NCBI GenBank assembly: GCA_963730185.1
Contig: CAVSQW010000007.1
Location: 384,001 to 448,000, forward strand
Reading direction: 5' to 3'
DNA length: 64,000 bases
DNA from: an uncultured Gemmatimonadales bacterium
GTDB taxonomy: Bacteria > Gemmatimonadota > Gemmatimonadetes > Gemmatimonadales > GWC2-71-9
Shown: positions 1 through 64,000 of the stretch, one piece after another
Layout: every line of letters begins with the position of its first letter
Position numbering within the stretch: the first letter of the stretch is position 1
Notes under the pieces: generated by a model
What the model was told of the DNA's origin: nothing
What the model saw: the letters and a program-made list of their open reading frames with translations, nothing else
The model's database searches: none
Translations under genes and position numbers: made by a program

Positions 1-911
<911 letters not shown>

Positions 912-1021
912 ATCGTCTCGGTCGTGGCGCGGTGGTGCGGGCGCCGGTGGCACAGTGGACGTTGCAACATGGAACACGCCCCATGGTCGACAGGATGCGA
1001 AAGATCGGGGGGCGAGGCGGT

Positions 1022-1060
1022 CAGGGGAAGGGACGGGGAGGGCTCCCCGTCTCGCCCTGG
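1022..1060. repeat. Purine/pyrimidine hairpin with GACGGGGAG / CTCCCCGTC core
   Basis: Inverted repeat caggggaagggacggggag...ctccccgtctcgccctgg; same core recurs at 26878-26888 / 26958-26969. Confidence 0.6.
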
Positions 1061-1330
1061 TTCCGGCCGCGCGGCCTTGCGGGTGAGCCTCCGGGTCCGG
1101 CCGTCGATGTAGTTGCCCCGGTGCGACAGCACGCCGTCCCATCCGAGGGCCGAGGCGGGCCGGAGTTTGGCCGTCAAAGCCGTTATCGATCTTCGAGTTA
1201 GGTGCTGGTCGGGTGGGGCCGGGTCGATGAGGTACGAATCGTGCGCGACGGCATACCGTATCTCATGGTCTCGCAATGCCTTGCGAAACCGGGCCGTCAC
1301 TTCGGCCGAGATCACGGCTCACGCCGGAGC
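1050..1330 (-). pseudogene. nfo: Remnant of endonuclease IV (Nfo)
   Basis: [14 protein letters not shown]...[11 protein letters not shown]...[13 protein letters not shown] resembles Nfo HxxYLINLASPD...LG....HPG; N-terminus and C-terminal two thirds are missing and key residues have drifted. Confidence 0.65.
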
Positions 1331-1381
1331 GGTTCGAACGCGTGGTCATCAGGCCGGGTGCCTGGAGGAACGGGTTGGCAC

Positions 1382-2788
1382 GTGCATAGTCGGGTACTAT
1401 TGCTGGGTGATCCCAACGCGAGGCCGGACGGCCTGGAACGGGCGCTGATCCGGGCCGGGTTCTCGTTGGCCGAAGCGGAGCAGCTGCCTCCCGCGCCGGG
1501 AGACAGCGGGTCGCCCGACCTTACGATCCTCTCGATCGCTGAGGCCCAGGGCGACTGGGACACGTTGCTGATGCCGATTACGCACGAGGCGTGGCGGAGC
1601 GTCCCGACGATCGTGCTGCTTCCCCAGGGGCAGGCGGCCGCGGCCGCGCGGGCGCTCTCCCTGGGCGCCCGCGACGCGATGGTGGCGCCGATCCATCTGC
1701 CGGAACTGTCGGCCCGGGTGGTCGCCCGGCTCCGTGGCACCCGTGACGGCTTTCGGGCGACCTCGTCGTCCAACTCGCAGGCGCAGCTCTTTGCCGTCTT
1801 CAAGAACATCGCGCTCGCGGCCCGCCCCGAAGAGATGATCCAGATCCTGGTGCGCGGGGTCGCGGAATCGCTCGGGGTGGGTCATTGCGCCTGTCTCTTG
1901 CCGCTCGACCCGGAGCGCGGGCGTGCGGTCGCGGTGGCCGAGCAGCCGGACGTCCGGGCGACCGAAGTGCCCTTGAGCGAGTATCCCGAGGTGCGCCATG
2001 CGGCGGCCGTCGGGCGGACGGCCTACATCCCGAGCGTCACCGATCACCCGCTCTTCGAGCGCCTGGTGGGATCGGGGCGGGACTCCCTGGCGGGGTTTCT
2101 GCCCTCGAGCGCGGTTGCCGTGCCGATGGGCTTTCAGGGACGGAACGTGGGTTTCCTCGTGCTCCGGACCCGGATCACCGACGCGGTGCTGTCGGTGGAC
2201 GACGTCGCCTTCACGGAGACCCTGGTCGCGGCGACCACCCGGCTTCTGGAGCACGAGGAGCGGCGGGCCACGCTCTATCGGCGGCAGGCCAGCGCCGGGG
2301 TGATCGATCCGCTCACCGGGTGCGGCGGGCTCGACGCCCTGGAGCGGCGGCTCCGCGAGGAGATGCAGCGTTCGGAACGCTACGCCCGTCGCTTCACGGT
2401 GGCGATCGTCGACGTGAAGGGGCTCCGGTTCCTGAACCAGCGGAGCGGGGTGGAGGCGGGCGACCGGGTTCTGACCGAGCTGGGCGGGCTCTTCCAGCGC
2501 GAGCTCCGGTCGCCGGACTTCGTGGCCCGCTACGGTGGCGACGTGTTTGCCCTGATCCTGCCCGAGACCGACGAGCGAGGTGGGCGGGAGACCCTGACTC
2601 GGCTCCGGCGGGCCATTGCCCGGCACACCTTCCCGGACCTCGGGACGGCACCGCTCGAAGTCGAAGCCGGCTTCGCCAGCTACCCGATGGAGGGAGCCTT
2701 CCAGCCCAACGATCTGCTGGCCGCGGCCGAAGCGTCGCTCACGGCGGCCGTCGGGAGTCGCCCTTCCGGCGCGGAGGACGCGGCTTGA
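1382..2788 (+). CDS. REC-like + GAF + degenerate GGDEF protein
   Basis: Receiver-like N-terminus (PDLTILSI, GARDAMVAP), GAF (SAVAVPM...VGFLVL), DPLTG...RSPDFVARYGGDVF; GTG start at 1382 inferred. Confidence 0.85.
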   Translation: MHSRVLLLGDPNARPDGLERALIRAGFSLAEAEQLPPAPGDSGSPDLTILSIAEAQGDWDTLLMPITHEAWRSVPTIVLLPQGQAAAAARALSLGARDAMVAPIHLPELSARVVARLRGTRDGFRATSSSNSQAQLFAVFKNIALAARPEEMIQILVRGVAESLGVGHCACLLPLDPERGRAVAVAEQPDVRATEVPLSEYPEVRHAAAVGRTAYIPSVTDHPLFERLVGSGRDSLAGFLPSSAVAVPMGFQGRNVGFLVLRTRITDAVLSVDDVAFTETLVAATTRLLEHEERRATLYRRQASAGVIDPLTGCGGLDALERRLREEMQRSERYARRFTVAIVDVKGLRFLNQRSGVEAGDRVLTELGGLFQRELRSPDFVARYGGDVFALILPETDERGGRETLTRLRRAIARHTFPDLGTAPLEVEAGFASYPMEGAFQPNDLLAAAEASLTAAVGSRPSGAEDAA

Positions 2789-2792
2789 CGCT

Positions 2793-4058
2793 CTAGTTCC
2801 GGCGGCGGAGCCAGTCGGTGGGGTCGAGGGCGATCTGGTTCTCGCCCCGGATCTCGAAGTAGAGGTGGGGCCCGTCGGGCGTGTTGCTGCCGCCGACGGT
2901 GCCGATCGTCTGGCCTTTGGCGACCGAGGCGCCCACCTGCACGCTGGCCGTGCTGAGCTGCATGTAGAGCGAGTAGTATCCCGTCGAGTGCTCGAGAATC
3001 ACCGAGAGCCCATAGGTCCCGAGTCGCTGGACCAGGACCACGTTGCCGTCCGCCACCGCGGTCACCTGGCTGCCGGCCGAGGCCGCGATGCTGATCCCGT
3101 GGCGGGTGATCTTGCCGCCGCTGGCCAGGGTGTCGGGACCGAAGGTGTGGATGATCCGCCCCTCCACCGGCCAGTCGAGCCGGCCGATGTCGCGGGTGGA
3201 GAGCCCGCGCTCTGCGGCGCTCCGGCTGTTGCTGGCGGCGGGGGCGCTCTTTCGGGCCCGCTCCAGCGAGGCGAGCACGTCGATCAGGTTCTCTTCGTCC
3301 TTGGCCAGATCGCTCAGGCGCCGGGCGGTGCTGGCGCTGGTCCGCCTGAGCTGGCGGATCTTCTGGGACCGTTCCTGGGCCAGCTCTTTGTAGCTCGCCA
3401 GCTCGGTTTCCCGCTCGTGCCGCCGGCGGTCGAGCTGATCCTGCACCCGGACCAGCTCCCCGCGCTGGTTTTGGATCCGGTTCCGGAGGCGTTCCACGTC
3501 GATCACCACCGCCCGGTCCTGCCGGCTGGTCAGGAAGAGGTACTTGTAGCGGGAGAGCAGGTCGCCGAACGATTCGGCCGAGAGCAGGACCTTGAAGGTG
3601 TAGAGCGGACCCCGCTTGTAGATCTCCACCAGTCGCCGTTCCAGGACCGCCCGTCGCTCGGCCAGGTTGTCCTCGGCCAGCGCCAGCTGGGTGCTGGCGT
3701 CGTCGAGCTGGGTGCCGAGGCCGCCGATCTGCCGCTCCAGCTCGTTGACGATCCGGTTGGTCGTTTCGCGCTGCCGTTCCAGGTTGTCGAGCTCCCGGCC
3801 GGCATCGCGTACCTGGCTCTGGAGGCGCTCCTGCTCCTGGCGGAGCCGCTCGCGCTCGGCCCGGATCTGCTCCAGCCGCTGCCGGCTCTTGTCGAGGTCC
3901 TGCTGGGCGGTCAGGCGGGGGGCCACGGTCGCGAGCGCAAGGCCGGCCAGGATCGCGGCCAGCGCGGCCGGACGCCAGCGCCGCCTCCGACCCGCTCCCG
4001 TCCGGGGTCCGGCCGGGAGCGTTCCGCTGGCGCGGTCGCGAGCCGTCGGCGCCGCCAT
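2793..4058 (-). CDS. envC: Murein hydrolase activator EnvC (coiled coil + degenerate M23/LytM)
   Basis: Signal region, long coiled coil, LDWPVEG...HGISI...YMQL...PHLYFEIR with Zn ligands lost; follows ftsEX. Confidence 0.85.
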   Translation of the reverse strand: MAAPTARDRASGTLPAGPRTGAGRRRRWRPAALAAILAGLALATVAPRLTAQQDLDKSRQRLEQIRAERERLRQEQERLQSQVRDAGRELDNLERQRETTNRIVNELERQIGGLGTQLDDASTQLALAEDNLAERRAVLERRLVEIYKRGPLYTFKVLLSAESFGDLLSRYKYLFLTSRQDRAVVIDVERLRNRIQNQRGELVRVQDQLDRRRHERETELASYKELAQERSQKIRQLRRTSASTARRLSDLAKDEENLIDVLASLERARKSAPAASNSRSAAERGLSTRDIGRLDWPVEGRIIHTFGPDTLASGGKITRHGISIAASAGSQVTAVADGNVVLVQRLGTYGLSVILEHSTGYYSLYMQLSTASVQVGASVAKGQTIGTVGGSNTPDGPHLYFEIRGENQIALDPTDWLRRRN

Positions 4059-4068
4059 TGCCCGGGGC

Positions 4069-4944
4069 TCAGACGTTCCGGAGATGTCGGCCCACGCTGA
4101 GCACGCTCCCGCCCAGCCCGATGACCGTGCCGAAGACGAGCGCCATGATCAGCTCGCCGGTGGAGAAGAACACCAGGGGAGACCCGGCCGTGGCCGCACT
4201 CTTCCGAAAGATCACGAAGGTGATCCAGCACATCAGGATGGCGAGCCCGCCACCGAGTACGCCCTTGACCGCGCCTTCGATCAGGAACGGCCCCCGGATG
4301 TAGGAGTTGGTGGCTCCGACCAGCCGCATGATCGCGATCTCCGTGGCCCGCTGGAGCACCGTGATCCGGATCGTCACCCCGATGATCACCACCGCCACCG
4401 CCGCGAATGCCAGGCCGATCACCAGCCCGACCACCCCGGCCATGTTCCGGAGCCGGTCCAGGCGCTCCACCCAGTCGCGACCGTAGCGGACGTCCTCGAT
4501 GAAGGGAAAGCCGCGGAGCCGCTCCGCCACCTGCCGAGCGTGCTCGGCGTCGCGAAAGCCGGGCTTGAGCCGGATCTCGAACGAGGCCGGCAGGGGATTG
4601 ATCTCGAGGTCCCGGAAGGCGTCCTGGAACTCCACCAGCTCCTGACGGGCCCGGGCCAGGGCCTGGTCCGCGTTGACGTACTTGATGTCGAGGACCTCGG
4701 GGAAGGCCGCGATGTCCGTGGAGGCGGTGCTGATGGTCTCGGTCGGCGTTCCCCGGAGCACGAAGGCCACCACCTCGACCCGCTCGGCCAGGGTGTGGAG
4801 CGCTTCCCGGAAGTTGATCGCCACCAGCCCGAAGAGGCCGATCGTGAAGAGCGAAAAGGCGATCGACGCGACCGAGAGCCCCGAGAGGAGCGGGGTCCGC
4901 TTGAAGGTGAGCAGCGCCTCGCGGAGGGGGCTCCTCCGTCTCAC
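4069..4944 (-). CDS. ftsX: Cell division permease FtsX
   Basis: NPLPASFEI and EIAIMRLVGAT...IRGPFLIEG motifs; four TM segments. Confidence 0.93.
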   Translation of the reverse strand: MRRRSPLREALLTFKRTPLLSGLSVASIAFSLFTIGLFGLVAINFREALHTLAERVEVVAFVLRGTPTETISTASTDIAAFPEVLDIKYVNADQALARARQELVEFQDAFRDLEINPLPASFEIRLKPGFRDAEHARQVAERLRGFPFIEDVRYGRDWVERLDRLRNMAGVVGLVIGLAFAAVAVVIIGVTIRITVLQRATEIAIMRLVGATNSYIRGPFLIEGAVKGVLGGGLAILMCWITFVIFRKSAATAGSPLVFFSTGELIMALVFGTVIGLGGSVLSVGRHLRNV

Positions 4945-5627
4945 GCGAAGCCTCCCCCGACGTCGACGCTCGAGTCGTAGACGATCTCGCCGCCCTTGAG
5001 CTCGACCACCCGATAGCCCGTGTCGCGGACCAGCTCCATGTCGTGAGTCGCCATGACCACCACCGTTCCGCCTCCGTTGATCTCGCGCAGCAGCTGGAAG
5101 ATGCCCCGGGTGGCGCGCTCGTCGAGGTTCCCGGTGGGCTCGTCCGCGATCAGGATGTGAGGGTCGTTCACCAGCGCTCGGGCGATGGCGACCCGCTGCT
5201 GCTCGCCGCCCGAGAGCTCCTTCGGGTGCGACCGGGCCTTGGAGGCGAGCCCCACCTGGGTCAGGGCCCGCATCACCCGATTCGGGATCGTCTCCCGGCG
5301 GGCCCCGGTCACCTCGAGCGCGAAGGCGACGTTCTCTTCCACTGTGTGATACTCGAGCAGCCGAAAATCCTGGAAGACCACCCCGAGCCGGCGCCGGAGC
5401 CGGGGAATGTCCTTGGGGCCCAGCTTGCTGACGTGGTAGCCCGAGACCCGAACCTCGCCGGAGGTCGGCTTCTGCTCGGCATAGAGCATCGCCAGCACGG
5501 TGGACTTCCCCGCCCCCGAGTGGCCGGTCAGGAAGACGAACTCGCCCTTCGGGATGTGGAACGAGACGTTCCGGAGCCCGACCACGCCGTTGGGAAAGAG
5601 CTTGGAGACGCCCGTGAACTTGATCAT
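4941..5627 (-). CDS. ftsE: Cell division ATP-binding protein FtsE
   Basis: GHSGAGKST, LRRRLGVVFQDFRLL, LSGGEQQRVAIARA, ADEPTGNLD; start MIKFTGVSK at 5627. Confidence 0.93.
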   Translation of the reverse strand: MIKFTGVSKLFPNGVVGLRNVSFHIPKGEFVFLTGHSGAGKSTVLAMLYAEQKPTSGEVRVSGYHVSKLGPKDIPRLRRRLGVVFQDFRLLEYHTVEENVAFALEVTGARRETIPNRVMRALTQVGLASKARSHPKELSGGEQQRVAIARALVNDPHILIADEPTGNLDERATRGIFQLLREINGGGTVVVMATHDMELVRDTGYRVVELKGGEIVYDSSVDVGGGFA

Positions 5628-6781
5628 GGCCCCGCCAGCGCCTGGGCCAGGTCGTCGATCAGATCGGCCGGGTCCTCGACGCCGCAACTCAGTCGGACGA
5701 AGCCGTCGTCGATTCCCATCGCCCGCCGGCCGTCGGCGTCGAGTCCGGCGTGGGAGGTGAGCCGGGGCTCGGAGACCAGGCTCTCCACCCCGGCCAGGCT
5801 GGGCGCGTGGGTGAAGATCCGGAGCCGCCGGAGGAAGCGCTCCGCGGCGCTGGTGCCGCCCTCGATCACCAGGCCGACCATGCCGCCGAATCCGTCCAGC
5901 ACCCGGGCGGCGATCTCGTGATCGGGATGCCCGGGCAGGCCAGGGTAGTGCACGGCGGCGACCCGTTCGTGCTCCGCCGCCCACCCGGCCACCGCGAGGC
6001 CGTTGGCGTTCTGCCGCTCCATTCGGATGGCGAGGGTCTTCAGGCCCCGGTCCAGGAGCCAGGCCGCCTCGGGATCGATCGCGGAGCCCCAGGAGCGCAT
6101 CAGGCGGACCACCTCGTCGATCAGCGATTGGGTGCCGGCCACCGCGCCGGCCGTCACGTCGCTGTGCCCGTTGAGGTACTTGGTCCCGCTGGTGATGACC
6201 ACGTCGGCGCCGTGCTCGATCGGTCGGAAGTTGATCGGGCTTGCGAAGGTGGAGTCCACCAGCAGGGCCAGCCCGTACTCCTTGGCGATCTGAGCCACCG
6301 GCACCGGATCGATCACCCGCATCGTGGGATTGGTGGGCGACTCGAAGAAGATGGCCCGGGTGTTTGCGGTGACGCCCCGGCGCCATTCGCGGGGATGATT
6401 GGGGTCCACGTAGCCCACCGTGATCCCCAGCCGGCCGAACTCCTCGTCGAAGAGCTTCCGGGTGCCGCCGTAGATCCAGGAACTGGTGATCAGGCGGTCG
6501 CCCGGACGGAGCACCGCCAGATGGGCCAGCGCCGTCGCCGCCATCCCGCTCCCCAGGAGCACGGCGCCCTCGGCGCCCTCGAGGAGGGCGTACTTCCGGG
6601 CCACGCTCAGTTGGTTGGGGGTGTTGCCGTACCGGGCGTACATCACTTCCAGGTCGGAGCCCACCGCGTTGACGTACGTGGTGGACCGGATCAACGGGGC
6701 CACCACCGGCTCGTCGGGATGGTGCCGCTGGAGGTGTCCGTGCACGGACACGGTCGATCGTCCCAGCTGGCGGCCGCTCAT
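5624..6781 (-). CDS. Cys/Met metabolism PLP enzyme (cystathionine gamma-lyase/synthase family)
   Basis: YARYGNTP, GSGMAA, ESPTNP, VDSTFASP, SGTKYLNGHSD. Confidence 0.9.
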   Translation of the reverse strand: MSGRQLGRSTVSVHGHLQRHHPDEPVVAPLIRSTTYVNAVGSDLEVMYARYGNTPNQLSVARKYALLEGAEGAVLLGSGMAATALAHLAVLRPGDRLITSSWIYGGTRKLFDEEFGRLGITVGYVDPNHPREWRRGVTANTRAIFFESPTNPTMRVIDPVPVAQIAKEYGLALLVDSTFASPINFRPIEHGADVVITSGTKYLNGHSDVTAGAVAGTQSLIDEVVRLMRSWGSAIDPEAAWLLDRGLKTLAIRMERQNANGLAVAGWAAEHERVAAVHYPGLPGHPDHEIAARVLDGFGGMVGLVIEGGTSAAERFLRRLRIFTHAPSLAGVESLVSEPRLTSHAGLDADGRRAMGIDDGFVRLSCGVEDPADLIDDLAQALAGP

Positions 6782-7320
6782 GCGGTGGGTAACGGACGGA
6801 AGGTTCCCGACGCGGCCTGCACCAGCCCGCGGAGGGCGAGCGACTGGAGCGCGTCGGCGGCCCGCTCGATGGTCCAGCCCAACTCGTCGGCCAGCCGGCC
6901 GGCGTCACCGGGGCCGATCCGGTTCGCCGCCTCGAACGCGGCCACCAGGTCGGGGGTCCGCCAGCCGACCATGCAGGGCGGCGCCTCGGGCCCGGCGGAC
7001 GCGATCACGGTCAGGTGGTGCGTCTCGAGCACGTGCTCGATCGCCTCGAGGTGCGACTCGCCCACGTTCACCAGCACCACGAAGCGGGGGCGGTCGCGCT
7101 CCCCGTTCAGGATCAGCTTGGCGACCACTTCGTCGGCGCAGCTGAAATCGAGCAGGCCGATGGCGTCGAAATCGAGCTGCGCGGTAGGATGGGGGCTGGC
7201 CGCGATCCGGGCCTCGATTCGGCCCCGGACCGCCGCGCCGGTCGACCGGGTCACCAGATCGGAATAGGGAGTGGTCACGGTCTCGCGGAGTAGCCGGGCC
7301 AGCTCGATTCGCTCCATCAT
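6778..7320 (-). CDS. STAS-like (DUF4325-like) domain + C-terminal winged HTH protein
   Basis: LVTRSTGAAVR...LDFDAIGLLDFSCADEVV; C-terminal DAGRLADELGWTIERAADALQSLALRGLV. Confidence 0.65.
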   Translation of the reverse strand: MMERIELARLLRETVTTPYSDLVTRSTGAAVRGRIEARIAASPHPTAQLDFDAIGLLDFSCADEVVAKLILNGERDRPRFVVLVNVGESHLEAIEHVLETHHLTVIASAGPEAPPCMVGWRTPDLVAAFEAANRIGPGDAGRLADELGWTIERAADALQSLALRGLVQAASGTFRPLPTA

Positions 7321-8219
7321 CGGCCGTGCGCCTCCTGAGCGGGAATGGTGAGGGCGAGCTGTGAGCCCGGGAAGAACGGCAGCTGCTCGGCCAGGGGGAC
7401 GTCGTCGTCCCAATCGGGCACGACAGCCAGTCGGGCCGTGCCGCTCCGGATCGAGATCTTGCCGTGCCAGCGGAGCAGGTAGCGCTTGATGCCCGCCAGG
7501 CCCTGTCCCCGTCCTGGGTCGCGGAACCGGCTCACGCCGTGTAATAGGGCCGATTCGAGCGCGGCGCCGTCGCCCCAACGCTCGCCGACCTTCCGGGCCT
7601 CGGTGCTCTCGAGCGAGCGGCGAAAGCCGATGCCGGCGTCGCTCACCGCGATCACGACCACTTTTCGCCCTAATCGCCGACGCCAGAGATAGGTCTGGAC
7701 CGCGACCCATCCGCCCGTGCCGGCATGCTCCACAATATTCTGACATGCCTCCGAGAGCGCCATCGCGAAGCCCATCGTGGCCTTCGCCTCCAGCTTGAGC
7801 TCCGAGGTAAGGATCCGCACCGCGCTTTCCTGGACCCGTCCCACGACCTGGTGAACGTCTTCCGCCGCTTTGACGGCGGTGACCGGAAGCAAGACATCCG
7901 ACGGGGCATCCTCGGCTCGTCTAGGAATCTTGCCAACCAGGTCGAAATACTCCACCGCATGGCCGAAGAAGCCGGCTCGGCTCCAGTACGACCGAGTGTC
8001 GTCGTGCTCGGGCACGGTGAACCGGGGCTTGGGCAGGCCGAGCTCGGCGATGGCCTGGCCCACCGTGAGGAGGGCGGTGAGCCCATACGGCGAGGCCCAC
8101 TGCGTGCCCCGGGCATCGAGGAGGAGCCGCTCCGCCGGCGGCCAGTCACCGAAGCCCATCGCCAGCTGGTCGAGGGAGCGATCGTCGAGCGAAGTCGGCA
8201 CGGGCACGACGTGCATCAT
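7317..8219 (-). CDS. STAS-like + HATPase_c (anti-sigma-kinase-like) ATP-binding protein
   Basis: N box LSEACQNIVEHA, G1 VSDAGIG, G2 GRGQGLAG; no HisKA H box; N-terminal LLLDARGTQWASPYG. Confidence 0.75.
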   Translation of the reverse strand: MMHVVPVPTSLDDRSLDQLAMGFGDWPPAERLLLDARGTQWASPYGLTALLTVGQAIAELGLPKPRFTVPEHDDTRSYWSRAGFFGHAVEYFDLVGKIPRRAEDAPSDVLLPVTAVKAAEDVHQVVGRVQESAVRILTSELKLEAKATMGFAMALSEACQNIVEHAGTGGWVAVQTYLWRRRLGRKVVVIAVSDAGIGFRRSLESTEARKVGERWGDGAALESALLHGVSRFRDPGRGQGLAGIKRYLLRWHGKISIRSGTARLAVVPDWDDDVPLAEQLPFFPGSQLALTIPAQEAHGR

Positions 8220-9181
8220 GGCGTCACCAGCGATCCGCGAAGATGGGACGCGAGGCCCGAGGCCCCGCGGAAGGTGGCATTCCGGGCGGCGGCCTGCGAC
8301 GCCCGCTTGACCGCGACCTCGATCGTCGCCCCGCCGAGGAGGTGCGCGAACGCCGTCGCGCCGAACACGTCGCCGCACCCGGTCGGGTCGATGGCGTCGA
8401 CCGCGGGGGCCGCGAGCCGGGCGGTCCGAACCGCCAATCCAGTCCGTCCCGCCGCCCGCCCGTCGGCGCGTCCGTCCCCGAGCCGGGCGAACCCGGGCGC
8501 CGCCAGGTAGACCGCGCCCTGCGGTCCCAGGGTCACCAGCAGGGCCGACACGCCCCGGTCCAGCATCCCGGTGGCGAGGCCGAGCGGATCGACCGAGAGC
8601 TCGCGCATCTCGTCCTCGTTGACCTGAATCAGGTCGAAGCACGCGAACCAGCTCGGGGCATCGGGGAGCGGCTGGAGGCTCCGGAGCCCGTCGCCGCCCA
8701 TCCCGAGGAGGAGGCTGTGGAGATCGGCGTAGATCCAGCCCCCGAACCCCTGGCGCAGCGCCACCGCGGTCCCGAGCCCGAGCTCGAAGCCGGAGATGAA
8801 GTTCAGGTAGAGGGCGTCGAGGTCGCCCACCATCGGTCCCAACTCCTCCCAGCTCCAGGGCGGCACCCCGCCCGACATCCGCTCGCAGCGCCGCTCGCTC
8901 GATTGATAGCGGAGCACCACCCGGTTGTTGGGGGTCGGCACGATGGTGAAGCGGGCGGTCGGGGCGGCCCGGGTCAGGGTTCGGAGAAAGCGGTCGGCCG
9001 GCTCGGCCAGGTCGCGTCCCACCTTGATGACCGGGACCAGCTCCCAGTCGGAGGGCAGCGCCGCGTCGAGACCGGCCAGGGCGTAGGCGATGCCGCCCCA
9101 CTCCTCGACCGGCGGCGCGGCCGGGTCACGTCCGTGGATCTCGTCCCAGACCAGGGACCCGATCACGCCGACCCTAGGCAT
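8216..9181 (-). CDS. PfkB-family carbohydrate kinase
   Basis: VIGSLVWD, QVNEDE, VTLGPQG, IDPTGCGDVF. Confidence 0.88.
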   Translation of the reverse strand: MPRVGVIGSLVWDEIHGRDPAAPPVEEWGGIAYALAGLDAALPSDWELVPVIKVGRDLAEPADRFLRTLTRAAPTARFTIVPTPNNRVVLRYQSSERRCERMSGGVPPWSWEELGPMVGDLDALYLNFISGFELGLGTAVALRQGFGGWIYADLHSLLLGMGGDGLRSLQPLPDAPSWFACFDLIQVNEDEMRELSVDPLGLATGMLDRGVSALLVTLGPQGAVYLAAPGFARLGDGRADGRAAGRTGLAVRTARLAAPAVDAIDPTGCGDVFGATAFAHLLGGATIEVAVKRASQAAARNATFRGASGLASHLRGSLVTP

Positions 9182-10142
9182 GCGCCTCGAGGAAGATCCG
9201 CGCCGCTCCCACCACGCCGGCCGTGCCCGGGAGCTCGCCCGGCACGATCCGGCAGGCCTGGACCGCGGGCTTGAAGGCCCGGCGGGCCACCTCCCGGCGG
9301 AGCGGCCCGAAGAGTCGGTCGCCGGCTCGGGTGACGCCCCCGCAGATCACCACGACCTCCGGATTCAGGATGTTGATCAGGTTGGCGACGCCGGTGCCGA
9401 GATACCGGGCCGTGTCCTGCACCACCTCGAGCGCCAGGGGATCGCCGTCGGCCGCGGCCTCGTAGACCGTCTGGGCCGTGATCCGGGACGGGTCGTTGCC
9501 GGCGATCAGGGCGAGGACGGTCTCGGCCCCGGCCTCGATCGCCTCGACCGCCCGTCGAGCGATGGCCGGGCCCGAGGCGTAGGCCTCGAGGCAGCCGTCG
9601 TTGCCGCAGCTGCACCGCCGCCCGTTGGTGTCGATGGTGATGTGGCCGATCTCGCCGGCCACGTCGGAGGCGCCGTGGTAGAGCTTGCCGTCGATGATCA
9701 GCCCACCGCCGACCCCAGTGCCGAGGGTGAACGCCACGGCGTGACGGGCGCCCCGCGCGGCACCGAGCCACCATTCACCCATCAAGGCGCAGTTGGCGTC
9801 GTTGTCGAGGCTGGCGGGCAGGGCGAGCCGGGTCGAGATCCGGTCCCGAAGGGGCATGTTGGACCAGCCCAGATTCGGCGTCAGGATCACCACCCCGCTC
9901 CGGGTGTCGAGCGGTCCCGGCGAGCCGATCCCGGCCCCGGCGATCTTGGCGGCCGGGTCGACCCGGCGGGTGGCGGCGATGCTGGCCTGGGCCATCGTCA
10001 CGATCCGGTCCACCACCGCGTCGGCCCCGTGGGCGGCCCCGGTGGGTTCGGTGTGGAGGCCCTCCACCCGGGAGCCGTCCTCGGCCACGGCCCCGACCAC
10101 CAGGTTGGTGCCTCCGATGTCGATCCCCAGCACGTAGCGCAT
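9174..10142 (-). CDS. ROK-family kinase (glucokinase-like)
   Basis: GIDIGGT, DNDAN, TLGTGVGGG, GEIGH...CSCGNDGCLE. Confidence 0.92.
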   Translation of the reverse strand: MRYVLGIDIGGTNLVVGAVAEDGSRVEGLHTEPTGAAHGADAVVDRIVTMAQASIAATRRVDPAAKIAGAGIGSPGPLDTRSGVVILTPNLGWSNMPLRDRISTRLALPASLDNDANCALMGEWWLGAARGARHAVAFTLGTGVGGGLIIDGKLYHGASDVAGEIGHITIDTNGRRCSCGNDGCLEAYASGPAIARRAVEAIEAGAETVLALIAGNDPSRITAQTVYEAAADGDPLALEVVQDTARYLGTGVANLINILNPEVVVICGGVTRAGDRLFGPLRREVARRAFKPAVQACRIVPGELPGTAGVVGAARIFLEAHA

Positions 10143-10151
10143 GGTCCCCGC

Positions 10152-11141
10152 CTAACGTATCAGCGCGGTGATCGCCTCGTGGACGGCCGTCGCCGGAATT
10201 TCGCGCATGCAGCGGTGATGCCCCAGGGGGCAGCGGGCCGGTCCGTGGGCCGAGCAGGGCCGGCAGCCCAGGTCGGTCCGTTCCACCACGGCGGCCGCCG
10301 GACCGCGGGGGCCGAAGCCCAGCCGGGGGGCCGTGGGTCCGAAGATCACCACCACCGGCGTTCCGACGGCGCTCGCCAGGTGGAGCGGGGCGGAGTCGTT
10401 GGTGACCAGCACGGCGGCCCGCTCGATCAGGGCCGCCGAGACTCGGAGCGAGGCCTGTCCCACCGCGCTCGCCACCCGGTCCGGCGCCGCGTCCACCAGC
10501 CTAGCCGCCAGCGGCGCGTCCTCGGGTCCGCCCACCACCACGATCCGCCCGCCCACCAGCTTCACCAGATCGGGAAACGCCGGCCAGCGCTTGGTGGCCC
10601 ACACCGAGCCCGGCGCCAGCGCCACGAACCCGTCGCCGACGCCCCGGTCGGCCAGCCAGGCGTAGGCCTCGGCCCGATCGTCGTCGGTGAGCCCGAGGCT
10701 CACCTCCGCGACGGTGCCGGGCGCCGGCTCCGCGAGCGCCAGCAACCGCTCGGCCTCGTGGGCGCCGGCCGGGCGGGCGATCCGCCGGGTCTGGAGCCAG
10801 GCTCCGGTGCCGTCCCGGAAGCCGATCCGCTCGGGGATCCCGGCCAGCCGCGCCAGCAAAGCGGTCCGGAGCGAGCGGTGCGGCAGGTAGGCCCGCCGGT
10901 AGCCCCGCCGACGGAGTCGGCGGGCCATGCGCTGGAGCCCGCCCAGGCCCCGATCCCGCCCCCGCTTGTCGAACCCGAAGGCCGCGGCGACCGCGGGATG
11001 GGTCTCGACCAGCGGTACCGCGGCCGGCCGGACCAGGACGTCCACCGGCCCGTGCCGCCGGGCCAGCGCCGTCAGGAGTCCGGTGGAGAGCACCACGTCG
11101 CCAAGGAACGCGGTCTGGATCACCAGCGTGTCGCTCGGCAC
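10152..11141 (-). CDS. waaF: LPS heptosyltransferase II (GT9)
   Basis: IQTAFLGDVV, APGSVWATKRWP, TNDSAPLHLA, CRPC...CPLGHHRCM; GTG start at 11141. Confidence 0.8.
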   Translation of the reverse strand: MPSDTLVIQTAFLGDVVLSTGLLTALARRHGPVDVLVRPAAVPLVETHPAVAAAFGFDKRGRDRGLGGLQRMARRLRRRGYRRAYLPHRSLRTALLARLAGIPERIGFRDGTGAWLQTRRIARPAGAHEAERLLALAEPAPGTVAEVSLGLTDDDRAEAYAWLADRGVGDGFVALAPGSVWATKRWPAFPDLVKLVGGRIVVVGGPEDAPLAARLVDAAPDRVASAVGQASLRVSAALIERAAVLVTNDSAPLHLASAVGTPVVVIFGPTAPRLGFGPRGPAAAVVERTDLGCRPCSAHGPARCPLGHHRCMREIPATAVHEAITALIR

Positions 11142-11152
11142 CGCGGACTCGC

Positions 11153-12955
11153 TCAGTCTCCCACCTGGAGCACGGCCAGAAACGCCTCCTGCGGAATCTC
11201 CACGGCGCCGACCTGCTTCATCCGTTTCTTGCCTTCCTTCTGCTTCTCCAAGAGCTTCCGTTTCCGGGTTACGTCGCCGCCGTAGCACTTGGCCAGCACG
11301 TCCTTCCGGAGGGCGGAGATGGTCTCCCGGGCGATGATCTTGTTGCCGATCGCCGCCTGGACGATCACCTGGAAGAGCTGGCGCGGGATCAGCTCCTTGA
11401 GCTTCTCGGCCACCTTGCGGCCCCACTCGTACGCCTTGTCGCGATGGATGATCACGCTGAAGGCGTCGATCTGCTCGGTGTTGATCAGCATGTCGAGCTT
11501 GACCAGCTCCGACGGCCGGTAGCCGGCCATCTCGTAGTCGAGCGAGGCGTAGCCCCGGGAGAGCGACTTGAGCCGATCGTAGAAGTCGAGCACGATCTCG
11601 CCCAGGGGGAACTCCCACTGGAACTCGACCCGGGCGGGGTCGACGTAGTGCATCCCGAGATACACCCCCCGCCGGTCCTGACCCAGCTTCATGATCCCGC
11701 CGATGTAGTCGGCCGGGGCCAGGATCCGGGCCTTCACGAACGGCTCCTCGATCCGCTGGATGGTGGCGGGGTCGGGCAGGGTGGACGGGTTCTCCACCAG
11801 GGCCGACTCGCCGCTGGTCAGGAAGACGTGATACTCGACCGTCGGCACGGTGGTGATCAGGTCGAGGTCGAACTCCCGCTCGAGGCGTTCCTGGACGATC
11901 TCCATGTGGAGCAGCCCCAGGAACCCGCAGCGAAAGCCGAAGCCCAGGGCGGTGGACGATTCCGGCTCGTACTTGAGGCTGGCGTCGTTGAGCTGGAGCC
12001 GTTCCAGGGCGTCGCGGAGCGACTCGTACTGGTCGGTGGTGGTCGGGTACACGCCCGCGAACACCATCGACTTCACCTCGCGGTAGCCGGGCAGGAGCTC
12101 GGCGACCGGGTGGTCGGCGTCCAGCACGGTGTCACCCACCCGGGCGTCGCGGACCTCCCGGATGCTGGCCACCAGGTACCCGACCTCCCCGGCCAGGAGC
12201 TCCTCGCAGCGGCGCTGGCCGAGCGCCAGGTACCCCACCTCGTCCACCTCGTAGCGGTCCTGCGGGCGGGCGCCGAACCGGATGTTCATCCCCTGACGGA
12301 TGGCGCCGTCCACCACCCGGATGCTGGGGATCGCGCCCCGGTAGCGATCGTAGTACGAGTCGAACACCAGTCCGCGGAGCGGGGCGTCGGGGTTGCCCCG
12401 GGGTGCCGGGACCCGGCTCACGATCGCCTCCAGCAGGTCCGGCACCCCGGTGCCTTCCTTGGCCGAGACGGCCAGGATCTCGTCCTTCCGCACCCCGAGC
12501 AGGTCGCGGAGCTCCTCGGCCCGCTTGTCCGGCTCGGCGCCCGGGAGGTCGATCTTGTTGAGCACCGGGATGATCTCGAGGTTGGCCTCGAGCGCCAGGA
12601 ACAGGTTGCTGAGGGTCTGCGCCTGGGGCCCCTGCGAGGCGTCGACCACCAGGATGGCCCCCTCACACGCCGCCAGCGACCGCGACACCTCGTAGGTGAA
12701 GTCGACGTGGCCCGGGGTGTCGATCAGGTTGAGCTCGTAGGTCTCGCCGTCCCGGGCCTTGTAGGACATCCGGACGGCGTTGAGCTTGATCGTGATCCCC
12801 CGCTCCCGCTCCAGGTCCATGGTGTCGAGGACCTGTTCCCGCATCCGCCGCTTCTCCAGCGTACCGGTCGCCTCGATCAGGCGATCGGCCAGCGTGGATT
12901 TGCCGTGGTCGATGTGGGCGACGATGCAGAAATTCCGGATTCGTGACTGCGCCAT
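11153..12955 (-). CDS. lepA: Elongation factor 4
   Basis: [52 protein letters not shown]. Confidence 0.98.
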
Positions 12956-13004
12956 GGCACGAATATAGTCGGGCGAGACTGGCGCCCCCCAATAGATTAC
13001 GGCG

Positions 13005-13946
13005 ATGCCCGCCCCCCGTTCCGGCCTGTCCCGTTATGACGCGGGCATGCTGCTCGTGTGCCTCATCTGGGGTGCCAACTTCAGCGCCATCAAGTACGCT
13101 CTGGAGTCCATACCGCCCCTGGTCTTCGCGGCGCTCCGGTTCATCCTGGCGAGCGTGGTGTTTCTGGTGCTGGTCCGGCTGCGGGAGGGGCCCCTTCTTC
13201 GGACCCGGACCGGCAGCATCCGGGGGCTGATTCTCCTCGGCCTGATCGGCAATACCTTCTACCAGGCCGGTTTCATGATCGGCCTCGACGAGACCACCGC
13301 GACCAAGAGTGCGCTGATTCTGGCGGCGATGCCGGTCATGGTCGCCGTGATCGCGACCGTTTTCGGGGTCGAGCGGCTGAGTGGCCGGCTCTGGGCCGGG
13401 ATGGCCCTGGCGCTGGTCGGCGTCGTCGTGGTGATCGGGACCAGGAGCGGCACGGCCACGGCCGGCGGCAGCCTGATCGGCGACCTGCTGATGCTCCTTG
13501 CCTGCCTCTGCTGGTCGGTCTACACCGTCGGGCTCAGGAGGGTCGGGAGCGGGATGAGCTCGCTCCGGGTCACGGCCGTGACCACGGTCGCCGGGACGCC
13601 GGGGCTCGTCCTCCTGGCCCTGCCCCAGTTCCGCGAAGTGAGCTGGGGATCGCTCGACGCCGGCACCTGGTTCGGCGTGTTCTACTCGGGGCTCCTCGCC
13701 ATCGTCGTGGCCTATACCCTCTGGAGCGTGTCCGTTCGGGTGGTGGGGAGTAGCCGGACCGCCGTCTACAACGCCGTGATCCCGGTGGTGGCGGCCCTGG
13801 TGGCGTGGGTGGTGCTCGGCGAGCAGCCGACGGCGGCGCAGGCCGGGGGGGCCGCGCTGGTGATCACCGGGGTGCTGCTGAGTCAGAGTCGCCGGGGCCA
13901 GCCGAGGGGCGTGCCGCGGCCTGCCGGGGCGCCCAGCGCCGACTGA
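13005..13946 (+). CDS. EamA/DMT family transporter
   Basis: About ten TM segments, IWGANF, two EamA repeats, LGEQ motif. Confidence 0.9.
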
Positions 13947-13955
13947 CCGCCCCGG

Positions 13956-14321
13956 CTAGGCTGGGGGCTGGGCCCGGCGTGCCTCCTGAAGTCGGGCGAA
14001 GGCCCGGCGGAGATGGGGGATCACGATCGAGCCGCCGACCACCAGCCCGATGGCGAAGGTCTCCTGGATCTCGGCGTCGCTGGCGCCCTCCTCGACGGAC
14101 CGTACCACATGGTAGGTGATGCAGTCGTCGCAGCGGAGCACCAGCGACGCCACCAGGCCGAGCAGCTCCTTGCTGCGGACGTCGAGCGCGCCGGCTTCGT
14201 AGGCGCGGGTGTCGAGATTGAAAAACCGATTGATGGTGAGGTTGCCGGCGCCCAGGATGGTCTCGTTCATCTCCGAACGGAACGCCTGGAAGTCGGCCAG
14301 CGAGTCGTGCGTATGGGCCAT
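13956..14321 (-). CDS. Carboxymuconolactone decarboxylase / AhpD-family protein
   Basis: GALDVRSKELLGLVASLVLRCDDCITYH (CxxC). Confidence 0.88.
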   Translation of the reverse strand: MAHTHDSLADFQAFRSEMNETILGAGNLTINRFFNLDTRAYEAGALDVRSKELLGLVASLVLRCDDCITYHVVRSVEEGASDAEIQETFAIGLVVGGSIVIPHLRRAFARLQEARRAQPPA

Positions 14322-14391
14322 GGGCCCCAAGCGTAAGGGGCTCGTCGCCGGGAGGCAACGAGCCCCGCCAGTCGCCTCCGCCCCGGCGGGG

Positions 14392-14652
14392 CTAGGTGCC
14401 GTCGGCGACCTCGAGAACCAGATCCCGCCCCTGGGGCGGGCGGTGGGGCGGCTTGGGAGGGGGCTTCCGCCGCTTGAGAATCGGGTCACCGGTCGGCTTG
14501 GGGTCGGCTGGCCTCTTCGGCGGCTTGGGTGGCTTCTTGGGATCCTGTCGGTGGCTCACCGCTGGCGCCTCGTGATCGCTCGGCCCGGCCGGCGGTACGG
14601 CGCCGGCCGAAATCGCGACCATCAAGGCCAATGTGAGCCGTGGTACCATCAT
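14392..14652 (-). CDS. Small exported Pro/Lys-rich hypothetical protein
   Basis: GGAGG RBS, hydrophobic signal-like N-terminus, PKKPPKPPK tract, hairpin downstream at 14337-14366. Confidence 0.5.
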   Translation of the reverse strand: MMVPRLTLALMVAISAGAVPPAGPSDHEAPAVSHRQDPKKPPKPPKRPADPKPTGDPILKRRKPPPKPPHRPPQGRDLVLEVADGT

Positions 14653-14841
14653 CGTCCAACCTCCGTACCGGGAGGGTATAGCAGAGGCTGTGCCGCCCCG
14701 GGCTCGACAGGCAAGTCCTTGTCACACTGGACGGTAGCGTCTCGTGGCTCGATTTGCTTGGGGGCCCAGTCCGTCCTCGGAAGAGGACAGTGGTACAGTC
14801 ACGTTGACTCCCCCAGGGCAGTGCCGTACGTTGCGCCCCCT

Positions 14842-15747
14842 ATGGCGGCCCACCGTCTCGACCTGCTCGATCCGATGGAAGTGGCCCGGCTCGGGGGCGT
14901 CGAGGTGCTCACCGAGGGGATCGTCGAAGGCTTCCTCACCGGTCTTCACCGCTCGCCCCGCCGCGGCTTCTCCGTCGAATTCGCCGAGCATCGGATGTAT
15001 CAGCCCGGCGACGAGCTCCGCTACGTCGATTGGAAGGTCCTGGCCCGGAACGACCGGCTCTTCGTGAAGCAATTCGAGGAAGAGACCAATCTCCGCGCCA
15101 TGATCGTCGTCGACGTCAGTCGCTCGATGGCCTGGTCGGGCGACCCCAGCCGCCGGCTGAGCAAGCTCGAGTACGTCAAGCGGCTGGTCGCGGCAATGTC
15201 GCTGGTGCTCCTCCGACAGCGCGACGCCACCGGGCTCATCACCTTCGACGACTCGGTCCGCTCGGTCACCCCGCCGCGGGCCCGGCTGGGACACTGGCGG
15301 CACCTGCTGGCGGTGCTGCACGACACCGAGGCCGGCAAGGCCACCGCCGCGGAGCCGGCCCTCCGGCGGGTGATGGATCAGCTCCGCCGCCGCGGTCTGG
15401 TGGTTTTCGTGTCCGACCTGCTGCTCGACCGGGAGCTTGCCCTCAAGGCGCTCCGGTTTCTCCGGCATCGCGGGCACCAGGTGCTGGTGCTCCACGTGAT
15501 GGACCCCGCAGAGATCGCCCTGTCGGGTCCGGCCGAGGCTCGGTTCGAAGACCCCGAGACCGGTGAAGCCGTGACCCTCAGGCCGGCCGACTGGGCCGGG
15601 GTCTACACCCGGACGGTCGAGGGCGTGGTGCTCGACTGGCGGCTCGCCTGCCGGCGCCACGGTATCGCCTACGAGCGGATCACGACCGACACCCCGTTCG
15701 GCGTGGCGCTCCGTCAGGCGTTGGTCCGCTCGACCCACGTCGCCTGA
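14842..15747 (+). CDS. DUF58 (vWA-like) protein
   Basis: GLHRSPRRGFSVEFAEHRMYQPGDELRYVDWK, DVSRSM. Confidence 0.92.
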   Translation: MAAHRLDLLDPMEVARLGGVEVLTEGIVEGFLTGLHRSPRRGFSVEFAEHRMYQPGDELRYVDWKVLARNDRLFVKQFEEETNLRAMIVVDVSRSMAWSGDPSRRLSKLEYVKRLVAAMSLVLLRQRDATGLITFDDSVRSVTPPRARLGHWRHLLAVLHDTEAGKATAAEPALRRVMDQLRRRGLVVFVSDLLLDRELALKALRFLRHRGHQVLVLHVMDPAEIALSGPAEARFEDPETGEAVTLRPADWAGVYTRTVEGVVLDWRLACRRHGIAYERITTDTPFGVALRQALVRSTHVA

Positions 15748-17529
15748 TGAGCTTTGCGGCCCCCTGGGCCCTGGCGGGCCTCGTGTTCGCGGCCGTGCCG
15801 CTCATCCTCCATCTGCTGGCCCGTCGGGAGCCGCCGACGGTGGTGTTCCCGGCTACCCGGTACCTGGCCCAGGCCACCCGCCAGCACCAACGCCGGCTCC
15901 AGCTCCAGCACCTCCTGCTCCTGCTCCTCCGAACTCTCCTGATCCTGGCGATCGTCCTGGCCGCCGCCGGGCCGAGCTGGCCGGCCGCGTCGGTTGGGAG
16001 CCACGGGCCGAGCGCCCTGGTGGTGGTGGTGGACAACTCGCTCTCGAGCGGCGCGGTCCGGGCGGGCGTGCCGGTGCTCGATGGCCTCAGGACCGCCGCT
16101 CGAGCGGCGCTGGCGCGGGCCACGCCCGACGATCGGGTCTGGTTGGTGACCGCCGACGGCATCGTCCGTGCCGGCTCGCCCGGGGAGCTGGCCCGGCTGG
16201 TGGCCGGGCTCGCCCCGATGCCGGTCCGCCTCGACCTCGGGCAGGCGGTGGCCTCGGCCCGCCGGGTGCTGGACGGCGCCGACCGGCCCGGCGAAGCGCT
16301 GGTCGTCACCGATCTCCAGCGGAGCGCGCTGGGGCAGGGGCGGGCGCCCGCCGCTTTGGCGGTCCTCCGTCCCGAGGGCGATCCGGTTGCCAACGCCGGG
16401 CTGGCCAGGGTGAGCGCGGGCTCGCAGCCGTGGGCCTCGGACGGCGGCGTCGTCGGGGTGGTGGTGTCCGGCGTGGGCGACGGGCCCCGGCCGGTGTCGG
16501 TCGGGTTCGTGGGGCGGCCGGCCAAGCAGATCCTGGTGCCGGTTGGCGGCCAGGGCACCGTGCGGGTGACGGCCCCCGAACCGGGCTGGTGGACGCTGGA
16601 AGCCGCGCTCGATGCCGACGAGCTCCGGGCCGACGATCGCCGGCTGGCCCTGGTCCGGGTGGCCCCGCCGGCCCGGGTGGCCTGGCGCCCGGGACGACCG
16701 CTACCTGGCCACAGCCGCGCTGGTGCTGGCCCAGAACGGGCGGATCCAGCCCGGCGACGCCGTCACCCTGGGCACCCTCGGCCGGGGCGCCTCGATCGTG
16801 GAGCCACCCGCCGATCCGGCGGCGGTTGGCGCCTTGAACCGGGCGCTCGCCTCCCGGGGGTCGCGCTGGCGCTTCGGCGACCTCGACCTGACCCCCGCCA
16901 CCACCGACAGCGGCGCCTGGCTGGCCCGGGAGCGGGTAACCCGGCGCTACCGGCTGACCTATGCCGGCGGCGCCCCGACCGACGTGCTGGGCACCGCCGG
17001 CGGCACGCCCTGGCTGGTCCGGGCCGGCACCGTGGTGCTGATCGGGAGCCGACTCGAGCCGGAGTGGACCGGGCTGCCGCTCGCGGCGGAATTCGTCCCC
17101 TTCGTCGACGCCCTGGTCAACCGGGCCGCCCGAGGTGAAGTGATCACCCTGGCCGCCGCCCCGGGCGAGCGGACCCTGGTGCCCGACCGGGTGACCGAGG
17201 TGCTCCTGGGTGAGCGGCGGTGGCCGGTGGAAGGCGGCGCCGGATTCCGCCCGACGGAGCTGGGGGTCCACTTTCTCGTGGCCGACGGCGACACGATCGG
17301 CGGAATCGCGGTGAACCCCGATTCTCGGGAGACCGACCTGACCCGGGCCAGTGCGAGCGAGGTCCGGGCGCTCTGGCCCCAGGCCCGGCTCGGGATCCTG
17401 TCGGACGCCCCGCGGCTGGTGTTTGCCGCTGGCGCCCGGAGCGACCTCCGTGGCCCGCTGCTCTGGCTGGTCGGCGGTTTGCTGCTGGCCGAGGCCGCGA
17501 TGGCCAGCCGCCGGCGGCGCGCCTCCTGA
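15747..17529 (+). CDS. BatA N-terminal + vWA domain membrane protein; +1 frameshift near 16690
   Basis: MSFAAPW...PLILHLL, VVDNSLSS MIDAS-like, C-terminal TM; two ORFs join if one G is removed from cccggg. Confidence 0.8.
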
Positions 17530-20500
17530 TGCTCCAGCCGGTTCTCGACGCCTTCGCCCGGACCCGGTTCGCCCGGGAGCTGGTCGACCGGCTGCCCGCG
17601 CCCGGTGCCTCGGTCCGCCTGGGCGGTCTGGCCGGCTCGAGCCAGGCCGTGCTCGCGGCCTGGCTGGCCGAGCTCGAGCCGACCCGGCCGGTGGTGATCG
17701 TCGCCACGACCCCGGCCGACGCCGAGCGGTGGCTGGCCGACCTCTCCCACCTGACGGAACTCCCGACCGCGCTCTACCCCCAGCGCGAGGCGCTCGGCGA
17801 AGAGGAACCGCACCTGGAGATCGCGGGGGAGCGGGCCGAGACCCTGGAAGCCCTGCTGGGTGGCCGGCTCCGGATCCTGGTCACCACCGCCCGTGCCACG
17901 GCGGAGCGTACCACCCTGCCGGGCGCCCTGGCGGCCCACCGGTTCGAGTTGACCCGGGGCGCCAGCCTCCCGCCCCGCGAGGTGGCGGAACGACTCGAGA
18001 CCATGGGATTCGAGCGGGTTGCCACGGTCACCGAGGTCGGCCAGTTCAGCGTTCGCGGGGGCATCATCGATCTTTACGGGTTCGGGATGCCGGCCCCGGC
18101 CCGCTGCGAATGGTGGGGCGACGAGCTCGAGACGCTCCGGGCCTTCGATCTCACCACCCAGCGGAGCGGCGACGAGCTCCCCGCGGTGACCGTGCTGCCG
18201 GTCCGGACACCGCCGCCGGAGGGATCGGGCGGTCCCGGCGTCCGCACCTCGCTCCTCGAGCTGATCCCGTTGGGCGCCCTGACGCTGGTGGAGTCGCCGA
18301 CCGCCAACGCCGAGGAGGTGGGGCGCGCCTGGCGGGAGGCCGAGCATCACCTCGACATCGCCCGGCGGCTGGGCGAAGAGGTGCCCCGGCGCGACGACCT
18401 GTTCGTCGATCCCGGAACGTGGCAGGGGCTGTCCGAACGGTTGGCGCGACTCTCGACCGCGGAGGCGGAGGTCGATCTCCAGGCCGGCTTCCTGCCGCCG
18501 GAGCGGGTGGACCGCGATCTCCGCCGGCTCCGGGCGCTGTTGGACGGCGGGCTCCCGACCCTGATTCTCTGCGACAACGAAGGCCAGCTCGAGCGGCTGA
18601 GCGAGCTCCTCGAGGAGCAGGGCCGACCGTCCTCGGCCACGCTGGCGGTCGGCGCCCTGGACGGCGGCTTCGTCATGCCGTCACTCCGGGTCCATACCGA
18701 TCACGAAATCTTCCGGCGGGCGCGGCGGCTCCGGCGGGCGCGCCGCTATCGTCAGGCCGCGCCGACGATGGCCATCGGGGCGCTCTCCAACGGCGACTAC
18801 GTGGTGCACCTCGATCACGGGATCGGGATCTATCGCGGAATCGCCGCGATCGAGATCGAGGGGGGCGTGCTCGAGGTCGCGGTGATCGAGTACGAGGGGG
18901 GCGACCGGCTCCATGTGCCCCTCTACCGGCTCGACCAGATCGAGCGGTACCGCTCGGCCGGCGGCGACACCGATCAGCCGCCGCCCCGGATCCATCGGCT
19001 GGGCGGCACCAGCTGGAAGAAGGCCCGCGAGAAGACCCGGGAGGCGATTCAGGAGATGGCGGCCGAGCTGCTCGACCTCTACGCCCGGCGGCAGGTGTCG
19101 GCGGGGTTCGCCTGCCCGCCCGACACCAAGTGGCAGCGCGAGCTGGAGTCGAGCTTCCTCTACGAGGACACCCCCGATCAGCGGAAGGCCACGGAGGACG
19201 TGAAGCACGATCTCGAGCGGCCGATCCCCATGGACCGGCTGCTGGTCGGCGACGTCGGGTACGGCAAGACCGAGATCGCGGTCCGGGCCGCCTTCAAGGC
19301 GGTCCAGGCCGGCAAGCAGGTGGCGGTGCTGGTGCCTACCACGATCCTGGCCGAGCAGCATGGACGGACCTTCACGGAGCGGTTCGCCGACTTCCCGGTC
19401 CGAATCGAGGTGCTGTCGCGATTTCGCACCGCCAAGGAGCAGAAGGCGGTGCTGGCCGAGCTGACCGAGGGCGCCGTCGACATCGTGATCGGCACCCACC
19501 GGCTGCTCTCGAAGGACGTGACCTTCAAGGATCTCGGCCTCCTGATCATCGACGAGGAGCACCGGTTCGGCGTGCGCCACAAGGAGCGGCTCAAGACCCT
19601 CCGGTTGGCGGTACACGTCCTGACCCTCACCGCCACGCCGATTCCCCGGACCCTCCACATGTCGCTGGCGGGGCTCCGCGATCTCACCCTGATCGAGACC
19701 GCGCCGCGCGACCGCTCGCCGGTGCTGACCTTCGTGGAGCCGTGGGACGACGGGCTCCTGGACGAGGCGTTCGCGCGGGAGCTGGACCGGGGGGGCCAGG
19801 TGTTCGTGGTCCATAACCGGATCGAGACGATCGAGACGATCGCCGCCCGGGTGAGCGCGCTGGCGCCCCGGGCCCGGGTGGCGGTGGCTCACGGTCAGAT
19901 GGCGGCCGACGCCCTCGACGAGGTGATGCGCCGGTTCGTGTCCGGGCGAGGTCGACATCCTGGTCTCGACGATGATCGTGGAGTCGGGATTGGACGTCCC
20001 CAACGCCAACACCATGGTGGTGAACGACGCCCACCGGTTCGGCCTGGCTCAGCTCTACCAGCTGCGGGGCCGGGTGGGCCGGAGTCATCGACGGGCCTAC
20101 TGCTACCTGATCACGCCCGACCTGATCGCCCTCGACGCGGAGGACCGGCTCCGGGTGCTGGAGCACCACACCGAGCTCGGGGCCGGGTACCGGATCGCGC
20201 TCAAGGACCTGGAGATTCGAGGGGCCGGCAACCTGCTGGGGCGGGAGCAGTCCGGGCATGCCCAGGCCGTCGGGTTCGATCTCTATCTCCGCTGGCTGGA
20301 GGAGACGGTCACGGCGCTCAAAGGCGGGGCCGGGATCGTGGAGGCGCCGGCGCCGCCCGACGTGGTATTCGACCGGGCCGCCCAGCTTCCGGATACCTAC
20401 GTGGACGACGACGACATCAAGTTGGACATCTACCGGCGACTGGCGCGGGCGGCTCGACCAGGTGAAATTGATGAGCTGCGCCAGGAGTTGCGGGAGCGGT

Positions 20501-20805
20501 TCGGGCCCCTGCCGCCGGAGGCCGAGAACCTGCTCAATCTCACCCGGCTCCGGGTCATCGGGGCAGCCCTTGGGATTCAACACATCCTGGTGCGGGGCGA
20601 CGAGGCGCGGGTGAGCTTCCGCGCCGGCACGGCCCCGCGCCTGGCTCGACTCACGGCCGCGCTGGACAACGTCCAGCTAGCGGCCGATGTACGGCGTACC
20701 GTCCCGTTGTCGCTCCGCTTGGTCCGCCTCGGCGGCGAGGAGATCGTCCCCGCCCTGGTGCGGGCCCTCCGGGCGGTCGACGGCGAGCAGTCTCGCGGGG
20801 TCTGA
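17529..20805 (+). CDS. mfd: Transcription-repair coupling factor; +1 frameshift near 19945
   Basis: GDYVVHLDHGIG, GDVGYGKTE, DEEHRFG, TATPIPRT, QLRGRVGRS, DLEIRGAGNLLG. Confidence 0.95.
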
Positions 20806-20887
20806 CCCGCGCCCGCCGGCGACCGGTCCGTTCGCCGAGGGCCCTGCAACCCATCGGACCCGGCAGTCATCATTCGTGAGGAACGTT

Positions 20888-22343
20888 ATGCGTCGCTGGA
20901 CTTTCGGAGTGCTCTCCCTCGCTGTCGCGCTCGCCGCGTGTGACAAGTTCGCCGCTCGGTCGGACGTCGCCGCCGAGGTGGGCGACCACCAGCTCAAGGC
21001 CGAGCGCGTGGCCGAGATCCTCCGGCGCTCCGGCGGCGGACCGACGATGCAGGCCGCGGAGTTCGTGTCGAACCTCTGGTTCGACTACTCGCTCTTCGCC
21101 GACGCGGTGGCCAGGGGCGCGATCAAGACCGACTCGGCCACCGTGGCGAAGGTCATGTGGCCGGACATCTCCCAGGCGCGGGTCCAGCTCTGGCACGACT
21201 CGACCCTGGCCCGGCTGGCGACCATCTCACCCGACGGCCCCGACAGCGCCTACAACGACGGCACGGCCCGGGTCTTCCAGCACATCATCGCCGTCCCGGG
21301 CGGCACCACCGCGGCCGACACCGCCGCGGCCCAGCGCACGATCCAGCAGGCGCTCGCCAAGATCAAGGCCGGGGCGGACTTCGGAAAGCTGGCGGCCGAG
21401 GTGAGCGCCGACGGCAGCAAGAACGACCAGGGGTATCTCCCGGTCGGGCCCAAGGGGCAGTTCGTCCCGGCCTTCGAGGACGCCGCCTGGAAGCTCGCGC
21501 CGGGCCAGGTGAGCGACGTGATCAAGAGCCAGTTCGGGTACCACATCATCCGCCGCCCCACGCTCGGCCGAAGCCCGGACGCGGTTCGAGAAGTACCTCC
21601 GCGAGGAAGCCGCCAAGCAGAACGATTCGGCCTACGTGAAGCAGCTCACCAATCAGGCCGGGATGGAGGTGGCCGGGGGCGCCGCGTCGGCGATGCGGTC
21701 CGCCGCCTTCGATCCGGACGGATCGCGGAAGTCGTCCCGGACCCTGGTCTCGCTCAAGGGCGGCGACCTGACCGTGGGCGAGTTCGTCCGGTGGCTCGGC
21801 ATGTTCCCGCTCAACATCCGGCTCCAGATCCGGAACGCCAACGACAGCCTGCTCACCGAGTACCTGAAGAACCTCGCCAGCAACGTACTGCTGCTCCGCC
21901 AGGCCGATTCGGCCAACTTCCACCTGTCGGACGCGCAGTGGCAGTTCATCATGCTCAAGTATGGCAACTCGGTGTCGACCCTGAAGCGCGATCTCGGCCT
22001 CGACGTGCCGGAGCTGAGCGACTCGTCGAAGCTGAGCCAGGCGCAGAAGGCCACCTTGGCCAACCAGAAGGTGGAGGACTACTTCACCCGGCTGATCGAG
22101 GGTCGGGCGCCGCTCCAGATGGTGCTCCCCTCGCTGGCCGCCTGGCTTCGGGGCACCGAGGCCGGACACGTGAACCAGGCCGGCATCTCCCGCGCGGTCG
22201 AGCTGGCGTCGGCGGAGTACCGCCGCGATTCCGCCGCCGCGGCGGCGCGGGGCGGGGCCACGGCCCGGCCGGCCCCCGGGATGCAGCCGGCGCCGGGTGG
22301 GCCGCCCATCGGCGGTGGCGACAGCGGCTCGACCTCCAAGTAA
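20888..22343 (+). CDS. Parvulin-type peptidyl-prolyl isomerase lipoprotein; +1 frameshift near 21566
   Basis: Lipobox LAAC, FVPAFEDAAWKL...SQFGYHII; continues in the 21636-22343 frame. Confidence 0.8.
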
Positions 22344-22375
22344 GGAGCGTCGCCGGAAGGGAAGCGAAGGTGCGG

Positions 22376-23695
22376 ATGAAGGGAATCACGCTCGTGACGC
22401 TGGCCGCCCTGGGGCTCCTCGCCCCGGGGCTCCAGGCCCAGGCCCCCGATACCGCCGGGACCATCGACCGGATCGTCGCCGTGGTGGGCACCAGGCCCAT
22501 CCTCGAGACCCAGGTCGAAGAGCAGGCGCTGGCCGCGCTCCGCGGGCAGCCGATGCCCACCAAAGCCTCCGACCGCCAGGCGCTCTTCCAGTCGATCCTG
22601 GACGGGCTGATCAACGAAGAACTGGTGGTGCAGGCCGCCCAGAAGGACACCCTCATCAAAGTCGCCGATGAGGAGGTCACCCAGTCGGTCGACGAGCTCT
22701 TCCGGAACGTGCGGGCCAAGTTCTCGTCGGATCAGGCCTTCCGGGAGGACCTCCGGAACACCGGCTTTCAGACCGTGGAGGAGTGGCGGAGCTACTACGC
22801 CGACCGCCAGCGGCGGAAGTTCCTGGTGGATCGCTTCTGGTCCGAGTTGGAGGCGCAGGGCAAGCTCAAGCCGATCCCGCCGACCGACCAGGAGGTCCGG
22901 GACTATTTCGAGCAGAACAAGGCGGCCTTTCCGCAGCGGCCCGCGGCCCTTTCGTTCAGCCAGATCGTCGTCGCGCCGCACGCCGCGGATTCCGCCAAGG
23001 CCACGGCGCTGGCGTTGGCCGACTCCATCCTGACCGAGCTCCGCAACGGCGCCGACTTCGCGACCGCGGCCAAGCGGTTCTCGATGGACCCGGCGACCAA
23101 GGATCAGGGTGGCTCGCTCAACTGGATCCGGCGCGGCCAAGGATGGGATCAGGCGTTCGAGAACGCCGCCTTTTCCCTCAAGGTGGGCCAGATCTCGAAC
23201 CCGGTCGAAACGGCGTACGGCTATCACCTGATCCAGGTGGAGCGGGCCCAGCCGGCCGAGGTGCAGGTCCGTCACATCCTGATCATGCCGACGGTCGACT
23301 CGATCCAGGCCGACAGCGCCCGGCAGCTCGCGGAGCAGGTGTACCGGGCGCTCAAGGCGGGGGCGTCGTTCGACAGCCTGCAGCGGCTCTATCACGACAA
23401 GGCCGAGGAGCGGGAGATCCAGCAGATCCCCATGACCCGGCTGCCGCCGGCCTACGCGAGCGCCCTCAACGACATCAAGGAGGGCGAGATCGCGCCGCTC
23501 TTCCGGCTCGAGGCCCCTGATCCCAATCGGACCAAGTACGCCATCGTGAAGGTCGACTCGCGGATTCCGGCCGGCGATGTCCGGTTCGAGGACGTCCGCG
23601 ACCAGATCCGCTCGCAGCTCTCACACGAGCTGGCCCGCCGGCGCTACCTGGAGACGCTCAAGCACGCCACCTACGTGGACGTGCGCCCGGCGTGA
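22376..23695 (+). CDS. surA: SurA-like chaperone / PPIase
   Basis: Signal peptide, IDRIVAVVG, rotamase motif ETAYGYHLIQV...VRHILI; directly upstream of pdxA. Confidence 0.8.
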   Translation: MKGITLVTLAALGLLAPGLQAQAPDTAGTIDRIVAVVGTRPILETQVEEQALAALRGQPMPTKASDRQALFQSILDGLINEELVVQAAQKDTLIKVADEEVTQSVDELFRNVRAKFSSDQAFREDLRNTGFQTVEEWRSYYADRQRRKFLVDRFWSELEAQGKLKPIPPTDQEVRDYFEQNKAAFPQRPAALSFSQIVVAPHAADSAKATALALADSILTELRNGADFATAAKRFSMDPATKDQGGSLNWIRRGQGWDQAFENAAFSLKVGQISNPVETAYGYHLIQVERAQPAEVQVRHILIMPTVDSIQADSARQLAEQVYRALKAGASFDSLQRLYHDKAEEREIQQIPMTRLPPAYASALNDIKEGEIAPLFRLEAPDPNRTKYAIVKVDSRIPAGDVRFEDVRDQIRSQLSHELARRRYLETLKHATYVDVRPA

Positions 23696-24615
23696 GCCCG
23701 GCCCCCCGGCTGGCGATTTCCCTCGGTGACCCGCGGGGGATCGGAGCCGAGATCGTCGCCAAGGCCCTCGCTTCCCCGCTCGATGCCGACATCACCCTGG
23801 TGGGTCCCGACGACGTAATCGCCCCGATCCCGGCCGCCCATCGGGTGTCGGTCGGCGCTTGGCGGGCCGGCTCGGGCGAGCACCGCGAGGACCGGCCCCG
23901 GGCGATTCGGGCCGGCCAGCTGGCCGGCCACGCCGTCGAGAAGGCCGCTCGACTCGCCCTGGCCGGGATGGTCGACGCGATGGTGACCGCCCCGGTCGAG
24001 AAGCATGCGCTCCACCTCGCCGGCTTTCGCTTTCCCGGTCATACCGAGTGGCTGGCCGCCCTGGCCGGCGGCGCCGAGGTGGCGATGATGCTCGCCACCG
24101 GATCGCTCCGGGTGGTGCTGGTCACGACCCACGTGGCCTTCCGCGACGTCCCGGCCCTGCTCACCGCGGAGCGGGTGGTCCGGATCGGGCGAATCACGGT
24201 GGCGGGGCTTCGCGACTGGTTCGGCATCGCCGAGCCCCGGATCGCGATCTGCGCCCTCAACCCGCATGCCGGTGAACAGGGGCTGTTCGGCGACGAGGAG
24301 ACCCGGATCCTCGGGCCCGCCGCCGAAACCCTGGGCGCCGCCGGTCCGTTTCCCGCCGACACCGTGTTCGTCCGGGCCCAGCGAGGCGAGTTCGACGCCG
24401 TGCTGGCGCCCTATCACGACGTGGGGATGACGGCGATCAAGGTCGCCGGGTTCGGGAAAGGCGTGAACGTGACCCTGGGGCTGCCGTTCCCGCGGACCTC
24501 GCCCGATCACGGGACGGCCTTCGACATTGCGGGGACCGGCGTGGCCGACGCCGGCAGCATGCGGGAAGCGATCGAGCTGGCGGCCCGGTTGGCTACGAGG
24601 ACGCGGCCGGGCTGA
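23692..24615 (+). CDS. pdxA: 4-hydroxythreonine-4-phosphate dehydrogenase
   Basis: GDPRGIGAE, PGHTE, LNPHAGE, YHD, RTSPDHGTAFDIAG. Confidence 0.95.
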   Translation: MSPAPRLAISLGDPRGIGAEIVAKALASPLDADITLVGPDDVIAPIPAAHRVSVGAWRAGSGEHREDRPRAIRAGQLAGHAVEKAARLALAGMVDAMVTAPVEKHALHLAGFRFPGHTEWLAALAGGAEVAMMLATGSLRVVLVTTHVAFRDVPALLTAERVVRIGRITVAGLRDWFGIAEPRIAICALNPHAGEQGLFGDEETRILGPAAETLGAAGPFPADTVFVRAQRGEFDAVLAPYHDVGMTAIKVAGFGKGVNVTLGLPFPRTSPDHGTAFDIAGTGVADAGSMREAIELAARLATRTRPG

Positions 24616-25909
24616 CCACCTTGACGCTCTTGACCCGGCGGGCGTCCATCGCGGCGATCTCGAAGGTCAGGCCGCCGGCGTTGACTTGGTCGCCCACCTG
24701 TGGCAGCCGGCCCAGCTGCCCGAAGAGGTAGCCTCCGAGCGTCGTGTAGTCCGCATCGTCGAGCTCGGTCCCGTGGGCGTCGTTGAAGTCGGTGACCGGC
24801 GTGCTCCCGTCCACCAGGGTGGCGTCCTCGGCCGCCGCGGGCCGCTCCACCACGTCGTGCTCGTCGAAGATCGGCCCCACGATCTCCTCCAGCAGGTCTT
24901 CCATCGTCACCAGGCCCGCGGTGCCCCCGTACTCGTCGAGCACGATGGCCATGTGGGTTTTGAGCCGCTTCATGTCGGTGAGCACGTCTTCCACCTCGCG
25001 CGTGCCCGGCACCAGGAGCGGGGGGCGGACGATCGATCCGACCGGCGTCTTCGGGGCTTTTCGGAGCGTCCGGAGAATGTCCTTGGCATGGACCACTCCG
25101 ATGATCTCGTCCAGGGAGTCCAAGTGGACTGGATAGCGGGAACGGTGCGCGCTCGCCACGATGTCGGCCGCCTGCTCCACCGTGAGGCCGGCCTCGAGCG
25201 CCACGATTTCGGTCCGCGGAGTCATCACCTCCTGGGCGGTCTTCTCGCTGAACTCGAACACCCCCTCGAGCAGGCGTGCGTCCTGGGACTCGAGCTGACC
25301 GCTCTCCTGGCTCTGCTCGACCAGGAGCCGGATCTCCTCCGGCGAGTGCACCCGCTCCCGCTCGGTGGGTGCCCGGATCCTGAACAGCTTGAGAACCGAA
25401 CGGGCCGAGCCGTTGAGCACCCGGATCGGGCCGGTCATCACCCAGGCAAAGCCCATCAGGGGAGCCGCCACCCAGCGGCTCACGTCCTCGGGGTAGAGCA
25501 GGGCCACCGACTTCGGGACCAGCTCGCCGGCCACGATGTGGAGCACCGTGATGACCGCGAAGGCCACCGTCACGGCGATGGAATGGGCCGCCACCGGCTG
25601 AACATCAGGGGGGAGGAAGCGCAGCCAGCCTTCGACCAGGTGGGCCAGGGCCGGTTCGCCGACCCATCCCAAACCCAGTGATGCCAACGTGATACCGAGC
25701 TGGGTCGCGGAGATGTAGCGGTCGAGCGATTGAACGGCCCGGGCTGCCAGGATAGCTTTGCGATCACCGCCCCGGCCCATCTCGTCCAGACGAGTGCGCC
25801 GGACGGCGACCAGGGCGAACTCGGCGGCCACGAAGAAGGCATTGGCCGCTACCAGAGCGAGGACGGCGGCCAGACCGCCTAGGATCGACGCGGATTGGGG
25901 AGGCTCCAT
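24593..25909 (-). CDS. HlyC/CorC (CNNM) transporter with CBS pair
   Basis: NAFFVAAEFALV, GELVPKS, VMTPR, DEYGGTAGLVTMEDLLEEIVG. Confidence 0.92.
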   Translation of the reverse strand: MEPPQSASILGGLAAVLALVAANAFFVAAEFALVAVRRTRLDEMGRGGDRKAILAARAVQSLDRYISATQLGITLASLGLGWVGEPALAHLVEGWLRFLPPDVQPVAAHSIAVTVAFAVITVLHIVAGELVPKSVALLYPEDVSRWVAAPLMGFAWVMTGPIRVLNGSARSVLKLFRIRAPTERERVHSPEEIRLLVEQSQESGQLESQDARLLEGVFEFSEKTAQEVMTPRTEIVALEAGLTVEQAADIVASAHRSRYPVHLDSLDEIIGVVHAKDILRTLRKAPKTPVGSIVRPPLLVPGTREVEDVLTDMKRLKTHMAIVLDEYGGTAGLVTMEDLLEEIVGPIFDEHDVVERPAAAEDATLVDGSTPVTDFNDAHGTELDDADYTTLGGYLFGQLGRLPQVGDQVNAGGLTFEIAAMDARRVKSVKVVSPAASS

Positions 25910-25967
25910 ACCCGGGAACGTTAGCGGCACCGGTGCCGACGGGCGAGAGGCCGTATCGCGGCGACTC

Positions 25968-26846
25968 GTGCTCGTCTTGGCCGTCACCACGGTCATCATG
26001 CTGGTCGAGGCGGTGGGCGGGTTCGCCAGCGGCGCACTGGCGCTCCTGGCCGACGCCGGCCACATGCTGATCGATGTGGCGGCACTGGGCCTGTCCGCCT
26101 TCACCGCGTGGCTGGCCCGCCGGCCCCCGAGCGCCTCCAAGACGTACGGCTACCTCCGGTTGGAGATCCTGGCCGCGCTGATCAACGGGGTGGCGCTGGT
26201 GGGCATCGCGATCGGGGTCACGATCGAGGCCTTCCACCGCCTCGAGTCGCCCGAGCCGATCAAGTCGGGGCTCTTCCTCCTGGTGGCCGGCATCGGCCTG
26301 TTGGCCAACGTGATGAGCCTCTGGCTCCTGCACGGCCTCCGGCACGGCAGTCTCAACGTCCGGGGCGCCTACCTCCACGTGGTCGGCGACCTGCTCGGCT
26401 CGGTCGGAGCCCTCCTGGCCGCGGTGATCGTGGCTACCACCGGGTGGACCCTGGCCGACCCCATCGTCTCGGTTGTCCTGTCACTGCTGATCCTCGGCGG
26501 CGCCTGGTCGCTGGTGAAGGAGAGCGCGAACATCCTCCTCGAGGCGGTGCCCCGCCACGTGGATCTGGACGAGGTCAAGCGGAGCCTGCTCTCCGTCTCG
26601 GGTGTGGCGGACGTTCACGACCTCCACGTCTGGACCGTCACCAGCGGCGTCGTGGCCATGAGCGGCCACGCGGTCGTGCCGGAGCTCCCCCGCCATCCCG
26701 ACGCCCTCACCTCGATGCTCCACCGGCTGGAGCACCTCGGCATCCACCACGCGACCCTGCAGCTGGAGACGGTCGACCATTGCGAGGGGCTGGACTGCCT
26801 GGAGCGCCGGGAGCCGGCCGGGGCGCATGCGGGGCACGGGCATTAG
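25968..26846 (+). CDS. Cation diffusion facilitator (CzcD-like); start uncertain
   Basis: LLADAGHMLID, TYGYLRLE, AYLHVVGD, HDLHVW, His-rich tail. Confidence 0.9.
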   Translation: MLVLAVTTVIMLVEAVGGFASGALALLADAGHMLIDVAALGLSAFTAWLARRPPSASKTYGYLRLEILAALINGVALVGIAIGVTIEAFHRLESPEPIKSGLFLLVAGIGLLANVMSLWLLHGLRHGSLNVRGAYLHVVGDLLGSVGALLAAVIVATTGWTLADPIVSVVLSLLILGGAWSLVKESANILLEAVPRHVDLDEVKRSLLSVSGVADVHDLHVWTVTSGVVAMSGHAVVPELPRHPDALTSMLHRLEHLGIHHATLQLETVDHCEGLDCLERREPAGAHAGHGH

Positions 26847-27020
26847 GGGGATGGGGAGGGACGGAGAGGGATGGGGGAGACGGGGAGGCCGCCCCACGCC
26901 CCGCCGCCCCCACCACCCCCCCACCCGCCACCCCCACCCACCCAGTTCCCGGCCCCCCCTCCCCGTCTCCCCCCATCCCTCCCCATCCCACCCAACCCTC
27001 CTCTTGCCCTCCCGTCCCGC
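26847..27020. repeat. Polypurine/polypyrimidine long imperfect inverted repeat
   Basis: Left arm gggatggggaggg..gggatgggggagacggggagg pairs with right arm cctccccgtctccccccatccctccccatccc around a C-rich spacer. Confidence 0.8.
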
Positions 27021-27058
27021 GCAGCCTATATATGGCCCGCCTAAGGGGGCCCAACGCT

Positions 27059-28912
27059 GTGCCGATTCGTAACATCGCCATCATCGCCCACGTCGATCAC
27101 GGGAAGACCACCCTGGTAGACCAGATGCTTCGCCAGGCCGGGGTCTTCCGGGTCAACGAGCAGGTCGCCGAGCGGGTGATGGACTCGAATCCCATCGAGC
27201 GGGAGCGCGGGATCACGATTCTGGCCAAGAACACGGCGGTGCGCTGGGGCGAGACCAAGATCAACATCGTCGACACCCCCGGCCACGCCGATTTCGGGGG
27301 CGAAGTGGAGCGGATCCTCCGGATGGTCGACGGGGTCCTGATCCTGGTCGACGCCGCCGAAGGCCCGATGCCGCAGACCCGGTTCGTGACCCGGAAGGCG
27401 CTGGGTCTGGGCCTCCGGCCGATCGTGGCGATCAACAAGATCGACCGGGCCGACGCGGAGCCGCTCCGGGTGCACGACGAGGTGCTCGGCCTGTTCATCG
27501 ATCTCGAGGCGACCCACGAGCAGCTGGACGCCCCTTTCCTGTACACCTCGAGCCGGTTCGGCACGGCCACGGCCGATATCGACCAGCCCGGAACCGACCT
27601 CACGCCCCTGTTCGAGGCCATTCTGAGCCACGTGTCGCCTCCCTCGGGCGATGCCGAGGGGCCGTTTCAGATGTTGATCTCGACCCTCGACTACTCGCCC
27701 TTCCTCGGCCGGCTCGGGATCGGCCGGATCGAGCGCGGCCGGGTTCGGGTCGGTGACCCGGTGGCGCTCCTGCCGCTCGGTGAGCCCGGCCCGGTGAGCG
27801 CCGAGGAGATCGAGCGGAGCCGGATCACCAAGCTGTTCACCTTCGACGGGCTGCACCGGATCGACGTCGAGGAGGCGTCGGCGGGCGACATCGTCGTGGT
27901 ATCGGGGTTCGACGGCATCGAGATCGGCAAGACGCTCACCAGCCCCGAGCATCCCGACCGGCTGGCTGGGATCGCGGTGGAAGAGCCGACCATCTCCGCC
28001 GACTTCGCGGTCAACAACTCGCCCTTCGCCGGTCGCGAGGGCAAGTTCGTGACCAGCCGCCAGGTCCGGGAGCGCCTCTTCCGCGAGCTGGAGCGGAACG
28101 TCGCCCTCCGGGTCGAGGAAACCCCGTCGCCCGATACGCTCGCCGTGAGCGGCCGGGGCGAGCTCCATCTCGGCATCCTGATGGAGAACATGCGGCGGGA
28201 GGGCTACGAGTTCCAAGTGTCCCGGCCGAGGGTCATCATCAAGGAAGGTCCCGGGAGAGTGCGGCTGGAGCCCTACGAGGAGCTCATGATCGACGTCGCC
28301 GAGGAGTACATGGGCGCGGTCATGGAGAAGCTCGGTCCCCGGCGGGCCGAGCTGACCGAGATGCGGAACCCGGGGCAGGGGTCGGTCCGGATGATGTTCA
28401 AGATCCCGGCCCGCGGGCTCTTCGGGTACCGGTCGGACTTCCTGACCGATACCCGCGGTACCGGCACGATTCATCACCGGTACCTGGAGTACGGACCTTG
28501 GGCGGGTCCTCTGGCCGGCCGGAAGCGCGGGGTGCTGGTGGCCGACCGGGAGGCCACCACGGTCGCCTTCGCGCTGGGCAACCTGCAGGAACGAGCTCAG
28601 ATGTTCGTCCGCCCGGGCGACGAGGTCTACGAGGGGATGGTCGTGGGCGAAAACGCCCGCCCGGACGACATGGACGTGAACGTGGGCAAGGAAAAGAAGC
28701 TCACCAACATGCGGACCACGTCGTCGGACGAGAACGTCACCCTCGAGCCACCCCGGGAGATCACCCTCGAGTACGCCCTGGAGTACATCGAGGACGACGA
28801 GCTGATCGAAGTCACCCCCAAGAGCGTCCGGCTCCGCAAGCGGGTGCTCTCTCAGATGGACCGGCGACGCGCGGCCCGGGCGGCCGCTCGGGTTGCGAGC
28901 GTGTCGTCCTGA
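27059..28912 (+). CDS. typA: Translational GTPase TypA/BipA
   Basis: IRNIAIIAHVDHGKTTLVD, SGRGELHL, KKLTNMR; alternative ATG at 27032. Confidence 0.97.
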   Translation: MPIRNIAIIAHVDHGKTTLVDQMLRQAGVFRVNEQVAERVMDSNPIERERGITILAKNTAVRWGETKINIVDTPGHADFGGEVERILRMVDGVLILVDAAEGPMPQTRFVTRKALGLGLRPIVAINKIDRADAEPLRVHDEVLGLFIDLEATHEQLDAPFLYTSSRFGTATADIDQPGTDLTPLFEAILSHVSPPSGDAEGPFQMLISTLDYSPFLGRLGIGRIERGRVRVGDPVALLPLGEPGPVSAEEIERSRITKLFTFDGLHRIDVEEASAGDIVVVSGFDGIEIGKTLTSPEHPDRLAGIAVEEPTISADFAVNNSPFAGREGKFVTSRQVRERLFRELERNVALRVEETPSPDTLAVSGRGELHLGILMENMRREGYEFQVSRPRVIIKEGPGRVRLEPYEELMIDVAEEYMGAVMEKLGPRRAELTEMRNPGQGSVRMMFKIPARGLFGYRSDFLTDTRGTGTIHHRYLEYGPWAGPLAGRKRGVLVADREATTVAFALGNLQERAQMFVRPGDEVYEGMVVGENARPDDMDVNVGKEKKLTNMRTTSSDENVTLEPPREITLEYALEYIEDDELIEVTPKSVRLRKRVLSQMDRRRAARAAARVASVSS

Positions 28913-28945
28913 TTGACCCTCACTCTAAGGAAGGCGGGAGCGCAC

Positions 28946-29155
28946 ATGTCGGCCCTGGTGGTGGCGTCGTACGAGCAGGTTGAGATGCGCCGTCGAAGCG
29001 ACGACGAGGAGGAATTCGACGACGGCTTCACCTTCGACGATGACGACGAAGACGAGGACGAGGAGCTCGACGAGGACGACGAGTTCGAGGACGACGACGA
29101 CTACGACGAGGACGACGACTTCGACGGCGACTCCGACGACGACGACGACCGCTAG
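28946..29155 (+). CDS. Small highly acidic protein
   Basis: RBS-like AAGGAAGG/GGGAG upstream; 69 aa with a ~50-aa D/E tract. Confidence 0.6.
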   Translation: MSALVVASYEQVEMRRRSDDEEEFDDGFTFDDDDEDEDEELDEDDEFEDDDDYDEDDDFDGDSDDDDDR

Positions 29156-29194
29156 GCGCGTCGAGCGGCCGGGCGCCTCCCGGGAGCTCGGCCG

Positions 29195-29650
29195 GTGAGT
29201 GGCCGGGTCCCGCGGGCGGTGCTGACGACCGCCGCCGCCGCCCTTTGGCTCGCCTGCTCGCCCGCCGCCCCCCCGGCCTCCTCAGCGTCCGACGGCACGC
29301 TCCGACTCGACTGGTCCGGGGCGTCGCCCGCCGGAGCCCGGTATCGAGTCGAGGTCCGAATCGATGGCGACGTCGGTTTCGTCGACACCGCCCGGGCGCC
29401 TGCCGGGGTGGTGGCGGTCCGGCGTGACCTCGCCCTCCCGGCCGGCACCCATTCCGTCAACGTCGCGATGACCAGACTCCAATCCGCCGCTCCGACCGGA
29501 GAGGCCGTTCCCCTGACCGGCCCATCGGCCGCCCTCCCGGATACCCTCCAATACGCCGGGCTCGTCACCCTGGCCCCGGGCGAGGTGGCGGTGATGAGCT
29601 ACGAGCCCCGCCGCCGGTGGCTCATGGTCCGTCGGCCCGGAGCCGGTTGA
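29195..29650 (+). CDS. Hypothetical lipoprotein
   Basis: Lipobox WLAC; ends 1 nt before the next gene. Confidence 0.55.
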   Translation: MSGRVPRAVLTTAAAALWLACSPAAPPASSASDGTLRLDWSGASPAGARYRVEVRIDGDVGFVDTARAPAGVVAVRRDLALPAGTHSVNVAMTRLQSAAPTGEAVPLTGPSAALPDTLQYAGLVTLAPGEVAVMSYEPRRRWLMVRRPGAG

Positions 29651-29651
29651 C

Positions 29652-30731
29652 GTGTCGTTCGATCGCCGCCGCCGCCTGACCGGTCTCTGGCTCGCCGGCT
29701 GGGCCGTGATGGTGCTCTTCACGGTCGTGATCGGGGGCGTGACCCGGCTCACCAACTCGGGACTCTCGATCACCGAGTGGCGGCCGGTAAGCGGGGTGAT
29801 CCCCCCGCTCTCGACCGCGGCCTGGGAGGCCGAGTTCGCCAAGTACCAGGCGATCCCGGAGTACCGGATCGAGAATCCGGACATGACCCTGGCCGGGTTC
29901 AAGCGGATCTACCTGGTGGAGTTCGTCCACCGCTTCTGGGCCCGCCTGGTCGGAATGGTCCTGGCGGTTCCGCTGTTGATCGGCCTGGCCCGCAAGTGGT
30001 TCGAGCCTCCCATCCGGAACCGGCTGATCGGGATCGTCGCGCTCACCGGCCTCCAGGGCGCGATGGGCTGGTACATGGTGAAGAGCGGTCTGACCGTCCG
30101 GACCGACGTGAGCCAGTATCGCCTCGCCGCGCACCTCACTCTGGCGCTGGTCATCTTCGCGGTGACGGTCTGGACCGCGGCGGACTTGCTGGGCTCGCGA
30201 ACCGCCCCGCCGGTCGGCAAGGGGCTCCGGCGCCACGCCCTCCTGACACCGGCGCTGGTGCTGCTCACGGCCCTGGCCGGGGCGTTCGTCGCCGGGCTCG
30301 ACGCCGGCAAGGTGTACAACGAGTTCCCGCTGATGGCCGGGCGGCTGGTGCCGGCCGGCTACCTCGCGATGCGGCCCTGGTACCGGAACTTCTTCGAGAA
30401 CGTCGCCACGGTGCAGTTCGACCACCGACTCCTCGCGACCCTGACCGCCCTGGCGGTGCTGGCCCTGGCCCTCCGTCTCTGGCGAGCCGGGGCCGCCCGA
30501 GCCCTGGCCCTGCTGCTCGGCCTGGCCGTGGCGGGCCAGTTCACGCTCGGGCTCCTGACCCTGCTCTGGTCGGTGCCGGTCCCGATCGCGGCCTGCCACC
30601 AGGCGGGTGCCGTGCTCCTCTTCGGGCTGAGCCTCCTCGTGGCCCATCGGGTGACCCGGGACGAGGTCCCGGTGCCGGCGCCCCGGCAGGCGGAGCAGTC
30701 CGGCCTGGCCCGCCGACCGGTCAACGCCTGA
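29652..30731 (+). CDS. ctaA: Heme A synthase (COX15/CtaA type 2)
   Basis: GGVTRLTNSGLSITEW, EFVHR, GWYMVKSGL, RLAAHL, FDHR, HQ. Confidence 0.92.
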   Translation: MSFDRRRRLTGLWLAGWAVMVLFTVVIGGVTRLTNSGLSITEWRPVSGVIPPLSTAAWEAEFAKYQAIPEYRIENPDMTLAGFKRIYLVEFVHRFWARLVGMVLAVPLLIGLARKWFEPPIRNRLIGIVALTGLQGAMGWYMVKSGLTVRTDVSQYRLAAHLTLALVIFAVTVWTAADLLGSRTAPPVGKGLRRHALLTPALVLLTALAGAFVAGLDAGKVYNEFPLMAGRLVPAGYLAMRPWYRNFFENVATVQFDHRLLATLTALAVLALALRLWRAGAARALALLLGLAVAGQFTLGLLTLLWSVPVPIAACHQAGAVLLFGLSLLVAHRVTRDEVPVPAPRQAEQSGLARRPVNA

Positions 30732-30883
30732 GCCCTGAGCGCTCCCTCCGGAAGGGAGTCGGCCCGGCCTGAGACACCGCTCGGCGGCCCGCTCGAACCG
30801 CTCACCCCGAATCGGCCGGCCGCCCGAATCCGCCGGCTCCCCCCACCCGTCGGGCTCCCGATCTCAACCGACCGGGAGTCCCC

Positions 30884-32404
30884 ATGCGTCTCGCTCCGTT
30901 CGCGCTGTTGACCGCCCTGCTGGTGCCCTCGTGGCTCCGGCCCTCGCCGCCGCTCGATGCCGGTTCGCTGGTCGACTCGGCGCTCGCCGCCATGGGAGGG
31001 CGCGAGCGCCTCGCCGCCATGACCTCGCTCCGGCTCGAAGGGGCTCAGCACGAGTATGTCCTCGGCAACGCGGAGCGGCCGGAGGGTCCCTGGCGGACCC
31101 AGTACCGCCGGTTCGCCGAGCTCCGGGCCCTGGACCGGGGCTGGATGCGCCGGACCGTGGTCAACATGGCGGCGCCGCCGGGATCGCCCGGCGCGGTCGA
31201 CGTGGTGTCGATCCTGCGCGACTCGCTCCTGGCTCGCCGGGTCGCCGGGCGGGAGGGTCCCAGCTACGCCGGCTTCTACGAGGACGATCTCGACGGCCTC
31301 GATGCCTCGCCGGCCCAGTCGCTCCTGCTGGCCGGCCGGGCGGAGCGGCTGCGGGTGGAGGCGCCGGTGGAGCGCTACGGAATCCGGCACGACGTCGTCT
31401 CCTTTCCGCACGGGACCGGGTCGATGCGGATCGAGCTCAGCGCCGAGACCCACCTTCCCGACGCCGTCGAGATCCGGCGGGTCTATCGCGAGGCCATTCG
31501 TCGAGTCCCGTTCGGCGACGTGACGGTGCGCTTCGAGTACCTCGACTGGACCGTCGAGGCTGACGGCCTGGTCTGGCCCCGGCAGCTCCGGCAGTTCGTC
31601 AACGGCGAGCTCCTCCGCGACGTGAGCCTGAGCCGGGTCTCGCCGGATGCGCCGGCGCCGGCGGACTCCTTCGCCATCGGCGACTCGCTGCCCGGGCTCT
31701 GGGCCAGCCAGATCGAGAACTCCCGGGCCCGCTTTCGACTCGGGAGCCGGGGGACGCTCCCCGATCTCGCCGATGGCATCGTCCGGTACCAGGACTTCTG
31801 GACCATGACCGCGGTGCACCAGCCGGACGGCGTGGTGCTGTTCGAGGCCCACCTGAGCGGCGACTATCTGGACCAGGTCATCGCCGACCTCGAGCGCCGC
31901 TGGCCCAACCTTCCCCTCAAGGCGATCGTGCTCACCTCCGACCCCTGGGCCCACATCGGCGGGGTGCGCGAGGCGGTGGCCCGCGGGATTCCGATCTATG
32001 TGAGTGGCCGGAGCATCCCCTTCCTGACCCGGCTGCTCGAGGCGCCGCACACCCTGGCGCCCGATCGGCTCGCGCGGGAGCCGCGCGCCCCCCGGTTCGT
32101 GGCGGTCGATGGCAAGACGGTGATCGGATCGGGAGCCAATCGGATCGAGCTCTATCCGGTGCGGGGGCCCTACGCCGAGCACATGACCATGGCCTACTTC
32201 CCGGGGCATCGGCTGCTCTACGGCGCCGACCTGGTCTTCCAGGACCGCTCCGCCGGCCACGGCTACCTGCTCACCCCGGCGGCCGATCTCGTGGCGGCGG
32301 TGGACCGCGAGCAGCTGACGGTCGACTCCGTCTTCTGCGTCCAGGCCACGCCCACGGTTGGATGGAGGGAGTTCGCGGCGTCGGTCCCGGGCCGGTCTCC
32401 CTGA
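30884..32404 (+). CDS. Exported protein with C-terminal degenerate metallo-beta-lactamase-like fold
   Basis: Signal peptide, AMGG motif, VVLFEA...IVLTSDPWAHIGG...LLYGADL. Confidence 0.6.
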   Translation: MRLAPFALLTALLVPSWLRPSPPLDAGSLVDSALAAMGGRERLAAMTSLRLEGAQHEYVLGNAERPEGPWRTQYRRFAELRALDRGWMRRTVVNMAAPPGSPGAVDVVSILRDSLLARRVAGREGPSYAGFYEDDLDGLDASPAQSLLLAGRAERLRVEAPVERYGIRHDVVSFPHGTGSMRIELSAETHLPDAVEIRRVYREAIRRVPFGDVTVRFEYLDWTVEADGLVWPRQLRQFVNGELLRDVSLSRVSPDAPAPADSFAIGDSLPGLWASQIENSRARFRLGSRGTLPDLADGIVRYQDFWTMTAVHQPDGVVLFEAHLSGDYLDQVIADLERRWPNLPLKAIVLTSDPWAHIGGVREAVARGIPIYVSGRSIPFLTRLLEAPHTLAPDRLAREPRAPRFVAVDGKTVIGSGANRIELYPVRGPYAEHMTMAYFPGHRLLYGADLVFQDRSAGHGYLLTPAADLVAAVDREQLTVDSVFCVQATPTVGWREFAASVPGRSP

Positions 32405-32507
32405 TCGGTCGGGGCGAACCCGCCCGCGCCAGGGGCCGGGGATGGACAGGTCCGGTCCATCGGCTATCCTCGGTGGAGTCGGGAGCGCTCCTCGGAGGAG
32501 GTCCGGA

Positions 32508-33728
32508 GTGGTCGGTTCGGTGCTGCATGCGGTGGGACATGCCCTCGCCATGGCCGCGATGATGGGTTGGGAGATTCTCTGGGCCCTGGTGCTGGGCTTC
32601 ACCCTGTCGGGGGTCGTGCAGGCCGTCGTCTCGAAGCGCGAGATGCGGCGTCTCCTCCCCGACGCCTCCTCCCGGTCCCTCGCGTTCGCCGCGGGACTCG
32701 GCGCGGCGTCGTCGTCCTGCTCCTACGCCGCGGTGGCGCTGGCCCGATCGCTCTTCCGGAAGGGCGCGGACTTCACGGCCGCCATGGTCTTTCAGTTCGG
32801 CTCGACCAATCTGGTCATCGAGCTCGGGATCCTGCTCGCGGTGCTGATGGGTTGGCAGTTCACCCTGGCCGAGTTCGTGGGCGGGACGCTGATGATCGTC
32901 CTGCTGGCGCTGTTCTTCCGGGCTTTTCTTGCGCCGGGTTTGGTGGAGGCCGCCCGGCGCCAGGCCGAGCGCGGGCTCGCGGGCCGGATGGAAGGGCACG
33001 CGGCCATGGACATGTCGCTCAGCCAGGGGACGGTCTGGACCCGGCTCCGCTCGGCCCAGGGCCGGACCGCCATCAGCCACTACTTCGTGATGGATTGGGC
33101 CTCGGTCTGGCCCGACATCGTCGGCGGCCTGCTGATCAGCGGCGCCCTCGCCGCCTGGGTGCCGAAGAGCTTCTGGCAGGGCTTCTTCCTGACCGGACAT
33201 CCGGTGCTGGCGGAGGTATGGGGGCCGCTGGTCGGTCCGCTGGTCGCCATCGTGTCGTTCGTCTGCTCGGTCGGCAACGTGCCGCTGGCCGCGGTGCTCT
33301 GGAACGGCGGGATCAGCTTCGGCGGGGTGGTGGCCTTCCTCTTCGCCGACCTCATCATCCTCCCGATCCTCAACATCTACCGGAAGTACTACGGTCCGAA
33401 GATCACAGCCTTTCTGCTCGGGACCTTCTACGCCGCCATGGTCCTGGCGTCGCTGGGCGTCGAGCTCCTGTTCCAGGCCCTTCACCTGGTGCCGGCCCAG
33501 CGCCAGGCCCGGGTGGCGGAGGCGACCCTCTCCTGGAACTACACCACCTGGCTCGACCTCGCTTTTCTGGCGCTGGCCGTGGTGTTGGTGACCCGGTTCG
33601 TCCGGACCGGTGGCCCCGCGATGCTCCGCCGGATGAGTCACCCCGCGCCGGCCGGGGACGACGGCGAGCACGACCATGATCACCGGGCCGGCCCGGGGCA
33701 CGAGGGCCATCACCACCCGCGGGCTTGA
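32508..33728 (+). CDS. DUF318/ArsP-like permease with His-rich tail
   Basis: SSSCSYAA, STNLVIELG, FVCSVGNVP; start approximate. Confidence 0.8.
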   Translation: MVGSVLHAVGHALAMAAMMGWEILWALVLGFTLSGVVQAVVSKREMRRLLPDASSRSLAFAAGLGAASSSCSYAAVALARSLFRKGADFTAAMVFQFGSTNLVIELGILLAVLMGWQFTLAEFVGGTLMIVLLALFFRAFLAPGLVEAARRQAERGLAGRMEGHAAMDMSLSQGTVWTRLRSAQGRTAISHYFVMDWASVWPDIVGGLLISGALAAWVPKSFWQGFFLTGHPVLAEVWGPLVGPLVAIVSFVCSVGNVPLAAVLWNGGISFGGVVAFLFADLIILPILNIYRKYYGPKITAFLLGTFYAAMVLASLGVELLFQALHLVPAQRQARVAEATLSWNYTTWLDLAFLALAVVLVTRFVRTGGPAMLRRMSHPAPAGDDGEHDHDHRAGPGHEGHHHPRA

Positions 33729-33759
33729 TTGACTCAAATGTTGAGGGTATGATCGAGCC
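33725..33759 (+). promoter_or_regulatory. Sigma-70 promoter with palindromic operator upstream of padR
   Basis: TTGATT-17 nt-TATGAT-6 nt-ATG; palindrome CTCAA-ATG-TTGAG at 33733-33745. Confidence 0.7.
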
Positions 33760-34104
33760 ATGCCCGATCACGCCCTCGACCTCCTCCAAGGCACTCTCGA
33801 CGTCCTCGTCCTTCGCGCCCTCGCCCGGGCGCCGAAGCACGGCTACGCGGTGGCCCGGTTCATCCGCGACGGCTCGCACGGCACCTTCAAGATTCTCGAC
33901 GGCGCCCTCTACACCTCACTCCACCGGATGGAGGCGCGGGGGTGGGTCGCGTCCGAGTGGGGGCTCTCAGACAAGGGCAAGCGGGCCAAGTTCTACGCCA
34001 TCACCGCCGCCGGCCGGCGGGCGCTGGCGACCGAGACCCGGAGCTGGGACCGGTACGTGGCGGCGGTGGCCGGCGTGATGCAGGCCGACCCGGACGCGAG
34101 CTGA
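33760..34104 (+). CDS. PadR-family transcriptional regulator
   Basis: LLQGTLDVLVL, HGYAV, GALYTSLHRME...W...RAKFY. Confidence 0.92.
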   Translation: MPDHALDLLQGTLDVLVLRALARAPKHGYAVARFIRDGSHGTFKILDGALYTSLHRMEARGWVASEWGLSDKGKRAKFYAITAAGRRALATETRSWDRYVAAVAGVMQADPDAS

Positions 34105-34115
34105 CGGAGGCTCCC

Positions 34116-36825
34116 ATGTCGCGCACCCCGCTCTGGCGGCGCTATCTCCGGTTCTTCCGATCCGACGTGACGTCCGACGTCGGCGACGAGGTTCGGTTCC
34201 ACCTGGAGGAGCGGATCGAGGAGCTGGTGGCGTCGGGCGTCTCGCCGGCCGATGCCCGGCGTCAGGCCGTGGAGGAGTTCGGCGACGTCGACGCGGTCAG
34301 CCGGCGTCTCGAGGCCATCGACCAGCGGATCGAGGGCCGGCGGCGGCGGGCCGAGCGGTGGAGCGTGGTCCTGGTCGAGCTCCGGCAGGCGGTCCGCCGG
34401 CTGGCTCGAGCGCCCGCGTTCGCGGCGTCGGCCGTGCTGGCGCTCGGGTTAGGGATCGGCGCCTCGGTGGCCATCTTCCAGGTGCTCGACGCGGTGGTCC
34501 TCCGGCCGCTTCCCTATCCGGCGCCGGAGGAGCTGGTGGCGCTCGACTCGCCGGTGCCCGGGATCGGACCGGACGCCCGCTGGGGCCTGGCCCGCCACGA
34601 GATGTTCTACTTCAAGGCCCACGCGCCGTCCCTGCAGGACCTGGGGGTGTTCCGGGTCTCGCAGCTGACGGTCGGCGGCGACGGCCAGCGCTTCGTCGCC
34701 GAACGGGCCCGGGCCGTCCTCACCAGCTCCACCCTGTTCGGGGTGCTCGGCATCCACCCGCTCTACGGCCGGCTCCTGCTGCCGGAAGACAACCTGGAGC
34801 GGCAACCCCAGGTCGTGGTGCTCGGCAACCGCTACTGGCGCCGCCGCTTCGGCGCCGACCCCTCGATCGTCGGGAAGACCATCCCGTTGGAGGGCTATCC
34901 CCAACAGGTGGTCGGGGTGCTTCCGCCCGAAGCGGACCTGCCCAACGCCAAGGTCGACCTCTGGTCGCCGGCCTACGTCGATCCCGGCGCCCAGGCCGCG
35001 AGCAACCACACCTGGCAGGCCATCGGGCGGCTCCGGCCGGGCGCCACCGCGGGTGATCTCGAGCGCGAGCTGGCGCCGATCACGGCCCGCTTTCCCGAGA
35101 TCTTCCCGACGGCCTACTCCGACAACTTCATGAAGGGGGCCGGGTTCCGGACCGCCGTCCGACCCCTGCGCGACGTCGTGGTGGGCCCGGTAGTGTCGCG
35201 CGCCCTCTGGATCTTGCTGGGCTCGGTCGGCCTCGTCCTGCTGATCGCGGCCGCGAACGTGGCGAATCTCTTCCTGGTCCGGGTGGAGGGGCGGCGCCGG
35301 GAGCTGGCGGTCCGAGCCGCGCTCGGCGCCACCCGGCGTCAGCTGGCTTTGCACCTGTTGGCCGAGGGGCTCGCGGTCGCGATCGCGGCCGGCGGGGTGG
35401 CGCTGGGGTTGGCGGTGGCTGGTGTCCGGCTCCTGTTGGCCCTCGCGCCCAGCACGCTGCCGAGGCTGGACGAAGTCCACCTCGGAGCCGAGGCGGTCGG
35501 GCTCACCGCTGTCCTCGCGCTCCTCGGCGGCGTACTGATCGCCCTGGTTCCGGTCCTTTCGACCGGGATTCGAACGGACGAGCTGGGCGAGAGCGGCCGC
35601 CGGGTCACGGTCGGCCGGCGCCGGCACGCGGCCCGGGGTGCGATGGTGGTGGGCCAGGTGGCCCTGGCGATGGTGCTCCTCGCGGCGGCCGGGCTGATGA
35701 TGCGGAGCTTCCGGAACCTCCGGAGCGTGAGCCCCGGGTTCGACGCCGATCGGGTGTTGGTCGCCTCGCTCGCTCTCCCTCGGGCCCGTTATGGCGACAC
35801 CGCCTTCACCCGGGCGGAAGGGTTCTACCGTCAGGTGCACGATCGGATGTTGGCCCGTCCCGGCGTGGCCGGCGTGGCGTTCGGCGAGATGGTCCCGCTC
35901 GAGATCGAGGACGGCTGCACCGGGGTGATTCCCGAGCGTGAGCCGGGCAAGGTCCGGTCCGAGACGTGCGTGGTGACCATGCAGGTCTCCCCGGGTTACT
36001 TCCGTACCCTGGGCATCGACGTTCGCGGCCGCTGCCCCCGATTGGGCCGAGGTCGAGGCGCGCCCGGGTGAGGTCGTCGTGAGCCGGAGCCTGGCGGATC
36101 AGATCTGGCCCGGCGAGGATCCGATGGGCAAGGGGCTCCGGTGCTGCCGCTATGGAACCGACTACTACCGGGTGGTCGGCGTGACCGGAGATGTTCGGGG
36201 CGGTGGCCTGGACCGGCCGGCGACCGAAGCCGTCTATTTCCCGATCCTGCCCATGCCGGGAGACATCCTCGACGGGGTACCGGGCTACATGCAGGTCGTG
36301 GTCGGTTTGCGGGGCGGCTCGATGGAGGCGACCGGCGCGGAGCTCCGCCGGGTGGTCGCCGCGGTCGATCCCGAGGTCGCGATCGCCAACCTGCGTCCGA
36401 TGACCGAGGTCGTCGCCCGCTCGGTGGCCAACCGGTCGTTCACCCTGGTGCTCCTCGGCGTCGCGTCGCTCATGGCGCTGGCGATCAGCACCATCGGGCT
36501 CTATGGGGTCATCGCCTATCTGGTGGGTGAGCGGCGGCGGGAGATCGGGATCCGGCTGGCGCTGGGGGCCGGGGCCCGCCGGGTGGGCCGCTCGGTACTG
36601 TGGCAGTCGATCCGGCTGGCCGCCCTGGGCGTCGCCATCGGGGTGGTGGCCTCGCTGGGCGCCATGCGGCTCCTCCAGGCGCTCCTGTTCGAGGTGAGCC
36701 CGACCGATCCGGCGACCTTGGCGGCGGTGGCGGCCTTCCTGGTCGGTCTGGCGGCCCTGGCGGGGTCTCTTCCCGCCCGCCGAGCCATGCGGGTGGACCC
36801 GGTCGAGACTCTCAAGGCGGAATAG
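34116..36825 (+). CDS. ADOP-type duplicated ABC permease (MacB/FtsX domains); +1 frameshift near 36037
   Basis: EVRFHLE, LLIAAANVANL, RELAVRAALGA, REIGIRLALGA, PARRAMRVDP; paired with PadR. Confidence 0.88.
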
Positions 36826-36900
36826 GGCCCGAGGGTTGCGCCGGGTGGTCCGGGGTGGCTATCGTAATCGCCCGTCCACCAGCTGTTCTCGGTGGGGTAA

Positions 36901-36974
<74 letters not shown>

Positions 36975-36984
36975 TCGAGCAGTC

Positions 36985-37012
36985 AGCCCGTTTCGGCGGG
37001 CTTTCTTTTTTG
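36985..37012 (+). terminator. Rho-independent terminator
   Basis: agcccgt-ttcg-gcgggct stem-loop followed by a T run. Confidence 0.85.
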
Positions 37013-37034
37013 GCCTCCCCCACGTCGGGGCAGG

Positions 37035-38699
37035 TCAGCGTGCCCCCCCGCCCGGGCCGAACGGCCCGACCCGGAACGACGGCGCCTGGTACCCCTTGGG
37101 CAGGTAGTCGTTCGGGATCCCGATCTGGTTGCCGTCCCTCAGGGCGCCGTAGTGGGGCGACAGGATCTCCACGCCGGCCTCGTTGAACGTGTCCTGAATG
37201 TGCTGGTGCAACTCCGAGTAGATCCGGGCCATCTGCCCCGGGTTCTCGGTGTAGACGTTCAATTCGTAGCTCACGTAGAAATCGTCGAGACTGGTCTGCA
37301 GGACGAACGGGGGGGGCTCGGTCATCAGCTGGTCCGTCCGCCCCGCCGCGTCGATCAGCAGCTGGTGCACCTGTTTCCAGGGGGCGTCGTACCCGATGGT
37401 GACGCCGGTGTGGAGAATGACGCCGCCGTCCTTGGCGGTCGAGCTGTAGTTGATGATGTGACTGGCGAGCACCATCGCGTTGGGAATGGTGATGTCGACG
37501 TTCTTGATGGTCCGGACCCGGGTCACCAGGAGGGTCCGCTCGATGACGTCGCCGGTGGTGTCGGCGATCTTGACCCGGTCGCCGATCTTGAATGGACTCA
37601 TGTAGGTGATGACCACACCCGCGATGACGTTGCCGATGGCACCGGCCGAGCCGAACGAGAGTAACACGCCGAAGAAGACCGAGACACCCTTGAATGCGTC
37701 GGACCCCGACCCCGGTAGGTACGGGAAGACCACCACCAGCGCGAACGCCAGCACCAACAGCCGGACGATCTTGTAGGTGGGATCGGCCCACTCGTCGCGA
37801 AATCCGCGGAACTGCAGGGTGCCTTTGGAGAGGCCGTCGAAGAACAGGCGGATGAACCTGAGGAGGTAGTACGTCACCGCCACGATGACGGCGATGTAAA
37901 ACACGTTGGGGATGTAGCCGAGCACGGCGGCCCCGACCTGTCTGATCGGAGCCGCGATGTAGGTGAACAGCGTCGAGGCGAACCCGTGAGTCCAGGGGAA
38001 GAAGCTGAAGACCAGGGGCACGTAGTAGAACAGGAGAATGACCAGGATGGCGATTCGGAGCGCCTTGGCTACCCCGACCAGCACGTCCGCCAGCCGCGCG
38101 GCGGACAGCAGCTCGAGCCGCTGGATCCGCAAGGAGGGAATCCGGGTGCCGCGCCAGGAGTTCAGCTTGGCGTTGAGGGTCGGAAAGAAGCGATTCATCA
38201 GCTTGATCGCGATGACCAGCACTGCCGTGGCGAGCAGCGTGAACAGGGCTCCGAGGAGGAGAGCCTTGACGATCCCCCAGACCGATTGACTCCGGATGGC
38301 GCCCTGAATCGCCCGGGCCCTCGCGGCCACCAGATCGCCCCGGGGCACGCCGGCGGCCGCGGCGTCGGCGTCGGTCACCGTCGTGATGGTCTCGTCGCCG
38401 ATCAGGATATCGGAGGAGGCTTCGCCCGGGACGACGAGGACCGAGTCCTTGGACCGAAGCGGGTCCGCCGCGACGCGGGTCATCCGGGTCACGATCGCCT
38501 GGGCCCGGTCGGCGGGCGCGAACGGGCCGAGCGGTGCCTGGATCCAGAACAGGGTATCGCCCTTCAGGATCACCGGCGCCCCCGGCACCGTCTGGCTGGG
38601 CCCGGTGACGGCGCGGGGCGAGGTCGTGTCGGCCTGCGCGAGCGCGGACGAGTGCGCCGCCGGGCTCAGCAGGGCGATGACGAGAAGGACACGGCGCAT
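37035..38699 (-). CDS. MscS-family mechanosensitive channel with periplasmic N-terminus
   Basis: PFKIGDRVKI..TTGDV, IPN...IINYS, IGYD, FNEAGVEILSP. Confidence 0.9.
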   Translation of the reverse strand: MRRVLLVIALLSPAAHSSALAQADTTSPRAVTGPSQTVPGAPVILKGDTLFWIQAPLGPFAPADRAQAIVTRMTRVAADPLRSKDSVLVVPGEASSDILIGDETITTVTDADAAAAGVPRGDLVAARARAIQGAIRSQSVWGIVKALLLGALFTLLATAVLVIAIKLMNRFFPTLNAKLNSWRGTRIPSLRIQRLELLSAARLADVLVGVAKALRIAILVILLFYYVPLVFSFFPWTHGFASTLFTYIAAPIRQVGAAVLGYIPNVFYIAVIVAVTYYLLRFIRLFFDGLSKGTLQFRGFRDEWADPTYKIVRLLVLAFALVVVFPYLPGSGSDAFKGVSVFFGVLLSFGSAGAIGNVIAGVVITYMSPFKIGDRVKIADTTGDVIERTLLVTRVRTIKNVDITIPNAMVLASHIINYSSTAKDGGVILHTGVTIGYDAPWKQVHQLLIDAAGRTDQLMTEPPPFVLQTSLDDFYVSYELNVYTENPGQMARIYSELHQHIQDTFNEAGVEILSPHYGALRDGNQIGIPNDYLPKGYQAPSFRVGPFGPGGGAR

Positions 38700-38723
38700 G
38701 ACGGGTTCCTGGGTGAGGGTCGC

Positions 38724-39692
38724 TCAGGTGCCGGACGATGTCGGAGGGGGCACCGGCGCGGGGCGGGGGCCCGCCGGCCGGGCCGTGGGTTGGTCTTCGG
38801 CGAGTCGGACCGTCACCGGCGGGGCTCCGACCAACTCGAACGTCGCCGACGCCAATTGGATGGCACCCTTGCTCGCCGCGATCTCGTCGAGCAGCGAACA
38901 GAAGATATGGTGCTTGGTGATCCGCCGGCGAGTGTAGTCGACGACGTAGCGAGCCGTGAACTCCATCCAGTTGTCGTTGGCGACCAGGGTCACCAACGGC
39001 TCGACCCGGGCATCCTCGATTCGGTACTTCTGCACGATCTCCGCCCACCGGTCCTTGGCCAGCCGCTGGTAGTCGCCGACTTCGGCTCGGACCACCCGCT
39101 CGATCATGGCCAGCACGGCCTGATGATCGGCCCCATAGCGGACCGGGACGATGATCTCGTCCCACAGGAAGGGGAAGTCGCCGGAGTAGTTGAAGACCGG
39201 CTCCTTGAACACGAAACTGTTGGCGATCTTGACGATCCGACCGTTGTAGAGGTCGCCGTTTACCCATTGCCCGCACTCCATCAACGTCGTCCGCAAAATG
39301 CCGACGTCGATCACGTCTCCCTTGATGCCGCCCAGCTGGATCCGGTCGCCGGGCTTGTAGAAGTCACCCAGCGCGACGGCCGCCCATCCCGCGACGCTGG
39401 CGATCACCTCCTGGAGGGCGAAGGCGATGCCGGCCCCGGCGACGCCCAGGGCAACCGTCAGGCCGCCCAGCTGGGCTCGAAAGACGATGGTGAGAAACAC
39501 CACCGCGGCGAGGTACCCGGCGAACGAAACGAACTTCCGCACCCGGTACCGGGTATCGTTGTCCTTGATGTGACGGGCGAGCGACCGACGGGCGACCCGC
39601 ACCAGGGCGACGATCACGATGAGCCCCAGGAGCACCGTCACGATCCGGGCGACGGTGGGGTCGAACAGCAACTGCCGCAAAGACTCACTCAT
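38724..39692 (-). CDS. MscS-family mechanosensitive channel
   Basis: GAGIAFALQE, YKPGDRIQLGGIKGDVID, VFNYS. Confidence 0.9.
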   Translation of the reverse strand: MSESLRQLLFDPTVARIVTVLLGLIVIVALVRVARRSLARHIKDNDTRYRVRKFVSFAGYLAAVVFLTIVFRAQLGGLTVALGVAGAGIAFALQEVIASVAGWAAVALGDFYKPGDRIQLGGIKGDVIDVGILRTTLMECGQWVNGDLYNGRIVKIANSFVFKEPVFNYSGDFPFLWDEIIVPVRYGADHQAVLAMIERVVRAEVGDYQRLAKDRWAEIVQKYRIEDARVEPLVTLVANDNWMEFTARYVVDYTRRRITKHHIFCSLLDEIAASKGAIQLASATFELVGAPPVTVRLAEDQPTARPAGPRPAPVPPPTSSGT

Positions 39693-39996
39693 GCCGCCTC
39701 GACCGTACAGGTGGAAGCCTCCGACGGTTGGGAGGCAGGCAGCGGCCAGGATCGTCGGGCTCAATCGCAGGATTCGTCGGGCGCAGTTGTCAGAGATGCC
39801 TTGGGCTCATCCCTACCGAAAGGTACCACGCACGGACCGCCCGCGGGGGTCCTGCACGTTCCAGGTGGGGTGCCTCCCTGAAGGCTTTCTTCACCCTGCA
39901 AGCGGTTGGGACAGGTGAGATAGGTCTCGGGCGCGGAATGTTGAAGCGCCGCCGGTCGCGCTCGACACCGGTGCTCCGGGTCCTTATGCTCAAGCC

Positions 39997-40965
39997 ATGC
40001 TACCGATCTGTCTTGCTGCCCATCGCGGCAGTCGTCGTTCCGTCCTCGGCCGCGGGGTGGCCCTCACCCTCGGGCTCCTGATCGCCACCGCGCCCCTTTC
40101 CGGGAGCGCCGCGGCACAGGTGCCATCGAAGAGCTTCGCCAAGGCGCCGCCCCTCCCGGATCTGACCGGCAAGGTGGCCCTGGTCACCGGCTCCACCGAC
40201 GGGCTCGGGCGCGACGTGGCGCGGCGTCTGGCCGCCGCCGGGGCGCACGTCTTGGTCCATGGGCGGAACGTCGCCCGCGGGGACTCACTCGTCGACGAGA
40301 TCACCCGGAGTGGTAAGGGAAGCGCGAAATTCTATCGGGCCGACTTCGCCTCGCTCGCCGAGGTGCGGGGCCTCGCCGCCGCCGTGATCCGGGACAACGC
40401 TCGGCTCGACCTGCTCGTGAACAACGCCGGGGTCGGGTTCGTCTTCGACACCACCCGGAAGTTCAGCGCCGACGGATACGAGATCCACTTCGCGGTGAAC
40501 TACCTCGCCCATTATCTGCTGACGAAGCAGCTCCTGCCACTGATCGTCGCCAGCGCTCCCTCCCGGATCATCAACGTCTCGTCCGGGTCCCAGGAGCCGA
40601 TCGACTTCGACGACGTGATGATGACGAAGGGATTCAACGGGGAGCGCGGCTATGCCCAGAGCAAGCTTGCCCAGGTGATGATGACCATCGACATGGCCCC
40701 CGAGTTGGAGAAAGAGGGCGTCCTCACCTACTCCCTCCATCCCGCGACGACGATGAACACTACCATGGCGCGGGCCCTGGGGGTCAAGCCGCGGTCGACC
40801 ATCGCCGAGGGGGTGGAGTCGGTCGTGAACGCGATCGTCACGACCGAGCCGTCGGGCACCTACTTCAACGAGCTCAAGCCTGCCAAGGCGCAGGCGCAGG
40901 CCTACGATCCGGAGGCCCGGCGGAAGCTGCGGGAGCTGAGCGAGCGGTTGATCCGCGAGCACTGA
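39997..40965 (+). CDS. Short-chain dehydrogenase/reductase with signal-like N-terminus
   Basis: TGSTDGLG, NNAG, YAQSK; start uncertain. Confidence 0.88.
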   Translation: MLPICLAAHRGSRRSVLGRGVALTLGLLIATAPLSGSAAAQVPSKSFAKAPPLPDLTGKVALVTGSTDGLGRDVARRLAAAGAHVLVHGRNVARGDSLVDEITRSGKGSAKFYRADFASLAEVRGLAAAVIRDNARLDLLVNNAGVGFVFDTTRKFSADGYEIHFAVNYLAHYLLTKQLLPLIVASAPSRIINVSSGSQEPIDFDDVMMTKGFNGERGYAQSKLAQVMMTIDMAPELEKEGVLTYSLHPATTMNTTMARALGVKPRSTIAEGVESVVNAIVTTEPSGTYFNELKPAKAQAQAYDPEARRKLRELSERLIREH

Positions 40966-40990
40966 GGCTCGCGAGCCGAGCCGGCCTCGC

Positions 40991-41265
40991 TCAGGGTGCG
41001 AGGGCCGGGCTCAGCGCCCGGCCAAGATCGTCCGCCAGGCGGGCGGCGAAGGCGGCCGTGAGGTGGTTGGTGTCACGGTAGACGACCTGGCCGTCCTCGA
41101 CCGGCGGACATTGCTGGCGTCGAGCGCGGCGTAGAAGCCGGTGGTCGCCAGCCGCTGGTACGCGATCGGCGACTCGATCAGCAGGGTCGCCACCAGGACC
41201 AGGGTCGCCGCCGGAAGTAGGCGCCGGGCTCGCCGGGAGTTGAAGCGGAGGAAGTCGACCCGTCC
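40991..41265 (-). pseudogene. Internally deleted OafA/OatA-type acyltransferase-3 + SGNH gene
   Basis: GRVDFLRFNSRRARRLLPAA...AALDASN joined out of frame to CPPVEDGQVVYRDTNHLTAAFAARLA. Confidence 0.75.
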
Positions 41266-41267
41266 GG

Positions 41268-41303
41268 CCCGGGATCAGGCCATTCCCACTGCCTGATCCC
41301 GGG
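41268..41303. terminator. GC-rich hairpin
   Basis: cccgggatcaggc...gcctgatccc(c)ggg inverted repeat just downstream of the 41311-41532 ORF. Confidence 0.55.
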
Positions 41304-41310
41304 GACCGAG

Positions 41311-41532
41311 CTATGGGGTCACGGACCCCGGGTGGGCCGCTCGCTTCAGCGCTTCGGCCGTATCCCCGGCGTCCCCGTCATGATCGCGGGCCGAAAGGGC
41401 GCGGGCTGCCGAGCTGATCTGCACCTGATCGGCAGGGGGAGTGGATGACGCCTGCGGGGCCGTTCGGCGGGCGGCAGGAGCGGGCGAGGCGGGGCGAACG
41501 GCTGTATGTGGAGGCGTCGGTTGGATCCGCAT
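41311..41532 (-). CDS. Small hypothetical protein with FlgM-like N-terminal motif
   Basis: MRIQ...DQVQISSAARAL; flanked by hairpins. Confidence 0.45.
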   Translation of the reverse strand: MRIQPTPPHTAVRPASPAPAARRTAPQASSTPPADQVQISSAARALSARDHDGDAGDTAEALKRAAHPGSVTP

Positions 41533-41643
41533 TGGATTTCCGGGGTAGAGGCGAGCAAAGATGGCACGACCACAACTGCACCCATGGGTATCGGCGCGAG
41601 GCGCCTTCGGCTTGAGGCGCCATGGGGGTGCCTGCCGCTCGGG

Positions 41644-42411
41644 TCAGAAGAGCCAGCCGAGCCTCATCTTCCAGACCTGCTGGTCGCCGGCCTTCGTGCC
41701 GGCGAGGCCAAGCCCGAAATTCCAGACCAGGTTGGGACGGATCTGATAGTCGCCGCCGAGGAAGAACAGGTGAGTCTGGTCGGCGGCGGGGAGCACGTTG
41801 CTGGCCGGGCCGAGGCCGCCGTAGTACTCGACGCTCAGGTCGAGCTGGTTCGAGGTCGACACGGCCACCCGCGCACCCGGTTCGAGATCCCAGCCTTCGG
41901 AGGTCCCCGGCCCGTGGAGCGCCCTCCCCACGGTGGGGTTGAGGTCGACCTGGAGGCGACCGAACCGCTTCTCGATGATCGGACGGAGCTCGAGGGTGAC
42001 CGAGTTCTCCTCGTACTGCTTCTTCGGAAAGCCCGCCTCGACGGACAGGCTCAGCCCAACCGGCAGGTGCCAGCGCTCCGGCGCGCGGATCCGGGGCCGG
42101 ATCCGGTAGCCGACGAACTCCGGACCGGCGCCGGGCCGGTCGGCGAGCACCAGGTACGCGCCGAACTCGAACTCGGGGGTGATCCCTCGGGTGAGCTCGA
42201 AGGTGAGGTGGGTCTGGTGATTGGTGGCCGCGACCGTGCCCTCGGCTTCGTGAGTGCCGCGGGCGATGTAGTTGAGGTGCGTTTCCAGGTTCCACATCCC
42301 CCGGGGGACGGTCTCGTACTCGTAGACCTGGATCTCGAAGGGGTCCTGGGCGTGGGCCACGCCGGTGAGAGCGACGACCGCCGCCAGGAGCGGACCGAGA
42401 CGAGGGATCAT
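41644..42411 (-). CDS. Putative outer-membrane beta-barrel protein
   Basis: Signal peptide AHA-Q, alternating beta pattern, C-terminal RLGWLF. Confidence 0.7.
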   Translation of the reverse strand: MIPRLGPLLAAVVALTGVAHAQDPFEIQVYEYETVPRGMWNLETHLNYIARGTHEAEGTVAATNHQTHLTFELTRGITPEFEFGAYLVLADRPGAGPEFVGYRIRPRIRAPERWHLPVGLSLSVEAGFPKKQYEENSVTLELRPIIEKRFGRLQVDLNPTVGRALHGPGTSEGWDLEPGARVAVSTSNQLDLSVEYYGGLGPASNVLPAADQTHLFFLGGDYQIRPNLVWNFGLGLAGTKAGDQQVWKMRLGWLF

Positions 42412-42548
42412 GGGCAAGAGTCTAGGGGTCGGAGCAAGGAAGGGCGATCGCAAAACGACCCGCCGGCGAGCGCCGGCGGATCATGATCGGCAAGTTGTTC
42501 GGGCGGCCCTGAGCCAGGCTCACGGCCACCCGAGTCGATCGTTCGAGG

Positions 42549-43154
42549 TCAACGAATCCCGCCCCGGATCCGACCGCCGATCGGCGGAGCCAGCCGATTG
42601 ACGGCCATCGGGCCGTGGTGGATGCCAGGCCGAGTCAGGTCGCAATCGTCGTCGGGGCCGCCCCGGCCGCCCCGGATGATCACGGTCGGCCCGCCGCGGG
42701 CCATGCCCCAGGGTTGGTGGCCGGCCATGGCGCCAACGTCGTCGCCGTCGCCGGGACGCCAGGTCGGCATCGCCGGCGCCCGCACGATGTCGGTGGCTTC
42801 GACCGCTTCGGCGGGCGCCGCCGCAGGGATCGCGGTCGGGGCCAGGAGCTCGCCGGTCGTGACCGCCGCGGTGGCCGGGCGGGTCTTGATCGCCGTCTCC
42901 AGTGAGGGGGCTGGCCGGGCGGCTTCGATCCGCTGGTCGGGGAGCCGGACCCGCGGGTACTTTGCGATGCGACCGGCCTCGAGATCGGAAACGCTCGACG
43001 GCTGGGTGACGGCCGGCTCGACCAGGCGGATGTCGCGGCCGGCGGCGTTCGGGTCGAGGTCGGGATCGTTGGCGCTGTGGGATGGGGCACTGGAACACGC
43101 CGACAGCCAGGCGGCTGTGACGACGGCGGTGGCGACGAAGAACGATGCGCGCAC
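42549..43154 (-). CDS. Hypothetical Pro/Ala-rich lipoprotein
   Basis: GGAGG RBS, GTG start, lipobox LSAC, C-terminal IIRGG..DDDC motif. Confidence 0.55.
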   Translation of the reverse strand: MRASFFVATAVVTAAWLSACSSAPSHSANDPDLDPNAAGRDIRLVEPAVTQPSSVSDLEAGRIAKYPRVRLPDQRIEAARPAPSLETAIKTRPATAAVTTGELLAPTAIPAAAPAEAVEATDIVRAPAMPTWRPGDGDDVGAMAGHQPWGMARGGPTVIIRGGRGGPDDDCDLTRPGIHHGPMAVNRLAPPIGGRIRGGIR

Positions 43155-43335
43155 GGAGGGCCTCCTGCGGAACCTATGCCTGACCAATCTACACCGGGCA
43201 AGAATAAAGAACAGCGCAGCATTTGTCACGCCACGGCGGTTCGCCTCGCAAGTCGTTGGTAGCAAACGAAGTTGTCCGGTCGCCCCAGCCGATCGGGTGT
43301 CCTCACGGGAGTACAACCGTCATCCGGGGTGGACA

Positions 43336-43849
43336 ATGGGCAAGACTCGGCGATGGATCTGGGCGGTCTCGGGGGCGGCGGTGGTGGTGCTGGCCGGGTG
43401 CGGCTCGGCGGAGCAGGGGGCGCCGGCTCTGGGCTCCGCCGCCAACGCCGCCCTGACCGATACCCTCAAGGCCCGGATCGCCGCGGCCTACGACTTCAGC
43501 CGGCCGGGAGTGGCCGAGCGGATCGAGCTCCCTCTACCCCGACACCGGGCGGGTGATCTCGGTCAGCGGGGGCAACGTGATCACGTCGCCCGACTCGCTC
43601 CGGGCTGGGATCGCGGCCTTTTGGCGGAACACCGGGCAGAACATGCGCGAGGCCAAGTGGGTCTGGGGCGACGTCTACCTCGACCGACTCGGGCCCGACG
43701 CCGCGGTGCTCACCGGCACCTGGACCATTCCGCACATCGCCCCCACCGGGCGGCCGCACGTGCTGCGGGGTGCCTGGACCGCTCTCTTCCGCCGGATCGG
43801 CGGTCGGTGGATGATCGTTACCGAGCATCTCTCCTCTCCCCCGAGCTGA
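43336..43849 (+). CDS. NTF2/DUF4440-like lipoprotein; +1 frameshift near 43524
   Basis: Lipobox LAGC; LGPDAAVLTG...WTALFRRIGGRWMIVTEHLS. Confidence 0.7.
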
Positions 43850-43851
43850 CG

Positions 43852-45303
43852 ATGAAACGACTCCGGGTTCTCCTGCTCGCGCTCGCCGCGCTCGCCCCCA
43901 CCCTCGCCTCGGCTCAGCAGCGCGAATCGTTCGACTACTGGCGCTTCGACCGGGAGCTGATCCAGCGCGGCGTTCAGGCCGTGCTGATGTGCAACGGCCT
44001 CTTCACCTCGCATCGGACGCTGGCGCAGGTCTTCGGGCAGGAGCTGGCCTATCTCCGGGACCCGATCGGCACCGCGGCCGGTGGCGACTACGTCGTGGAC
44101 CGGGCTCGCCGAGCGGTGGCGATCGGCGCGCCCGGCGGGCCGGTGCCGGTGATGCGGGCCGCGTTCCGGGAGGGCGTGGGGTGCGTGGTGATGGCGCCCG
44201 ACCAGACCTTCGCCGACATCGCGAGCCTTCCCGAGATCCGGATGCCGCCGCCGCCGGGCGATCCGGCCACCACCCCCTGGCCCGACGGCGACCTGATCGA
44301 GGACCGCTCGCTCCCGCCGGGGGTGGATGCAAAGGCGCTCGACGCGGCCGCGGACTGGGCCTTCCATCGCGAATCGAAGGAGCAGGTCACCCTGAGCCTG
44401 CTGGTGGTCTACCGCGGCCAGTCGATCCTGGAACGATACGCCCCGGGCGTCGACCGAGACCACCCGCACCCGGACCTGGTCCACCGCCAAGAGCATCGCG
44501 GGGACGCTGATCGGGATGCAGGTGGACGCAGGGGCGGATGGCGCTCGATCGGCCGCTCGACGTGGACTGGTTGCCCGAGGCGCCGTCGTCCGAGACCGAT
44601 CCGCGGCGGGCGGTCACCCTGCGGAGCGTGCTCAACATGTCGAGCGGCCTCTACCCGGTGGACAGCTGGGGGCTGGAGTACGCCAACGGGTCGGGGCTCT
44701 CGTACTGGGCCGGTGCCAGCTCGGCCCGAGGCGCTCGAAGCCGGGCGCTCTTTCGCGAGCCGGGCACCTACTGGGATTACGAGAACTACGAGACCCTGCT
44801 CGCGGTCTACGCGATGAAGCGGGTCCTGGGCAGCGAGCAGACCTATCACGAATATCCCCCGCCGGGCGCTCCTCGACCGGATCGGGATGCGCAACACTCT
44901 GCTGGGGATGGACCGGTTCGGCGACTTCATCCTGAGCAGCCAGGTCTACACCAACGCCCGCGACCTGGCCCGCTTCGGGCTCCTCTACCAGCAGAACGGC
45001 CTCTGGCACGGGAAGCGGCTCCTGTCGCAGGCCTGGATCGACTTCGAGCGGACGCCGGCCCCCGCCACCGCCAAGACCGGGAACTTCTACGGCGGCCAGT
45101 GGTGGTTGGTGCCCGACGACCGGACCGATCTCCCGCACGATGCCTACTCCACCGCCGGGAACCGGGGGCAGTACGTGGTGGTGGTGCCGTCGAAGGACCT
45201 GGTGATCGTCCGCCGGGGGCTCGATTACGGCCGCCAGGGCTTCGACCAGTGGGACTTGACCCGGGAGGTCGTGAAGGCCGTGTCGGGCGGACCGGAGCGC
45301 TAA
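43852..45303 (+). CDS. Beta-lactamase-family serine hydrolase; three +1 frameshifts
   Basis: Restored reading gives TWSTAKSI (SxxK), LLN/LNMSSGL, WDYENY, ARDLARFG, AGNRGQ. Confidence 0.82.
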
Positions 45304-45340
45304 GCTCCCGCCGTAACCTGGTGCCCGGTCGAACCGCCGG

Positions 45341-46585
45341 TCAGCGGGCTTCGAGTCGGCGCCAGGTAAAGCCGAACCGGTCGGCGTCGGGGTTCTGGAT
45401 CGGGCTCACCACCCCGACGTCACCGTTCGGGAGAAACAGGGCGGCAAGATACTCGCCGTCGGAGTCGCGGGTCGGATGGGGGTCGCCCGCCGCCCAGGCG
45501 TGCCAGCTTTCCGGGCGGAACGTTGGTGAGCGAAGCAGCCGGGGCTCGCCGTTGGGCGGCACCTCGATCCGGGCGGCATGGGCCACCAGGCTGTCGCCCG
45601 CCCCGGAGAACCAGGTCGCGGCCAACTCCCCCGGGCCCCCACCGATCAGGTAGGGGAAGTAGCGGGGCGCCGTTCCCTGGTCGATGGTCCACGTGGTCCA
45701 GGTCGCGCCCCGGTCGAGCGAGCGCCCAAGCTTCAGGGTCAGCCCTTCGCTCCAGAGGTAGAAAAGGGCACCGGTGCTGTCGAACGCGATCGGCTCCACC
45801 CAACGGGGGAGGTCGTCCGGGTTGCCGAGGGGATAGCCCCAGGCCCGTTGGCCGGGCGGGGTGTGCTTTTCCCAGGTCTGTCCGCCGTCGGCGCTCACCG
45901 CGATCAAGTCCACGTCGCGGTCGATCTTGTTCCCCGAGGCGGATAGGGGCACGATCCGGACGGCGATCTCGCCATGGGGGCCGACGGCCAGGTGGCTCGA
46001 GCCGCCCGCCGAGTGGATGCGGGCACCTTCCGTCCAGGTCCGGCCCCCGTCGCCGCTGGTGGCGTGCCGGGCCCCTTGGCCGTCGTTCCAGATGGCATGG
46101 GCCACCCCGTCCGAGGCGACCTCGATCCAGGGCCGGTCGTCGAAGCGGGTGGTGGAGAGCCGGGTCCAGGTCCAGCTCGCGCCGGTATCGTGGCTCACGC
46201 CGACGGCGATGTGGGTGCCTTCCAGCGTCTTCCGATCGAACCCCATGGTGATGAAGTAGAGAGTGCCGTCCGGGCCCACGGCCAAATCGACGTCGGAGTT
46301 CCCGACGGCGCCGTCCGATTCGCTGCCCACCGAGACTCGCTGCCAGGTGGCGCCCTGATCGTCGCTGCGCCAGAGCTTGGGTCCGGGTTGGCCGTAGCCG
46401 CTCACGAAGAGGGCGCCGCTCGGGTGGCGGGCCACCATGGGCTCCCGCGCGAGGGCGTCGACGTGATCGACCGAATCGACGATGGCGAGGGCGGTTGCCC
46501 CGGGTGCGGGGGTCGGGCCGCCGCAGGCGAGCAGAGCGCCGAGGCCGGCGGCCAGGAGCGCGGGCCGGATCTGGTTGGTAGGCAT
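45341..46585 (-). CDS. BNR/Asp-box (sialidase-like) lipoprotein
   Basis: Lipobox LLAC; five SxDxGxxW boxes. Confidence 0.78.
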   Translation of the reverse strand: MPTNQIRPALLAAGLGALLACGGPTPAPGATALAIVDSVDHVDALAREPMVARHPSGALFVSGYGQPGPKLWRSDDQGATWQRVSVGSESDGAVGNSDVDLAVGPDGTLYFITMGFDRKTLEGTHIAVGVSHDTGASWTWTRLSTTRFDDRPWIEVASDGVAHAIWNDGQGARHATSGDGGRTWTEGARIHSAGGSSHLAVGPHGEIAVRIVPLSASGNKIDRDVDLIAVSADGGQTWEKHTPPGQRAWGYPLGNPDDLPRWVEPIAFDSTGALFYLWSEGLTLKLGRSLDRGATWTTWTIDQGTAPRYFPYLIGGGPGELAATWFSGAGDSLVAHAARIEVPPNGEPRLLRSPTFRPESWHAWAAGDPHPTRDSDGEYLAALFLPNGDVGVVSPIQNPDADRFGFTWRRLEAR

Positions 46586-46679
46586 AGCGCGAATATACGG
46601 CCGCTCGACGGCCGCGGTATGTTTACTCCATGCTTCGCCTGGTTCCTCCCTTCCTTTCTCCCCTCTCGAACTGCGTCTC

Positions 46680-48827
46680 ATGACTCGATTCTTCTCGCGC
46701 GCGGCGCTCGGGGTCGGCGTGGCGCTCTCGCTCCTCGTTTCGTCCCCCGCCTTCGCACAGCAGTCGTTCTCCATCGGGCAGGTCACCACCTTCCCCTTTC
46801 CCACCGAGCTGGTCACCGCCCGAACCGGCCAGCGGATGGCCTGGGTCCTCGAGGACCACGGCGTCCGGAACGTGTGGGGCGCCGAGGGCCCGACCTGGCA
46901 GCCTCGGAAGCTCACCGCGTTTACCCAGGACGATGGCCAGGACCTGACCCAGCTGGCCTTCACGGCGGACGGCAACCGCCTGGTGTTCGTCCGGGGCGGC
47001 GACCACGGCTCGAACTGGCCGTCGCCGGGCGGGATCGAACCGAATCCGACCAGCGGCACGACCCGGACCCGGATCGAGGTCTGGACCGTCGCCTGGACCG
47101 GCGGAGGCAGCCGGATGCTCGCTCCGGGCGATCAGCCGGCGATCAGTCCGGGCGGCGATCGGGTGGCCTTCATCCAGGGCGGCCAGGTGTCGGTGGTACC
47201 GCTCGCGCCGGGCGGCAAGGCCAACCAGCTCTTCTTCGCCCGCGGCACCAGCGACGATCTGGCGTGGTCGCCGGACGGCAAGACGCTGGCCTTCGTGTCC
47301 CGGCGACCCGGCGGCTACAGCCTGCTCGGTCTCTACACCGGTCCCAAGGTGCCGATCCGCTGGCTGGCGCCCTTCACGGACCGGGTCAGCTCGCCGGTCT
47401 GGTCGCCGGACGGGCGGGAGATCGCCTATGTGAGCCAGCCGGGTCAGGGCGGGCCGCCCGAGACTCTGCTGGAGCAACACCCCAATCCGTGGTCGCTCGA
47501 GGTGGTGAACGTGGCGTCGGGCGAGGCCCGGACCGTGTGGTCGAGCCCGAATACCCTGCTGGGCTCGCGCCCCTACACCCAAGGCGGGGTCAACCTGGCC
47601 TGGGGTGCCGGCGGGCGGCTGGTGTTCGTCGCCAATCTCGACGGCTGGCCGCACCTCTACTCGATCGCTTCGGCCGGCGGCGATCCGTTGCTCCTGACTC
47701 CCGGCGACTTCATGGTCGAGTTCGTGACCATGTCCCCCGATGGCCGGTCCATCGTCTACAACGCCAACACCGGCCCGGACGCCTCCGACGACGATCGCCG
47801 TCACCTCTTCCGGGTGCCGGTCGACCAGGCCCATCCGGTGGAGCTGACCCGAGGCACCGATCTCGAGTGGGGGCCGAGGGTGACCGGCGACGGCCGCTTC
47901 GTGGCGCTGTTCACCAGCGGCCCGACCCGGCCGCCGTTCCCCGCCGTGCTGCCCATCGACGGGGGAACACCGAAGCTGCTCGGCCAGGACCGGCTGCCGG
48001 CCGACTTCCCGTCGACCGGTTTGGTGGTGCCCGAGAAGGTCGTGATCCCCTCGATCGACGGGACGCCGATCCACATGCAGCTCTTCCGGTCGGCCCAGGG
48101 ACCGGCCAAGCGGCCGGCGCTGGTGTACGTCCACGGTGGGCCGCCGCGCCAGATGCTCTTGGGCTTCCACTACTGGCACTACTACGCCTCCGACTACGCC
48201 GTCAATCAGTACCTCGCGAGCCGGGGCTTCGTGGTGGTCTCGGTGAACTACCGGTTGGGGATCGGCTACGGCGACCACTTCATGCAGCCGGAGCACGCGG
48301 GACCTGCCGGGGCGTCGGAATACCAGGACGTGTTGGCGGCGGAGCACTACCTGGCCGGCCGGCCCGACGTCGACGCGAGCCGGATCGGGATCTGGGGCGG
48401 CTCCTACGGCGGCTACCTGACGGCGCTCGCGCTGGCCCGGAATTCCGATCTCTTCCGGGCCGGGGTGGACCTCCACGGGGTGCACGATTGGATCGCCGAC
48501 TACGGCGACTACCTCAAGAACATGCAGCTCCGCTACGAGAAGCCGTCGGACCTGAAGCAGGCGCTCGACGTGGCGTGGCAGTCGTCGCCGGTGGCCGACA
48601 TCGGCACGTGGCGCTCGCCGGTGCTGCTGATCCACGGCGACGACGACCGGAACGTCGAGGTGAGTCAGACGGTGGACCTGGTCCAGCGGCTCCGGGCCCA
48701 GGGGGTTCAGTTCGAGGAGCTCTTGATCCCGGACGAGATCCACGACTTCCTGCGGTACGCGACCTGGCAGAAGGTCGGTCGGGCGGTGACGTCCTATCTG
48801 GAGCGGGAGCTGGGCTCGCCGAAGTGA
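46680..48827 (+). CDS. S9-family peptidase with beta-propeller
   Basis: WSPDG repeats, HGGP, GGSYGG, HGDDDRNV, terminal His. Confidence 0.92.
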   Translation: MTRFFSRAALGVGVALSLLVSSPAFAQQSFSIGQVTTFPFPTELVTARTGQRMAWVLEDHGVRNVWGAEGPTWQPRKLTAFTQDDGQDLTQLAFTADGNRLVFVRGGDHGSNWPSPGGIEPNPTSGTTRTRIEVWTVAWTGGGSRMLAPGDQPAISPGGDRVAFIQGGQVSVVPLAPGGKANQLFFARGTSDDLAWSPDGKTLAFVSRRPGGYSLLGLYTGPKVPIRWLAPFTDRVSSPVWSPDGREIAYVSQPGQGGPPETLLEQHPNPWSLEVVNVASGEARTVWSSPNTLLGSRPYTQGGVNLAWGAGGRLVFVANLDGWPHLYSIASAGGDPLLLTPGDFMVEFVTMSPDGRSIVYNANTGPDASDDDRRHLFRVPVDQAHPVELTRGTDLEWGPRVTGDGRFVALFTSGPTRPPFPAVLPIDGGTPKLLGQDRLPADFPSTGLVVPEKVVIPSIDGTPIHMQLFRSAQGPAKRPALVYVHGGPPRQMLLGFHYWHYYASDYAVNQYLASRGFVVVSVNYRLGIGYGDHFMQPEHAGPAGASEYQDVLAAEHYLAGRPDVDASRIGIWGGSYGGYLTALALARNSDLFRAGVDLHGVHDWIADYGDYLKNMQLRYEKPSDLKQALDVAWQSSPVADIGTWRSPVLLIHGDDDRNVEVSQTVDLVQRLRAQGVQFEELLIPDEIHDFLRYATWQKVGRAVTSYLERELGSPK

Positions 48828-48873
48828 GGCGGATCGGGGGTGGGGCCGGCCGGCGGCCGGGCCCCACTCCGGG

Positions 48874-49584
48874 TCAGTCGAGAAGGGCCGTCAGCGGGCG
48901 AAAGCGATACCCCGCCTCCCGGGCGTCGCGAATGATGTCGGGCAGGGCCCGAGCGGTCGGGGTCCGGTCTCCGTCGGGGTCGTAGCCGTCGCCGTCGTGC
49001 AGCAGGATGATGGCGCCGGGCCGGAGCCGGTGGCGTACCCGCTGGCGGATCTCGGCGGCGTCGATCGGGTCGGAGTCCCAGACCCCGAAGGTCCAGCCGA
49101 AGGTGCGATAACCCAGCCGGCGGGTGGCTCGGCTCACGAACGGGTTCCGATATCCGTGGGGAGCCCGGAACGCCCGGGGGGCCCGACCGGTCACGTCCGC
49201 GATCGTGGCGTGGGCCCGGTCCAGCTCGCTCGCGATTCGCCGGGGCCCGCTCCAGTGCAGCTTGACGTGGGTGGTGGTGTGGTTGCCGATCAGGTGGCCC
49301 GCCTCCGTTGCCCGCCGGGCCAGGGCGGGGTGCCGCTGCACGAAGTTGCCCACCATGAAGAAGGCCGCCGGCACGCCGGCCTCCTCGAGGGCATCGAGCA
49401 CGGCCGGCGTGGCTCGTCCGTTCGGCCCGTCGTCGAACGTGAGATAGAGCTCCCGGCGGCGCGGTCCCCGTCCCACCACTGGTCCCACCAGCGAGGCGTT
49501 GGGGTAGTAGATCCCGAGCGCGGCCGCCCCGGCCGCGGTGGCCGCCCCGGCCGCGGTGGCCGCCCCCACCAACGTTCCAATCAT
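48874..49584 (-). CDS. NodB-type polysaccharide deacetylase with N-terminal anchor
   Basis: TFDDGP, NHTTTH, RAPHG, LLHDG. Confidence 0.9.
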   Translation of the reverse strand: MIGTLVGAATAAGAATAAGAAALGIYYPNASLVGPVVGRGPRRRELYLTFDDGPNGRATPAVLDALEEAGVPAAFFMVGNFVQRHPALARRATEAGHLIGNHTTTHVKLHWSGPRRIASELDRAHATIADVTGRAPRAFRAPHGYRNPFVSRATRRLGYRTFGWTFGVWDSDPIDAAEIRQRVRHRLRPGAIILLHDGDGYDPDGDRTPTARALPDIIRDAREAGYRFRPLTALLD

Positions 49585-50702
49585 GCCGCGATCGCGGGGC
49601 GGTGGTGGGGCGAGAGGATCCGCTCGTAGACCGCGACGAGGCGGTCGGTCACCCGCGGCCAGGCATAGGGCAGGGCCGCGGCCCGGGCGGCGGTGCTCCG
49701 GGCGGACCACTGGAGCGGTTCCGCCGCCAACCGGGTGACGGCGTCCGCCCAGGCCCCGGCATCGAGCGCCGGGACGTAGCTGGCGTTCGGGCCGGCCACC
49801 TCCCGGAAGGCGGGGAGGTCGGAGACTACCGCCGGGGTCGCCGACGCGAGCGCCTCGAGCAGGGTGACTCCGAACGAGGCCCGGCGCGTGGGGCAGAGAT
49901 AGAGGTGCGCCCCCCGATAGAGCGCCGGGCGTTCCTCGCGCACGGCCCCGAGAAAGCGGACCGGCAGGCCGCGGGCCTGCCCTTCGTAGCGGCGCCGCCA
50001 GGGGCCGTCGCCGGCCACGGTCAGCTCGACCCGGGGCCATCGCGCCGCGATGGCGGGCATCGCCTCCAGGATCGTGTCCAGGCCGTTCCGTGGCTCGAGC
50101 CGACCCAGGAAGAGCAGCCGCAATGCGGCGCCGGGTTGGGGAGGGCGCCGCCGCCTGCCGGGATGGAACGCCGTGACGTCGATCCCGTTCGGGATGATCT
50201 CCCAGGGCGCCCGGAAGTAGCGGCTCATCGCCTCGATCGCGGCGCTGCTCACGGCGACCGTGGCGGCCAGGCGGTCCAGCCGGGCCTGCAACGGCCGACG
50301 GAACACCGCATAGCCGACCGACTGCGGGAACCAGGTATGGAAGGTGGCCATCGCCGGCAGGCCCAGTCGCTCGGCCACGGTGGGGGCGGCCAGGCCGAGC
50401 ACCGGGCTCAAGCCGCCGTGCACGTGCACCAGCTCGGTCCGGGTCTCGCGGAAGACCTGCGCTAGCTGATCGCCGAGGCGCCAGCCGGTGGTGATCCGGG
50501 CAACGCCGCCGTTGGCGTAGATCACCAGGCTGGTGCCCACCCGCCGCACATGGGGTGGATCGGCGCGGACGTGCCGCATCTTCGCGGTCACGATGGTCGG
50601 CTGGTGTCCCCGGGCGGCGAGCTCGAGGGCCAGGTGATGAACGTGTTCGGGCACGCCTCCCAGCTGCGGGTAGTAGTCCTCAGCGACGAGGGCGATGCGC
50701 AT
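49581..50702 (-). CDS. GT4 glycosyltransferase (PimA-like)
   Basis: YYPQLGGVPEHV, IPNGID, LFLGRLEPRNG, ASFGVTLLEA. Confidence 0.88.
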   Translation of the reverse strand: MRIALVAEDYYPQLGGVPEHVHHLALELAARGHQPTIVTAKMRHVRADPPHVRRVGTSLVIYANGGVARITTGWRLGDQLAQVFRETRTELVHVHGGLSPVLGLAAPTVAERLGLPAMATFHTWFPQSVGYAVFRRPLQARLDRLAATVAVSSAAIEAMSRYFRAPWEIIPNGIDVTAFHPGRRRRPPQPGAALRLLFLGRLEPRNGLDTILEAMPAIAARWPRVELTVAGDGPWRRRYEGQARGLPVRFLGAVREERPALYRGAHLYLCPTRRASFGVTLLEALASATPAVVSDLPAFREVAGPNASYVPALDAGAWADAVTRLAAEPLQWSARSTAARAAALPYAWPRVTDRLVAVYERILSPHHRPAIAA

Positions 50703-51609
50703 CGGCCCCTCCAGGGTGAGCAGGGTCGTTCCCGGCCAGGGGGAGCGACGCGATCAGTCGTTCGACGGAGGCGACCACGGCGTCGGGTCGCTCCTCATGG
50801 ATGTAGTGGCCCACGCCTGGCAGCGAGTCGACGGCGAACGAGGGAAGCTCCCGGTCCATCAGGGCGACCTCGCTCGAGTCGACGCCGCCGTCGTGCGGCG
50901 CCTCGCCGACGATCAGCCGGACCGGGCAGTGGATTCGAGGGAGCTCCGGCGCCAGTGAGTCCGGCTCGTGGGAGTGACCCATGGCCTTGAAGGCGCGGAT
51001 GGTCGCGCCCAGGTCACGGGTGGCGCCGTCGGTGTAGCCCGCGACCACCGAGTCGGTGACCCAGGTCGGGTTCCCGGACGATGCCTGGAGCATGCCGCGG
51101 ATCCGGGACCGGACGAAGCCGCGCCCCAGGAGCCGGATCACCGGGGCGAGCTTCATCGCCCGGCGGAAGCCGGCCGTGGTGGCCTGCTCGGTGGGCCCGC
51201 CCTCGAGGCTCACCACCCCACGGACCAGGTTAGGATGCCGGACCGCCAGCCGGAGGGCGATCGCCCCGCCCAAGGAGTGCGCGATGACGACGGCCGGGCC
51301 GAGGCCGAGAGTGTCGAGCACGGCGGCGATCAGGTCGCTCTGGGTCGCGAGCGAGTAGTCGCCGTGGCTCGGTCGCGAGGAATAGCCGACGCCCAGGGGC
51401 TCGATGATCACCGCCCGGAACCCGGCGGCCTGAAGCAGCGGGACCACCCGGCGAAAGCCGAACGCGGAGCCGAAGAGACCCGGGATCAGCACCACGGCGG
51501 GGCCGGTGCCGACGCTCACCACGTGCAGGGTGTCGGGTGGGTCGGGCGCGGTCGACGACGCCAGGGTCGGCTGGATCAGGGCCAGCGCCAGCAGCGCGGC
51601 CCGAATCAT
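50680..51609 (-). CDS. Exported alpha/beta hydrolase
   Basis: Signal peptide, AHSLGG nucleophile elbow, [11 protein letters not shown]. Confidence 0.85.
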
Positions 51610-52235
51610 CGCGCCACCTCGGCCCGGCGCTCGGCTGCCTCGAGCGCGGCCGCTCGCGAGGCGACGGTGTCGAAGTCGCCGTCCAGTCCGTCCATCCGGT
51701 GCTGGAACTGGATGTCGGCCCGGAGCAGGCCGAGCACGTAGGCGGTGAGGTTGACCCAGAAGACGATGGCAAAGAGCGTGGCGAAGGGCCACCAGAGTCC
51801 GAAGTAGAGGACCACCCGCTTGGCGCCGAGGTCGATCCGGGAGCGGTCCACCACGGTGGTGAGGAGGAGGATCGCAACCAGGGCCAGGGCGATGAGCTTG
51901 ACCGGCGCGAGCCCGGCGACGGCGCAGCCGGCGAAGATCACCGCCTCGCTGGCCCGGTCCAGGCGGGTGTCGAGCCGGTGACCCTCCGGACTCGCCAGCC
52001 CGAACTCCCGGGCAATGCCGCCGTCGAGCCCGTCCAGTAGCTGGCCGAGCGCCATCAATCCGAGGCCGAGGTCGAGGCGGCCGAGCGCGATCGCGCCGCC
52101 GGCCAGGACACTGGCCCCGAACGCCGCCCAGGACACCTGGCCGGGCGAGAGCCCGAGCCGGACATGGAGGAGGTTGAAGAGCGGGCGTTGGGCCCGGTCT
52201 ACGACCGACTGAAGAACAGGAAGAGATTCGAGCAT
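51606..52235 (-). CDS. CDP-alcohol phosphatidyltransferase family (short)
   Basis: DGLDGGIAR...G..LDTRLD signature. Confidence 0.85.
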
Positions 52236-52636
52236 AGGAGGATCGCCGCGAGGACGCCTTCCTTGGCCCCGTCAGGCAGGACACTGATCCAGCCGCGGGT
52301 CACGTGAGTGGAGTATGGGTACCAGGGCATCTTCTCATAGCGGACGGCGTAGTCCATCGCGAGGTGGATTGCGAAGAAGATGGCCGGCACCAGGGTGCCG
52401 ATCATGAGGCAGATCGGGAGGATCCAGAGCAAGGCCACCGGCTCCTGCAAGGAGGAGCGCCAGTAGTAGCCGCGCTTGTCGCGGAGTCCCACGGCCTTGA
52501 GGTAGAACGGTGCCTTGATGACGTGATCGATGTCGACCCCGACCCCGAACCCATAGGCGAGCACGGCGTCGGTGCCGTGGAGGCCGAGGATCTTGACGCC
52601 GAGGGTGGTGGCCAGGACGTGAGTGAAGATCGTCAT
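52199..52636 (-). CDS. Small membrane-bound putative metal-dependent hydrolase (YdjM-like)
   Basis: FTH, DIDH, IHLAMD in hydrophobic context. Confidence 0.55.
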
Positions 52637-53646
52637 GGGGTCGTGCTCTCGAGGGGGACGGAGGCCGGGACCGGGCGACGGCCGCCGACCCAGATCAGGA
52701 GGAGCCCGGCGGCGATCCAGAGGAGATCGCGCGCCCGCCCGACCACCGCGGCGTAGAGCCCGAGGCTCGTCGGGTAGCCGAGCTGCTGGAAAAGGAGCAG
52801 GGTGGCCCCCTCGCGGGTGCCGAGCTCGAAGGGCACGATGAAGAGCAGGTTGCCGACCAGTCCTTCGAGTCCCGAGACGACAAAGGCGTCGAGGTAGCCG
52901 ACGGCGTGGCCGGCGCTCGCCCCGATCAGGCAGAACTCGAGCGCGATGACGCACCGGCTGAGGAATTCGTACGCCACGGCCGCCCGGAAGCGCCCCGGCC
53001 GCTCGTGATAGAACGCGACGATCTGGCGGTCCATCGCGAGGATGGCGTCCTGATGCGGGTCGAGCCGGCGGGCCAGCCGGCGGAGCCCCGGCACCCGGCC
53101 GGCCCAGCCGATCACCCGGGCCACCACGCCGTCCCGGTGGGCGGCGAGGAGCAGGATGATGAGGGCCGAGACCAGGAACAGCGCCGCGGTGAGCAGCAGG
53201 AGCCAGGTGACGGTGTAGGGCAGCAGCACGAACCCGAGCCCGACCGCGAAGAGCCAGAGGAGCAGCAGGCCCAGGGTCCGTACCATGGTGTGGAGCACCA
53301 CCGAGGCGGTCGCCCGCGACGTGCCGGTCCAGGGAGCGAGCGCCGCGATCTTGTAGGGCTCGCCGCCGGCGTTGACCATCGGCGTGATGTAGTTGATCGC
53401 GGTTCCGGCGACGACCGTCGCCAGGGTCCGTCGAAAGGCCGGTCGGGCCGGCTCGTCGGCCAGGATCGTGTGCCACGCCGCGGCGTCCAGGACGTGGACC
53501 AGTCCGTACAGGGCCAGGATGGGAACGATCATCCAGCCCGTCCGCCGGGCGTCGACCAAGAGGTCGCCTCCGCCGGCGGCTCGGACCACCAGCAGGAAGA
53601 GCGCGAGGCCTCCCAGAAAGAGCGCCAGCCGGACCCGGCGGCTCAC
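52633..53646 (-). CDS. Lysylphosphatidylglycerol-synthase TM / flippase-like protein
   Basis: INYITPMVNAGGEPYK, PFELGTREG; multi-TM. Confidence 0.85.
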   Translation of the reverse strand: MSRRVRLALFLGGLALFLLVVRAAGGGDLLVDARRTGWMIVPILALYGLVHVLDAAAWHTILADEPARPAFRRTLATVVAGTAINYITPMVNAGGEPYKIAALAPWTGTSRATASVVLHTMVRTLGLLLLWLFAVGLGFVLLPYTVTWLLLLTAALFLVSALIILLLAAHRDGVVARVIGWAGRVPGLRRLARRLDPHQDAILAMDRQIVAFYHERPGRFRAAVAYEFLSRCVIALEFCLIGASAGHAVGYLDAFVVSGLEGLVGNLLFIVPFELGTREGATLLLFQQLGYPTSLGLYAAVVGRARDLLWIAAGLLLIWVGGRRPVPASVPLESTTP

Positions 53647-54680
53647 GCGGCTGCGCCTCGGGCGCGGGCCCGAACCCGGCGCCGCGGGCGGGACCGTCCG
53701 TATCCCCCTTCGAGCACCGTGGCGACCCGCTCGATGTCCTCCAGCGGGCCGTCGGCGTCGCCGGTGTCGAGCCGGCGGACGAAGTCGGTGAACAGGTCGG
53801 CGAACCAGTGCCGGTACGATGCCTTGTCGAGCTGCGCCGTGAAGTCGAGGGACTCGACGGCGCCGTCGGCCGCGAGCTGGAGCCGGCCGCCCTCCCAGGA
53901 GATGGTGCCCCGGTCGCCGACGAAGCGAATCCGGGTCTCCCGATGATGGGCCGCCCAGGTGAGAAAGAGCACGGCCAACCGGTCCGGGTAACGCATCACC
54001 AGATGGGCGGTGTCCTCCACGTCATAGTCGGCATGGCGAAGGCGGGTGGTCCATCCGTGGATCGCGCCGGGGGGGCCGGCGACGTCGAGCACCTCGTAGA
54101 TCAGATGGGTCCCGTGGTCGAGCAGCACCCCGCCGAGACCGCCCGCCCGGGTGGCCCGCCAGGGGACCGGGGTCGGATCGGCCCCGCGGTCGGCGTGCAG
54201 GCGGTACACCGTGAACTCGGCCAGCGACCAGTGGCCGATCGCGCCACCGTCGAGCCAGGCCCGCACCTGCCGCCAGGCCGGGTTGAACCGGTACTGGTGG
54301 CACGGCATCACCACCCGCCCGGCTCGGCGGGCCGCCTCGGCGATGGTCCGGGCGTCGTCGGCCGCGATGGCGACCGGCTTCTCGCAGAGCACGTGATAGC
54401 CCTGGTCCAGCGCCCAGAGCGTAAGCTCGAGGTGGGTGGCCGTGGGGGTGCAGATGTCGACGAAGTCGATTGGACCGAACCGGTCGATCGCCGTCCGGGT
54501 CGGGACGACCTCGAGGCCGTCGACCACCTGGCCCGCCGGCAGAGAGGCATCGACCGCTCCGACGATGTCGATCCGGTCGTGGGGTGACGGGCCCCGCCGG
54601 AAGCCCGGCAGGTGGGCGGTCCGCGCCACGTTGCCCAGACCGATGATGAGGCCGCGATAGCGACGAGGTTCAGCCGGCAT
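53643..54680 (-). CDS. Gfo/Idh/MocA oxidoreductase
   Basis: IGLGNVA, CEKP, GGVLLDHGTH, VED. Confidence 0.9.
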   Translation of the reverse strand: MPAEPRRYRGLIIGLGNVARTAHLPGFRRGPSPHDRIDIVGAVDASLPAGQVVDGLEVVPTRTAIDRFGPIDFVDICTPTATHLELTLWALDQGYHVLCEKPVAIAADDARTIAEAARRAGRVVMPCHQYRFNPAWRQVRAWLDGGAIGHWSLAEFTVYRLHADRGADPTPVPWRATRAGGLGGVLLDHGTHLIYEVLDVAGPPGAIHGWTTRLRHADYDVEDTAHLVMRYPDRLAVLFLTWAAHHRETRIRFVGDRGTISWEGGRLQLAADGAVESLDFTAQLDKASYRHWFADLFTDFVRRLDTGDADGPLEDIERVATVLEGGYGRSRPRRRVRARARGAAA

Positions 54681-55560
54681 AGGCCGCGCTTTCGCTGGGC
54701 TCGGTGTCGAGCAGCAGGCGGACGCCGCGCTCCTGCCGAACGATGAGCATGAGGAGAACCAGGTTGAGCGGCCCGATCGCCACCCAGAAGTAGGAGGCCG
54801 GCCAGCCCGGCACGGCCGTCACGGCCAGGAGCGCGAACCGCACGTTCTGCGCGATCAGCGCCCCGGCGACGACGACCGGCCGGGCCAGCGCGCGGTACCC
54901 GTCGTTCGGGAGGCTCGACCCCGGTTGGGTTCGCCAGCGCCGGACCAGCTCCGTCGTGGCGGGGAGGAGTCGAACTTGACGCTGCACGTACCCGGCGTAG
55001 CTGCGGTAGGCCAGGCCGGCCCAGAAGCCGGTCGGCCCGGTCCCGAGATCCTCGGGCAGGTCGAGCTCGCCGGTCCCGGCGCCGCCGAAGCGGAGGTAGA
55101 CCTGGCGGAGGAAGTCGATCGCGCTGGCCTGAAGGGAATGACTGATGCCGGCCGCGATCACCAAGACCACCGCGGGCCACCCGGCCCCGGCCAGCAGCAG
55201 CCGAACCAGGAGGTGCAGGTAGAGGTTGAGGAACCGAAGGTTGTCGGAGAGCCCGTCCAGCACCCGGCCGAACCGGGTGCCCCCGCCCCGGATCCGGGCG
55301 ACCTGGCCGTCGGCGCTGTCGAGGACGTCGGACACCACGAAGAGGGCCAGGCCGAGCGCGCCGAGCCGCCAGTCGTCGTAAAGGAAGAGGTGGCCGGCCA
55401 CCAGGCCCACGGCCAGGGATGCCAGCGTCACCTGGTCCGCCGTCACCCGGGTGGCGGCGAGGCCCCGCGCGAGCCGGTAGCCGACCGGGCGGAAGAAGTG
55501 GAGGTCGATCCAGTCCTCCACCGCGTCGCCCTTAGCCGCGAGCGCGTTCGGCGGCTTCAA
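54670..55560 (-). CDS. CDP-alcohol phosphatidyltransferase family (long)
   Basis: DVLDSADGQVAR...GRVLDGLSD signature; start approximate. Confidence 0.88.
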   Translation of the reverse strand: MKPPNALAAKGDAVEDWIDLHFFRPVGYRLARGLAATRVTADQVTLASLAVGLVAGHLFLYDDWRLGALGLALFVVSDVLDSADGQVARIRGGGTRFGRVLDGLSDNLRFLNLYLHLLVRLLLAGAGWPAVVLVIAAGISHSLQASAIDFLRQVYLRFGGAGTGELDLPEDLGTGPTGFWAGLAYRSYAGYVQRQVRLLPATTELVRRWRTQPGSSLPNDGYRALARPVVVAGALIAQNVRFALLAVTAVPGWPASYFWVAIGPLNLVLLMLIVRQERGVRLLLDTEPSESAAYAG

Positions 55561-56866
55561 GGAGCACCTCCTTCATGATCCCCAGCGCCTCCATCGCCTC
55601 GGCTTCCCGGATCACCAGGGGCGGATTGAGGCGCACTTCGGGATTGTAGATCATCGCCAGCACGCCCCGGCGGAGCAGGGTGTCGAAGATCCAGCGGGTC
55701 TCGGGCTTGGCCAGGGGCGCGCCGGTGTCCGGATGGACCAGGCTCATCCCGAGCAGGAGGCCCCGGCCGCGAGCCCGGCGGACGATCGGGATCTCCCGCT
55801 CCCACCGGGTCAGCTCGTCGAGCATCAGGCCGCCCAGCCGGCGGCTGTGCTCCACCAGACCCTCGTCGAGGATGGTCTCGATCGTGACCCGGGCGGCCGC
55901 GGCGGCCATCGGGTTGCCACCGTAGCTCGACGAGCTGCCGCTCGGGTTGGCCCACGGCTTGGCGAAGGCAACCGACTCGCGGATGATGATGCCGCTCATC
56001 GGGAAGCCGCCGCCGAAGCCCTTGCCGACCAGGATCATGTCCGGGACGATGCCCTCGTGCTCGACCGCGAACATCCGGCCGGTCCGGCCGAACCCGGTGA
56101 TCATCTCGTCGCAGATCAGGACCGCGCCGAGCTCGTCGGCCAAGGCGCGGAGCTGGGCCAGGTAGCCGGGGGGCGGCACGATGTTGCCGGCCGTGCCCTG
56201 AATCGGCTCGACCAGAATGGCCGCCAGGTCGGCGGTGGTTTCGAGCGCCAGCTTCTTCCGCAGAAAGTCCACGCAGTGCCAGGCGCAGGAGGTCGGCTCC
56301 TTGTCGAAGGCGCAGCTGGCGCACGACGCGTAGGGCGACGAATAGGTGCCCGGCATCAGGGGACCGAGGGCGTGCTTGAAGTCGCCGCTCAGGAGGGGCA
56401 GGACGCCGCCGGTCTTGCCGTGGAAGCCGCCCCAGAAGCCGACCACTTCCGTCTTGCCGGTGTAGGCCTTGGCCAGCCGGATGGCCGCCTCGACCGCTTC
56501 GGCGCCGCTGGAGTAGAGCTGGGTCCGGTTCAGGTCGCCGGGCGCGAGCTCGGCCAGGAGACGGACCAGCCGGGCTCGGTTCTCGGTGGTGAAGCTCCCA
56601 ACGTGGACCCGCCCCAGCTGGCGGGCCATGGCCTCCACGTACCGCGGGTGGGCGTAGCCCAGACTGGCGACCCCCACGCCGGCCAGGAGGTCGATGTATC
56701 GGTTCCCGTCCACGTCCCAGAGCAGGGCGCCTTCGCCCCGGTCGATGCTGAGCTGGCTGTAGAGCGCCACGCTCTGCGTCCCGGGGGCGAGGTGCCTGGC
56801 CTCGTCGGCAAAATCGCGGGCCGAACGGGGGCCGGGGAGCTGAAGATCGAGCAACGGTTGAGCCAC
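55532..56866 (-). CDS. Class-III PLP aminotransferase
   Basis: DVDGNRYID, SGAEAVE, FHGKT, DEMITGFGRTG, GKGFGGG. Confidence 0.92.
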   Translation of the reverse strand: MAQPLLDLQLPGPRSARDFADEARHLAPGTQSVALYSQLSIDRGEGALLWDVDGNRYIDLLAGVGVASLGYAHPRYVEAMARQLGRVHVGSFTTENRARLVRLLAELAPGDLNRTQLYSSGAEAVEAAIRLAKAYTGKTEVVGFWGGFHGKTGGVLPLLSGDFKHALGPLMPGTYSSPYASCASCAFDKEPTSCAWHCVDFLRKKLALETTADLAAILVEPIQGTAGNIVPPPGYLAQLRALADELGAVLICDEMITGFGRTGRMFAVEHEGIVPDMILVGKGFGGGFPMSGIIIRESVAFAKPWANPSGSSSSYGGNPMAAAAARVTIETILDEGLVEHSRRLGGLMLDELTRWEREIPIVRRARGRGLLLGMSLVHPDTGAPLAKPETRWIFDTLLRRGVLAMIYNPEVRLNPPLVIREAEAMEALGIMKEVLLEAAERARG

Positions 56867-56871
56867 CGGAG

Positions 56872-57696
56872 TTACTCCTGCGCGAAGAGACGGAGAAAGC
56901 GGTGCGCGATGGCGTCGGCTGCGGCCTCGCGCACGGGGGCATAGCTGGGCCAGTCGTTCATGTCGATCAGGATCGGATCGTCGAACGATGGAAACGCGGC
57001 GTCGCCGCCGAAGGCCTCGAGTCCCAGCACCTCGGCGGCGCGGAACGCGACCCGGGCCAGCGACGCGATGTCGGGCCGCGGCTGATCGTCGGGGATCGGG
57101 GCGGCCGGGTAGGCATGGAAAAAGGGCGTGCCCCGGACGCCATAAAACTTGAGCACCGGACCACCGACGTGGGCCTGCAACGCGACCGTCGCGATCCCGC
57201 GATGGGCAAACCCGGCGACGGCCGGCGCGAGCCCCGCCAGCGGCACCGAGACGACGTCCTCGGCCGACTGGGCGTGCACGTCGCCTCGCTTGACCCAGAC
57301 CGGCGCCCCGTCGCGCGCCAGCTCGAACGGGAAGCGAGTGTGGTCATGGCCCGGGCCGATGAGGATGGTCTCGGGAAACGGGAGGCCGGCCCCGGTCAGG
57401 AGCTCGACCAGACGGGCCCGATGACAGTTGAGCACCCCGTCGGCCGGGTTCAGCACCGGGGTACGGTTGGGGTCGAGGTCGGCTAACCGCCGACTGGCGA
57501 GCGGTCCCTGGCACATGTTGAGATAGCCGTCGGCCTTGGGCAGCCGGCCGGCCTCGATCTCGATCTCGGAGCTCCGCTGGACCTCGTGGCCGTCGGCTTC
57601 GACCCGGGTCACGACCGCGTCGAGGATGGCGGCATCGTTGTCTCGGTGGCGGCCGGGGGAGAAGGACGGGTTCCGGTACAAGGCGGCGAGTCGCAT
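56872..57696 (-). CDS. ATP-grasp fold enzyme
   Basis: VLNP, WVKRGD, LQAHV, LKFYGV, LGLEAFGGD, IDMNDWPSY. Confidence 0.75.
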   Translation of the reverse strand: MRLAALYRNPSFSPGRHRDNDAAILDAVVTRVEADGHEVQRSSEIEIEAGRLPKADGYLNMCQGPLASRRLADLDPNRTPVLNPADGVLNCHRARLVELLTGAGLPFPETILIGPGHDHTRFPFELARDGAPVWVKRGDVHAQSAEDVVSVPLAGLAPAVAGFAHRGIATVALQAHVGGPVLKFYGVRGTPFFHAYPAAPIPDDQPRPDIASLARVAFRAAEVLGLEAFGGDAAFPSFDDPILIDMNDWPSYAPVREAAADAIAHRFLRLFAQE

Positions 57697-57699
57697 GGC

Positions 57700-58401
57700 T
57701 CAGCCCCGGGGCTCGGAGGCGACGAGCGCCTCGGCGACGATCAAATTGCGGCGCCGATCGAGATCGACCATCTGGGCGACGTCGACGGTCTCGACCCGGG
57801 CGCCGAGGGAGAGGAGGCGGCGGAGGAACTCGCGCATCCGCGTCGCGCCGGCCGCGACGGCCACGGCCGCCTCGGCGCGGATGGTCGGACTGAAGGCGTA
57901 GACGCCGCCGGTGACCCAGGCGCCGGCGTCGGCATGGTCTTCGAGCGCCGCCACCCGGCCGGCCTTGCCGAACCGAACCGCCAGCGGCGACTCGTCGGTG
58001 CCCGAGGGCGTGATGGCCAGGACCACGTCGGCGCCGGCCGTCACGGCCCGGTCGGCGACGCCATAGACCCGCTCCCAATCGGCCCGCGCCATCACGGTAT
58101 CCACCATCGAGCAGAAGACCGGCCCGGCGCCCACCGCCTCGATCCCGAGGGCGAGCGTGTGGAGCGAGCCGGGCGTGTCGCAGGGAATGACGTGGACTCC
58201 GGCCCGACTCCGGAGGACGGCTGGAATCGGGACTCTCGCGCGGAGCAGGCAGGTGACGTCGCTGCAGCCGAGCGCCAGGAACTGGGCGGCGAGTCGGACC
58301 AGCTGAGGCTCGCCGCCGATGGGAACCAGCGCTTTCGGGGTCGCGATCCCGTCGTCGGCCAGACGCCGGCCTTCGCCGCCGGCCAGGATCAGACCGCGCA
58401 T
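57700..58401 (-). CDS. Nucleotidyltransferase (NTP_transferase)
   Basis: ILAGGEGRRL...PKALVPIGG, VD, DLD. Confidence 0.88.
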   Translation of the reverse strand: MRGLILAGGEGRRLADDGIATPKALVPIGGEPQLVRLAAQFLALGCSDVTCLLRARVPIPAVLRSRAGVHVIPCDTPGSLHTLALGIEAVGAGPVFCSMVDTVMARADWERVYGVADRAVTAGADVVLAITPSGTDESPLAVRFGKAGRVAALEDHADAGAWVTGGVYAFSPTIRAEAAVAVAAGATRMREFLRRLLSLGARVETVDVAQMVDLDRRRNLIVAEALVASEPRG

Positions 58402-59081
58402 CGGGCCTCGATCATTCGGGGCAGCTCCGTCAGGCTCGCGATCCGGAGGTCGGTTACCCCGAGGGCGGGCCAGGGACGGGCGTCGGGGGCAAGCCAACAG
58501 GCGGTGAGGCCGAGCGCGGCGGCCGGCCGGACGTCGGCGTCGAAGTTGTCGCCGATCATCCAGGTGCGGTCGGGGGCGGCGTCCAGCTGGCCGATGGCCC
58601 ACTCGAAGATCCCGAGCGAGGGCTTGGCGATGCCCAGGCGCCCGGAGTCGGCCGCCACCTCGAAGAGAGAAGCCAACCCGAGCTCGGCCAGACAGGGGCT
58701 CAGATTCCCGCTGAAGTTGGAGATCACGCCGAGCCGGTGGGTGTCCCGAAGCCGGGTCAGGATGTCCCGGTTGCGGCGAGCGTGCCGGCGGGCGCCGTCC
58801 ACGACCCGCCGGGCCACCCGGTCGGCCAGGGCGGGCGGGGTGGTCTCGAGGTCGGCGGCCAGCCAGGCGGCTTCCCGGAACACCATGCTGGAGAAATCGG
58901 CCTCATGAATGCCGGCCCACTCGAGCAGAGCGCGATCGGCGGCCCGGAAGCGGGCCGCGAAGTGCTCGGGCGGGACGACGATGCCTTCGGCGCTGAAGGC
59001 GCGATGGAACTGGACGCTCGAGGGAACGCCGTCGGCGTCGAGCGTGCCGCCGAAGTCGAAGAGAAGAACGCCACGGGTCAT
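58389..59081 (-). CDS. HAD-superfamily phosphatase
   Basis: FDFGGTLD, ISN, KP, IGDNFDAD. Confidence 0.9.
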   Translation of the reverse strand: MTRGVLLFDFGGTLDADGVPSSVQFHRAFSAEGIVVPPEHFAARFRAADRALLEWAGIHEADFSSMVFREAAWLAADLETTPPALADRVARRVVDGARRHARRNRDILTRLRDTHRLGVISNFSGNLSPCLAELGLASLFEVAADSGRLGIAKPSLGIFEWAIGQLDAAPDRTWMIGDNFDADVRPAAALGLTACWLAPDARPWPALGVTDLRIASLTELPRMIEARCAV

Positions 59082-59095
59082 GGTGGCGCGGGAGG

Positions 59096-59109
59096 GCAAT
59101 CGCTATGCC
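59096..59109 (-). promoter_or_regulatory. Sigma-54 -24/-12 promoter
   Basis: Minus strand GGCATAGCGATTGC = GG-N10-GC, 14 nt upstream of the HAD ATG. Confidence 0.75.
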
Positions 59110-59206
59110 CTGGGCGTCCGGGGCCGCCGGCGGCGGCTTAACTCGTTGCGGAGTACGACGAAGGCTCACATGACCGGGGCATGAAGGCCTGGGAGCGATC
59201 ACCCGG

Positions 59207-59246
59207 TGGGGCAGGGAGCCCCGGCCGATGTCCGTTTTTGCCCCGG
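59207..59246. promoter_or_regulatory. Candidate tandem enhancer-binding-protein sites
   Basis: tggggcagggagccccgg and tgtccgtttttgccccgg with 22-bp period, ~100-135 bp upstream of the -24 box. Confidence 0.45.
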
Positions 59247-59251
59247 TGCCT

Positions 59252-60619
59252 TCAGGTGGACCCGCCAGGCCAGTCGCGATACTCCTCCATCTTCCGATAG
59301 AGGGTCTTACGATCCAGGCCCAGCAGCTCGGCCGCCCGGGTCTTGTTCCCACCAGTCTCCCGGAGGATCTCCAGGATGTAGAGGCGCTCCACTTCCTCGA
59401 GCGGCAGGTGGCGCCGCGCCGCACCGGTGAGCATGGTGCCCACGTTGCCGGATTGGCGGATCCGCTCCGGCAGGTGCTCGGCGCCGATCGGCTGCCCCTG
59501 GGCGAGCCAGGCGGCCCGGATGATGGTGTTCCGGAGCTCCCGGACGTTGCCCGGCCACGGGTAGCCGACCAGCAGATCCATCGCGTCGGCGGTGACGGTC
59601 TGGGGTGGGGCGTGGCCGGGATCGATGGCCGCCCGCTCCAGAAAGTGGGCCGCCAGCACTGGGATCTCGGTCGGTCGCTCTCGGAGGGGAGGCAGCTGGA
59701 GGGTGAGGACGTTGAGCCGCCAGTAGAGGTCGTCCCGGAATCGGCCCGCCTCCACCTCGGCCTCGAGGTTCCGGTTGGTGGCGGCCAGCAGCCGGACGTC
59801 GATGGGATGCTCGTGGGTGGCGCCCAGTGGCCGGATCTCGCCCTGCTCGAGCACCCGGAGCAGCTTGGGCTGCAGGGCGAGGGGCAGCTCGGCGATCTCG
59901 TCGAGCAGCAGCGTGCCTCCGTGGGCCACCTGGAAGAGCCCTTCTTTGGCGCGGTCGGCGCCGGTGAAGGCCCCTCGCTCGTGCCCGAAGAGCTCCGATT
60001 CCAGCAACGTCTCGGGCAGGGCACCGCAGTTGACGGTGACGAACGCCGCCCGACCCGAAAGGCGGTGCAAGGCGCGCGCGACCAGCTCTTTCCCGGTGCC
60101 GCTCTCACCGGTGATCAACACGGCGTGGGGCAGGCCCGCGCTTCGTCGGACCAGCTCGTAGAGCCCCAGCATCGGGGGACTGGTCCCGATGAACTCGATC
60201 GGCACCGCGGTCTGCTGGCTTCGGGCCGCGCGGGCGGCCTCGCGGCGGGGACGGCTTTCCGCCAGGGCGCGGGCCACCGTGGCGAGCAACTCGTCCGTCC
60301 CGAGCGGCTTGGTCAGGTAGTCGTACCCGCCGGAGCGGACCAGGTCGATCGCGGATTCGATCGACCCGAACGCGGTCATCACGATGACGTTGATCTCGGG
60401 GCAGCGGGTCCGGACGATCCGGAGGAGGTCGCGCCCGCTGCCGCCCGGCATGATCAGGTCGGTCAGCACCAGGTCCACCCCATCGCCCCGGGTCAGGGCC
60501 GCCTCGGCCGCGTCCGCTCCCGGGAAGGGGAGCACGGTGTGGCCGGCGTGGGCCAGTACCTCGACCAGTAGCTCGCGCAGCTCGCGGTCGTCCTCCACCA
60601 CCATGATCCGGTCAGGCAT
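59252..60619 (-). CDS. Sigma-54-dependent response regulator (NtrC family)
   Basis: REC (VEDD, TDLIMP), GESGTGKE, intact GAFTGA, WPGNVREL, Fis HTH. Confidence 0.95.
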   Translation of the reverse strand: MPDRIMVVEDDRELRELLVEVLAHAGHTVLPFPGADAAEAALTRGDGVDLVLTDLIMPGGSGRDLLRIVRTRCPEINVIVMTAFGSIESAIDLVRSGGYDYLTKPLGTDELLATVARALAESRPRREAARAARSQQTAVPIEFIGTSPPMLGLYELVRRSAGLPHAVLITGESGTGKELVARALHRLSGRAAFVTVNCGALPETLLESELFGHERGAFTGADRAKEGLFQVAHGGTLLLDEIAELPLALQPKLLRVLEQGEIRPLGATHEHPIDVRLLAATNRNLEAEVEAGRFRDDLYWRLNVLTLQLPPLRERPTEIPVLAAHFLERAAIDPGHAPPQTVTADAMDLLVGYPWPGNVRELRNTIIRAAWLAQGQPIGAEHLPERIRQSGNVGTMLTGAARRHLPLEEVERLYILEILRETGGNKTRAAELLGLDRKTLYRKMEEYRDWPGGST

Positions 60620-62081
60620 CGGCAGGCGGGGCCGAAGCCCCCTCCGCCATCGGGAACTCGAGTCGGAAGCAGGCGCCGGCCTGCTCCTCCGGCTCGAGGG
60701 TCAGCCGGCCGCCGTGCTCTTCGGCCACCCGACGGGCCACCGCGAGTCCCAACCCGGTCCCCTGCGGCTTGGTCGTGTAGAACGGGCTGAACACCTGGGC
60801 GGCCGAGTCGGCGGGGACGCCCGGTCCGCTGTCGACCACTTCCACCTCGACCCGCCGGTCCCTCGCCCGGCCCCGAATCAGGATGGTCCGCTGCTCGGAG
60901 CTGGCCAGCTCCATCGCCTGGCTCGCGTTCATGAGCAGGTTCACGAACAGTTGATGGAGGAGGTCGGGATCGCCCCGGATCAGGAGCGGGCCTTCCAAGT
61001 CGCGGTGCACGGTGACGCCGGTTCGCTCCAGTTCGGTGTCGAGCAGGGCCATGGCTCCGTCGACGACCTCGGTGACGTCGATCTCTCGCAGCTTGGGCTC
61101 CCGCCGCTTGGCGAAGTCCAGGAGGTTCCTGACGGTCCTGGTGATCCGGCTGATCTGGCGGATGATGATCTGGAGGTGGCGCTCCTGAACCTCGGGTCCC
61201 GAGGGAGTGCGAAGCATCATCTCGGCCCGGCCGGAGATCACGTTGAGCGGCGCGGCGACCTCGTGGGCCAGGCCCGCGGCCAGGTTGCCGATCTCGGCCA
61301 TCTTCTCCGCTTCTCGCAGCCGTCGCTCGAGCGCGATCCGATCCTCCACCTGATGAGCCGCCTCGGCCCGCGCCACCTCGAGCCGCTGGGCCATCCCGTT
61401 GAACTCCCGGGCGATCTCCTCCATCTCGGCCCCGCTCGGGCCCTCCGGAATCCGATACGAAAGGTCGCCACCGCCGACCGTCCGGGCCGCCACCGCCAAC
61501 CGCGCCATGGGTCGAGAGACCACCCGGCGGACCAGCCAGAGGGTGACCAGCGTCACGGCCACCAAGAGCGAGACGGTGTTGAGGAGGAAGCGCAGTCGGA
61601 GCGCGTCGAGCTGATCGCCGATGAACGAGATCCGTTGGGCGACCTCCAGCACGCCGACCGGATGACCGGCCCGGCCCCGGAGCGGGCGGAGGACACTCAG
61701 CACCAGCTCGTCGCCGAGCTCGCGGGTGACGGTGCGCTGGCGTCCGGTGGTCAGCACCCGCTGAAGCACGGCGAGGGGCGCCGAGCCGGCCGACCGCTGA
61801 GGGTCGGCAGCGTAGGCCTGACGCCCGGTGCTGTCGTAGACGATGACCGCGTACACGCTCGGCTCCCGCTTGAGCGCGTCGACGATCGGGCCGATGTCGC
61901 TCGGCGTGGCCGCCGTCCGGTCGACCACCAGCCCGAGCACGGTGGCGTAGGCCGCGAGCCCCTGCTCGACCTGCGGTTGGAGCGTCCCCTCGCTCTCGAG
62001 CAGGGCCCAGACGGCGTACGCCACCATGATCAGGGTCACGGTCGGCAGCAGCGAGAGCAGGAGGCGCGTGCTGAGCTTCAT
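60612..62081 (-). CDS. HAMP-domain sensor histidine kinase
   Basis: Two TM segments, [36 protein letters not shown]. Confidence 0.93.
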
Positions 62082-62212
62082 GGCGTGCGCGGGATCATCT
62101 CCGGTGGCGGTCGGCTCCGCAAGGGTCGGCCCGGAGGGCCGCCCGCTTGTTCCGGCCGGCCGCCCCCCTGTCGACCCTGCGGCCGGCCGGTGCCCTGACC
62201 ATATTCCGGGCC

Positions 62213-64000
<1,788 letters not shown>

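Follow-up and report, generated by a model that had tools for sequence, protein, structure and literature searches.

A conserved modular gene cluster of Gemmatimonadales predicted to make an inositol-type membrane lipid

Overall organization of the cluster

Twelve genes in a 64-kb stretch of DNA (the window) form a conserved modular set that is predicted to build a CDP-activated head group of the inositol type. We propose, with somewhat better than moderate confidence, that one ring hydroxyl of this head group is likely exchanged for an amine, that a phosphodiester joins the head group to ceramide and/or diacylglycerol as the membrane lipid alcohol, and that a PimA-like glycosyltransferase and a NodB-type deacetylase then decorate it. 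The route, for which we infer chemistry, substrates and products alike, is best read as a Kennedy-type one leading from CDP-inositol to an inositol phospho(sphingo)lipid that is both aminated and glycosylated. The present analysis established the order and families of the genes, how far they are conserved, which of them are fused and what surrounds the cluster.

The twelve co-oriented open reading frames occupy 48874–59081 of the minus strand (to 59099 with an alternative start of g01) (Table 1). If the most likely start of each gene is taken, adjacent genes overlap by 4–37 nt or are separated by 2–5 nt, which bears out the overlapping or near-abutting arrangement described in the first-pass annotation; relatives show the same spacing. 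Ten of the twelve family assignments made at that time were confirmed by Pfam and the ATP-grasp assignment by fold (Z 20), and the membrane hydrolase was matched weakly, as a YdjM-like protein. The host is a soil Gemmatimonadales bacterium.

Table 1. Features of the gene cluster and its upstream region.
Feature	Position	Strand	Assignment	Basis
g01	58389..59081	-	HAD-IA hydrolase, REG-2-like	Pfam Hydrolase (HAD) 1.2e-12
g02	57700..58404	-	Nucleotidyltransferase, MobA-like/NTP_transferase	Pfam NTP_transf_3 6.6e-15
g03	56872..57696	-	ATP-grasp enzyme, unannotated	Fold of AlphaFold model
g04	55532..56866	-	Class-III (omega-type) aminotransferase	Pfam Aminotran_3 9e-89
g05	54670..55560	-	CDP-alcohol phosphotransferase 1, AF2299/DIPPS/PIPS-like, 296 aa	Pfam CDP-OH_P_transf 7.9e-10
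g06	53643..54680	-	Gfo/Idh/MocA NAD(P)-dependent oxidoreductase	Pfam GFO_IDH_MocA 2.8e-16 + 2.4e-20
g07	52633..53646	-	Flippase-like membrane protein, LPG_synthase_TM/HpnL-like	Pfam 3.8e-27
g08	52199..52636	-	145-aa membrane protein, invariant His/Asp, possible YdjM-like metal-dependent hydrolase	Homologue alignment
g09	51606..52235	-	CDP-alcohol phosphotransferase 2, PIP-synthase-like, 209 aa	Pfam CDP-OH_P_transf 1.1e-8
g10	50680..51603	-	Alpha/beta-fold hydrolase	Pfam Abhydrolase_1 9.1e-27
g11	49581..50702	-	GT4 glycosyltransferase, PimA-like	Pfam GT4/Glyco_trans_1_4 5.4e-28
g12	48874..49587	-	NodB-type (CE4) deacetylase	Pfam Polysacc_deac_1 2.2e-34
Promoter-like element	59096..59110	-	Sigma-54-type -24/-12-like element, GGGCAT-N5-TTGC	Pattern match, 2 mismatches; 15 nt upstream of g01 ATG
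Response regulator	59252..60619	-	NtrC-type, sigma-54-dependent, directly upstream	Pfam Sigma54_activat 7.5e-65, Response_reg, HTH_8
Sensor kinase	60612..62228	-	Histidine kinase, HAMP-HisKA-HATPase, overlaps regulator gene	Pfam

Conservation and modular architecture

A search for g03 relatives in species-representative genomes gave 330 places, and the best 80 loci were examined; 78 of these carry Gemmatimonad names, one is from Eisenbacteria and one is unnamed. Of the 54 Gemmatimonadales loci long enough to hold the g01–g07 core, 52 have it collinear on one strand, an arrangement far from chance. The gene-neighbourhood comparison suggested earlier thus confirms conservation as a unit, with a modular composition: g08 and g09 accompany the core in 41/54 loci and g10–g12 in 16/49. 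The aminotransferase and the dehydrogenase are strictly joint (17 full loci with both, none with only one), and their genes always flank that of the CDP-alcohol transferase.

Gene fusions recur among the relatives. The g02+g03 fusion was found in seven representative clusters, next to HAD+nucleotidyltransferase+g03, g03+HAD and g03+CDP-alcohol phosphotransferase fusions, while seven of nine long relatives are g05+g06 fusions, of which three retain both halves in full. These fusions tie the HAD protein, the nucleotidyltransferase and the ATP-grasp enzyme together and, separately, the transferase and the dehydrogenase.

Activation of the head group

The nucleotidyltransferase g02, with its GxGxR motif intact in the translation, is predicted from its sequence to be the cytidylyltransferase for the head-group phosphate. 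Its profile is closer to sugar-1-phosphate nucleotidyltransferases in the PDB (mannose-1-phosphate guanylyltransferase, 1.5e-8; glucose-1-phosphate cytidylyltransferase, 5.4e-8) than to IPCT (2xme, 1e-3), the matches covering mostly the N-terminal loop alone. No match to g03 was found in Pfam or NCBIfam, and its family comprises 1227 representative clusters. The AlphaFold (AF2) model of g03 (pLDDT 88.4) gave VIA-align Z scores of 20.2 with a RimK-domain protein, 20.1 with LysX/ArgX and 17.3 with ITPK1. As ligases (RimK, LysX, Ddl; Z 19–20) score slightly higher than inositol-phosphate kinases (Z 16–17), a kinase role is not favoured over a ligase role, and g03 is, judging from the model, an ATP-grasp enzyme that may act as either. 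The HAD protein g01 matches NCBIfam DREG-2 under the cut-off (5.3e-18). Its motif I, D-F-G-G-T, has no counterpart of the second Asp found in classic phosphatases, and D(F/Y/M)GGT occurs in 56/58 homologues; without this general acid/base (Asp+2) a phosphatase role is doubtful. The start of g01 at ATG 59081 agrees with homologue starts; the open reading frame list gives TTG at 59099.

We propose that inositol 3-phosphate is supplied by the genome's own myo-inositol-phosphate synthase (MIPS), and that the soluble trio g02, g03 and g01 would convert it to CDP-inositol. The favoured idea is that kinase activity of g03 and phosphohydrolase activity of g01 would move the phosphate to another position, or salvage it, ahead of cytidylylation, which we liken to the kinase–phosphatase–nucleotidyltransferase logic of ADP-heptose synthesis. 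Rather unlikely, in our estimate, is another order to the same product, in which myo-inositol freed by the HAD protein would be oxidized by g06, transaminated by g04, re-phosphorylated by the ATP-grasp kinase, cytidylylated and transferred. This order mirrors the opening of streptidine biosynthesis (phosphatase, dehydrogenase, aminotransferase, kinase) and gives each of the seven core enzymes a role; g06 is closest to free-cyclitol/sugar dehydrogenases, and the nucleotidyltransferase+ATP-grasp and HAD+nucleotidyltransferase+ATP-grasp fusions suit a soluble sequence. However, the 26 full loci without the aminotransferase/dehydrogenase pair still have the ATP-grasp and HAD genes, so the role of these two is independent of amination. 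The recurrent fusions of the dehydrogenase, moreover, are with the membrane transferase and not with soluble enzymes, and the missing Asp+2 of the HAD protein also argues against this order.

Inositol as the head group

Sequence comparison places g05 and g09 closest to inositol-phosphate enzymes (AF2299, PIP synthase, archaetidylinositol-P synthase and DIPPS), and DxxDGxxAR..G..D..D is intact in both translations. NCBIfam matches, all under cut-off, are archaetidylinositol phosphate synthase (1.2e-12) and PIP synthase (1e-10) for g05 and archaetidylinositol-P synthase (2.7e-13) for g09; in the PDB, g05 matches 4o6m (4.1e-10) and 6h53 (2.1e-8), and g09 matches 6h53 (3.5e-5). That g09 is a recent copy of g05 was ruled out (BLASTP E 0.3).

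In other phyla, the core cluster adjoins MIPS with or without the aminotransferase/dehydrogenase pair. Of 33 full metagenome loci of low or mid GC content, in which the sequence extends 6.5 kb or more past g03 on the downstream side, 22 contain MIPS; the aminotransferase is present in seven, all of which also hold the dehydrogenase and MIPS, and the dehydrogenase is absent from all 26 others. One locus (L095) is a contiguous same-strand run of MarR, nucleotidyltransferase, MlaE, MlaF, MlaD, g03, aminotransferase, CDP-alcohol phosphotransferase, Gfo/Idh/MocA, HAD and MIPS. MIPS was absent from the window and from 10/10 full high-GC loci. The window's genome encodes MIPS (contig C15), paired with a PIP-synthase-like gene, outside the cluster; since 378/401 genomes of the phylum contain MIPS, its co-occurrence there is uninformative.

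The pair-less form matches the "putative alternative inositol lipid cluster" proposed, though not proven, for Phocaeicola vulgatus/Prevotella (Heaver 2022, cited here from the part of the article available). Human-gut contigs show the same order, g02-g03-g05-g07-g01 near MIPS, and a gut g03 homologue shares 94% identity with a protein of Phocaeicola vulgatus; g03 is present in the Phocaeicola-type cluster. In that part of Heaver 2022 no mention was found of the unannotated ATP-grasp gene of the alternative cluster. A CDP-inositol lipid route is reported for Rhodothermus marinus (as cited in PMC4587543). The Gemmatimonadales set is likely an expanded form of the gut Bacteroides pathway, itself only proposed; the earlier view that the full combination is not a characterized pathway needs the correction that its backbone has precedents.

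Amination of the ring

The sequence of g06 places it near scyllo-inositol and other ring-hydroxyl dehydrogenases (PDB 3e82, 1.8e-21; scyllo-inositol dehydrogenase 5ya8, 3.3e-15; NCBIfam levoglucosan dehydrogenase and IolG, under cut-offs), and its EKP and DxxxH motifs are intact in the translation. The aminotransferase g04 is the best-conserved gene of the set (median identity 76% in the best 80 loci) and is of the GABA/putrescine type (7vno, 3.5e-70), whereas the known inosose aminotransferases are, to our knowledge, of the DegT/StsC class. We propose that g05 transfers phospho-inositol to the lipid and that, at or next to this step, g06 would oxidize a ring hydroxyl and g04 transaminate the ketone, giving an inosamine head group.

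It is unlikely that the ring escapes amination, the product being a plain IPC- or PI-like inositol-phosphate lipid that is glycosylated afterwards and the pair serving ring epimerization or an amino compound elsewhere in the lipid. The atypical aminotransferase class, the frequency of the pair-less form (26/33 full low/mid-GC loci) and its link to inositol phosphoryl-dihydroceramide (Heaver 2022, in the part available) fit this alternative. Its weak point is the pair itself, which occurs only jointly and is encoded on either side of the transferase gene, with the dehydrogenase fused to the transferase. Oxidoreductase plus transaminase is the standard route from C-OH to C-NH2.

Lipid acceptor, export and decoration

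The flippase-like g07 (TIGR00374, 47.9 bits; cut-off 43.2), the Mla transporter within L095 and the MMPL genes next to many cluster loci support a lipid product rather than a solute. The lipid carrying the head group is probably a sphingolipid or a glycerolipid. Twenty of the best 80 loci are flanked by putative genes of ceramide synthesis (Spt-like, GNAT-type, SDR and PAP2_3), the best family for the Spt-like gene being NF047600 (518.7 bits, under the cut-off of 640); in L105, Spt, GNAT, the cluster and MIPS all lie on one strand. The GNAT gene occurs in 48/49 g03-positive genomes, and in one family where it is rare (f2, 13/93) all five g03-positive genomes carry it about 4–8 kb away. Ceramide is thus a likely lipid partner that the earlier reading lacked. 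Ceramide genes were found in the available flanking sequence of none of the 17 twelve-gene loci, so the acceptor here may be diacylglycerol; the window's genome has a ceramide-type block on a separate contig (C8), with the Spt-like gene split over at least three frames.

These surroundings also make a non-lipid product very unlikely, be it a soluble phosphodiester of the di-myo-inositol-phosphate type or phospho-inositol on a capsule or other envelope glycan. The best solved relatives of g05 do include AF2299 and DIPPS, nucleotidyltransferase plus CDP-alcohol transferase plus phosphatase is the logic of DIP synthesis (IPCT/DIPPS), and inositol is present in the Bacteroides capsule (Heaver et al. 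2022, in the part available). Nevertheless, the core holds a flippase-like gene, lipid transporters (Mla, MMPL) and ceramide-type genes lie in or beside the cluster, the solved relatives of the PimA-like glycosyltransferase act on phosphatidylinositol, and the hosts are, by record names, soil and gut mesophiles.

For the membrane lipid, we propose that g07, or in relatives Mla/MMPL systems, carries it outward, and that g08 and g09 would use CDP-diacylglycerol for a second product, of the PIP-synthase type. For g08, two of 11 homologues matched YdjM (best E 0.0013) and Atlas neighbours are YdjM-like at 0.95; no relative was found in the PDB, and its AF2 model is of low confidence (pLDDT 55). 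The g10 hydrolase has an intact GHSLGG motif in translation, and its N-terminus resembles a signal peptide in the window and is equivocal in relatives.

Over its full length (residues 1–362) g11 matches PimA (4n9w, 2e-38; 2gej, 2.3e-38), the next chain being 25 orders of magnitude worse (3e-13). We propose that g11 glycosylates the cyclitol and that g12 (NCBIfam NodB 4.6e-40, under cut-off; TFDD and HxxxH intact in translation) removes an acetyl group. PimA uses GDP-mannose, on which no deacetylase would be expected to work, a point against this reading. The NodB homologues of 17 relatives start about 12 residues ahead of the domain and have no signal peptide or membrane helix, which gives no support to the first-pass annotation that the lipid is edited outside the membrane. 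Its core idea (activation, amination, lipid attachment, glycosylation and flipping) is supported by MIPS in the cluster of other phyla, the PimA-like GT4, the inositol-type transferases, the lipid transporters and the putative ceramide genes.

Upstream region

The NtrC-type gene is a possible regulator of the cluster, in the present sub-lineage only. Homologues with 61–62% identity lie upstream in four related loci (L009, L010, L017 and L025), and a similar sigma-54-type element occurs at the same position in 4/4 related loci with an NtrC-type gene upstream; the window-wide count of the pattern is at chance level. The rpoN gene was not found in the window's 81.8%-complete assembly; of 12 genomes from this genus, 11 carry it.

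Organization of the operon and its gene families

The operon comprises twelve open reading frames (g01-g12) on the minus strand, in a region with a G+C content of about 70-75% throughout. With best-guess start codons, each junction is an overlap of 4-37 nt or a gap of 2-5 nt, and this spacing is repeated in the relatives. No sigma-70-like promoter was found inside the operon, and the terminator-like sites are weak and lie within coding sequence only. Between the stop codons of the last gene and of a neighboring S9-family peptidase gene there are 46 nt.

The family labels of the first-pass annotation largely held: ten of the twelve were confirmed by Pfam and the ATP-grasp label of g03 by fold, and the membrane hydrolase label of g08 stood weakly (YdjM-like). 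For g08 no PDB relative was found at E up to 5, and the AF2 model is poor (pLDDT 55). The equivalog matches in NCBIfam were all sub-threshold. The two CDP-alcohol phosphotransferases g05 and g09 exceed the Pfam cut-off for this family, and their top NCBIfam scores are archaetidylinositol-phosphate and PIP synthases. Both carry the motif D-x2-D-G-x2-A-R...G-x3-D-x3-D, as DSADGQVAR..G..D..D in g05 and as [12 protein letters not shown] in g09. The catalytic motifs of the transferases, the dehydrogenase, the nucleotidyltransferase, the hydrolase and the NodB protein are intact in the translations. The flippase-like g07 matches LPG_synthase_TM in Pfam (3.8e-27), and a counterpart is present in gut-type loci as well.

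Locations of the features discussed
Feature	Location	Strand	Context
Window	G000:C7:384001-448000		contig C7 of its own genome, G000
Operon g01-g12	window, 48874-59081	-
S9 prolyl-oligopeptidase-family gene	window, 46482-48827	+	PD40/DPP-IV beta-propeller repeats; convergent with operon end
Gemmatimonadota locus without g07 match	L047:5093-8616		upstream: OmpR-type two-component system, endonuclease/exonuclease/phosphatase-family protein, PepSY protein
MlaE-MlaF-MlaD lipid ABC transporter	L095:6497-8987		low-G+C locus; between nucleotidyltransferase and ATP-grasp genes, in place of the flippase-like gene
Tandem g03 pair	L090 and L100, about 8.1-9.8 kb		low-G+C metagenome loci; ahead of aminotransferase gene
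Spt-like gene of own genome	C8:463294-464496		split across at least three frames
Spt-like gene			flanking block; NCBIfam serine palmitoyltransferase NF047600, 518.7 bits, best family, below cut-off 640
GNAT-type gene, 369 aa			flanking block
SDR/epimerase gene			flanking block
PAP2_3 gene			flanking block, often present

Conservation and modularity of the cluster

A word-indexed search with g03 revealed 481 homologues at E<=1e-3. Species-representative genomes contain 330 relatives, and the best 80 of these 330 loci comprise 78 Gemmatimonad-named ones, one from Eisenbacteria and one unnamed; relatives bear Gemmatimonadales names. The twelve window proteins were compared with these 80 loci by tblastn. 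In agreement with the first-pass annotation, which had read the genes as one operon, the set is conserved as a unit: of the 54 loci with room, 52 carry all of g01-g07 in the same order on a single strand. The two exceptions, L047 and L058, lack a g07 match alone. The g08-g09 pair follows in 41 of 54 loci and g10-g12 in 16 of 49 (17 of 80 overall), and two loci (L075 and L086) have g10-g11 without g12. The aminotransferase g04 is the most conserved protein, with a median identity of 76%.

Of 401 genomes sampled evenly across the phylum, 49 have g03, and these belong to just two families (43/166 and 5/93, versus 0/141 elsewhere). The distribution is also patchy within genera, with one positive among six other genomes of the window's own genus. 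Therefore, the cluster is accessory and modular. The 401-genome tallies used here (g03, GNAT and myo-inositol-phosphate synthase, MIPS) include one genome flagged as unpublished (G157), on which no claim depends. Beyond the phylum, a g03 profile retrieved 1227 representative clusters (403 at E<=1e-30) among 1.84 billion proteins, and a metagenome scan gave 591 g03 relatives; 80 of their loci were retained. In a quick tree of 90 g03 rows, rooted at the midpoint, one group consists of 39 rows from loci without an aminotransferase gene, six of them from loci too short to classify (SH-aLRT 93). A second group holds 14 of the 15 low-G+C rows with an aminotransferase (91), and a third the high-G+C rows (99). 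Since the tree has no root other than this midpoint, the order of gain and loss cannot be set.

Comparison with known systems

The full combination had been put forward as matching no characterised pathway. Its backbone does have a precedent, the putative "alternative inositol lipid cluster" of Bacteroides (Phocaeicola) vulgatus and Prevotella (Heaver et al. 2022, PMC9246714), which is itself uncharacterised; what stands of the claim is that no report of the modules beyond this backbone was found in the literature searched. As described there, that cluster comprises an NTP transferase, a CDP-alcohol phosphatidyltransferase, a HAD hydrolase, a nearby LPG-synthase homologue and MIPS, for which a Kennedy-type CDP-inositol-to-lipid logic was proposed. 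The window shares the clustered NTP-transferase (g02), CDP-alcohol phosphotransferase (g05) and HAD (g01) genes, assigned by Pfam, and the LPG-synthase-like g07. In contrast, the cluster as described in that paper has neither the aminotransferase/dehydrogenase pair (g04, g06), nor the g08-g09 pair, nor the module of PimA-like glycosyltransferase, NodB deacetylase and hydrolase (g10-g12), all of which are found in the window. The ATP-grasp gene is without mention in the same description, whereas it is present in both the window and gut contigs; MIPS is adjacent in the Heaver cluster and not adjacent in Gemmatimonadales. By tblastn, the order g02-g03-g05-g07-g01 occurs on many human-gut contigs with 21-33% identity to the window proteins, and a gut homologue of g03 shares 94% identity with a protein of Phocaeicola vulgatus. 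The Phocaeicola-type g03 has 4527 relatives at E<=1e-30, and all named ones are "hypothetical". The operon is real and conserved, and it represents an uncharacterised version of a type of system already known.

In Rhodothermus marinus, the three genes for MIPS, a cytidylyltransferase (IPCT) and a CDP-alcohol-type synthase (BEPIS) reportedly form one operon-like unit that provides CDP-inositol as head-group donor for a lipid, with a dialkylether glycerol as acceptor (Jorge et al., as cited in PMC4587543; also mentioned by Heaver et al. 2022). Unlike the window, this route as described there includes neither an ATP-grasp or HAD gene, nor an aminotransferase or dehydrogenase, nor any glycosylation module. 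The first-pass annotation had pointed to the IPCT/DIPPS logic, in which a nucleotidyltransferase and a CDP-alcohol phosphotransferase are followed by a final phosphatase. The g05 protein indeed matches the DIPPS domain and AF2299, but the likeness to IPCT/DIPPS itself is weak. Its best solved relatives are AF2299 (4.1e-10), PIP synthase (2.1e-8) and DIPPS (4mnd, 0.014). The g02 profile matches IPCT in its N-terminal loop only (2xme, 1e-3; 4mnd, 3.6e-3), and sugar-1-phosphate nucleotidyltransferases score better. Moreover, the product in hyperthermophiles is a soluble solute, whereas the present cluster is accompanied by genes for lipid transport and lipid synthesis.

The arrangement of g09 and g11, one gene apart, resembles the mycobacterial pgsA1-...-pimA operon. 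The early steps of phosphatidylinositol-mannoside (PIM) synthesis offer counterparts in the PIP synthase PgsA1 (g09) and in PimA (g11), but identity is modest and a PatA-type acyltransferase is absent. In contrast to PIM, the acceptor here is probably an aminated cyclitol lipid, and the NodB deacetylase suggests that the sugar added by g11 is an N-acetyl-hexosamine rather than mannose.

In the streptidine and rhizopine routes, a Gfo/Idh/MocA dehydrogenase and then an aminotransferase convert a cyclitol hydroxyl to an amine, bracketed by a phosphatase and a kinase. The aminotransferases of these pathways are of the DegT/StsC type, whereas g04 belongs to class III, and the window has no amidinotransferase or antibiotic-type genes. 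In addition, its product would be placed on a lipid by the CDP-alcohol transferases.

Three other assignments were rejected. Matches to hopanoid proteins fall below their cut-offs (HpnL, 83.6 bits against 195.65; HpnA, 152 against 367.65), and the neighbors are of Spt/GNAT type with no hopanoid genes. For a phosphonate lipid of the PntC type, the match to 6pd1 is just 1e-3 and no PEP-mutase-like gene is among the twelve. Thermus and Deinococcus make a glyceroyl-alkylamine phosphoglycolipid, and no result pointed in this direction.

Link to inositol

The window's own genome has one MIPS gene, on contig C15, beside a PIP-synthase-like CDP-alcohol transferase gene. Within the phylum, MIPS is near-universal (378 of 401 genomes, and 46 of the 49 with g03), so its co-occurrence with the cluster is uninformative there. 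MIPS is absent beside the cluster in the window and in all 10 full high-G+C loci.

The decisive evidence for the link comes from loci outside the phylum. Of the low- or mid-G+C metagenome loci, 33 extend at least 6.5 kb beyond g03 on its downstream side, and 22 of these have MIPS inside the locus. The aminotransferase occurs in 7 of the 33, every time with both the dehydrogenase and MIPS, and none of the 26 loci lacking it has the dehydrogenase. One low-G+C locus (L095) shows an unbroken same-strand run of MarR, nucleotidyltransferase, MlaE, MlaF, MlaD, g03, aminotransferase, CDP-alcohol transferase, Gfo/Idh/MocA, HAD and MIPS genes. The aminating add-on of dehydrogenase and class-III aminotransferase is found in several lineages, with MIPS always alongside or in the genome.

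The solved relatives of other window proteins point the same way. PIP synthase is the best match of g09 (6h53, 3.5e-5). Over its full length (residues 1-362) g11 matches the phosphatidylinositol mannosyltransferase PimA at 2e-38 (4n9w) and 2.3e-38 (2gej), the next chain scores 3e-13, and PimB' and MshA rank lower. The dehydrogenase g06 is close to scyllo-inositol and other ring-hydroxyl dehydrogenases.

The ATP-grasp and HAD proteins

No Pfam or NCBIfam profile matched g03. Its AF2 model (pLDDT 88.4, pTM 0.88) has Ddl, RimK and ArgX as top Foldseek matches. Superposition by VIA-align gave a Z score of 20.2 to the RimK-domain protein 5i47 (rmsd 3.0 over 243 aligned residues), followed by LysX/ArgX (20.1), Ddl (19.1), ITPK1 (17.3) and PPIP5K2 (16.7). 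The match to RimK-domain, LysX and Ddl structures spans residues 1-274, and 37 diverse family members share invariant residues including K and D-x-N. The predicted fold clearly places g03 in the ATP-grasp superfamily. A profile search against the PDB gave AtITPK4 at 0.032 and RimK-type proteins at 0.06-0.35, and neither this search nor Foldseek nor VIA-align separates kinase from ligase. In the many clusters without an aminotransferase, g03 would not be an amine-acylating ligase. Therefore, a kinase role is favoured for g03, while the comparison of modelled structures lends it no support over a ligase.

Motif I of g01 reads D(F/Y/M)GGT in the window, as it does in 56 of 58 homologues. It retains the nucleophile Asp, but Asp+2 is replaced by Gly, and the HAD-phosphatase motif DxDx(T/V) with its Asp+2 general acid/base is absent from these proteins. 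By its sequence g01 is therefore no textbook phosphatase. A transferase role was speculated for the HAD of the alternative cluster (Heaver et al. 2022, PMC9246714).

Gene fusions indicate how the core divides. Among the best 150 of the 1227 g03 representatives, seven are fusions of nucleotidyltransferase and g03, including one from Planctomycetota and a Thermoanaerobaculia cluster that has several members of 523 aa. One each joins HAD, nucleotidyltransferase and g03 (Elusimicrobiota), g03 and HAD, and g03 and CDP-alcohol transferase (four full-length members). Seven of nine long g05 relatives are g05-g06 fusions, and in three of these neither half is truncated. Two loci (L070 and L082) provide DNA-level counterparts of the two protein fusion types. 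Thus, a soluble trio of HAD, nucleotidyltransferase and ATP-grasp protein can be distinguished from a membrane-proximal pair of transferase and dehydrogenase, flanked by the aminotransferase gene. The trio also occurs without the amination pair. In two database proteins (P0252 and P0417) a histidine-kinase module is joined to g03 or g05, which may be true sensor fusions or errors of gene calling.

Probable lipid acceptor

The product of the cluster is probably a lipid and, in many hosts, a sphingolipid. In addition to the flippase-like g07 of the core, relatives carry lipid transporters, either Mla within the operon (L095) or MMPL beside the cluster. A four-gene ceramide-type block abuts the cluster in 20 of 80 genome loci and, by coordinates, in 19 of 49 positive genomes. 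Work on Caulobacter reportedly defined Spt, an N-acyltransferase (bCerS-type GNAT) and a reductase (CerR-type SDR) as a bacterial ceramide set. In one locus (L105) Spt, two GNAT genes, the cluster and MIPS all lie on one strand. The GNAT gene was found in 243 of the 401 sampled genomes and in 48 of the 49 with g03. In one of the two g03-bearing families (f2) it is rare (13/93), yet it lies within about 4-8 kb of g03 in all five g03-positive genomes, four of which share one genus and are thus not independent.

Three observations speak against a sphingolipid in the window's own genome. The block is not in the window; the own-genome copy is on contig C8, where the Spt-like gene is split and the neighboring GNAT, SDR and PAP2 genes look whole. 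The split gene is either a pseudogene or a product of assembly indel errors, the assembly being 5.27 Mb in 17 contigs and 81.8% complete. In addition, none of the 17 twelve-gene loci has the block within the flanks examined. Therefore, the anchor may be diacylglycerol in the PimA-bearing sub-type.

Proposed pathway

Based on these comparisons, the soluble trio g01-g02-g03 would supply CDP-activated inositol, from which g05 would move phospho-inositol onto a lipid alcohol. A ring hydroxyl would be converted to an amine by g06 and g04, at or beside the transfer step. The lipid would be moved outward by g07 or by dedicated transporters. The g09 protein with the translationally coupled g08 may be a PIP-synthase-plus-hydrolase pair for the diacylglycerol version. 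The cyclitol would be glycosylated by g11, and g12 would remove an acetyl group. The first-pass annotation had placed the editing outside the membrane, which is unsupported, as the NodB homologues show neither a signal peptide nor a membrane helix; the window's g12 copy has an extra Ala/Gly-rich hydrophobic N-terminus.

We put forward, tentatively, that the product may be an undescribed lipid class, a glycosylated amino-inositol (inosamine) phospho-ceramide or phospho-glyceride, in whose synthesis the ATP-grasp protein and the Asp+2-less HAD would be the enzymes so far missing, making inositol phosphate ready for activation with CTP. Inositol lipids and sphingolipids of bacteria are increasingly recognised as parts of the envelope and as signals to the host. 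If the proposal is true, the lipid would be zwitterionic and would correspond, in bacteria, to the glycosyl-inositol-phosphoceramides of plants and fungi and to the GlcN-inositol core of GPI anchors, and an amino-inositol product would mean new head-group chemistry and an altered membrane charge. The ATP-grasp and HAD proteins, also found in thousands of gut Bacteroidales, would then complete a bacterial Kennedy-type inositol lipid pathway. The "alternative" CDP-inositol route of 2022 is an unproven proposal, to which the present analysis adds a conserved, unannotated ATP-grasp member. In soil Gemmatimonadales the route is coupled to ceramide-type genes; the window adds a PimA-like glycosylation module, with a sigma-54-type two-component system as the possible regulator. 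Direct tests of each step would take only a few recombinant enzymes and a single lipidomics experiment.

The literature searched, which did not extend to subscription journals or bioRxiv supplements, yielded no account of the aminotransferase/dehydrogenase add-on, the ATP-grasp member, the Asp+2-less HAD, the g08-g09 pair, the PimA-like/NodB module or the association of Gemmatimonadales with ceramide genes. Nor did the search turn up any report on Gemmatimonadetes sphingolipids, inosamine phospholipids or a follow-up of the alternative cluster; Gemmatimonadetes are not mentioned in PMC11334938 or PMC11087976.

Putative regulation

The operon is immediately preceded by genes for a histidine kinase and a regulator of the NtrC type, and a GG-N10-GC element is located 15 nt before the g01 ATG. 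The sigma-54 pattern occurs 38 times in the window against 42 expected, which is chance level, so that only the conserved position of the element counts. It is found at the same position in all four related loci with the regulator (L009, L010, L017 and L025), and matches lie elsewhere in two other loci among the 72 examined. Neither Sigma54_DBD nor Sigma54_CBD of rpoN was found in the window's own 81.8%-complete assembly, though the window encodes a sigma-54-dependent activator. Among 12 further genomes of this genus, all but one (11) contain Sigma54_CBD.
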